Positions 1 to 22,466 of a stretch of DNA of 22,466 nt are shown in pieces. The DNA is from an uncultured Roseivirgaceae bacterium (GTDB lineage Bacteria; Bacteroidota; Bacteroidia; Cytophagales; Cyclobacteriaceae): the NCBI GenBank assembly GCA_964537095.1, contig CAZHZR010000023.1, positions 1 to 22,466 on the forward strand. The letters run 5' to 3'. The position numbers and the translations under genes were made by a program. Positions within the stretch are counted from its first letter, which is position 1, and each line of letters begins with the position of its first letter. The notes below the pieces were generated by a model. The model was not told the DNA's origin. It searched no databases and saw nothing but the letters and a program-made list of their open reading frames with translations.

Positions 1-1318
1 TCCGGATGGCAGTTTCGCTGCATCTGACACCTGCGTATTTGAAGGATCCAAACCGCAGGAAGATGTAGACGCACTCTTTTTCGATGCGGACGGCGATGGA
101 GACCTTGATTTATATGTGGTCAGTGGTGGCAGTACTTTTGAAGAAAACGCCAAGGAATACTCCGACCGTTTGTACCTTTTGAAGGAAATTAAAAACGGAT
201 TTCCTATTTATGAGCTGGCTCCTGACGCACTTCCCCACCTCAATAGAATGGGATCTTGTGTGAGAGCGGCAGATTATGACAATGATGGCGATCTCGATTT
301 ATTCATCGGAACGCGAGGTATTCCAGGCAAGTATGGAATGACCGCACCCAGCTACCTGCTACAAAATAATGGGCAAGGGAAATTTACAGACGTCACCGCC
401 AGCCTTGCCCCGCAAATGGGTTCATTAGGTATGGTAACGGATGCGGTTTGGCTGGACTATGACTCAGACGGGAATCCAGACCTGGCAGTAGTAGGAGATT
501 GGATGCCCATCGTATTGTATAAAAATAATGGCTCCACGTTGGAACGAATTTCCGTGCCAGGTCTTGAAAATACAGAAGGGTGGTGGAACAGCATTGCAGT
601 TAGCGACCTTGACAATGATGGAAATCCGGACTTGCTTGCAGGAAACTGGGGAACGAATACGAGATTTAAAACATCTAAAGAAAAGCCCTTTACACTTTAT
701 ATTAATGATTTTGACGAAAATGGCCGCCTGGATCATATTTATGGCTACTATGAAGGTGAGAAACTGTATCCGGTAGCCCAAAAGGACGACCTTATTAAAC
801 AAATTCCCAGCCTCAATAAGCAATTTATCTACTATAAAGATTACGCGGGAAAAACCATAGAACAAATATTCACAAAAGAGCAACTTAGCAATTCTTTCAT
901 TCTGAAAGTAAATACTCTGGAATCTGCCGCTGTTTTCAACAATGGTGATGGGTCGTTTTCCGTGCAGGCATTGCCTGAAACATTGCAGTTCTCCCCTATC
1001 AATGCAATTGTCTCTTCTCATTTTCGAAAAGACAAACATCCTGATTTTTTTATGGCAGGCAATTTTTCAGGGACTAAGCCCGAAGAAGGAAGATATGATG
1101 CCAATTATGGTCATCTTTTGAAATTCGAAAATGGGGAATTCACGGTGGATAATTTCAAGAAAACAGGTCTCTATGTCAGGGGAGATGTGCGAAGTGCGGG
1201 AATATTAAGGACTGCCAAGAACAGAAAACTACTCATCATTGCCAAAAATAATAAGGGCCTTGAATTTTATCAGTTTTCAAATTCAGCTTCTGGACCACTT
1301 AAACCTTTCACCGAATAA
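1..1318 (+). CDS. FG-GAP/VCBS-repeat protein of the CRTAC1 / ASPIC-UnbV type. It is 5'-partial: the reading frame is open from the window edge.
   Basis: The frame of the 116..1318 ORF stays open back to nt 2 (PDGSFAASDTCVFEGSKPQEDVDALFFDADGDGDLDLYVVSGG...). It shows repeated calcium-binding FG-GAP/VCBS motifs of the form DxDxDGxxDL-hydrophobic: FDADGDGDLDLYV, ADYDNDGDLDLFIG, LDYDSDGNPDLAVVG and SDLDNDGNPDLLAGN. The C-terminal roughly 200 aa resemble an ASPIC/UnbV-like region. The internal ORFs 464..1039(-) and 528..776(+) are shadow ORFs. Confidence 0.75.
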   Translation, partial: PDGSFAASDTCVFEGSKPQEDVDALFFDADGDGDLDLYVVSGGSTFEENAKEYSDRLYLLKEIKNGFPIYELAPDALPHLNRMGSCVRAADYDNDGDLDLFIGTRGIPGKYGMTAPSYLLQNNGQGKFTDVTASLAPQMGSLGMVTDAVWLDYDSDGNPDLAVVGDWMPIVLYKNNGSTLERISVPGLENTEGWWNSIAVSDLDNDGNPDLLAGNWGTNTRFKTSKEKPFTLYINDFDENGRLDHIYGYYEGEKLYPVAQKDDLIKQIPSLNKQFIYYKDYAGKTIEQIFTKEQLSNSFILKVNTLESAAVFNNGDGSFSVQALPETLQFSPINAIVSSHFRKDKHPDFFMAGNFSGTKPEEGRYDANYGHLLKFENGEFTVDNFKKTGLYVRGDVRSAGILRTAKNRKLLIIAKNNKGLEFYQFSNSASGPLKPFTE

Positions 1319-1460
1319 AAATCTCTACAAACAGAAGCAGGTCCCATAAAAAATCAAATTACGGTAGACCGAGGCAAAAGGTTTTGAAAAAGTTACAATA
1401 AATCAACTTCTTTTACTAAATTTAAGATCGAAAATTACGGGTTCTCCCAGAAAACGCCTA

Positions 1461-2858
1461 GTGACTATTGCTATGATAAAATTCAAACCGAAATACCTGC
1501 AAAAATTTGCCGCTGCTATTTGCCTTTCCTTATTTGCTGGGCTATCTGCCTGTACAAACAAAGAAAAGATTGAAGTATCACTTGATAATCCAGAGATCTT
1601 GCATCAAGCGCAGGAAAAGCTCACGGATGTTATCGTTCATGACATTTTTTCACCGCCCGTATCCAGCAGAATATATGCTTATGCCAACATAGCTGCTTAT
1701 GAAACTTTAATTCATGCACATGAGGAATATACCTCGCTGGCGGGGCAATTGAATGGTCTTGCAGAACTGCCGAAGCCAGACGCCGCGAAAGAAATAGATT
1801 TTTCGCTTGCCAGTTTACATGCCTTTCTAACCGTAAGTAAAGCGTTGATATTTTCAGAATACCAGCTAAAGGAATATCAAGAACACGTTTACGACAGCCT
1901 TTCTGCTTCGATAAAAAAGGATCTTTTTGAAAACTCCGTTGAGTATGGAGGAACAGTCGCCAAAGCAATTCTAGACCATGCTAAAAAAGACAATTATGCT
2001 CAAACAAGGGGCTTAAAATATACAGTCTTAAAAGAACCTGGAGCATGGGCTCCTACCCCCCCTTCCTATATGGATGCTGTCGAACCTTATTGGAACAAGA
2101 TCAGACCTTTTGTGATGGATTCTGCCAGCCAGTTTATGCCTGCGCGGCCTCCTGTTTTTTCTATGCAAGAAGACAGTACATTCTACAAAGATGTATACCA
2201 GGTTTATACAACAACAAAAAATCTAACCGATGAACAGAAGGAAATTGCTTCCTTCTGGGACTGTAACCCATTTGTAATGCACACCGTTGGGCACGTAATG
2301 TATGCCACAAAGAAAATATCTCCCGGTGGCCACTGGTTGGGTATTACCAGTATAGCCAATAAAAAAACCAATGCAAGTTTCATGAAATCGCTGGAGGCCT
2401 ATACACTGGTGGCAATAGCATTGTCTGATGGCTTTGTGAGTTGTTGGGATGAAAAATTTAGAAGCCATGTAATCAGACCAGAAACTATCATTAATTCCCA
2501 TATTGATGACCAATGGCTCCCAATCTTACAAACACCGCCATTTCCGGAATACCCAAGCGGGCACAGCGTCATTTCTGCCGCCGCGGCTGTGGTTCTTACT
2601 GATCTGTTTGGAGATAATTTTAGCTATGTCGACTCTACAGAAGTAAAATATGGACTGCCAGCTCGAGCTTATAATTCGTTTACGGAAGCTGCCGAAGAAG
2701 CAGCAATAAGCAGATTGTACGGGGGTATCCACTTTATGCCTGCAATTAAAAATGGAATGGCAGGAGGAAAACAAGTGGGAGAAAAAGTAGTGGCTGATCT
2801 AAAAACAAGAGTAGAGCCTCAATCTAAAATGATCTCTTCGCACGGAGGTGAAGATTAA
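1461..2858 (+). CDS. PAP2-superfamily lipoprotein resembling vanadium-dependent haloperoxidases or acid phosphatases.
   Basis: The N-terminus has a signal peptide with a lipobox (LFAGLSAC). The three PAP2 signature motifs are present in order: KFRSHVIRPET (KxxxxxxRP), YPSGHS (PSGH) and SRLYGGIHF (SRxxxxxH). The length and spacing fit the bacterial vanadium haloperoxidase-like branch of PAP2. Confidence 0.8.
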   Translation: MTIAMIKFKPKYLQKFAAAICLSLFAGLSACTNKEKIEVSLDNPEILHQAQEKLTDVIVHDIFSPPVSSRIYAYANIAAYETLIHAHEEYTSLAGQLNGLAELPKPDAAKEIDFSLASLHAFLTVSKALIFSEYQLKEYQEHVYDSLSASIKKDLFENSVEYGGTVAKAILDHAKKDNYAQTRGLKYTVLKEPGAWAPTPPSYMDAVEPYWNKIRPFVMDSASQFMPARPPVFSMQEDSTFYKDVYQVYTTTKNLTDEQKEIASFWDCNPFVMHTVGHVMYATKKISPGGHWLGITSIANKKTNASFMKSLEAYTLVAIALSDGFVSCWDEKFRSHVIRPETIINSHIDDQWLPILQTPPFPEYPSGHSVISAAAAVVLTDLFGDNFSYVDSTEVKYGLPARAYNSFTEAAEEAAISRLYGGIHFMPAIKNGMAGGKQVGEKVVADLKTRVEPQSKMISSHGGED

Positions 2859-2913
2859 TCGGTGTGCGCCGTTCACGTTTAAAAGCCCTGCAAAAGGGAT
2901 AAAATATACAACA

Positions 2914-2957
2914 AAAACATCGGTAGATCTTGCATTATTGCGCCCTGCCGATGTTTT
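2914..2957 (+). terminator. Inverted repeat aaaacatcgg / ccgatgtttt (10-bp arms, roughly 24-nt loop), about 55 nt downstream of the PAP2 gene stop. It may be a terminator.
   Basis: Arms at 2914-2923 and 2948-2957 are perfect reverse complements, and the 3' arm ends in TTTT. The loop is long for a canonical intrinsic terminator, so confidence is low. Confidence 0.25.
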
Positions 2958-3051
2958 GATTATAATTCTTTTGATTCTTTCACGCGAATTAGATCAGTAA
3001 ACTACCCGTTCGCTTTGGATGATTTAACAACGGAAACCGAAGGACATAGCC

Positions 3052-5010
3052 ATGTATCTGCAGCTTTATATCAGATTGTCCGTAATGCTTTCGTTCTTTA
3101 TGATCTTCTGCGCCAAGGTCATTGCTCAGAATTCAATTTACATACATGACAGCGTTCCTGAAAGAATATATTCTTTACAGAATCTAGCCTATTTCGAGGA
3201 TACTACCAGTAGCCTTCAATTTGAACAGGTATCTTCTCAACAATTCGCTAAAAATTTCGTCATCAACCCTGCCTTTTCGAACAAGCAGTACAATAAGTCG
3301 TCCACCTACTGGATAAAACTAGTCATCCGTCATAATCCTGCCTCAAAAAAGTTATGGTTATTGGAATTCTACGACCAGACGATTGATAATATCGATGCGT
3401 ACATTCCTGACGAGGAAGGAGGTTATCAAAGAATCGAGATGGGGGACAAACTCAATTTTGAATCCCGCACATTCATCCACAAAAACTTTGAGCTCATTCT
3501 TCACAATGAAGACAACAAGGTGCTGACGTATTACTTCAAAATTTCGTCACACAACTTTGCGGATATCAGAATAGCCGTTCGTTCCCTTGACAGATTCATT
3601 TTTTATGCGCTTAATGAATACTTTCTGTACGGATTGTTCTATGGGATGATCTTGATATTAAGTTTGTATAATCTCCTTATGTTTTTTGCCATACGAGAAA
3701 TCAAATATATCTACTATATATTTTATCTGTTAAGTGTAGGTATTTATGTAATGTGCGTAGACGGTATCGCATTTCAGTATCTCTGGCCCAACAGCCCGAA
3801 TTGGAATCAAATGGCATATGGTGTGTTCCTGTATTCTGTCATTTTATGGTCTCTTCTGTTCAGCAAAAGATTTCTCAATTCCAAAGCGACGGCACCTTTC
3901 TTGAATAAATTGATCAACTATACCATTATTGTCCGGAGCATCGTATTCTTAACGGGCATATTTTATAATGAGATCTTTGAATATCGGGTGATCGAGCTTT
4001 TCCCCCTTGTTTTGATATTCTTTACCAGCATCTATGTGCTGATCCAGGGGTTTAAACCAGCCAGGTTCTTTGTGATAGCTTACGGGCTTTTGTTTCTTGG
4101 ATTCTTTATAAAAGCTCTGGTTAACGCTGGCTTTCTTCCATTCGGTATTATCCAATATTACAGCCTGCACATAAGCTTCTTGTTGGAAATGCTCTTCCTT
4201 TCCTTCGCCTTGGGAGACCGCGTCAGAATCCTGAAACACAAACGTGACAGAGCTCAACTACGTATCATTCAGCAGCATGAGCTGAATGTAACATTAAAAG
4301 AGCAAATAAATCAGGAGCTGAAACTCAATATGGAGCTTAAAGATAAAGTAAACCGCGAGCTTGAAGAAAAAGTAAAAGAAAGAACAATAGAATTGAAGGG
4401 TAAAAATCAACTTCTGGAAGAATCGAATCTTAAATTGCTACAACAGGCCAAGGAGATTAATCAGATAAATTCTATGCTTGATCTGGACAATTGGAAATTG
4501 AAGAACAATGTTAAGGAGGGCCTGGTAGATCGATTTTTGAATAAAAAACTTGAGTTCGACGAGTTCAAAAAAATATTTCCCGACAAACTGGCTTGTTACA
4601 GGTATTTAGAGAGAATAAAGTGGGAGAAAGGGTTTTCGTGCCGAAAGTGTAACAATGATAAGTATTTTGATGGCATTAAAAAGTTTTCCAGAAGATGCAC
4701 CAAATGTGGGTATAATGAATCCATAACCGCCTACACTATTTTCCATGGAATAAAATTTCCCGTTGAAAAAGCCTTTTACATCACGTATCTGGTCATAAGT
4801 GGAAGTACGGCCTTAACACTTGAAGAAATCTCATCTCTGTTATCCCTAAGAGTAAACACCATCTGGAATTTCAAGAACAAAGTTCTGAACCTCAACAAAA
4901 ATTCTGAAACAAAAAACTCCATCACTGCCGAATGGTACAACCTTCTCGTTGATAAAAAACCGCGGAGAAAATCACATAAACAAAAGCTGGCGAGTCAAAG
5001 TATAGAATAA
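3052..5010 (+). CDS. Membrane one-component sensor/regulator. It combines a 7TMR-DISM extracellular domain, seven TM helices, a coiled coil and a C4 zinc-ribbon plus HTH module of the IS1595-transposase N-terminal type.
   Basis: There is an N-terminal signal peptide. A beta-rich roughly 150-aa extracellular domain (7TMR-DISMED2-like) is followed by seven hydrophobic helices between about aa 185 and 390 (FYALNEYFLYGLFYGMILILSLYNLLMFF ... FLLEMLFLSFALGD). A strongly charged heptad coiled coil spans about aa 395-500. Then comes CRKCNNDKYF...CTKCGYNESITAYTIFHGIKFPVEKAFYITYLVISGSTALTLEEISSLL, which matches the Zn-ribbon + HTH N-terminal module of IS1595/ISXO2 transposases (FxCPKCG...C..C...TxGTIFH..KLPL.KWF.AIYL). 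No DDE domain follows. Confidence 0.75.
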   Translation: MYLQLYIRLSVMLSFFMIFCAKVIAQNSIYIHDSVPERIYSLQNLAYFEDTTSSLQFEQVSSQQFAKNFVINPAFSNKQYNKSSTYWIKLVIRHNPASKKLWLLEFYDQTIDNIDAYIPDEEGGYQRIEMGDKLNFESRTFIHKNFELILHNEDNKVLTYYFKISSHNFADIRIAVRSLDRFIFYALNEYFLYGLFYGMILILSLYNLLMFFAIREIKYIYYIFYLLSVGIYVMCVDGIAFQYLWPNSPNWNQMAYGVFLYSVILWSLLFSKRFLNSKATAPFLNKLINYTIIVRSIVFLTGIFYNEIFEYRVIELFPLVLIFFTSIYVLIQGFKPARFFVIAYGLLFLGFFIKALVNAGFLPFGIIQYYSLHISFLLEMLFLSFALGDRVRILKHKRDRAQLRIIQQHELNVTLKEQINQELKLNMELKDKVNRELEEKVKERTIELKGKNQLLEESNLKLLQQAKEINQINSMLDLDNWKLKNNVKEGLVDRFLNKKLEFDEFKKIFPDKLACYRYLERIKWEKGFSCRKCNNDKYFDGIKKFSRRCTKCGYNESITAYTIFHGIKFPVEKAFYITYLVISGSTALTLEEISSLLSLRVNTIWNFKNKVLNLNKNSETKNSITAEWYNLLVDKKPRRKSHKQKLASQSIE

Positions 5011-5306
5011 ATCAGTAGGACCACTTGCATGTTATCAAAATGGCAAGGGAAATACAAGTTCGCCGATAAAATTCAATTCCTGAAAGAAACAGGTGTTTTT
5101 ATTGCGTTAAATGTTGTCTGATAAAGGTTGAATCAGGATCTGATAATCAGGCATTTTCCCGAATTTATTTAACTAATCTTGGGCAATTGATTTAGATTTG
5201 AAACCAGGTCTAAAATTTAATCTTTAAAGTTTGTGACCGGCAACGATTGTACCCTTTGCTCTTTCAAGAATTACCAAAGGCAGGGATTCTATCCTTATCT
5301 AATTTT

Positions 5307-7277
5307 ATGAAAAGACTTATTCTATTATTTTTTATATTATCGATCTATAGTTGCAAAAGTGACGACCAGGAAGATACAGTTAATGATCTAACCATTGAAT
5401 CTATAAGCGTAGGTTCCACCTATCTCCAACCTGACGGACAGCATCATAATGTTCCCACCAACCTGGCCATTGTGATGAAGTTTAATTTTACCATTGAACG
5501 TTCCTCTGTAGATCAAAACATCAAACTCCTGGATAGCGACGGAAAGCCGATTGGCCTGGCTTTCTCATATTCCAATGAAGATAAAACTATTTCTGCACTT
5601 CCGAGCTCAGAACTTGCGAACAATAGCGAGTACACCTTGCAGGTGGGACCGGTAAAGGCTGCCAATGGAGTTGAGTTCGCAGGAGCAAATTTTTCCTTCC
5701 GCACAGGACAGGCCATGCTTCGGCTGGAGTTAATTCAAATCGATGACCAAAGCTTAAACAGTTCCGGTAGAATCCTGGATGTGAACAGAGATTTTCTGAT
5801 TACAGCTAAGTTTTCAAATGCATTAAACAGCACCAGCTCTTTTGCCGATGTTGTTGCCATTAGCGGTAAAAATGGCAGTATAGACCTGAACTTTGAGCTA
5901 TCAGACAATAACAAGACTTTGCTCATAAGGCCTGCTTCTGAATTGGAAGGATTGTCAAAGTATACACTAGATATCTCTGATGAATTGGGCGGGGATGAAG
6001 AATTTATTTTCGATGGTTTTAGCAAGCAGTTTTATACTGCGGTGGATTCCACTCCAAAGTTTCCAAAGCTTTCCGATGAAGATCTGTTGACGCTGGTACA
6101 GGAGCAGACATTTAGATATTTCTGGGATTTCGCACATCCTTCCAGTGGTTTAGCGAGAGAAAGAAACAGTTCCGGAGACATTGTCACCTCGGGCGGCTCA
6201 GGATTTGGTATCATGACCATACCCGTAGGCATAGAAAGAGGTTTTATTACAAGGAAAGAAGGTGTGGAACGCATTGAAAAAATCGTGGACTTCCTTACTG
6301 CTGCTGAACGGTTTCATGGCGCATGGCCACACTGGCTAGATGGGGTAACTGGAAAAGTAGTACCGTTTAGCACCAAAGACAATGGTGCCGATTTGGTGGA
6401 AACCGCTTTTCTGGTACAAGGTCTACTCACGGTTCGGCAATACCTTCGCGAATCGGATTTACAGGAAGCTTCCATTATTGATAAAATTAACTTTTTATGG
6501 GAAACCGTAGAATGGGACTGGTTTACCAAAGGCGGCGAAAGTATTCTCTACTGGCACTGGTCACCAAACTACGGTTGGGAGATGAACCATCACGTCGCCG
6601 GCTGGGATGAATCACTCATCGTGTATGTACTTGCCGCTTCCTCTCCTACCCACAGCATCGATGCCGAAGTTTACCATCAAGGCTGGGCTGGCAATGGAAA
6701 TATGGCAAATGGTAAAGAATTCTATGATATTACGCTGCCCCTGGGTCCGGATTATGGAGGTCCTATGTTCTTCTCCCACTATTCATTTTTGGGTTTAGAT
6801 CCCAGAAACCTGGAAGACACTTACGCTAAATACTGGGACCAGAATGTGAGTCATGCCCTGATCAACCAGCATCACGCTGTTGCCAACCCAAAAGACTATG
6901 TTGGATATAGTGCGGCCAGTTGGGGCTTTACAGCCAGCGACAATCACAGTGGCTATTCGGCCCACTCACCATCCAATGATCTCGGTGTCATTACTCCAAC
7001 GGCTGCTTTGTCTTCCATGCCTTATACTCCGGAGCTTTCCATGGAGGCGCTTCATTATTTTTATTACGTCATGGGCGATAAGCTTTGGGGCGAATATGGC
7101 TTTTATGATGCTTACAATCCTACCGAAGACTGGTATGCAGACTCTTACCTGGCAATAGACCAAGGCCCCATAATTTTAATGATAGAAAACTACCAGACAG
7201 GGCTGCTTTGGGATTTGTTTATGTCAAATCCTGAAATAAAAAATGGTTTGGAAAAACTGAGTTTTTCGAGCTTTTAA
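5307..7277 (+). CDS. Secreted lipoprotein with two N-terminal SbsA-type Ig-like domains and a DUF3131/GH144-like catalytic domain of the endo-beta-1,2-glucanase family, often annotated as 'glucoamylase family protein'.
   Basis: The ORF track starts at 5247, but the lipoprotein signal MKRLILLFFILSIYSC begins at 5307, so that is the more likely start. Two roughly 100-aa beta-rich repeats end in ...FSFRT and ...FSKQFYT, a pattern typical of SbsA Ig-like domains. The C-terminal 430 aa are clearly paralogous to the next gene (FRYFWDFAHPSSGLARER..SGGSGFGIMTIPVGIERGFITR...ERFHGAWPHWLDGVTGKV...DLVETAFLVQGL...GLDPRNL). The GH144 family assignment is from memory of DUF3131 proteins, not from a search. 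Confidence 0.65.
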   Translation: MKRLILLFFILSIYSCKSDDQEDTVNDLTIESISVGSTYLQPDGQHHNVPTNLAIVMKFNFTIERSSVDQNIKLLDSDGKPIGLAFSYSNEDKTISALPSSELANNSEYTLQVGPVKAANGVEFAGANFSFRTGQAMLRLELIQIDDQSLNSSGRILDVNRDFLITAKFSNALNSTSSFADVVAISGKNGSIDLNFELSDNNKTLLIRPASELEGLSKYTLDISDELGGDEEFIFDGFSKQFYTAVDSTPKFPKLSDEDLLTLVQEQTFRYFWDFAHPSSGLARERNSSGDIVTSGGSGFGIMTIPVGIERGFITRKEGVERIEKIVDFLTAAERFHGAWPHWLDGVTGKVVPFSTKDNGADLVETAFLVQGLLTVRQYLRESDLQEASIIDKINFLWETVEWDWFTKGGESILYWHWSPNYGWEMNHHVAGWDESLIVYVLAASSPTHSIDAEVYHQGWAGNGNMANGKEFYDITLPLGPDYGGPMFFSHYSFLGLDPRNLEDTYAKYWDQNVSHALINQHHAVANPKDYVGYSAASWGFTASDNHSGYSAHSPSNDLGVITPTAALSSMPYTPELSMEALHYFYYVMGDKLWGEYGFYDAYNPTEDWYADSYLAIDQGPIILMIENYQTGLLWDLFMSNPEIKNGLEKLSFSSF

Positions 7278-7344
7278 TACCAGAGGGTACTACGCCGGAT
7301 AATGACTTCGTGAAAGAAAATTTGAGATCTAAAACTCATAAACT

Positions 7345-8706
7345 ATGAAAAAACAATTTATGCTCCTTTTTACAATTTGCGCAGGAATGTTTGCCGCCTG
7401 CACCGGTACTAAAACCGAAGAAAGAGGAGAAGAAACAAACATTGCTGTGGGTATTGATAGTATTTCCAATGACTCTTTGCTCAACCTGGTACAATATCAG
7501 ACATTTCAATATTTCTACGAGAATGGAGAACCTACTTCGGGTCTGGGGCGGGAAAGAACGCATATGGATGGAGAATACCCTCAAAATGATCAAAATGTAA
7601 TAACTACTGGCGGTTCTGGATTTGGTATAATGGCACTTATCGTAGGAATTGAAAGAGGCTTTATCACGCGTGATCAAGGTGTAAAACGTTTTCAGCGAAT
7701 TGTCAACTTTTTGGATACCGTAGAACGCTTCCATGGTGTATGGTCGCATTGGATAGATGGTGAAACAGGAAAAGTGAAAGCATTTAGCAAAAAAGATAAT
7801 GGTGGCGATCTGGTCGAAACTGCCTTCCTTGTCCAGGGGCTGATCACGGCGCGAGAATATTTAAAGACCGGGAATGAGGAAGAAAAAGCCCTGGCCAGCA
7901 AAATTGATGGGCTGTGGAGAGGTGTTGAATGGGACTGGTATACCAAAGGAGAGGATGTACTGTATTGGCACTGGTCTCCGGAGTATGAGTGGGAGATGAA
8001 CTTCCCCATTGGAGGCTATAACGAATGCCTGATCACTTATGTATTAGCAGCCTCCTCGCCTACCTATCCCATTGACCCAGCAGTTTACCATAAAGGATGG
8101 GCTAGAAATGATTCAATCATGAACGATACCACTATTTACGGCTATGAAACCGTATTGGACTATTACGAATACAGCGATGAACCGGTTGGTCCATTGTTCT
8201 GGGCGCAATATTCCTTTCTGGGATTGGATCCGCGGAATCTTAAAGATAAATATGCAGATTATTGGAAGCTGGTTCAGAATCATGCGCTGATTAATTATGA
8301 GCATGCTGTACAGAACCCACACAACTACGAAGGATATGGCCAAAAAGTATGGGGCCTCACCGCAAGTTATTCACCCGATGAAGGATACGCCAATCACATG
8401 CCTACACACGACCTTGGCGTCATCTCACCCACTGCCGCCTTATCCTCCTTCCCCTATACACCAGAACAAAGCATGGCATTTTTGCGATTTTTATATACAG
8501 AGGCTGACACCCTGGTAGGAGCTTATGGCCCTTACGATGCTTTTAGCATTGAAAAAAATTGGTACACCCCGCGCTACCTGGCGCTGGATCAGGGAACGAT
8601 TCCTGTCATGATTGAAAACCATCGGACCGGTTTACTTTGGGATCTATTTATGTCGGCCCCTGAGATCGAAACTGGTCTTAAAAAGCTAGGGTTTACATCC
8701 TACTGA
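7345..8706 (+). CDS. DUF3131/GH144-like glycoside hydrolase lipoprotein, a paralogue of the upstream gene.
   Basis: It has a lipoprotein signal, MKKQFMLLFTICAGMFAAC. It shares conserved blocks with the 5307..7277 product along its whole length: YQTFQYFYENGEPTSGLGRER, TGGSGFGIMALIVGIERGFITR, ERFHGVWSHWIDGETGKV, DLVETAFLVQGL, WHWSPEYEWEMN and GLDPRNLKDKYADYW. Confidence 0.7.
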   Translation: MKKQFMLLFTICAGMFAACTGTKTEERGEETNIAVGIDSISNDSLLNLVQYQTFQYFYENGEPTSGLGRERTHMDGEYPQNDQNVITTGGSGFGIMALIVGIERGFITRDQGVKRFQRIVNFLDTVERFHGVWSHWIDGETGKVKAFSKKDNGGDLVETAFLVQGLITAREYLKTGNEEEKALASKIDGLWRGVEWDWYTKGEDVLYWHWSPEYEWEMNFPIGGYNECLITYVLAASSPTYPIDPAVYHKGWARNDSIMNDTTIYGYETVLDYYEYSDEPVGPLFWAQYSFLGLDPRNLKDKYADYWKLVQNHALINYEHAVQNPHNYEGYGQKVWGLTASYSPDEGYANHMPTHDLGVISPTAALSSFPYTPEQSMAFLRFLYTEADTLVGAYGPYDAFSIEKNWYTPRYLALDQGTIPVMIENHRTGLLWDLFMSAPEIETGLKKLGFTSY

Positions 8707-8744
8707 GTTACTGAATTATTGATTTTGTTAAAAAGCCACTTGAC

Positions 8745-10994
8745 ATGAACTACGTAAACCACCTATCGAAAGCCATCTGCTTGGTAATTCTTTCTCTCCT
8801 TTTTTTAATCCCTTCGCAAGCGCAGCCTTCTCAGCAATTTGGTCAGGATGCGGAAATCGAATCAAAGATCGACTCCCTGCTGGCGCTTATGACGCTTGAA
8901 GAGAAAATCGGGCAGCTTACCTTGTACACCAGCGACATCGACGTAACAGGCCCTACCATTCGTGAGGGATATAAAGAAGATATCAGGAAAGGAAATGTTG
9001 GTTCAATTTTTAATGCTTATGGGGCTGATTATACCAGGTCGCTCCAAAAGATGGCCGTTGAAGAAACCCGTTTGAAAATACCACTGCTGTTCGGATATGA
9101 TGTAATCCATGGGCATAAAACAATTTTCCCAATGCCACTGGGAGAGTCTGCAAGTTGGGATCTGGAGGCTATAGAAAGATCGGCACAAATCGCCGCTGCT
9201 GAAGCTTCTGCAGAAGGATTGCACTGGACTTTTGCTCCCATGCTGGATGTAGCGCGTGATCCCAGGTGGGGCAGAGTTGCGGAAGGAGCAGGAGAAGATA
9301 CATATCTTAGCACCAAAATAGCAGTTGCCAGAATAAAAGGCTTTCAAGGTGAGAATTTACGTGATCTCAACACCTTGTTAGCTTGCGCGAAGCACTTTGC
9401 AGCCTATGGAGCCGCACTGGCCGGGAGGGACTATAATACGGTAGACATGTCGGACCGGGTTTTGCGTGAAGTTTACTTTCCACCATTTAAAGCGGCTGTT
9501 GAGGCCGGAGTAGCGACTTTTATGACATCTTTCAATGAAGTAGACGGAGTACCCGCTTCCGGCAGTAAATATTTGATGACCGATGTACTCAAAGAAGAAT
9601 GGGGTTTTGATGGATTTATAGTTACAGATTATACCTCCATCAACGAAATGGTGCCTCATGGCGTGGTGGCCAATGAGAAAGATGCAGGCGAGCTTGCGAT
9701 CAATGCAGGGGTTGACATGGATATGCAGGGGGGTGTTTACCAGGAGCATTTGGCAGATTTAGTGAAGGAGGGAAGAGTCGCCGAATCTCAAATAAATGAA
9801 TCAGTAAGGAGAATTCTAAGGATGAAATACGCGCTCGGCCTTTTTGACGACCCCTACCGCTATTCTGATACAAAGCGTGAAAAGGAAGTTGTGATGAGCA
9901 AAGAGCATTTGGCTGCAGCCAGGGATATTTCCAGAAAATCTATTGTGTTGCTAAAAAATGAAGGCAACACCCTGCCGCTAAAAAAGAACACAAAAACAGT
10001 CGCTGTTATCGGCCCGTTGGCTGACAGCAAGCGTGACATGATAGGTTCCTGGTCGGCCGCCGGAGACTACACAAAAGCCGTTACTTTACTGGAAGGCATC
10101 AAAGCCGCTGTGCCTTCTTCTACCAAAGTGCTTTATGCGAAGGGGGCCAACATCAATGATGATACAACCAAATGGATTGATGAAGCAGTTAAGGTCGCCA
10201 AAAAGGCAGATGTGATAATACTAGCAATAGGCGAAGACGCACAAATGAGTGGAGAGGCAGCCAGTAGATCTAATATAGATCTACCCGGGGTTCAACTGGA
10301 GTTGGCCAAAGCGATGCAAAAAACAGGCAAACCCGTTGTGGCCGTGCTGATGAACGGCAGACCTTTAACCATCACATGGTTAGATGAAAACATCCCATCT
10401 ATCCTTGAAACCTGGTTTTTAGGAACCCAGGCAGGACACGCTATCGCAGATGTTATATTCGGAGACTACAATCCCTCCGGTAAATTACCTGTTACCTTTC
10501 CTCGCAGCGTAGGTCAAGTTCCTATTTTTTACAATAATAAAAATACTGGCAGACCCATGTCTGATGAAAAATACACATCAAAATATCTGGATATTTCAAA
10601 TGAGCCATTATATCCTTTTGGTTACGGCTTGAGCTACGCTAATTTTACCTATAGTAATCTAGTGGCAGGCAAATCCGAGTATAAAATGGGGGAACCCATA
10701 GAAGTAGCCGTGACTGTTTCGAATAGTGGCAAAGTAGCAGGGGAAGAAGTGGTGCAACTTTACGTCAGAGATCTTGTAGGAAGTGTAACGCGACCTGTTA
10801 AGGAGTTAAAAGGATTTCAGAAAATTAAACTGGAACCAGGCGCATCGCAACAAGTGCGGTTTACCCTCACTGCAAAAGATCTTGCCTTCTACACCAGAAA
10901 TATGGATTTCGCAGCCGAGCCCGGCGCTTTCAAAGTATATGTGGGAACAAATTCCAGAGATGTATTGGAAGCTGATTTTGAATTAAGAGAATAA
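8745..10994 (+). CDS. bglX: Glycoside hydrolase family 3 beta-glucosidase, BglX-like and periplasmic.
   Basis: It has a signal peptide. The GH3 N-domain blocks are present: KHFAAYGAALAGRDY, SFNEVDGVPASGSKYLMTDVLKEEWGFDGFIVTDY (the catalytic Asp lies in the VTDY nucleophile motif), the GH3 C-terminal alpha/beta sandwich and a fibronectin-like C-terminus. The 749-aa length is typical of BglX-type enzymes. Confidence 0.9.
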   Translation: MNYVNHLSKAICLVILSLLFLIPSQAQPSQQFGQDAEIESKIDSLLALMTLEEKIGQLTLYTSDIDVTGPTIREGYKEDIRKGNVGSIFNAYGADYTRSLQKMAVEETRLKIPLLFGYDVIHGHKTIFPMPLGESASWDLEAIERSAQIAAAEASAEGLHWTFAPMLDVARDPRWGRVAEGAGEDTYLSTKIAVARIKGFQGENLRDLNTLLACAKHFAAYGAALAGRDYNTVDMSDRVLREVYFPPFKAAVEAGVATFMTSFNEVDGVPASGSKYLMTDVLKEEWGFDGFIVTDYTSINEMVPHGVVANEKDAGELAINAGVDMDMQGGVYQEHLADLVKEGRVAESQINESVRRILRMKYALGLFDDPYRYSDTKREKEVVMSKEHLAAARDISRKSIVLLKNEGNTLPLKKNTKTVAVIGPLADSKRDMIGSWSAAGDYTKAVTLLEGIKAAVPSSTKVLYAKGANINDDTTKWIDEAVKVAKKADVIILAIGEDAQMSGEAASRSNIDLPGVQLELAKAMQKTGKPVVAVLMNGRPLTITWLDENIPSILETWFLGTQAGHAIADVIFGDYNPSGKLPVTFPRSVGQVPIFYNNKNTGRPMSDEKYTSKYLDISNEPLYPFGYGLSYANFTYSNLVAGKSEYKMGEPIEVAVTVSNSGKVAGEEVVQLYVRDLVGSVTRPVKELKGFQKIKLEPGASQQVRFTLTAKDLAFYTRNMDFAAEPGAFKVYVGTNSRDVLEADFELRE

Positions 10995-11067
10995 GCTATA
11001 CCATACTACATTCAATATTCGCATTTTTTGCGTCTTCTTAACTTTATCAAATTTTAGAGAAGATAAA

Positions 11068-11097
11068 TTGGCAATGCTGCATATAATTCTATATTTG
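11068..11097 (+). promoter_or_regulatory. Candidate Bacteroidetes sigma-A promoter, with TTG at 11068-11070 and a 19-bp spacer to TAtaTTTG at 11090-11097, upstream of the EEP gene.
   Basis: It matches the Bacteroidetes consensus of -33 TTG and -7 TAnnTTTG with allowed spacing. The predicted TSS is only about 5-15 nt from the annotated ATG, which would give a very short leader. It could alternatively serve the Met at 11121. Confidence 0.3.
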
Positions 11098-11108
11098 AAT
11101 TTCTAAAT

Positions 11109-11975
11109 TTGCCGCGAAACATGATTCTTTCATTCTATAAATCTCTTTTATTTCTACTAATCTTCCCCGGTATGATAGCTGCCCAACAACAGGATGTATC
11201 GTACAAGGTTGCTACCTACAACATTCGCTATGATGCCGTTCAAGACACCGCAAATGCCTGGAAAAACCGAGCTCCGGTAATCCAGCGCTTAATCCTCTTC
11301 AATGAAATAGATATATTCGGCATTCAGGAAGGGCTGCATCACCAGGTCGAAGATTTGGATTCGCTTTTACCTGACCACACTTACATAGGCGCGGGAAGGG
11401 ACGATGGCGCACAAAAAGGTGAATATTCTGCAATATTTTACAATCAACTTAAATTTGAGGTACTTGAATCTGCTACATTCTGGCTGTCGGAGACTCCCGA
11501 ACGACCTTCTAAATCATGGGATGCCTCTTTGCCTCGTATCTGTACCTGGGCGGTTATAAAGCATCGGGAATCAAATACAATGATGTTTGTTTTTAATACC
11601 CATTTCGACCATATCGGAAAAATAGCGCGGGTAAACAGCGCCACGCTTCTTCATAAAAAAATACAGGAAATCGCCAAAAACGCTCCTGTAATACTAATGG
11701 GCGATTTTAATGCAGAACCTGGTTCAGAAGTTTATGCAACTTTAATGTCGAACAACTTCAACGATGCTTTTAACATTTCTGAAACTCCGCATTTTGGTCC
11801 AGAGGCCTCCTTCAATGGATTTAATTTTTCTGAAATTCCCACACGAAGGATAGATTTTATTTTTGTAAATAATTATTTTACCGTGCTTCGGCACGCCATT
11901 TTAAATAACCACTACAGCCTGAAATATCCCTCTGACCATTTCCCGGTACTGACAGAGATAAAGTTTGTTGAATAA
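11109..11975 (+). CDS. Secreted protein of the endonuclease/exonuclease/phosphatase (EEP) family.
   Basis: It has a signal peptide (LLFLLIFPGMIAAQQ). EEP catalytic blocks are present: YNIRYD near the N-terminus, GIQEG, HFDHIG, GDFNAEPGS and a C-terminal SDHFPV. Confidence 0.8.
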   Translation: MPRNMILSFYKSLLFLLIFPGMIAAQQQDVSYKVATYNIRYDAVQDTANAWKNRAPVIQRLILFNEIDIFGIQEGLHHQVEDLDSLLPDHTYIGAGRDDGAQKGEYSAIFYNQLKFEVLESATFWLSETPERPSKSWDASLPRICTWAVIKHRESNTMMFVFNTHFDHIGKIARVNSATLLHKKIQEIAKNAPVILMGDFNAEPGSEVYATLMSNNFNDAFNISETPHFGPEASFNGFNFSEIPTRRIDFIFVNNYFTVLRHAILNNHYSLKYPSDHFPVLTEIKFVE

Positions 11976-12009
11976 CATTTTATTGTACTCAGCAAATTGT
12001 ACGTCATTT

Positions 12010-12834
12010 CTACTTTTCCAGCTTCAACAGTCTGTTATTCATTTGGCTTAACTGGCTTTCAACAGTCATCAGTCTGCTCTCCAGCAAAGAGGGAGGCGAA
12101 ACGTGTTGAGACCATACCCCTACTGCCTGCCAGATTTCCAGCATTTCTTCGCTTGACACTATCCTGTTTTCATAGGCCGAATTGTCAGCTTTTAATAAAA
12201 TCGCCTTTTCGTCCACAGACAGTAATCGTCTTGCAATTATCCCCTTCGGCGTTACCACCACAAAAACCGATTCGAGCTTGATTTTTTTAGGAATCACTTC
12301 GAGTTTTTTGGCAAGCAGCACATCTCCATCGTGTATGCCCCGGTCATGATAAAACATTTCATCGCCGCTGTGTACGAAAGCCCGCAGTATTCCTGCGGTA
12401 TCTGCTGGCAGAAAAATTCTTTTTAAGTTAATGATGTAATCCTTGTTCTGAAGATTGACAATATATTCCAGTACATTGTCCTTTTCAACCAATGGAACAC
12501 CTTCCTTGTAATTTCCCAAAAGAAAACCCTTTTCCTTTACGTTTGCTTTGATGCTTTTCCCCAAGGCAGGAGGCATTTGCGTCGGATCAAATTCTCCTTT
12601 TAATATATCAAAGCTATAGAGTTCGTTTACAGTTAACTCCTTCCGAAGAAGGGCATCCGTAGACAAGCTAAAGTGGTTGGCGATAGCTATGATTGTGTCA
12701 ATCTTAGGCTCTGACCTCCCCTCTTCATAGGCTCCTACACTTGGCCTGGCAAGACTAAACAAATCAGCAAATGCAGCTTGCGATAACTTTCGTACCGTCC
12801 TGATCTTCTTAATGTTTTTTCCAATGAATGACAT
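12010..12834 (-). CDS. XRE-family HTH transcriptional regulator with a C-terminal LexA/cI-type S24-like domain whose catalytic dyad appears to be substituted.
   Basis: The N-terminal HTH_3-type block is IKKIRTVRKLSQAAFADLFSLARPSVGAYEEGRSEPKIDTIIAIANHFSLSTDALL. The C-terminal region aligns by eye to the LexA/UmuD/cI cleavage domain: AFVHSGDEMFYHDRGIHDGDVLLAKK...VVTPKGIIARRL versus UmuD SGDSM...ISDGDLLIV...TVKKL. The Ser nucleophile position is Glu (SGDEM, not GDSM) and the general-base Lys position is Arg (ARRL, not VKKL). The gene is the only minus-strand gene and lies divergent to the pspA-containing cluster. Confidence 0.75.
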   Translation of the reverse strand: MSFIGKNIKKIRTVRKLSQAAFADLFSLARPSVGAYEEGRSEPKIDTIIAIANHFSLSTDALLRKELTVNELYSFDILKGEFDPTQMPPALGKSIKANVKEKGFLLGNYKEGVPLVEKDNVLEYIVNLQNKDYIINLKRIFLPADTAGILRAFVHSGDEMFYHDRGIHDGDVLLAKKLEVIPKKIKLESVFVVVTPKGIIARRLLSVDEKAILLKADNSAYENRIVSSEEMLEIWQAVGVWSQHVSPPSLLESRLMTVESQLSQMNNRLLKLEK

Positions 12835-13021
12835 ATCTAAAAAATAATTCTACTTTTTTGAGCATCGCTATTGTTATTAGCAACAAAATTTCTTAAACTT
12901 ACGTATAAATTATTAAAACGCTAAAATTATTTACCGTAAAAAACTAACCGATTCTGTAAAAAAGGAAAAATTTTATTAAGATTATATTAAATCAACCAAT
13001 CAACATTTCAACCTTACCAAC
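12835..13021. promoter_or_regulatory. AT-rich 187-bp divergent intergenic region that must hold promoters for both the XRE/S24-like regulator (-) and the ybjN-like/pspA cluster (+). It contains small palindromes that may be operators.
   Basis: The region is AT-rich. There is an imperfect palindrome TTGTT-N6-AACAA at 12870-12885 and a TTTAC-C-GTAAA palindrome at 12930-12940. No exact TAnnTTTG -7 box was found on either strand, so TSS positions are unknown. Confidence 0.4.
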
Positions 13022-13417
13022 ATGAACCATTATTACGACAAAGTTAAAGAATACTTGCTGGAGGCGGGCTGCACTATAAAACATGAAAATGAAGGCGAAG
13101 GCCTTTTTGTAGTAGACTATGAAAATATGGGCATCAGCAATCTGGTAATAGGATGTGCAGATCCGATCTTAATAGTTGAACAATTCATCTTTGAAATCAA
13201 CGAAGAATGTGTAGAAGTTTTCAAAAGCCTTCTACAAAAAAACAGAGAAATCATTGCCGGTGCCTTTGTAATAGACGATTCTGGAGAGAAGGTGCTTTAT
13301 AGAAATACGCTTATGCTTGAGAACCTCGATCTGAACGAACTAGAAGGCACATTTAACGCGTTGGGGCTAATGCTTAGCGAGTATTCTGAAGACCTTATCC
13401 GCTTCGCCAGCAAGTAA
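13022..13417 (+). CDS. Small cytoplasmic YbjN-like protein with a type III secretion chaperone-like fold. It is the first gene of the pspA cluster.
   Basis: It is a 131-aa acidic protein with an alpha/beta pattern (LFVVDYENMGISNLVIGCADPILIVEQFIFEI ... AGAFVIDDSGEKVLYRNTLMLENL). This resembles YbjN / putative sensory-transduction-regulator family members, which are often encoded beside PspA. The family call is tentative. Gene reality is supported by spacing and codon usage. Confidence 0.5.
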   Translation: MNHYYDKVKEYLLEAGCTIKHENEGEGLFVVDYENMGISNLVIGCADPILIVEQFIFEINEECVEVFKSLLQKNREIIAGAFVIDDSGEKVLYRNTLMLENLDLNELEGTFNALGLMLSEYSEDLIRFASK

Positions 13418-13495
13418 TTAGTCGCAGGACATAAAATAATTCTCAGATAAATTTTAAATTTTTTAATATTTTTATTAAACTTAACCTTTGAAGAC

Positions 13496-14227
13496 ATGAA
13501 CAACATATTTAAAAGACTATTTAAAATAGGACAAGCCGAGGCAAATTCGGCGGTAGACCAGCTTGAAAACCCCATCAAATTGACCGAACAAGGAATCCGG
13601 GACATGAAGGAAAATCTCGACAAGAGCCTTCAATCACTGGCGCAGGTAAAAGCGTTGTCTATCAGAGCAAGGAACGATTTCGAAACTTATAACGACGCTG
13701 CCCAAGACTATGAAAGAAAGGCTTTGATGCTTTTAAAAAAGGCACAGGCGGGTGAAATGAAGTCCGAAGAAGCTGACCGGCTGGCAAGTGAGGCTTTGGT
13801 AAAAAAAGAAGCCAGTACCAGCCAAGCCAACCGCTCATTGGCAGAAAAGGAGAAGTTCGACAAAAGCATATCTGAACTCGATCAGAACATAAAAACGATC
13901 AAAAGCACCATCAGCAAGTGGGAAAATGAGCTCAAGACACTCAAGGCACGGGTTAAGGTAAGCGATGCCACCAAAAGGCTCAACAAGCAACTTGCTCAAA
14001 TTGATAGCAGCAGTACAGTCTCCATGTTAGAACGCATGAAAGACAAGGTGGCGGAAGAGGAAGCACTGGCACAATCCTACGCGGAAATAGCCAATGAAAG
14101 CAGAAGCATTGACGAAGAAATAGACAAGGCTTTAGAAAACACATCGGCATCTGCCAAAACATCCAATGAGCTTGCTGCTTTAAAAGCAAAACTTGGGATC
14201 AATACGGCTTCTGAAGAAAAAGAGTAA
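13496..14227 (+). CDS. pspA: PspA/IM30 (Vipp1) family protein, phage-shock protein A-like and in the ESCRT-III superfamily.
   Basis: The N-terminus MNNIFKRLFKIGQAEANSAVDQLENPIKLTEQGIRDMKENLDKS aligns with E. coli PspA [40 protein letters not shown]. The protein is entirely helical coiled coil, about 243 aa, with a C-terminal LAALKAKL that matches PspA LAQLKAKM. Confidence 0.85.
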   Translation: MNNIFKRLFKIGQAEANSAVDQLENPIKLTEQGIRDMKENLDKSLQSLAQVKALSIRARNDFETYNDAAQDYERKALMLLKKAQAGEMKSEEADRLASEALVKKEASTSQANRSLAEKEKFDKSISELDQNIKTIKSTISKWENELKTLKARVKVSDATKRLNKQLAQIDSSSTVSMLERMKDKVAEEEALAQSYAEIANESRSIDEEIDKALENTSASAKTSNELAALKAKLGINTASEEKE

Positions 14228-14270
14228 GCACATAAAGTTTCAACATTCACAATAAACCTAAAAGATAGCG

Positions 14271-14912
14271 ATGGAAGATTTATTAAAAGCAATAGTGTGG
14301 GGAGGCAATATTGTACCAACAGCACTACTGATCTTTATATTGACCTACTGGCTTATCGTGTTGATTGGTTTTATTGATATCGACAGCTTTGATATAGATA
14401 TTGATCTGGATGTTGAAACTGATGTTAACGGAGCAGGCTCAGTAGCCTGGCTCAACCATGTACTCTATTTCTTTAATCTCGGCCAGGTTCCGCTAATGCT
14501 TTTCCTGAGTTTCGTGGCCATACCTATGTGGTTCCTTGCAATCATCGCAACGGAATACCTGGTCTTCAATTCGGTGTTTTTGAGCTACCTCCTACTGATT
14601 CCGAATTTTATAATTAGCCTCTTTATCGCTAAAGTATTTACCCAGCCATTCGTGAAGTTGTTCACTGCACTCGAAAACCATGTTGATGACAACACGGAAG
14701 TAATCGGAAAAATTTGTACAGTGATCCTCAATACAACTGACGAAAAAATGGGCCAGGCCAGAGTAGAAGGCAGTGGGTCTGTAGTGCTACTCAACATTAA
14801 AACCAGAAAAGGCACTGTGCTAAATAAAGGGGAAACGGGCCTGGTGATCGACTATGTAAAAGAAAAAAGCTACTATATCATAGAGCCCTACGAAATTCAG
14901 GAATCAGTATAA
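14271..14912 (+). CDS. Inner-membrane protein of the YqiJ/NfeD type: N-terminal TM helices plus a C-terminal OB-fold. It is a flotillin partner.
   Basis: It is 213 aa, about the size of E. coli YqiJ (209 aa). Three or four hydrophobic helices are present (VPTALLIFILTYWLIVLIGFI, VPLMLFLSFVAIPMWFLAIIA, SYLLLIPNFIISLFIA). The C-terminal beta-rich NfeD-like OB-fold segment is GKICTVILNTTDEKMGQARVEGSGSVVLLNIKTRKGTVLNKGETGLVIDYVKEKSYYIIEPYE. It sits immediately upstream of a flotillin gene, the conserved yqiJ-yqiK / yuaF-floT arrangement. Confidence 0.65.
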   Translation: MEDLLKAIVWGGNIVPTALLIFILTYWLIVLIGFIDIDSFDIDIDLDVETDVNGAGSVAWLNHVLYFFNLGQVPLMLFLSFVAIPMWFLAIIATEYLVFNSVFLSYLLLIPNFIISLFIAKVFTQPFVKLFTALENHVDDNTEVIGKICTVILNTTDEKMGQARVEGSGSVVLLNIKTRKGTVLNKGETGLVIDYVKEKSYYIIEPYEIQESV

Positions 14913-15041
14913 GACAGTCACCTCCAAATATCAGCTATTTCTGCCTTGGAAGACCAGAGGTGAGACCATATCGTCTACCGGATTCATTGGGCATTCCATT
15001 GCAGATACATTCATAAAGTTTTCAACTAAAAATTAATATTC

Positions 15042-17174
15042 ATGATTCAACAAGCATCCCTTATAGTAATTATCGTGGGCTCTATCGTATTGATAGCGCT
15101 GCTGATCCTTATTTCCCGTATGTGGCACAAAGCCTCGCAGGGACAAGCGCTCGTCCGGACCGGATTAGGGGGCACCAAAGTAAGCTTTTCAGGCACCCTT
15201 GTAGTACCCGTAATCCACAGGTTAGAGGAAATGGACATCACCGTAAAAACAATTGTCATCTCCCGTACCGGAAAGGATGGCTTGGTTTGCAAAGACAATA
15301 TGCGCGCTGATATTAAGGTAACCTTTTTTATCCGCGTAAATAAAAGCATAGAAGACGTGAAGAAGGTATCCGAGTCCATTGGATGTTCCAGAGCCTCCAA
15401 TCACGAACAACTGGAAGTATTGTTTGATGCCAAGTTTTCTGAAGCCTTGAAGACAGTCGGCAAGCATTTTGAATTTGTGGAACTGTATAACAGCAGGGAC
15501 GACTTCAAGAGAGAGATCCTGCAAATTACGGGCACCGATCTGAACGGGTATATCCTGGATGACTGCGCGATTGACTATCTGGAGCAAACCAGTCTTGACC
15601 ACATGAATGAGAATAATATTCTTGACTCAGAAGGTATTAAAAAGATCATTGAACTTACCGCCAAGCAGAAAATGGCATCTAACCTGATTGAGCGTGAGAA
15701 GCAAAAAACGCTTAAAAAGCAGGATGTTGAAGCCAGAGAAGTAATTCTGTCACTTGAAAAACAATTGGCAGAAAGTGAAGAGAAACAACGCAGAGAAATT
15801 GAAAACATCAAGTCAAGAGAAGCCGCAGAAATCGAAAAAGTACGTTCTGAAGAAAGACAGAAATCTGAGCAGGCAAGAATCATCTCTGATGAACAGATTC
15901 AGGTGGCGGAACAAAATAAAGACCGGCAGGTGCTTGTAGCGCAGAGAAACAAAGAAAAGACAGATGCTATTGAGCTTGAAAGAGTAGTGCAGGCGAGAGA
16001 TCTGGAAGCCAATGAAAGGGAACGATTGGTGTCACTGGCACAGATAGAAAAAGAAAAGGCGCTGGAAATAGAGAAGAAAAATATTCAGGAGGTAATAAGA
16101 GAACGAGTAGTAGTAGAAAAAGCTACGGTAGAAGAGCAGGAAAGAATCAAAGATACCGTAGCCCATGCGGAAGCCGAAAGGTCGAAGAAAGTAGCAATTA
16201 TCAACGCGGAGCAGGAAGCGGAACAAGCCCTTGTAAAGGAAATTAAAGCCGCAGAAGCTGCTAATGATGCTGCTTTATTTCGTGCAAAACAAGCACTTGT
16301 AGATGCAGAAGCGGAAAAAAATAGCGCCGGTCTACGAGCAGAGGCCATAAAAATAATGGCAGACGCCCAAGCCGCGAAAGAAGCCGCGTTGGGTATAAGC
16401 GAGGCACAGGTAATGGAAGCAAAGGCAGCCGCTTTAACAAAACAAGGAGAGGCAGAAGCAAACGTGATCGAAGAAGCCGCTGAAGCCGAAGCAAAATCAA
16501 TTAGAATTAAAGGAATAGCACAGGCAGATGCCAATGCTAAACAAGGTGAAGCGGAAGCCATTGTAATCCGCGCGAAAGCCGAAGCAGAAGAATTGAAAGG
16601 ACAAGCGGAAGCAAGAGTGATGGAGCAGAAATTCCTGGCAGAAGCAAAAGGTATCGGAGAGAAAGCAGCAGCAATGAGCAAACTGGACGGACCTGGAAAA
16701 GACCATGAAGAATACAAACTGAGGCTTTCGAAAGAAAAGGAAATTGAACTGGCCCAAATTGATATACAGAAGGTTATAGCAGACGCTCAGGCACAGGTGA
16801 TTGGTGAAGCTTTAAAAGCTGCAAATATCGACATTATCGGAGGGGAGACTATGTTCTTCGAACAGATCATGGGCTCTATTACAAAAGGTAAAGCCGTAGA
16901 CGGTATGATTGACAACAGCAAAGCGCTGCTGGACGTTAAGAATACTTTCTTCAGTCCTAATGGCGGTTCAGATTTTAAATCGCAGTTAAAAGGCTTTATG
17001 GACAAATTCGGATTTTCTCCTGAAGACATCCGAAATCTGACTATTTCTGCCTTGCTTTTAAAGATGATGAACGGCGCCGACAGCCATCAGACTCGCTCTA
17101 GTATACAGCAGTTGAATGACCTGGCAAAATCCATCGGGGTGTCAGACAAAACGCTGGATGCCATCGGCATGTAA
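15042..17174 (+). CDS. Flotillin (SPFH/Band-7 domain; FloT/YqiK-like) with an unusually long E/A/K-rich coiled coil and a C-terminal extension.
   Basis: An N-terminal TM anchor (LIVIIVGSIVLIALLILIS) is followed by an SPFH domain (QALVRTGLGGTKVSFSGTLVVPVIHRLEEMDITVKTIVISRTG...MRADIKVTFFIRVNKSIEDVKK...FVELYNSRDDFKREI). The roughly 300-aa EA-repeat coiled coil is the flotillin hallmark. At 710 aa it is longer than the usual 500-550 aa of bacterial flotillins. Confidence 0.9.
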   Translation: MIQQASLIVIIVGSIVLIALLILISRMWHKASQGQALVRTGLGGTKVSFSGTLVVPVIHRLEEMDITVKTIVISRTGKDGLVCKDNMRADIKVTFFIRVNKSIEDVKKVSESIGCSRASNHEQLEVLFDAKFSEALKTVGKHFEFVELYNSRDDFKREILQITGTDLNGYILDDCAIDYLEQTSLDHMNENNILDSEGIKKIIELTAKQKMASNLIEREKQKTLKKQDVEAREVILSLEKQLAESEEKQRREIENIKSREAAEIEKVRSEERQKSEQARIISDEQIQVAEQNKDRQVLVAQRNKEKTDAIELERVVQARDLEANERERLVSLAQIEKEKALEIEKKNIQEVIRERVVVEKATVEEQERIKDTVAHAEAERSKKVAIINAEQEAEQALVKEIKAAEAANDAALFRAKQALVDAEAEKNSAGLRAEAIKIMADAQAAKEAALGISEAQVMEAKAAALTKQGEAEANVIEEAAEAEAKSIRIKGIAQADANAKQGEAEAIVIRAKAEAEELKGQAEARVMEQKFLAEAKGIGEKAAAMSKLDGPGKDHEEYKLRLSKEKEIELAQIDIQKVIADAQAQVIGEALKAANIDIIGGETMFFEQIMGSITKGKAVDGMIDNSKALLDVKNTFFSPNGGSDFKSQLKGFMDKFGFSPEDIRNLTISALLLKMMNGADSHQTRSSIQQLNDLAKSIGVSDKTLDAIGM

Positions 17175-17191
17175 ATCTTCGTAAGCATAGA

Positions 17192-17230
17192 ACAGGATTT
17201 GGTCTCCAGACCATATCCTGTATTTTTTCT
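17192..17230 (+). terminator. Strong Rho-independent terminator, a GC-containing hairpin followed by a T-run, 18 nt downstream of the flotillin stop codon.
   Basis: The stem is ACAGGATTTGGTCT (17192-17205) paired with AGACCATATCCTGT (17208-17221), 13 bp with one mismatch. It is followed directly by ATTTTTTCTT (17222-17231). Confidence 0.7.
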
Positions 17231-17255
17231 TAAAATTACTTATTAATACCCCTTT

Positions 17256-20200
17256 ATGGAGAATGAAGAAGCAATAGTACCTGAAGAAAACATGATGGAG
17301 GCAGGTAGTTATGAGATACTGCGTAACCGCCTCACCAAGTCGGGCGCAGACCTCAGTGCGAGGATAAAAAAGCTGAATGAACTGCGCAAAGAAGTCTTCG
17401 GCACAATTGATACCAAGCTGGTAACCACCGATAGAATAAACACGGAACATAATTGTGTGCCTCAGGATATGATCCCCGTCGGCCATTTCTTCATTTTTGG
17501 CTACAATGTACACCTGGGCCTGAAATCCCAGATCGAACTCCCCGACGTTTTCAGCATCTATAGATACAAAGATCATGGATTTCATCAGGAAGATTATACG
17601 TTGATCAACGACGAAACATTCATAGACGACTTCCAAAAACTCTATAAATATTATAAAGACACCCAATTCATAAAATTCTCAAAAGCCGGAAATAATCTGT
17701 ATATGGTATTCCGGATCGGAAAAAGCCTTACGGACATCAAAGCTTTCAAATGGACTTTTTCTGGAGGTAAACTTACTTATATTGATAACAGAAGTGAGCA
17801 TGAATATCGATTTCCAGATCAATATGCTTTTCGCTGGAAACAAGCTACCCGCGACCAGCACAGGCAGGGTGCTCATCCTCACATCAGTATTGAAGACAGA
17901 CTTTTTGTAGAGACAATAGGTGGCGACCTTACCATTAAAATTGAAGACAATACCGAGCAAGGCAAGGGTATTTATACCGAATCTGTAGAAAATAAAGACC
18001 AAACACTGGACGACGCTGATATAAGGTATGCTGTGTTAGGGAATTTGGTTTTATTAAAAATTAAACCTTATCTGGAAGAAAACCATCGACATTTGGTTTT
18101 TAACGCTAAAATCAAAGAGGTAAAAAGAGTTGATGCCATTAAAGATGCGTGTGTATTACTACCAGATGATCAGGGGATTTTGTTTCCAAACGGTTATTAC
18201 CTTCAAACCGGTGAATACAAGCTGTTCGAATTGCAAAATGAAAACATGCTATTCGAAAAAAGAATAGATAGTCCTAATGGCGAAGACTTTCTCTATGTTT
18301 TCTACAACAAACAACAAAGCTTTTACTTGTTGCTCCCGTACAATATCATATCGCAAAAAATTGACACTCCTATTTCATGCCACGGTTTTTCAATATTCGA
18401 GAACGGCGAGATGTGTTTTTTCAAAGGGGAAAATGACCCAAGTATGCACCATGCCATCCAGGTATGGCAGACGCCCTTTGTGGGGCCAAACTTTCAACTT
18501 CATCAATCGCACGATTCCTATTTGTTCAAAGTAGGAAACAAGGAAATTGTAAGAGCCATGGCGGAAGCCAACGAAATTTTCACCCTCATCCATAAAGATG
18601 ACTCCTATTCCGGGTTGTACCACGACCTTGTAAAAGCATCTACAACAATTCTGGACACTTATCATTGGCTGAAAAAAGATGAGACTTTCAGGCTTTCAGA
18701 ACCCCTGCAGGAAATACGAGAGACAGCCAATGCTGCCATCGATGAATTTGAGAAAGTATCAAATATCAAAAACAATACGGAACAACGAGTACTGGAAGTA
18801 TTGGGTGAAGCCGACGAGTTGATCCGAAAAATAAAGATAAAAAAGGCAGAGCATATCTTAGATTATGTTGACAATCTATCCTCAATCAGAAAAATTAGCG
18901 GGGAAGTTATTTCTTTAAAAGATCTAAGATATGTGGATGCAAAAAAAATTGAGGCATATGAGGATGAGCTGGCAAAATTCAGCATCAATGTTTCTACCAA
19001 CTGTGTCAATTTTCTTTTAAAGGACAACGCACTTGTTCCTTATAATAAAAAGGTTGATGAGCTTGGCGGTGCCGTGGAAAAAGCAGGCAAGCTGCTTGAT
19101 ATTACAAAGCTAGAGGAAGAAGCTGCTCAAATTGCCGCTGAGCTAGAGATGCTGATTGAGATCGTTAGCAATCTGAAGATCAATGATGCAACTGAAACCA
19201 CCAGGATCATCGACAAAATATCTGCAATATACGCGAGCTTTAATCAAATTAAAGCCAACATCAGCAGGCGGCGCAAAGAACTGCTGACAATTGAAGGGAA
19301 AGCAGAATTCAACGCACAACTGAAGCTGGTTGACCAAAGTATCATCAATTATATCGATATCAGTAGCACTCCTGAAAAATGCGATGAGTACCTGACCAGG
19401 ATAATGGTACAACTCGAAGAGCTGGAGGGCAAGTTTTCTGAATTTGATGAATATGTAAATAAAGTTGGTGAGAAACGTGAAGAGGTCTATAACGCCTTTG
19501 AATCCCGTAAAATCAATCTGATAGAGGCCAGAAACAAAAGAGCAAATAACTTACAGGAGGCGGCTGAACGTATTTTAAAAGCTGTGAAGAGCAGAATTTC
19601 ACGGTTTAATGAGGTGACCGAGATCAATGGTTATTTTGCGTCAGACCTGATGATTGAAAAGCTGAAAAACATTGTTAAAGAGCTTCAGGATTTGGGAGAC
19701 AATGTCAAGGGTGACGACATCCAAAGCAAGCTCAAGACTGTACGGGAAGATACGGTAAGGCAGTTGAAAGACAAGTCGGAACTTTTCGTCGCCGGCGAGA
19801 ATATTATAAAATTCGGTCCCTTTCAATTCTCTGTAAATACGCAGCCTCTGGAACTTTCCATGGTGAATAAAAATGGCAGGTTATATTTTCATTTAGGAGG
19901 AACTAATTTCTTCGAAGAAGTTGTGAACGAAGAGATATTGCACGCAAAACCAGTGTGGGAACAGATATTAATCTCTGAAAACCCTGATGTTTATCGCGCT
20001 GAGTTTCTAGCTTATGTTATTTTTACTGAAGCAAAAGAAAATCCGGTCGACAGTACGACACTGTTTGAATTATATAAACTTCCCTTTGAAAAGCTACTAA
20101 ACCTGGTGCAGGAAAAAATGGCTACGCGCTTTAGTGAAGGTTATGTAAAAGGGGTTCATGATCTGGATGCAGCGCGAATCCTGCAGGCATTGATTGCCAT

Positions 20201-22190
20201 GTATGAAAACGCCGACCTATTGAGGTATGACACAATCTCAAGGGCATGCGCGATGCTTTTCTGGAGCTTGCAGGTATCGGAAGAAAAGAAAAAGACACTG
20301 CATCATCAATTAAAAGGGGCCGGATATATTTTACAGGTATTCCCAAACACCGACGCATTTGAGGACATCAGACAACTCATTAAATCCGAAATTTCAGATT
20401 TCGTGCTCAGCACAAAATTGTTTGAACCTCATGTAGTTGCGGATGCCACCGAGTTTTTATTTTATGAGTTAACCCGCGACGATAAATTCATTATTCACGG
20501 AGAAGCAGCAAAGCTATATACTGACTTTATCGACTTTCTTAAGAAAAATAATGCCATTGATAAGTATGAGGCCTCGACCAAAGCCTTACAGGAAGATGCA
20601 ATTCTAAAATACAAGCTGATTAAAAGCTGGTTAACCGCCTATGTAGCCACGAACAAAAATAATGAATCTTTTATTTTTCTTCAGGAAACTGCAGTCTTGC
20701 TATTAACGGGAGGATATGACGATAAGCATATAATCAATGTTAAACTTGAAGAAATGCTGGATGGACTCACCGGCTCTCACCCGTTGATTTCAGATAAAAA
20801 ATACCACCTCAACTTTAATTTGTTCCTACAAAAGCTACGCGCTTACTCCCTGGAAGTGGTTCCCAGATTCAGTGAGTTTACTGTACTTAAAAAGAATACC
20901 AGCAGCGAATTTGCGAAAGAACTGAGACTGGATGAGTTCAAGCCCAGGGTCATGTCCAGCTTCGTAAGGAATCAGCTGATTGACAAAGTATACCTACCAC
21001 TTATTGGCGCCAACCTTGCGAAACAAATTGGCACCGCCGGAGAATCTAAAAGAACCGACCTTATGGGTATGTTACTTTTAATTTCTCCGCCTGGGTATGG
21101 AAAAACTACCCTTATGGAGTATATCGCTGACAGGCTAGGTATTGTTTTCATGAAAATTAATGGTCCGGCAATTGGTCATGAAGTTACCTCTGTAGATCCT
21201 TCAGAAGCAAAGAACGCAGGCGCCAGACAGGAACTTCTAAAATTAAACCTGGCATTCGAAATGGGCGATAATGTGATGATTTACCTGGACGACATCCAGC
21301 ATTGCAACCCGGAATTTCTGCAGAAATTCATCAGCTTGTGTGACGGACAGCGGAAGATTGAGGGAGTTTACAAAGGCAGAAGTAAAACCTATGATTTCCG
21401 GGGTAAGAAAGTCTGTGTAGTGATGGCAGGAAACCCTTATACTGAGAGTGGTGAGAAGTTTAGAATTCCAGATATGCTTGCCAACAGGGCAGATATATAT
21501 AATCTCGGGGATATTATCGGCGACAGTGCAGACGTGTTTAATCTAAGCTTTATTGAAAACAGCCTTACCTCCAATCCCACCCTTGGGAAGCTGGCAACAA
21601 AGAGCCATAAAGATGTGCTCACCCTTGTAAAAATTGCAGAAACTGGCTCTAAAGAAGGTTTTACGTTTGAAGCAAATCATACCACTCAGGAGATCAATGA
21701 ATACGTAAACGTGCTTCAAAAGCTATTAAAAATAAGGGATATTATATCGCGGGTGAACCAGGAATATATTCATTCGGCCGGACAGGCTGATGAATATAGA
21801 ACAGAACCGCCTTTTAAGCTCCAGGGATCTTACAGAAATATGAATAAAATAGCAGAAAAAATATCGCCGTTAATGAACGATGAGGAACTGCAGATTTTGA
21901 TTAATAGCCACTATGAAAGTGAGGCTCAAACGCTGACAACCGGGGCGGAAGCCAATCTTTTAAAGTTTAAGGAGATCATTGATATCCTTTCCCCTTCGGA
22001 AAAAAATCGCTGGGAGGAAATTAAGAGGATGTTTCAAAAAAATCAAAAACAAAAAGGCTTTGGCAATAACAACATGGCGATGATGATAGATCAAATTGAA
22101 GGTGTAAATAAAGCATTATTAGGCATTCAACATGCGCTTACCTCCAGCACAAACGGACAGGATGCAACCAAACCTAAAGTCGAAAACTGA
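17256..22190 (+). CDS. Giant (1,644 aa) multidomain protein. It has an N-terminal coiled coil, a beta-rich domain of about 370 aa, a helical/coiled-coil region of about 800 aa and a C-terminal MoxR/dynein-type AAA+ ATPase domain.
   Basis: It is a single uninterrupted ORF. Walker A is LISPPGYGKTTLMEYIADRLG, with GYGKTT at aa 1280-1285 (nt 21093-21110). Walker B is VMIYLDDIQ (aa ~1340-1348, DD at nt 21288-21293). It also has KKVCVVMAGNPYTESGEKFRIPDMLANRADIYNL (aa 1384-1417). This last motif is the NP sensor-1 / 'P..LL.RF' sensor-2 signature of the MoxR/midasin/McrB/dynein AAA+ clade (compare MoxR ATQNP..EGTYPLPEAQLDRF). No GTPase G3/G4 motifs and no SMC hinge were seen. Confidence 0.8.
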   Translation: MENEEAIVPEENMMEAGSYEILRNRLTKSGADLSARIKKLNELRKEVFGTIDTKLVTTDRINTEHNCVPQDMIPVGHFFIFGYNVHLGLKSQIELPDVFSIYRYKDHGFHQEDYTLINDETFIDDFQKLYKYYKDTQFIKFSKAGNNLYMVFRIGKSLTDIKAFKWTFSGGKLTYIDNRSEHEYRFPDQYAFRWKQATRDQHRQGAHPHISIEDRLFVETIGGDLTIKIEDNTEQGKGIYTESVENKDQTLDDADIRYAVLGNLVLLKIKPYLEENHRHLVFNAKIKEVKRVDAIKDACVLLPDDQGILFPNGYYLQTGEYKLFELQNENMLFEKRIDSPNGEDFLYVFYNKQQSFYLLLPYNIISQKIDTPISCHGFSIFENGEMCFFKGENDPSMHHAIQVWQTPFVGPNFQLHQSHDSYLFKVGNKEIVRAMAEANEIFTLIHKDDSYSGLYHDLVKASTTILDTYHWLKKDETFRLSEPLQEIRETANAAIDEFEKVSNIKNNTEQRVLEVLGEADELIRKIKIKKAEHILDYVDNLSSIRKISGEVISLKDLRYVDAKKIEAYEDELAKFSINVSTNCVNFLLKDNALVPYNKKVDELGGAVEKAGKLLDITKLEEEAAQIAAELEMLIEIVSNLKINDATETTRIIDKISAIYASFNQIKANISRRRKELLTIEGKAEFNAQLKLVDQSIINYIDISSTPEKCDEYLTRIMVQLEELEGKFSEFDEYVNKVGEKREEVYNAFESRKINLIEARNKRANNLQEAAERILKAVKSRISRFNEVTEINGYFASDLMIEKLKNIVKELQDLGDNVKGDDIQSKLKTVREDTVRQLKDKSELFVAGENIIKFGPFQFSVNTQPLELSMVNKNGRLYFHLGGTNFFEEVVNEEILHAKPVWEQILISENPDVYRAEFLAYVIFTEAKENPVDSTTLFELYKLPFEKLLNLVQEKMATRFSEGYVKGVHDLDAARILQALIAMYENADLLRYDTISRACAMLFWSLQVSEEKKKTLHHQLKGAGYILQVFPNTDAFEDIRQLIKSEISDFVLSTKLFEPHVVADATEFLFYELTRDDKFIIHGEAAKLYTDFIDFLKKNNAIDKYEASTKALQEDAILKYKLIKSWLTAYVATNKNNESFIFLQETAVLLLTGGYDDKHIINVKLEEMLDGLTGSHPLISDKKYHLNFNLFLQKLRAYSLEVVPRFSEFTVLKKNTSSEFAKELRLDEFKPRVMSSFVRNQLIDKVYLPLIGANLAKQIGTAGESKRTDLMGMLLLISPPGYGKTTLMEYIADRLGIVFMKINGPAIGHEVTSVDPSEAKNAGARQELLKLNLAFEMGDNVMIYLDDIQHCNPEFLQKFISLCDGQRKIEGVYKGRSKTYDFRGKKVCVVMAGNPYTESGEKFRIPDMLANRADIYNLGDIIGDSADVFNLSFIENSLTSNPTLGKLATKSHKDVLTLVKIAETGSKEGFTFEANHTTQEINEYVNVLQKLLKIRDIISRVNQEYIHSAGQADEYRTEPPFKLQGSYRNMNKIAEKISPLMNDEELQILINSHYESEAQTLTTGAEANLLKFKEIIDILSPSEKNRWEEIKRMFQKNQKQKGFGNNNMAMMIDQIEGVNKALLGIQHALTSSTNGQDATKPKVEN

Positions 22191-22242
22191 AGCCCGGTTT
22201 ATTCTTTTTTTATATTATAAGAAATTCAGTGCCATAAATTGC

Positions 22243-22287
22243 AAAAGGCTTTTGAAGTGATTTATCATATCGCCTCAAAAGCCTTTT
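22243..22287 (+). terminator. Perfect 13-bp inverted repeat AAAAGGCTTTTGA / TCAAAAGCCTTTT with a roughly 19-nt loop, about 50 nt downstream of the giant gene stop. It is a probable terminator.
   Basis: The arms at 22243-22255 and 22275-22287 are exact reverse complements. The 3' arm ends in TTTT and is followed by CCGCTTCG. The loop is long, so confidence is moderate. Confidence 0.4.
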
Positions 22288-22466
22288 CCGCTTCGCATCA
22301 GTTTTAAAATCGAACTAGGTATTCGCCTGTACCAGACTACTTGCGCCTACAATGGATGCATCCTGAAAATCAAGGCTCGAGGGCAATAACTTTACTTTGT
22401 TTTGGAAAATCGGCATCAGGTTTTCCTCCATATATCTCTTGGTTGGCTCAAAAATAAGCTTTCCGG

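Follow-up and report, generated by a model that had tools for sequence, protein, structure and literature searches.

A 7TMR-DISM membrane receptor ending in an IS1595-type zinc ribbon and helix-turn-helix: a putative regulator of adjacent beta-1,2-glucan utilisation genes in Cytophagales

The question raised by this locus is why a gene for a membrane receptor should end in a domain named after a transposase, and what such a protein would do beside genes for glucan-degrading enzymes. The window, i.e. the whole stretch of 22,466 nucleotides analysed here (contig CAZHZR010000023.1, from an uncultured Roseivirgaceae bacterium), was earlier interpreted by a sequence-only reading as carrying a one-component transcription factor with a domesticated transposase domain. 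Based on comparison of sequences, the receptor is likely, although some way from certain, to act as a membrane-spanning one-component protein that both senses a signal and regulates the beta-1,2-glucan utilisation genes beside it, by the mechanism proposed below. The features of the locus are collected in Table 1.

Table 1. Features of the receptor gene and of its downstream neighbourhood in the window
Feature	Coordinates	Strand	Basis or remark
7TMR-DISM receptor gene, C-terminal IS1595-type zinc ribbon and HTH	3052..5010	+	652 aa, stop included
N-terminal signal peptide or anchor, residues 1-26 (...AKVIA/QN)	3052..3129	+	Sequence; AF2 helix 2-20
7TMR-DISMED2 periplasmic sensor, beta-sandwich, residues 44-174	3181..3573	+	PF07696, E 2.5e-28; AF2 strands 37-178
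7TMR-DISM seven-helix membrane bundle, residues 189-390	3616..4221	+	PF07695, E 1.5e-44; AF2 helices 179-~390
Cytoplasmic helical linker, residues 391-500	4222..4551	+	Alignments; AF2 helices 365-444, 456-496
IS1595-type zinc ribbon, residues 514-554, ligands C530, C533, C549, C552	4591..4713	+	PF12760, BLASTP, AF2 strands 538-557
Three-helix HTH after the ribbon, residues 568-621	4753..4914	+	Homologous to HTH before DDE in IS1595 transposases
Candidate operator core TGTTTTTATTGCGTTAAATG	5094..5113	+	PWM 23.7 vs site median 23.2; the window's only strong motif match
Second conserved intergenic island TTAGATTTGAAAC	5192..5204	+	Resembles CGTTTGAAATC flank of site 2 in other loci
GH144-family (PF10091) putative endo-beta-1,2-glucanase with Big_5 domains	5247..7277	+	Pfam
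Second GH144-family protein (PF10091)	7345..8706	+	Pfam
GH3 beta-glucosidase	8745..10994	+	Pfam

The domain architecture given by the sequence-only reading was recovered by Pfam, NCBIfam and AlphaFold2, and the profiles for 7TMR-DISMED2, 7TMR-DISM_7TM and the IS1595 zinc domain, which had been named there as a check, all matched. The full-length AlphaFold2 model (pLDDT 79.4) was ordered as a signal helix, a beta-sandwich (37-178) and seven membrane helices (179 to ~390), with long helices spanning 365-444 and 456-496; nearer the C-terminus it has three short strands (538-557) and then a unit of three helices (571-616). The window protein is predicted by Pfam and this model to join a periplasmic sensor, a membrane anchor and a cytoplasmic HTH in one polypeptide. 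The linker of ~105 residues had been described as a long coiled coil; it is helical as described, although not a plain coiled coil, and carries an S-helix-like 'ERT' signature, as defined in PMC1592074, in which R444-T445 is invariant and E443 occurs in at least 90% of the aligned sequences. An invariant LDLDNW motif was also found in the linker by the alignment of homologues, and a 14-residue insertion in the window's lineage corresponds to two heptads. There is a precedent for an S-helix that links a sensor to an HTH domain (PMC1592074).

The Zn_ribbon_IS1595 profile (PF12760) scored 26.3 bits on residues 514-554 against a gathering score of 25.4, which is marginal when taken alone, and positions 3-57 of 215 of NF033547 ('IS1595 family transposase', NCBIfam) matched residues 568-621, i.e. 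the HTH part, with an E-value of 2.7e-4. These marginal matches were settled by the strong direct BLASTP match to a genuine IS1595 transposase, that of Chondrinema litorale, to which the receptor C-terminus (residues ~496-619) was aligned along 124 residues (36% identical, E 4e-29). The aligned part of the transposase (residues 3-126) lies wholly upstream of its DDE domain, and the reference was ascertained as genuine by its DDE_Tnp_IS1595 match (E 4.6e-19) and 25-bp terminal inverted repeats (88%). By these three comparisons the C-terminal IS1595 zinc ribbon and HTH that had been claimed from the letters was borne out. In the alignment of receptors, the module is among the best-conserved regions, and all 31 homologues compared keep the four cysteine zinc ligands C530, C533, C549 and C552. 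The nearest transposases in the plasmid collection belong to Cytophagales, the receptor's own order. The domain would by parsimony have passed from transposase to receptor, because IS1595 transposases occur in many phyla and the observed receptor fusions in Cytophagales.

The Pfam name of the domain suggests a transposase and the PF12760 score is marginal, both of which would suit a recent insertion of IS1595 into a 7TMR-DISM sensor gene, or a chimera of the two made in assembly, i.e. a damaged element and no functional fusion. The probability of such an origin is negligible. A DDE domain was not found in the whole 22-kb window by Pfam or by tblastn with the DDE half of a genuine transposase (best E 0.44, within a PAP2 gene), and the search around the module gave no credible pair of terminal inverted repeats but only AT-rich arms of 17-23 nt (74-84% complementary) that fall within conserved coding sequence or intergenic DNA, in agreement with the earlier statement that both were missing. 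The reading frame runs on from the conserved linker, the module is strongly conserved within the protein, and the 120 top-ranking homologues among those listed, with identities of 50-83%, keep the full-length architecture. An exact search of the assembly collection gave no record of the window protein itself. Among GTDB species genomes, 499 relatives with the full-length architecture were found, at loci with conserved synteny; signs of mobility (variable location, multiple copies) were not seen, the neighbours being retained in 51 of 52 orthologous loci. Insertion or chimera is refuted by this conservation of the fusion, and the earlier view that the gene is not a mobile element stands.

The downstream genes had been called GH144/GH3, and two GH144 (PF10091) genes and one GH3 gene were identified by Pfam. 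The first GH144 gene probably starts at ATG 5307, not at TTG 5247, and the ATG start yields a lipoprotein signal (MKRLILLFFILSIYSC). Orthologous loci with at least 8.5 kb of downstream sequence carry GH144 on the same strand in 51 of 52 cases; the orthologous locus L064 is without it. The usual gene order is regulator-SusC-SusD-Laminin_G (lectin)-GH144-GH144-GH3, so that the position 'directly upstream of GH144/GH3' given by the sequence-only reading holds for the window and not for the usual locus, where SusC/SusD lie between the regulator and GH144. The linkage with GH144 is kept across genera at ~55% protein identity, and in a separate lineage the regulator gene is divergent from SusC-SusD-GH144-GH3. 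The tie to beta-glucan genes is therefore stronger than had been proposed, and the glycoside hydrolase neighbourhood, for which a survey had been suggested, is recurrent. Paralogues in Flammeovirga, Aureibacter and Persicobacter adjoin other carbohydrate loci, and further paralogues adjoin PSCyt/CBM6 genes. SusC/SusD are missing from the window's lineage, in which only CAZymes adjoin the regulator; this absence, together with L064, would be expected if the protein bound DNA as a global regulator or self-regulator and its adjacency to GH144/GH3 were a historical accident. Such an accident is quite improbable, considering the retention of the linkage in 51 of 52 loci across genera at that protein identity, its retention by an independent lineage in the opposite gene orientation, the different carbohydrate locus beside each paralogue and the conserved motif upstream of SusC that is described below.

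An identical type of module terminates Reg_prop + Y_Y_Y (HTCS-type) periplasmic sensors. The two HTCS-type fusions with informative contigs both adjoin SusC/SusD; the contigs of P0199, P0244 and P0204 are too short for gene context, and that of P0248 begins at the gene, with the upstream side absent. Because the module stands at the ends of two sensor types, it was taken as a shared output domain. The module search matched 4051 clusters (50% identity) at E ≤ 1e-3, and among the best 150 of these the module is nearly always C-terminal, in proteins of ~600 or ~1000 aa. The family is apparently large and undescribed, its members being probable sensor-regulators beside sugar-degradation clusters in Cytophagales. 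The literature search, which did not extend to the founding 7TMR-DISM paper, gave no description of such a receptor-module class and no paper joining 7TMR-DISM with polysaccharide utilization, and the papers found to name the Pfam domain Zn_ribbon_IS1595 do not concern receptors. The label 'sensor histidine kinase LadS', attached by JGI to many members, is a misannotation.

In the receptor, the module would serve for DNA binding, as in the regulator model. To our knowledge, the IS1595 N-terminus has no solved structure, and we know of no demonstration of its binding to DNA nor of such data for the domain family; the Pfam entry for this domain states that it 'could bind DNA'. Zinc ribbons frequently contact protein or RNA, and the Foldseek search of the C-terminal model against the PDB returned nothing at E ≤ 0.001, hence no significant DNA-binding homologue. 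These points would favour a receptor that signals while its module docks a partner (a soluble transcription factor, a sigma/anti-sigma component or RNA), with the locus regulated indirectly, which we consider unlikely. Against docking, the module region is the sole candidate for recognition of the element ends in transposases, its helical part has DNA-bound homeodomains as the closest structures, the orthologous loci have no conserved gene for a partner regulator beside them, and on the HTCS-type sensor the module occupies the position of the AraC HTH.

The motif TGTTTTT-N5-G-N2-AAAA, a candidate operator of the receptor on the grounds of its distribution, occurs as a pair upstream of SusC; 50 of the 63 loci have such a pair, and the spacing is 65-66 bp in 47 of the 50. 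Its PWM gave 101 hits in 17.9 kb of regulator-downstream intergenic DNA versus 5 in the remaining 1.19 Mb of flanking sequence. As it was built from the same intergenic regions that it scores as enriched, real tests are provided only by the scarcity of hits elsewhere and by the independent locus L095, which has multiple copies. In the divergent locus the copies are oriented with SusC, and the site of the window (TGTTTTTATTGCGTTAAATG) is conserved in L003, the flanks being diverged. The scan of paralogue loci gave weak single hits only, in L084, L086 and L090. Further conserved blocks (cTTGAC-N8-10-AAATTCA) lie downstream of the motif; a search for the Bacteroidota promoter -7 box (TAnnTTTG) found none at a constant spacing on the downstream side of site 2. 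Alternatively, the TGTTTTT repeats may be promoter, UP-element, DNA-bending or 5'-leader elements read by RNA polymerase or another factor, a possibility to be taken seriously if tentatively, for the T-run and A-run are typical of bent or UP-like DNA and the additional downstream blocks point the same way; against it, the motif is nearly missing from other promoters, and the fixed spacing and the multiple L095 copies resemble a factor-binding array. This alternative touches the operator assignment only, not the regulator model. A derivation of the operator from IS ends was also considered and found no support, the inverted repeats of the Chondrinema IS1595 element (AATAGGGTTACCCAT...) being unrelated to the motif.

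According to the regulator model, the DISMED2 beta-sandwich would bind a glycan breakdown product in the periplasm, most plausibly beta-1,2-gluco-oligosaccharides freed by the GH144 enzymes, a ligand guessed from the neighbouring genes. The change would be relayed by the 7-TM bundle to a dimeric cytoplasmic helix with its S-helix switch, and this helix would alter the geometry of the C-terminal pair of zinc ribbon and HTH, which would be held ~100 helix residues off the membrane. The pair would then bind the repeated TGTTTTT-N5-G-N2-AAAA sites upstream of the first gene of the locus (SusC in most relatives, GH144 in the window) and activate transcription, with signalling proceeding free of a phosphorelay. 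The module itself would descend from the N-terminal part of a transposase of the IS1595 family and would now act as a portable output domain of Cytophagales glycan sensors. A point against the model is that the window's lineage is without SusC/SusD and has one strong site only.

The regulation of PULs is known almost wholly from gut Bacteroides, with HTCS, SusR and ECF sigma/anti-sigma pairs. The chances seem evenly balanced that the IS1595-derived module defines an unrecognised major class of Cytophagales PUL regulators, which would be free of phosphorelay, placed on at least two unrelated glycan sensors (DISMED2/7TM and Reg_prop/Y_Y_Y), read out through an S-helix and bound to TGTTTTT arrays ~66 bp apart. 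If this is true, soil and marine Cytophagales use a different, simpler and kinase-free device, in which a single chain unites the sensor, the S-helix and the DNA-binding domain, and the control of many Cytophagales PULs would be explained. The sensing of beta-1,2-glucan, a poorly known glycan signal, could be approached directly, with both ligand and operator predicted and with hosts in culture. The family would also be among the clearest bacterial cases of a transposase DNA-binding domain domesticated into a cellular transcription factor family, documented in an order where the donor IS family remains active. PF12760 serves as a transposase marker in mobile-element pipelines, according to PMC13639185; such pipelines would miscount these receptors as transposases, and that annotation is wrong, as is the LadS label of JGI.

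Among known systems, the IS1595 transposases (ISXO2-like; Zn_ribbon_IS1595 + DDE_Tnp_IS1595) have a complete N-terminal zinc ribbon and HTH corresponding to the last ~125 residues of the receptor, whereas the receptor has no DDE domain, inverted repeats or mobility and carries the module at the C-terminus of a syntenic membrane protein. The HTCS, as described in PMC11253607, are similar in that one inner-membrane chain carries a glycan sensor in the periplasm and a DNA-binding end in the cytoplasm (predicted here), and in having their genes near SusC/SusD and glycoside hydrolases; such adjacency to SusC/SusD and CAZymes is true of the receptor's orthologues and paralogues, and the window has the CAZymes only. 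The Reg_prop + Y_Y_Y sensor of HTCS is absent from the window protein and present in the sister proteins with the same output module. Unlike HTCS, the window protein has DISMED2 and 7 TM as its sensor and, by Pfam and NCBIfam, no histidine kinase, receiver or AraC HTH, and therefore no phosphorelay. The DISMED2 and 7-TM modules are common to the window protein and the canonical 7TMR-DISM receptors (LadS, RetS, SagS and RgsP); according to PMC8544897, DISMED2 is taken to be carbohydrate-binding-like, and glucose-6-phosphate is a signal to which SagS responds. These receptors signal via histidine kinase or GGDEF/EAL modules, whereas the window protein has neither, no enzymatic signalling module (histidine kinase, GGDEF/EAL, PP2C or cyclase) being matched by Pfam or NCBIfam. 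Also comparable are ChiS, ToxR, CadC and TcpP, which share with the receptor the membrane anchoring and a cytoplasmic domain binding DNA directly (predicted for the receptor), as ToxR and CadC do. In the ChiS family, according to PMC8092284, 7TMR-DISM is fused to a different DNA-binding domain. No OmpR-type winged helix (Trans_reg_C or related) was matched by Pfam in the window protein, the predicted DNA-binding domain being of the IS1595 type. In comparison with the ChiS/ToxR type, the receptor differs in the DNA-binding fold, its origin and the phylum, and has an S-helix linker and a conserved association with PULs.

The three domains proposed for the receptor in the sequence-only reading (a DISMED2 sensor, a 7TM region and an IS1595-type zinc ribbon) were all matched by Pfam, the zinc ribbon just above its gathering score. 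The AlphaFold2 model of the window protein (31 homologues as input, pLDDT 79.4) began with a signal helix, followed by a beta-sandwich at residues 37-178 and by seven membrane helices between residue 179 and about 390. TM7 ran on into a very long helix (365-444), after which came another helix (456-496), three short strands (538-557) and finally a unit of three helices (571-616). Because an N-terminal signal peptide is followed by seven membrane helices, the C-terminus was predicted to be cytoplasmic. The long coiled coil read from the sequence agreed with the long helices of the model and had to be amended in one respect, as the linker (residues 429-462, LKDKVNRELEEKVKERTIELK...) also carried the 'ERT' signature that defines an S-helix, in which R444 and T445 were invariant and E443 was kept in at least 90% of the aligned homologues. 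S-helices are switches made of a parallel coiled coil; they join sensor to output domains, occasionally at a sensor-HTH junction (PMC1592074). A linker insertion of 14 residues in the window's lineage, exactly two heptads, fits a coiled coil that would need a constant phase.

Positions of the receptor, its domains and other features of the window
Feature	Position	Strand	Details
Receptor gene	3052..5010	+	single long ORF, 652 aa
7TMR-DISMED2	residues 44-174 of window protein		Pfam, E 2.5e-28
7TMR-DISM_7TM	residues 189-390 of window protein		Pfam, E 1.5e-44
Zn_ribbon_IS1595	residues 514-554 of window protein		Pfam, 26.3 bits (gathering score 25.4)
IS1595 transposase model, first 57 positions	residues 568-621 of window protein		NCBIfam, E 2.7e-4
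Strong motif copy	5094-5113		score 23.7
LexA/CI-like repressor	12010-12834	-	HTH_3 + Peptidase_S24; between glucan genes and PspA cluster
CesT_Tir_1/YbjN-like protein	13022..13417	+	
PspA/IM30	13496..14227	+	
Small membrane protein	14271..14912	+	weak YqiJ_N match
710-aa protein	15042..17174	+	no Pfam match
1644-aa ATPase	17256..22190	+	DUF3686 + DUF7902 + AAA

Since the profile matches to the module were marginal, it was compared directly with transposases. Residues 500-630 were searched against a plasmid collection by tblastn and matched annotated IS1595-family transposases, those of Chondrinema litorale (Cytophagales) at the top (38.6% identity over 101 residues, E 2e-17) and proteobacterial ones next (33-36% identity). 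The Chondrinema gene is a genuine insertion sequence, with a DDE_Tnp_IS1595 domain (E 4.6e-19) and 25-nt terminal inverted repeats. By BLASTP, the window C-terminus was 36% identical to this transposase over 124 residues (E 4e-29), and the alignment spanned transposase residues 3-126, the whole part ahead of the DDE domain, which starts near residue 131. The zinc ribbon cysteines C530, C533, C549 and C552 were invariant among the 31 homologues. Pfam, NCBIfam and BLASTP thus agreed on the IS1595 zinc ribbon and HTH that had been placed at the C-terminus. Foldseek with the C-terminal model gave no significant match in the PDB, and no structure of an IS1595 N-terminus was found in two PDB searches.

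That the gene is itself a mobile element was rejected: tblastn of the window (22 kb) with the transposase DDE half found no DDE domain (best E 0.44), the inverted repeats around the module were short, AT-rich and within coding or intergenic DNA, both in line with the claimed lack of a DDE domain and of flanking terminal repeats, and the full-length architecture was conserved. The best 120 homologues listed were 435-678 aa long, nearly all 618-661 aa, mostly with the same three Pfam domains. One genome was scanned for each GTDB species, and relatives were encoded at 499 loci; those listed were mostly from Cytophagales (Roseivirgaceae, Chryseolinea, Ohtaekwangia, Chryseosolibacter, Fulvivirga, Marivirga, Shiella). 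The closest among them (83% identity) was from an uncultured Roseivirgaceae MAG, with the gene order of the window.

Downstream of the regulator, Pfam recognized two proteins of family GH144 (PF10091), together with a GH3 beta-glucosidase and a member of the endonuclease/exonuclease/phosphatase family, which upholds the proposed GH144/GH3 adjacency; the upstream neighbours were an FG-GAP protein and one resembling PAP2/vanadium haloperoxidases. For the question whether this adjacency recurs, the window proteins were searched by tblastn against 80 fetched loci, 52 of which had at least 8.5 kb downstream, and a same-strand GH144 gene was present in 51 of the 52, usually 6.1-6.4 kb past the regulator stop codon. 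The usual orthologous locus is a canonical polysaccharide utilisation locus (PUL) with the receptor gene in the regulator position, because in Pseudochryseolinea flava the regulator is succeeded by SusC (1011 aa), SusD (501 aa), a Laminin_G_3 lectin-like protein, GH144, GH144 and GH3. SusC/SusD were missing between regulator and GH144 in the window's lineage. The gene of a separate lineage (protein P0134, module about 50% identical) was divergent from SusC-SusD-LamG-GH144-GH3, and therefore the linkage outlasts a change of orientation.

Large FG-GAP/UnbV_ASPIC proteins and the PAP2/vanadium-haloperoxidase-like protein preceded the regulator in the window (116-2858) and in locus L001 (140-8399) of the same lineage, neither of which held SusC/SusD; an ASPIC-type protein was also present in the PUL of L088, which has an HTCS-type zinc-ribbon regulator. 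About 14 orthologous loci (L020, L033, L039, L050, L052, L061, L062, L065-L067, L077, L079, L080, L082) carried a divergent GH144-like ORF close upstream of the regulator, 28-33% identical to the window GH144 proteins and ending about 30-230 bp before it (mostly <130 bp; about 1.8 kb in L039), which may belong to a newer beta-1,2-glucanase family. The first GH144 ORF was listed from TTG 5247, which is overlapped by a conserved intergenic island (AAyGATTGTA, 5241-5250). Its true start is probably ATG 5307; translation from there yields MKRLILLFFILSIYSC, which reads as a typical lipoprotein signal and includes a lipobox cysteine. The enzyme is probably a lipoprotein located at the surface or in the periplasm.

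Between regulator and next gene, the heptamer TGTTTTT occurred in 61 of 63 loci (shuffled maximum 14), with two copies (sites 1 and 2) in 50 loci, spaced by 65 or 66 bp in 47 of these; in most loci the second preceded the SusC start by 131-166 bp. The core was TGTTTTTtTt..G..AAAA, extended at site 2 to gaaA.CGtTTGAAATCAATGTTTTTTTt..G.aAAAA. The 20-nt core weight matrix matched 101 times in 17.9 kb of regulator-downstream intergenic DNA, a circular count because the matrix was derived from the same sites, and 5 times in the other 1.19 Mb (both strands). The informative points are this scarcity elsewhere and the independent divergent locus L095, where about six copies lay upstream of SusC, oriented with SusC and opposed to the regulator. 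A terminator of the regulator gene was ruled out by that orientation. The motif is a candidate binding site of the module. The single strong window copy and two further islands were conserved relative to the 83%-identical relative, with diverged flanks. A block cTTGAC-N8-10-AAATT(C/T)A was also conserved ahead of SusC, about 88-110 bp past site 2 (L070, L017 and L081 are examples), and a degenerate third TGATTTTT-type site lay about 66 bp after site 2 in orthologous loci. A search of these loci for a Bacteroidota -7 box (TAnnTTTG) at a constant distance downstream of site 2 found none.

Alongside the observed architecture, homology, conservation, neighbourhood and motif, a mechanism can be proposed in which an oligosaccharide would be bound by DISMED2, the signal would be transmitted through the 7-TM bundle and S-helix, and the module, on a spacer of about 105 helical residues, would bind DNA directly from the membrane and activate the locus.

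Elsewhere in the window, the co-directional five-gene cluster at 13022-22190 (+) resembles a module for membrane stress or defence in which a giant ATPase is associated with PspA.

The 131-residue module was searched by phmmer against 1.84 billion cluster representatives, with 4051, 767 and 88 matches at E<=1e-3, E<=1e-10 and E<=1e-30, respectively. Among the best 150, it was C-terminal in proteins of about 600 aa in nearly all, and again at the C-terminal end in many shorter entries, which may be gene fragments. Six of these 150 (980-1070 aa; Flexithrix dorotheae being the source of one cluster member) had Reg_prop beta-propellers and Y_Y_Y followed directly by the module. The two with informative contigs were part of PULs, in the orders SusC-SusD-ASPIC-GH43-[gene] and [gene]-SusC-SusD. 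The 7TMR paralogues were found with ribokinase, sugar transporter and SusC/D (Flammeovirga), GH3/GH43/GH97 (Aureibacter), SusC/D with GH3/GH16 or with GH3/GH5/GH2 (Persicobacter) and PSCyt/CBM6/DUF1501 genes (a metagenome contig), so that the context was carbohydrate-related in every informative case of both types. The module is an output domain common to different sensors. In locus L096 (12051-21815), a 7TMR-zinc-ribbon paralogue was directly upstream of two pairs of PSCyt1/PSCyt2/PSD1 (+CBM_6 or Laminin_G_3) and DUF1501 genes, separated by an extra PSCyt1/DUF2231 gene, a putative carbohydrate locus of non-SusC/D type. Fourteen separate places in CP012852.1 (Persicobacter sp. JZB09, a 1.58-Mb unannotated replicon) matched the module, which suggests a large receptor paralogue expansion or many IS1595 copies.

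Relatives are automatically named '7TM diverse intracellular signaling domain-containing protein' by NCBI and often 'sensor histidine kinase LadS' by JGI; no kinase domain was found in the window protein with Pfam and NCBIfam. The few papers found to name Zn_ribbon_IS1595 (PF12760) take it as a marker of transposases, among them a study that annotates mobile elements (PMC13639185). Both the transposase and the LadS naming would mislabel the receptor family. A literature search did not find 7TMR-DISM combined with polysaccharide utilisation, though an early passing mention may exist.

Reg_prop and Y_Y_Y form the periplasmic sensor of the Bacteroidota hybrid two-component systems (HTCS). The six long module proteins share this sensor, whereas the HTCS kinase, receiver and AraC domains are all missing from them. 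One-component regulators bound to the membrane are already well established. New relative to the known ones are the DNA-binding domain with its probable origin from a transposase, the phylum in which it occurs, and a systematic link to PULs.

Follow-up and report, generated by a model that had tools for sequence, protein, structure and literature searches.

A six-gene membrane-stress operon in an uncultured Roseivirgaceae bacterium, in which a giant AAA+ protein is linked more tightly to flotillin than to PspA

A giant AAA+ protein encoded together with PspA and a flotillin raises the question of which of these two membrane partners it serves. Its gene lies in the window (the whole stretch of DNA that was analysed, 22,466 nt), at the end of five co-directional genes that are separated by gaps of 78, 43, 129 and 81 bp and face a divergent regulator. 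An ORF check confirmed this layout, including the positions and strands first described and the 1,644-aa length of the giant protein. No terminator-like site was found on the + strand within the five-gene block, and glycan-utilisation genes flank the operon. The features are as follows:

12010..12834, strand -: divergent regulator with an XRE-type HTH and a degenerate S24/LexA-like domain (HTH_3, Peptidase_S24)
12835..13021, no strand: AT-rich divergent intergenic region with a palindrome inside (sequence read)
13022..13417, strand +: gene 1, small chaperone of CesT/Tir type, YbjN-like (Pfam CesT_Tir_1)
13496..14227, strand +: gene 2, PspA/IM30-family protein of the ESCRT-III superfamily (Pfam PspA_IM30)
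14271..14912, strand +: gene 3, short NfeD-like membrane protein of YqiJ/YuaF type (profile against E. coli YqiJ)
15042..17174, strand +: gene 4, YqiK-type flotillin (profile against E. coli YqiK)
17256..22190, strand +: gene 5, giant soluble DUF3686-family protein, 1,644 aa (Pfam)
17349..18665, strand +: DUF3686 domain of the giant protein, aa 32-470 (Pfam, E=6.4e-190)
19026..19280, strand +: DUF7902 of the giant protein, aa 591-675 (Pfam, E=1.6e-26)
21072..21488, strand +: AAA+ core of the giant protein (Walker A, Walker B, sensor-1, candidate Arg finger)

Profile searches upheld all the identities that the earlier note had given to the five genes. The gene 1 product matches CesT_Tir_1 over its whole length (E=4.9e-54) and YbjN more weakly (E=1.7e-8). 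Gene 2 encodes a PspA_IM30 protein (E=1.8e-38, 132.8 bits against a cutoff of 33.9) that is related to YjfJ-type PspA (hhalign, Prob 97.8, E=7e-13). It is not an equivalog of E. coli PspA, its matches to the NCBIfam PspA and LiaH models being far under their cutoffs. Genes 3 and 4 have no direct Pfam match and were identified through profiles of their orthologues. For gene 3, this profile aligns to E. coli YqiJ (Prob 96, E=4.6e-9) and weakly to the YuaF structure 2k14 (E=0.095), and 8 of 25 orthologues match Pfam YqiJ_N (best 4.5e-7); hydropathy indicates three hydrophobic segments followed by a beta-rich soluble C-terminal domain. The gene 4 profile aligns to E. coli YqiK (Prob 100, E=5.6e-42, 31% identity over 396 columns), Pfam Band_7 is matched by 2 of 27 orthologues, and close homologues carry the NCBI name 'flotillin family protein'. 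The flotillin has 710 aa against 553 for YqiK and consists of an N-terminal TM helix (a single segment, aa 1-30, by hydropathy), the SPFH domain, a long coiled coil rich in Glu and Ala, and a helical domain at the C-terminus; its AF2 model (pLDDT 56) was too poor for use.

The regulator, described earlier as S24-like, indeed carries an HTH (aa 5-66, HTH_3, E=9e-9) and a C-terminal domain that matches Peptidase_S24 (E=1.3e-5) and E. coli LexA (hhalign, Prob 83, E=1e-5). However, LexA S119 pairs with a non-Ser residue and K156 with Arg, and no conserved Ser or Lys was found in this domain across 8 orthologues. In these alignments, the domain lacks the catalytic Ser and Lys; it is a catalytically dead pseudo-protease and so probably acts in sensing or dimerisation. 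Both promoters and the operator presumably lie in the intergenic region. This region contains the palindrome TTGTTATTAGCAACAA (12871-12886), and palindromes with ATTAGC recur in the matching regions of four related loci (L035, L037, L064 and L010), a weak signal.

The giant protein belongs to a large family (4,936 homologues or more; its N-terminal 700 aa match 940 clusters formed at 50% identity) and has no hydrophobic or TM segment by hydropathy. DUF3686, its family-specific N-terminal module, has no PDB relative by profile search and no internal repeats by self-hhalign; Table S3 of Ravi et al. lists the class as 'Betapropeller+Coiled-coil+AAA-ATPase', which gives a putative fold for this module (PMC11237479). 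DUF7902 is a helical module inside the central helical region. The AAA+ fold was confirmed, and its motifs are invariant among homologues: Walker A SPPGYGKT (aa 1277-1284), Walker B LDDIQH (D1345 and D1346, an invariant DD in the family), sensor-1 N1393 and the candidate Arg finger R1411. The pore-loop region, GPAIGH, has no aromatic residue, Pfam detected neither a MIT nor a protease domain, and the model of the module contains a pre-sensor-1 hairpin. To our knowledge, this hairpin is absent from classical-clade AAA+ proteins such as Vps4. A Vps4-type domain was rejected on these four grounds (DD Walker B, no aromatic pore loop, no MIT, modelled hairpin), and the MoxR/dynein clade proposed earlier is not established either: the AAA+ domain is genuine, neither Vps4-type nor clearly MoxR. 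The invariant DD and the missing aromatic residue in the pore loop point to an ATPase that works slowly, like a switch or a chaperone, and not to a processive unfoldase.

We then compared 127 informative related loci: 66 genome loci (first set) from Bacteroidota, Planctomycetota, Verrucomicrobiota, Desulfobacterota and Bacillota, and 61 metagenome loci (second clade). Flotillin is directly upstream of the giant gene in 120 of them, 63/66 in genomes, where it is co-directional, and 57/61 in metagenomes; the exceptions are genome loci L019, L029 and L038 and about four metagenome loci. A YqiJ-like gene occurs in 59 of the 66 genome loci and in 57 of the 61 metagenome loci. The YqiJ-flotillin-giant triad recurs in five phyla and again in the second set, and its synteny far exceeds chance. 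It is also found in Streptomyces, Deinococcus, Vibrio, Proteus, Halomonas and the Pseudomonas plasmid pQBR103. No other gene family is widely conserved beside the triad in the genome loci; the metagenome set was screened for neighbours by targeted queries. Further neighbours are membrane- or lipid-related (PLD, rhomboid, TelA, LemA/TPM), and the membrane-stress theme proposed earlier recurs in distant lineages beside PspA, PLD, TelA and LemA/TPM genes.

PspA behaves otherwise. It is upstream of the giant gene in 50/121 informative loci, accompanied by CesT_Tir_1 in 22/65 loci of the first set and by YjfI in 28/56 of the second, and none of the 34 first-set loci outside Bacteroidota carries it. 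Linkage of the giant ATPase to flotillin is therefore much closer than its linkage to PspA; with flotillin and YqiJ as its near-obligate neighbours, the earlier view that it is hard-wired to pspA is weakened. In Bacteroidota, the block is co-conserved: among the 31 loci with enough upstream DNA, PspA is present in 22 and all five genes plus the regulator in 21, the divergent regulator thus lying upstream in 21 of the 22 PspA-carrying loci. The CesT_Tir_1 gene always accompanies the PspA gene in Bacteroidota loci, and its product is a predicted PspA partner. The PspA types of the two clades are homologous, while their chaperone families, CesT_Tir_1 and YjfI, have no similarity detectable by sequence. 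In eight other loci, TelA, which has no detectable homology to PspA, occupies the place of PspA, and the two never occur together.

The six genes of the window (regulator, chaperone, PspA, YqiJ, flotillin and giant ATPase) thus form a genuine membrane-stress operon. Our leading reading, tentative and with a little less than even confidence, is that the locus specifies a module for membrane remodelling and stress that is centred on flotillin, with PspA as a facultative effector. Gene identities, synteny and motif states are observed; each physical interaction proposed below, like the direction of remodelling, is inferred. The conserved core is the three-gene cassette of YqiJ/NfeD-like membrane protein, YqiK-type flotillin and giant soluble AAA+ protein. 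Like other SPFH proteins, the flotillin would oligomerise into a scaffold anchored at the cytoplasmic face of the membrane, on which YqiJ may dock via its C-terminal OB-like domain. The giant protein would oligomerise via its C-terminal AAA+ ring, and its DUF3686 module and long helical region would bind the flotillin assembly and remodel it, whether by building it up, opening it or taking it apart. In Bacteroidota, including the window, the cassette has gained the CesT-type chaperone and the PspA/ESCRT-III-family protein, opposite a putative XRE repressor with its catalytically dead S24-like domain. PspA, held in check by the chaperone, may be a membrane-sealing effector delivered at flotillin sites, by analogy with YdjI and PspA of B. 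subtilis.

Alternatively, the giant protein could be dedicated to PspA, disassembling or recycling its polymers as a functional counterpart of Vps4 (the analogy made in the earlier note), with flotillin and YqiJ as a membrane platform only. The niche is open, since a 2025 review agrees that bacteria have no known Vps4-like ATPase and that none is established for PspA (PMC7619361), and Ravi et al. liken bacterial PspA-AAA+ associations in general to Snf7/Vps4 (PMC11237479). The recruitment of PspA dyads with two dissimilar chaperone families also argues for functional coupling, and triad-only loci could have PspA encoded in trans; the true substrate could still be a PspA or TelA made from a gene outside the locus. 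Nevertheless, PspA is missing in cis from 71/121 loci, TelA stands in its place in eight loci, and the AAA+ module has the non-Vps4 features given above, the hairpin being a feature of the model. This analogy is thus weakened, and we consider it unlikely.

A mobile anti-phage or abortive-infection module at the membrane, with the giant ATPase as sensor or switch and PspA, PLD or TelA as effectors or self-protection, is less probable still. In its favour, the distribution is patchy, and homologues from other phyla are no more divergent than those inside Bacteroidota, the window protein sharing 52% identity with one from Blastopirellula and 46% with one from Bacteroides. Copies lie on megaplasmids and chromids, and immediately downstream of the Pontibacter copy there are transposases, an integrase and group II intron reverse transcriptases. 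Neighbours of the kinds found here, PLD-family proteins and XRE-type regulators, are common in defence islands. However, PADLOC models match no core protein beyond a weak AAA hit to mad8 (E=9e-5), the regulator HTH matches capH, RmrA and control-protein models weakly, as XRE domains generally do, 50,697 phage records contain no homologue, and the window flanks include no defence genes. Finally, the database name 'DNA repair ATPase', propagated by NCBI from the Pfam text for PF12458 ('ATPase involved in DNA repair') and echoed by weak RuvB_N P-loop matches, would make the membrane-gene linkage incidental and is hardly credible, given that the RuvB match spans just ~45 residues round Walker A, far under cutoff, that no DNA-binding or nuclease domain was detected, that membrane-protein genes adjoin the giant gene in 120/127 loci, with no conserved repair gene nearby in the genome set, and that the literature searched does not mention DUF3686.

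E. coli yqiJ-yqiK is homologous to genes 3 and 4 in the same order and orientation, but has no downstream giant ATPase and no adjoining PspA or chaperone genes; since yqiJK works without this ATPase in E. coli and many other bacteria, flotillin does not generally depend on it, which counts against our leading reading. The yuaF-floT pair of B. subtilis similarly joins a short NfeD-like protein and a flotillin. In B. subtilis ydjFGHI, cited earlier as a partial precedent, the SPFH protein YdjI is required for PspA to reach the membrane (PMC11237479, PMC7619361, PMC9239133). Co-encoding of SPFH and PspA-family proteins there and in the window makes a recruitment role plausible, although the ydj partners are YdjG and YdjH/TPM instead of CesT and YqiJ, the SPFH subfamily differs and no AAA+ ATPase is present. 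Popp et al. 2022 described PspA with band-7/FloT, NfeD and HTH in Acidobacteriota (PMC9239133). The second clade uses a YjfI-YjfJ-type dyad, as in E. coli yjfIJKLMC-type operons where it accompanies polyamine genes, and pQBR103 carries a whole yjf-like polyamine set directly upstream of the triad; the window has CesT_Tir_1 instead of YjfI and no polyamine genes. Like ESCRT-III/Vps4 (CdvB/CdvC) of archaea and eukaryotes, the window joins an ESCRT-III-superfamily gene and an AAA+ gene in one operon, but with a non-Vps4-type module linked to flotillin far oftener than to PspA. HflK/HflC-FtsH offers a precedent for an SPFH cage paired with an AAA+ enzyme (PMC13220708), likewise at the inner membrane; FtsH is a membrane-anchored zinc protease (PMC9020784), whereas the giant protein is soluble and has no detected protease domain.

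The operon had been thought undescribed, but Ravi et al. (mSystems 2024; bioRxiv 2020) describe this class, and for Dokdonia donghaensis ANH61663.1 their Table S3 shows all six genes in this arrangement, with the divergent cHTH+protease regulator among them (PMC11237479). Gene content and order are identical, with no architectural difference; the window operon is another member of this class, which is known from comparative genomics only, our literature searches having found no experimental study. Ravi et al. report that shortened flotillin-YqiJ-ATPase operons are more widespread, in agreement with our linkage counts, and propose a chaperone-like role in assembling membrane-linked complexes, a 'sub-membrane dynamics' reading similar to ours (PMC11237479). 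To this class, our analysis adds the linkage counts, the loss of the catalytic dyad from the S24 domain, the DD form of Walker B and the PspA-excluding TelA variant.

The operon carried by the window adds one more member to an operon class already published on computational grounds and does not represent a new type of system. Ravi et al. (PMC11237479) described CesT/Tir-PspA genes associated with three further genes, one of which encodes a 3-TM YqiJ/YuaF protein. Their Table S3 contains the same six genes, including the divergent regulator (ANH61663.1 being the PspA gene), and the window operon matches this class in both content and order: CesT/Tir-PspA, YqiJ, YqiK-type flotillin and AAA+ ATPase. 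The earlier note was therefore wrong in considering this architecture as undescribed. Its ORFs, coordinates and gaps are all found exactly in the window, and its gene assignments hold according to Pfam and hhalign, with two refinements that concern the regulator (a pseudo-protease) and the AAA+ clade. The genes are as follows:

12010-12834, minus strand: regulator, 274 aa
13022-13417, plus strand: gene 1, CesT_Tir_1 (YbjN-like; Pfam E=4.9e-54, weaker YbjN match)
13496-14227, plus strand: gene 2, PspA (Pfam PspA_IM30, E=1.8e-38)
14271-14912, plus strand: gene 3, YqiJ-like (hhalign against E. coli YqiJ)
15042-17174, plus strand: gene 4, flotillin (hhalign against E. coli YqiK)
17256-22190, plus strand: giant AAA+ gene (Pfam DUF3686, DUF7902, AAA/AAA_5)

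The five plus-strand genes are separated by spacers of 78, 43, 129 and 81 bp, and no plus-strand terminator-like site was found within the operon block. Long antisense ORFs, found on the minus strand at 15042-17174 and in the same region of all loci, overlie the stretch of the flotillin gene that encodes the Glu/Ala-rich coiled coil and form a 544-member cluster in an all-against-all comparison; they are composition artefacts and not genes. The genes located 5' of position 11975 are unrelated and encode FG-GAP and PAP2 proteins, a 7TMR-DISM sensor, two PF10091 glycoamylase-domain proteins, a GH3 protein and an Exo_endo_phos protein. The two PF10091 'glycoamylase' domain proteins and the GH3 glycosidase (5247-10994, plus strand) likely belong to a glucan-utilisation cluster unrelated to the operon. 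The 7TMR-DISM sensor (3052-5010, plus strand; DISMED2 and 7TM domains) has an unusual architecture since it ends in an IS1595-type zinc ribbon; the C-terminal output usually expected of such sensors is a kinase or a cyclase.

The regulator carries HTH_3 and Peptidase_S24 domains (Pfam), and its C-terminal domain matches LexA at the level of the fold (hhalign, Prob 83, E=1e-5). In the alignment, the position of LexA S119 is occupied by a residue other than Ser and that of K156 by Arg, and eight regulator orthologues share no conserved Ser or Lys. Since both catalytic residues are missing, a loss common to the orthologues, the regulator is, judging from these alignments, a pseudo-protease; the lack of the Ser-Lys dyad rules out a self-cleaving LexA-type repressor. 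The divergent promoter region includes a palindrome, TTGTTATTAGCAACAA, at 12871-12886. This is a candidate operator, which chance in AT-rich DNA could also explain. Several Flavobacteriia (homologous loci L010, L035, L037 and L064) also have palindromes containing ATTAGC, e.g. TATTAGCTAATA, in the interval that separates their regulator and CesT genes. A sigma-70 promoter scan, based on a model ill-suited to Bacteroidota, showed no gain over shuffled sequence.

The product of gene 2 is a full-length match to PspA_IM30 (aa 3-232; 132.8 bits for a Pfam cutoff of 33.9) but is an equivalog of neither E. coli PspA nor LiaH. The CesT_Tir_1 gene directly precedes it, 78 bp upstream. Direct sequence searches of Pfam, NCBIfam and the PDB gave nothing significant for genes 3 and 4, and both were identified using profiles built from syntenic orthologues. 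The gene-4 profile aligns with E. coli YqiK over 396 columns corresponding to aa 7-426 of the window protein (hhalign, Prob 100, E=5.6e-42, 31% identity), an alignment that covers the SPFH region as well as the membrane anchor. Band_7 (Pfam) is matched by two of the 27 gene-4 orthologues and not by the window protein itself. Hydropathy indicates a single N-terminal TM segment (aa 1-30), and the protein shows the YqiK-type succession of N-terminal anchor, SPFH domain and Glu/Ala-rich coiled coil. An AF2 model of the flotillin (710 aa, shallow alignment) was discarded (pLDDT of 56, below 50 in the SPFH region), and the flotillin assignment therefore relies on the hhalign comparison with YqiK. 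For gene 3, the profile aligns with E. coli YqiJ over 176 columns (hhalign, Prob 96, E=4.6e-9), and eight of 25 orthologues match Pfam YqiJ_N. The YqiJ-like protein has three hydrophobic blocks and its gene adjoins an SPFH gene; with a multi-TM N-terminal part and a predicted C-terminal OB-like soluble domain, it has the features of short-form NfeD-like (YqiJ/YuaF) proteins. Against the PDB, the profiles of genes 3 and 4 gave only weak matches to QmcA and YuaF, among which gene 3 matched the structure of the YuaF C-terminal domain at E=0.095.

The giant protein has no hydrophobic TM segment and includes DUF3686 (aa 32-470, E=6e-190), DUF7902 (aa 591-675) and AAA/AAA_5 (aa 1273-1397) domains. 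The DUF3686 profile has no relative in the PDB, and self-hhalign found no internal repeats in this region. Ravi et al. (PMC11237479) described the ATPase of their operon class as having a beta-propeller in its N-terminal part. At least 4,936 homologues were found in a protein collection, and 940 clusters (50% identity) were matched by the first 700 aa of the giant protein, almost all of them representing proteins 1,600-1,900 aa long. Most homologues are named 'DNA repair ATPase' because of the Pfam description. The name is probably misleading and has no contextual support; a role of the giant protein as a DNA-repair ATPase was rejected, since no supporting domain or neighbour was found.

The AAA+ module is genuine, as the earlier note had recognized. 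However, its placement in the MoxR/dynein clade is not established, since Pfam gives a near-tie (AAA, 31.1 bits; AAA_5, 26.8 bits) that does not settle the clade. Homologues with as little as about 29% identity all keep the Walker A motif SPPGYGKT (aa 1277-1284), the sensor-1 residue N1393 and R1411. In Walker B (LDDIQH), Asp-Asp invariably takes the place of Asp-Glu, and aromatic residues are missing from KINGPAIGH, the segment at the expected position of a pore loop. In the structure model, a beta-hairpin lies between the sensor-1 strand and the Walker B strand/alpha3. Such a hairpin is a mark of the pre-sensor-1-insert clades; Vps4 belongs to the classical clade, which lacks it. The protein does not match the Vps4-type classical-clade core, in which Walker B is hhhhDE, pore loop 1 is aromatic and the pre-sensor-1 hairpin is absent. 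No MIT domain was detected by Pfam at E<=0.01, a search that a divergent helical bundle could escape. The Asp-Asp Walker B, the non-aromatic pore segment and the lack of a detected MIT domain would point to a slow, switch-like or chaperone-like ATPase and not to a threading unfoldase. No VWA-domain partner gene is conserved in 84 loci; Pontibacter has the sole VWA gene observed, which lies at a distance of about 9 kb and is not conserved.

A scan of 185,579 species genomes for the giant protein gave at least 588 confirmed matches. The best 80 of these and three further loci were analyzed, and the counts take into account the loci with enough upstream DNA.

Table. Genes upstream of the giant ATPase gene in the genome set (all loci; Bacteroidota; other phyla, i.e. 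Planctomycetota, Verrucomicrobiota, Desulfobacterota and Bacillota)
Flotillin, directly upstream and co-directional: 63/66; 30/32; 33/34
YqiJ-like: 59/66; 30/32; 29/34
PspA: 22/65; 22/31; 0/34
CesT: 21/65; 21/31; 0/34
Regulator: 21/65; 21/31; 0/34

All-against-all clustering of the neighbouring ORFs in this set revealed no further widely conserved family. The window protein shares 52-53% identity with homologues from Planctomycetota and Desulfobacterota (e.g. loci L020, L022, L078 and L080) and only 46% with those from Bacteroides and Tannerella. These cross-phylum identities suggest that the cassette moves horizontally between phyla.

More distant relatives (30-39% identity) are found on plasmids and chromids. 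On the well-studied megaplasmid pQBR103 of P. fluorescens SBW25 (84437-97641, L087), ten co-directional genes join a yjfIJKLMC-like PspA/polyamine set (YjfI, PspA, rhomboid, DUF2491, DUF350, DUF1190 and glutathionylspermidine synthase) to the triad formed by the YqiJ-like, flotillin and giant ATPase genes, which lies directly downstream; this block could be an experimental entry point. The triad stands alone in Streptomyces and Deinococcus, is followed by PLDc_2 and TelA in Vibrio campbellii and is preceded by a divergent LemA-TPM pair in Proteus mirabilis. The Vibrio, Photobacterium and Halomonas replicons concerned (1.7-2.1 Mb) are probably second chromosomes or chromids, and two Proteus mirabilis 'plasmids' of about 4.08 Mb in PLSDB (NZ_OL790811.1 and NZ_OL790812.1, L090) look like mislabelled chromosomes.

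In a metagenome scan seeded with the pQBR103 protein, flotillin and the YqiJ-like gene are each found upstream in 57 of 61 loci. A co-directional dyad of YjfI and YjfJ-type PspA is located upstream in 28/56 (27 with YjfI). Downstream, PLD is found in 12/61, 11 of which also have PspA, and TelA in 8/61, never together with PspA. Counting Vibrio campbellii as well as the metagenome loci, TelA (toxic anion resistance, PF05816) lies 3' of the giant gene in L091 (14855-16633), L101-L104, L107, L108, L121 and L141. It may fill the slot of PspA, to which hhalign detected no homology. In the YjfI-PspA clade, genes encoding a rhomboid protease and PLDc_2 (HKD phospholipase D-like) are often located 3' of the ATPase gene (L094, L096, L106, L113, L117, L155 and others). 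In Pontibacter (L002), PLDc_2 adjoins the regulator and a small PLDc_N protein is encoded between PspA and YqiJ. The PspA proteins of the CesT clade and of the YjfJ type are homologous (hhalign, Prob 97.8, E=7e-13), whereas no similarity was detected by hhalign between CesT_Tir_1 and YjfI. Ravi et al. (PMC11237479) reported that abbreviated operons lacking PspA are commoner and that some from Proteobacteria add PLD; TelA and rhomboid are absent from their text. An association of PspA with band-7/FloT, NfeD and HTH regulators was also described in Acidobacteriota (Popp et al. 2022, PMC9239133).

When both sets are pooled, flotillin accompanies the giant ATPase in 120/127 loci and PspA in 50/121. 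Therefore, the near-obligate partners of the ATPase are flotillin and YqiJ, not PspA, which weakens the hard-wired linkage to pspA put forward in the earlier note. Functional coupling of the cassette to membrane-stress effectors is well supported, since PspA has entered the cassette together with two different chaperone families and the other facultative neighbours (PLD, rhomboid, TelA, LemA/TPM) are all membrane or lipid related. The best explanation, which we hold with a little less than even confidence, is a flotillin-centred remodelling machine with PspA as a facultative effector. The giant AAA+ protein would assemble, open or disassemble the flotillin scaffold, the CesT-type chaperone would hold PspA, and the divergent XRE/pseudo-S24 repressor would control PspA transcription. 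PspA itself would be recruited to flotillin sites as an optional effector that seals the membrane. We infer each of the physical interactions in this model. It echoes the SPFH-AAA+ pairing of HflK/C-FtsH and, for the recruitment of PspA, YdjI-PspA of B. subtilis. More speculatively, the DUF3686 protein might be the first dedicated ATP-driven remodeller of flotillin (SPFH) assemblies. It would couple flotillin microdomains to interchangeable sealing effectors, either TelA or PspA, the latter paired with one or the other of two unrelated chaperones, as a horizontally spreading flotillin/ESCRT-III/AAA+ membrane-repair machine.

The alternative put forward in the earlier note, i.e. that the giant protein acts on PspA as a Vps4 analogue, is conceivable but rather unlikely, being weakened by the linkage counts (50/121 for PspA versus 120/127 for flotillin), by the substitution of TelA for PspA and by ATPase features unlike those of Vps4. 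Ravi et al. (PMC11237479) made the Snf7/VPS4 comparison for bacterial PspA-AAA+ ATPase associations generally, in a separate section, and proposed for this operon a chaperone-like role in assembling membrane-linked complexes; according to a 2025 review, a Vps4-like ATPase 'appears absent in bacteria' (PMC7619361). That the cassette is a defence system is improbable: its patchy distribution and plasmid carriage are circumstantial arguments for this, but no core protein matches a PADLOC-DB v2 model (generic HTH matches and a weak AAA match, mad8, E=9e-5, aside) and no homologue was found in phage records. The DNA-repair role implied by the database name is very improbable.

Relative to the published description, four points are new here: the linkage counts, which indicate flotillin as the primary partner, a TelA variant from which PspA is excluded, the loss of the catalytic residues in the S24 domain and the invariant Asp-Asp Walker B. 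No experimental study of the DUF3686 ATPase family was found in the literature searched. Several hosts are likely to be genetically workable, including P. fluorescens SBW25 with pQBR103, Proteus mirabilis, Vibrio campbellii, and Flavobacterium and Bacteroides isolates. The linkage counts redirect attention to flotillin and YqiJ first as partners of the ATPase, and to PspA second. The operon class is known from comparative genomics, and this family is a concrete and widespread candidate that offers a direct way into two questions: what takes apart bacterial ESCRT-III-like polymers (PspA, Vipp1) when Vps4 is lacking, and by what means the opening or turnover of SPFH/flotillin scaffolds is brought about.

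Follow-up and report, generated by a model that had tools for sequence, protein, structure and literature searches.

The 22,466-nucleotide stretch of DNA analysed here (the window) encodes a soluble, cytoplasmic giant AAA+ protein of the DUF3686 family, and its gene is the last in an operon that runs from a CesT/YbjN-like protein through PspA, YqiJ (a short NfeD-like protein) and a YqiK-type flotillin to the AAA+ protein (Table 1). The best explanation overall, which we hold with slightly better than even confidence, is that this protein is an AAA+ machine for the ATP-driven remodelling of a flotillin/YqiJ (NfeD-like) membrane scaffold, a role made probable because its gene almost always adjoins a flotillin gene. 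Since Pfam lists the family and Ravi et al. 2024 the operon, the window is an additional example rather than a discovery.

The gene, its family and its operon

The open reading frame is intact, with exactly the coordinates and length claimed in an earlier sequence-only reading, which had described a giant AAA+ protein in a single polypeptide, its N-domain rich in beta structure; that description is supported, and Foldseek identifies the N-domain as a beta-propeller. The same reading had regarded the architecture as atypical; it is no isolated case, since the Pfam combination of DUF3686, DUF7902 and AAA has thousands of members. In the 1,644-residue protein, Pfam DUF3686 (PF12458) matches residues 32 to 470 with E = 6.4e-190 over profile positions 1-448 of 448, DUF7902 (PF25472) matches with E = 1.6e-26, and the AAA module is recognized weakly by AAA (PF00004, E = 3.7e-7) and AAA_5 (PF07728, E = 5.9e-6). 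No transmembrane segment was found in this protein, the highest 19-residue Kyte-Doolittle average being 0.98. There are at least 4,936 homologues, and the best 120 of these span 1,589-1,848 residues and have an identical Pfam set in every case. Seventy-five full-length orthologues from seven phyla can be aligned along the entire protein, with 46-61% identity across ~1,600 residues between phyla and with fixed synteny. A search of a representative library with residues 1-480 recovered the DUF3686 N-domain in 541 clusters at 50% identity, always in the N-terminal position and in complete members of 1,504-2,036 residues; the motif PPGxGKT occurs in 64 of 65 diverse full-length representatives. 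A fusion artefact of two genes is ruled out, because thousands of full-length homologues exist; every domain is kept in the 75 orthologues, and N-domain and P-loop occur together in 64 of the 65 representatives. We found no paper on DUF3686 or PF12458 in the literature, and the literature on flotillin, AAA+ and YqiK yielded no experimental study of the DUF3686 ATPase.

Table 1. Coordinates of the operon genes, the intergenic hairpin and the domains of the DUF3686 protein in the window.
Feature	Position	Strand	Evidence
XRE-HTH + S24-like regulator, divergent	12010..12834	-	Pfam HTH_3 and Peptidase_S24
CesT/Tir-like (YbjN-like) chaperone-fold protein	13022..13417	+	Pfam CesT_Tir_1, E = 4.9e-54
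PspA/IM30 (ESCRT-III superfamily)	13496..14227	+	Pfam PspA_IM30, E = 1.8e-38
YqiJ/YuaF-type (short NfeD-like) membrane protein, 213 aa	14271..14912	+	hhalign against E. coli YqiJ, probability 96.4%, E = 1e-9
YqiK-type flotillin, 710 aa	15042..17174	+	hhalign of 29 orthologues against E. coli YqiK, probability 100%, E = 6e-43
Hairpin + U-run, terminator- or attenuator-like, between flotillin and AAA+ genes	17192..17230	+	RNA fold
DUF3686-family AAA+ gene, complete	17256..22190	+	ATG to TGA, 1,644 aa; NCBI name 'DNA repair ATPase'
N-terminal long helix, aa 14-48	17295..17399	+	AlphaFold2 model
Beta-propeller, aa 54-405, DUF3686 core	17415..18470	+	~28 strands (DSSP on model), Foldseek, Pfam
Long-helix region, aa 422-841	18519..19778	+	K+E ~22%; helices up to 58 residues
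DUF7902, aa 591-675, inside long-helix region	19026-19280	+	Pfam
Small beta domain, aa 850-888	19803..19919	+	Model strands; flanking loop pLDDT low; motif conserved
Second helical domain, aa 914-1151, helical-repeat-like	19995..20708	+	Helices of 11-19 residues (model)
Linker into ATPase, aa 1152-1269	20709..21062	+	Short strands and helices (model); strands at 1165-1186
AAA+ module, aa 1270-1510	21063..21785	+	Walker A, Walker B, pre-sensor-1 beta-hairpin, sensor-1, R1411, lid helices
Helical C-terminal extension, aa 1511-1644	21786..22187	+	Model; conserved

The operon context, absent from the sequence-only reading, is the main clue to the function of the ATPase. For the 710-residue and 213-residue neighbours, Pfam and NCBIfam gave nothing usable, and the identities of both were settled by profile comparison with YqiK and YqiJ; the Pfam Band_7 and Flot models miss the 710-residue flotillin, and a PDB profile search returned only a weak QmcA coiled-coil match. 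This flotillin contains one N-terminal transmembrane segment, an SPFH domain, a long coiled coil and a family-specific C-terminal extension, and its C-terminal 150 residues have no similarity to E. coli YqiK. The YqiJ-type protein has ~3 transmembrane segments and a C-terminal soluble domain by hydropathy, together with a weak match to Pfam YqiJ_N. The CesT/Tir-like and PspA genes are adjacent on the same strand in the window. The S24 motifs of the divergent regulator are GDEM and ARRL, which occupy the positions of the catalytic Ser and Lys of LexA-type proteases.

In a computational study, Ravi et al. 2024 (PMC11237479) had already reported an operon of CesT/Tir, PspA, flotillin, YqiJ and AAA+ genes; they gave the "novel AAA+ ATPase with coiled coil and beta-propeller" one sentence, without clade assignment, structure or experiment. 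The five components occur in the window in identical order, and the window is an instance of that operon with no difference in kind: it has the CesT/Tir-like protein and PspA, a flotillin with transmembrane segment, band-7 domain and coiled coil next to a YqiJ/YuaF-type protein, and an ATPase with a helix at residues 14-48 followed by a propeller. Abbreviated flotillin-YqiJ-AAA+ operons are widespread across bacteria according to the same paper (PMC11237479), in agreement with the loci collected here. These loci come from Bacteroidota, Planctomycetota, Verrucomicrobiota, Kiritimatiellota, Desulfobacterota, Clostridia and Omnitrophota, and in 60 of 63 of them, across seven phyla, the flotillin gene lies immediately upstream of the AAA+ gene on the same strand; the remaining three have no flotillin gene nearby. 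A YqiJ-like gene is also present in 56 of the 63, and in some loci the flotillin and AAA+ genes overlap by 7 nt. The PspA gene is found in 22 of 62 loci, exclusively from Bacteroidota, and is absent from every non-Bacteroidota neighbourhood. The CesT-like gene and the HTH-S24 regulator each occur in 21 of 62, the regulator being a conserved companion of the operon in its Bacteroidota form. Clustering of all open reading frames of 80 loci gave no recurrent partner beyond flotillin, YqiJ, PspA, the CesT-like protein and the HTH-S24 regulator. YqiJ, flotillin and the AAA+ protein form the core that is kept across phyla. Of two well-studied flotillin operons, E. coli yqiJK contains no ATPase, and B. 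subtilis yuaF-floT is not known to contain one.

Between the flotillin and AAA+ genes, the terminator-like hairpin noticed earlier is real: it occupies positions 17192-17221 and is followed by a U-run, with a folding energy of -19.2 kcal/mol and z = -3.9. It is retained, with one compensatory pair, in a 91%-identical locus (L001). A scan for the simple terminator consensus missed it. The hairpin probably lowers expression of the AAA+ protein relative to the abundant scaffold proteins.

Predicted domain architecture

Domain limits were taken from AlphaFold2 models (pLDDT 82.7 and 78.4), with strands assigned by DSSP. The predicted order from the N terminus is a helix, a ~7-bladed beta-propeller, a long-helix region, a small beta domain, a helical-repeat-like domain, one AAA+ module and a helical tail. 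The top Foldseek PDB matches for the N-domain (prolyl oligopeptidase, clathrin terminal domain, IFT-A and CyRPA) all contain beta-propellers, and the number of strands suggests that the blades are probably seven. Most of the outline drawn from the letters survives in the models: the proposed coiled coil at residues ~15-50 coincides with the N-terminal helix, and the beta-rich region at ~50-420 with the propeller strands. The "roughly 800-residue helical spacer" is an oversimplification, in that residues 422-841 and 914-1151 are indeed modelled as helical, but the small beta domain and the strands at 1165-1186 intervene. Nor does the AAA+ module lie at the very C terminus, because a conserved helical tail of ~130 residues comes after it, and this extension is longer in orthologues from Planctomycetota, Verrucomicrobiota and Desulfobacterota. 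The second helical domain is the least conserved part of the protein, with a mean conservation of 0.43 compared with 0.87 in the AAA core (75 orthologues).

With residues 1-1200 as the query, the top Foldseek matches are propeller-plus-solenoid coat or IFT proteins, among them IFT-A and clathrin heavy chain, with TM-scores of 0.06-0.13 and a very large rmsd. With values this poor the resemblance is not taken as homology, and because the TM-scores are so low, the matches reflect a propeller combined with generic helices. A motor, tether or stalk role for this architecture is speculation.

The ATPase module and its relatives

The AAA+ motifs picked out from the sequence are real, and in 75 of 75 orthologues they are invariant: K1283 in the Walker A motif GYGKT, D1345 and D1346 in the Walker B motif IYLDD, N1393 of sensor-1 in AGNPYTE, and R1411 in IPDMLANRA. 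The module has the features of the AAA+ superfamily, namely Walker A GxxxxGK[ST], Walker B hhhhD[DE], a polar sensor-1 residue after beta4, and an alpha-beta-alpha core with a helical lid. The invariance of the catalytic motifs suggests that the site is active or at least binds nucleotide. The segment IPDMLANRA had been taken as sensor-2-like, and its place in the model instead puts R1411 at what would be the arginine-finger position. The Walker B motif has DD instead of DE in 61 of 65 diverse DUF3686 members; hydrolysis may therefore be slow, and a nucleotide-gated switch, rather than a motor, is possible.

Assignment of the module to the MoxR clade, as originally proposed, holds in part. A structure search with the predicted model places the MoxR-family remodellers NorQ and CbbQ as the nearest solved structural neighbours, and the AlphaFold2 model contains a pre-sensor-1 beta-hairpin (strands 1367-1372 and 1375-1380) between alpha3 and beta4. 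The helix-2 beta-hairpin insert, however, described as the defining feature of the MoxR clade (PMC13036017), is not predicted in this model, and the Pfam MoxR model AAA_3 has no match in the 1,644-residue protein. From beta2 to the Walker B strand the model instead has a 4-residue helix, an ordered and near-invariant 14-residue loop (pLDDT ~89) and an uninterrupted 16-residue helix. Alignment of the cross-phylum C-terminal profile with E. coli RavA and YehL by hhalign was non-significant (probability 16-23%), and phmmer and family-profile searches of the PDB matched p97, Rpt and RuvB only from the P-loop to beta2. Since sequence profiles do not separate the clades, the MoxR call rests on the predicted-structure searches. 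Membership of the classical AAA clade with Vps4 is not supported: no MIT domain is detected, a pre-sensor-1 hairpin is predicted, and the module does not appear to be of the classical AAA type. As had been observed, the window encodes no VWA protein by Pfam, and no VWA gene recurs in the 80 related loci, although a partner elsewhere in the genome is possible.

NorQ and CbbQ, of the CbbQ/GvpN/NorQ subfamily of MoxR proteins, are ~260 residues in length; their partner is a separate VWA protein, and long helix-2 beta-hairpins grip the finger of that partner (PMC13036017). In contrast, the DUF3686 protein lacks both a predicted helix-2 hairpin and a VWA partner nearby, carries DD rather than DE in Walker B, shares only 13-16% identity with them, and has 1,270 additional N-terminal residues and the 130-residue tail. 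A second comparator is RavA of the E. coli LdcI-RavA cage, in which a MoxR-type module is likewise extended, its added helical and beta domains serving to dock it on a large assembly of the partner (PMC6987120). The Walker B motif of RavA aligns with the DD motif of the DUF3686 protein, in a profile comparison that is itself non-significant (hhalign probability 16%), but RavA has 498 residues, its extensions are C-terminal, and its VWA partner ViaA is encoded adjacent to it. HflK/C-FtsH and other combinations of an SPFH scaffold, an AAA+ machine and an NfeD protein are similar in that the membrane scaffold has a genetic link to both the AAA+ machine and the NfeD-type protein, NfeD proteins being linked to stomatins. 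FtsH differs in being a membrane-anchored protease of the classical AAA clade, whereas the DUF3686 protein is soluble, has no protease domain and appears MoxR-like. The giant AAA_5-type proteins midasin and dynein have six concatenated AAA modules per chain; the DUF3686 protein has one and would have to oligomerise.

A proposed role at the flotillin scaffold

The partners of the AAA+ gene leave several roles to be weighed. A Vps4-like disassembly ATPase dedicated to PspA, whose ring would recycle membrane PspA polymers with flotillin and YqiJ as accessories, would fit the operon in the window, where PspA and CesT-like genes accompany the AAA+ gene, and the 22 of 62 loci with PspA; an AAA+ ATPase encoded with a member of the ESCRT-III superfamily resembles the Vps4/ESCRT-III pairing, suggesting ATP-driven membrane-polymer remodelling, and the Vps4 analogy has been made for PspA-linked AAA+ ATPases (Ravi et al. 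2024, PMC11237479). We nevertheless consider it unlikely, in that PspA is missing near the AAA+ gene in all non-Bacteroidota loci while flotillin and YqiJ are nearly universal, and Pfam detects no MIT domain in the 1,644-residue protein. Quite improbable also is a nucleotide-gated structural or scaffolding protein that would form a coat-like lattice on flotillin domains, with a degenerate DD Walker B acting as an assembly switch. The DD pair is invariant in the 75 orthologues and prevalent in the diverse members (61 of 65), propeller and helical material outside the ATPase makes up 75% of the protein, and coat and IFT proteins head the Foldseek matches for residues 1-1200; yet those matches have very low TM-scores (0.06-0.13), Asp can serve as the catalytic base in P-loop NTPases, and Walker A, sensor-1 and the arginine-finger-position residue are invariant, as in a working active site.

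Far less credible is an anti-phage or abortive-infection system made of a large ATPase coupled with membrane proteins, for which one might cite the history of PspA as the "phage shock" protein and a PADLOC match to the mad8 ATPase (E = 9e-5, 20 bits), which covers the AAA region only and scores far below membership level. Neither nuclease, protease, TIR or other effector domains nor a defence-island context were found (Pfam, 80 loci), and the 46-61% identity with fixed synteny is more like a housekeeping or stress module than like fast-evolving, patchy defence genes; with mad8 as the best PADLOC match, identity as a defence protein is rejected. The reading to which we give least credence, bordering on none, is that of the NCBI and Pfam names, "DNA repair ATPase" and "ATPase involved in DNA repair", which are names alone. 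The neighbouring regulator does carry an S24 (LexA-like) domain, but with GDEM and ARRL in place of the LexA-type catalytic Ser and Lys, and the weak RuvB similarity is limited to ~45 residues around the P-loop, where the two RuvB NCBIfam models reach 23 and 18 bits, their cut-offs being 282 and 299. Pfam detects no DNA-binding, nuclease or SMC/Rad50-type domain, and the conserved neighbours of the gene are membrane proteins. The protein is probably misnamed in the databases as a "DNA repair ATPase".

If the DUF3686 protein does remodel the flotillin/YqiJ scaffold, it would assemble into an AAA+ ring, as other MoxR-type ATPases do, probably a hexamer of ~1.1 MDa, and would use ATP binding and hydrolysis on a specific partner complex rather than for unfolding bulk substrate. 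The partner would be the membrane-bound flotillin/YqiJ scaffold, which may be assembled or dismantled, or from which clients may be extracted. Precedents for such a mechanism are SPFH cages paired with AAA+ machines, for example HflK/C with FtsH, and NorQ, which remodels its target via an adaptor held inside the ring (PMC13036017). In the DUF3686 protein the propeller and helical arms, present in cis, may take over from the separate VWA adaptor that canonical MoxR systems use and may dock on the scaffold, with the family-specific C-terminal extension of the flotillin as a candidate docking site. In Bacteroidota, the additional PspA and CesT-like pair might link the machine to membrane-stress protection or repair. 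Our more specific proposal, a dedicated machine for assembly, disassembly or client extraction at bacterial flotillin cages, built as a MoxR-type ring with six in-cis arms that replace the VWA adaptor and coupled to PspA in Bacteroidota, is a tentative one that we think more likely wrong than right in this full form.

The DUF3686 protein bears on the assembly, turnover and energy coupling of bacterial flotillin (SPFH) scaffolds and PspA polymers: a large, strongly conserved ATPase encoded right behind the flotillin gene in seven phyla is an obvious candidate for the missing energy-dependent component. What is gained here is a predicted structural placement of the ATPase as MoxR-like without a VWA partner, a set of candidate catalytic residues (K1283, D1345/D1346, N1393 and R1411), the candidate docking site on the partner flotillin, and a flag on the widespread "DNA repair ATPase" annotation as probably wrong. 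If the proposal is true, flotillin scaffolds would have in the DUF3686 protein their first known regulator that depends on energy, and its coupling in Bacteroidota to PspA, an ESCRT-III homologue, would serve membrane repair.

Genomic setting of the ATPase gene

Genomic context is the main clue to the function of the ATPase, and the sequence-only reading had overlooked its flotillin, YqiJ-like and PspA neighbors. The 213- and 710-residue products of the two preceding genes are unrecognized by Pfam and NCBIfam; an orthologue profile of the larger protein aligned with the E. coli flotillin YqiK over 398 columns (hhalign probability 100%, E 6e-43), and one of the smaller protein matched E. coli YqiJ (probability 96.4%, E 1e-9). 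The Pfam Band_7 and Flotillin models miss the window flotillin wholly, as does NCBIfam, and flotillins of this kind are probably under-annotated in genomes. Its C-terminal ~150 residues are conserved among its orthologues and have no similarity to E. coli YqiK.

Among the loci of related ATPase genes with at least 3.6 kb of sequence upstream, 60 of 63 have the flotillin gene immediately upstream and in the same orientation, with a spacing that ranges from a 7-nt overlap up to about 2.4 kb, and a YqiJ-like gene is nearby in 56 of 63; both occur in every phylum sampled. The genes for PspA (22/62), CesT (21/62) and the divergent regulator (21/62) accompany the ATPase in Bacteroidota only. Clustering of all ORFs of the 80 loci gave no other recurrent neighbor, and in three loci with ample upstream sequence (L018, L028 and L040) no flotillin, YqiJ or PspA gene lies closer than 10 kb to that for the ATPase.

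The arrangement in the window is exactly that of the operon described by Ravi et al. (mSystems 2024, PMC11237479), in which a CesT/Tir-PspA dyad is found with a YqiJ/YuaF-type protein of three transmembrane segments, a novel AAA+ ATPase that has a coiled coil and a beta-propeller, and a flotillin that contains a transmembrane segment, a band-7 domain and a coiled coil. Shorter operons of flotillin, YqiJ and ATPase genes alone have a wider distribution, and a chaperone-like role in assembling membrane-associated complexes was proposed there (PMC11237479). The E. coli yqiJK pair, in contrast, has no adjoining ATPase gene. No papers were found on 'DUF3686' or 'PF12458', and searches on flotillin, AAA+ and YqiK returned nothing relevant and no experimental work on the ATPase, which, given the description of Ravi et al., is thus a member of a catalogued, computationally described but experimentally untouched family.

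In the window's regulator, the S24-like domain reads GDEM and ARRL in place of the GDSM and xKRL of LexA/UmuD-type proteins. With the motifs for the catalytic Ser and Lys thus lost, the domain probably has an S24 fold that does not cleave; a simple motif search picked up only 2 of 22 regulator orthologues. The unrelated upstream half of the window (116-11975) encodes an FG-GAP repeat protein, a PAP2-family protein, an Exo_endo_phos family protein, a 7TMR-DISM sensor with a zinc ribbon, two 'putative glucoamylase' proteins (PF10091), one with Big_5 domains, and a GH3 beta-glucosidase, and its hydrolase genes are probably a beta-glucan utilization cluster.

The terminator-like hairpin noted ahead of the ATPase gene is retained in L001, the 91%-identical locus (about 7545-7585), together with its U-run, and one compensatory change there (T-A to A-T) leaves the stem paired. 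It plausibly attenuates transcription, which would keep the giant ATPase less abundant than the scaffold proteins.

Features of the operon and of the ATPase (aa, residues of the ATPase)
Feature	Position	Strand	Basis or remark
XRE-HTH plus S24-like regulator	12010-12834	-	
CesT_Tir_1/YbjN-like protein	13022-13417	+	E 5e-54
PspA/IM30	13496-14227	+	E 2e-38
YqiJ-like protein, 213 aa, about three transmembrane segments	14271-14912	+	hydropathy
Flotillin, 710 aa, one N-terminal transmembrane segment	15042-17174	+	hydropathy
Hairpin plus U-run between flotillin and ATPase genes	17192-17230		
ATPase ORF	17256-22190	+	uninterrupted, ATG to TGA, 1,644 codons
DUF3686 ('ATPase involved in DNA repair')	aa 32-470		Pfam, E 6e-190, full model length
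DUF7902	aa 591-675		Pfam, E 2e-26
AAA (PF00004)	aa 1273-1393		Pfam, weak, E 4e-7
AAA_5 (PF07728)	aa 1273-1397		Pfam, weak, E 6e-6
Single long helix	aa 14-48		AlphaFold2 model
Beta-strands, about 28	aa 54-405		AlphaFold2 model
Very long helices, some of 48-58 residues	aa 422-841		AlphaFold2 model
Small beta domain	aa 850-888		AlphaFold2 model
Second helical domain, helices of 11-19 residues	aa 914-1151		AlphaFold2 model
Short strands	aa 1165-1186		AlphaFold2 model
Beta1	aa 1272-1276		ATPase model
P-loop (GYGKT)	K1283		ATPase model
Beta2	aa 1297-1302		ATPase model
Helix alpha2	aa 1321-1336		ATPase model
Beta3, terminating at D1345-D1346	aa 1339-1345		ATPase model
Pre-sensor-1 hairpin, ahead of beta4	aa 1367-1380		ATPase model
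Beta4, then N1393	aa 1385-1392		ATPase model
R1411, immediately ahead of beta5	aa 1411		ATPase model
Lid helices and helical extension	up to about aa 1632		ATPase model

Conservation and architecture of the ATPase

The reading frame is present as originally described, and the size and spread of its homologues show that its architecture, which had been presented as out of the ordinary, is not unique. A word-indexed search found at least 4,936 homologues at E below 1e-5, the best 120 of which are 1,589-1,848 residues in length, align over 95-100% of the query and share its set of precomputed Pfam domains. When one genome per GTDB species was scanned, at least 588 relatives were confirmed, and in the 80 loci retained (L001-L080), from Bacteroidota, Planctomycetota, Verrucomicrobiota, Kiritimatiellota, Desulfobacterota, Clostridia and Omnitrophota, the match spans residues about 1-1640 at 46-61% identity; the closest of those listed, L001 (91%), is likewise from an uncultured Roseivirgaceae bacterium (Cytophagales, Bacteroidota). 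Aligned with one another, 75 full-length orthologues are conserved in every region, and the N-domain and a PPGxGKT P-loop occur together in 64 of 65 diverse full-length representatives (clusters at 50% identity), so the ORF is not a fusion or frameshift artefact. Identity of 46-61% over ~1,620 residues between Bacteroidota, Clostridia and Planctomycetota is unusually high for a protein of such size, an indication either that it is under very strong constraint or that the triad has been transferred horizontally as a unit.

An AlphaFold2 model of residues 1-1200 (48-sequence alignment, pLDDT 82.7) bears out the beta-rich N-domain. The top of the Foldseek PDB list consists throughout of beta-propeller proteins, among them prolyl oligopeptidase, the clathrin terminal domain, IFT-A subunits, Elp1, CyRPA and BtuK1, which identifies the modeled N-domain as a beta-propeller, with its 28 strands suggesting seven blades. 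Of these top matches, the IFT-A subunits and clathrin heavy chain are propeller-plus-solenoid proteins of intraflagellar transport and membrane coats (window 17415-20708, residues 54-1151), but at TM-scores of only 0.06-0.13 the likeness goes no further than the order of the domains. The K/E-rich helical spacer of roughly 800 residues, as first perceived, is indeed helical, with K+E at ~22% within residues 422-841, but a beta domain breaks it up, and the helical domain that forms its second half is of another kind and far less conserved (mean 0.43 vs 0.87 for the ATPase core, n=75). The protein has no hydrophobic segment (highest 19-residue Kyte-Doolittle average 0.98) and is therefore soluble.

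The AAA+ module and its relation to the MoxR clade

The modeled C-terminal module (residues 1200-1644, pLDDT 78.4) has a five-stranded AAA+ core, in which K1283, D1345, D1346, E1353, R1366, N1393 and R1411 are invariant in the 75 orthologues. In Foldseek, NorQ chains rank first (target-normalized TM-score 0.50-0.57), with CbbQ at 0.52-0.55, RuvB at 0.32-0.37 and Lon at about 0.2; in a separate structure comparison, ClpA scored 12.6 and Lon 12.3. The AAA+ assignment thus stands, and the proposed MoxR-like character is supported by the predicted structure, including the pre-sensor-1 hairpin. What the model lacks is the helix-2 insert beta-hairpin, which a recent study of the NorQD structure describes as defining for the clade and shows to grip the VWA finger (PMC13036017): at this position it has an ordered loop of 14 residues, nearly invariant, and then a continuous helix. 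As the sequence-only reading noted, no VWA gene is encoded within the window, and none recurs across the 80 loci; the two absences are at least mutually self-consistent. Pfam's MoxR model does not match the ATPase, comparing its profile with RavA and YehL of E. coli gave no significant match, and sequence likeness is limited to the stretch from P-loop to beta2, where it resembles p97 and RuvB. Because hairpin, VWA partner and MoxR sequence match are all missing, we do not file the protein as a bona fide MoxR ATPase. NCBIfam has no family model for it and gives only sub-threshold RuvB matches around the P-loop.

The Walker B motif is hhhhDD rather than hhhhDE (window 21288-21293, codons D1345-D1346), and DD is found in 75/75 full-length orthologues and 61/65 diverse representatives; the Walker B Glu of RavA aligns with D1346. 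Judged from the motif, hydrolysis may be slow or switch-like. Relative to the proteins of Bacteroidota and Clostridia, those of Planctomycetota, Verrucomicrobiota, Kiritimatiellota, Omnitrophota and Desulfobacterota continue for a further 100-250 residues past the C-terminal helical tail; the longer 3' ends are at L019, L021, L024, L030, L034, L035, L042, L043, L062, L064 and L071.

A possible role in scaffold remodeling

Our proposal builds on established points: the arrangement of the domains, the invariance of the residues at the nucleotide site, the ring-forming remodelers NorQ and CbbQ as the closest structures, near-obligate synteny with flotillin and YqiJ, and optional synteny with PspA. 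The ATPase would form a ring, of about 1.1 MDa if hexameric, whose propeller and helical arms would recognize the target as VWA proteins do for canonical MoxR ATPases. The target would be the membrane-bound flotillin/YqiJ assembly, which would be assembled, disassembled or cleared of clients, with the family-specific C-terminal extension of flotillin as a plausible docking site, and the addition of PspA and CesT in Bacteroidota may tie the system to membrane-stress repair. We are highly confident of the statements on identity, architecture and operon, and only tentatively suggest that the flotillin scaffold specifically is remodeled; the explanation as a whole we favor by a modest degree.

A PspA-specific, Vps4-like disassemblase appears unlikely, as PspA is absent from the loci outside Bacteroidota and the ATPase is non-classical. 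Slightly less probable still is a nucleotide-gated structural coat rather than a motor, which the DD motif and the propeller-plus-helix matches to IFT-A and clathrin suggest, although the scores of those matches are very low. A role in anti-phage defense, for which the sole support is a 20-bit match to the PADLOC defense-system models, is improbable, and one in DNA repair even more so: only the database name, the sub-threshold likeness to RuvB at the P-loop and the S24-like domain of the neighboring regulator point that way, and in the window this domain is without the catalytic motifs.

The window contributes an instance and not a new kind of system. For the question of how flotillin and PspA scaffolds in bacteria are supplied with energy, the DUF3686 family is a good target for experiments, and a neglected one.
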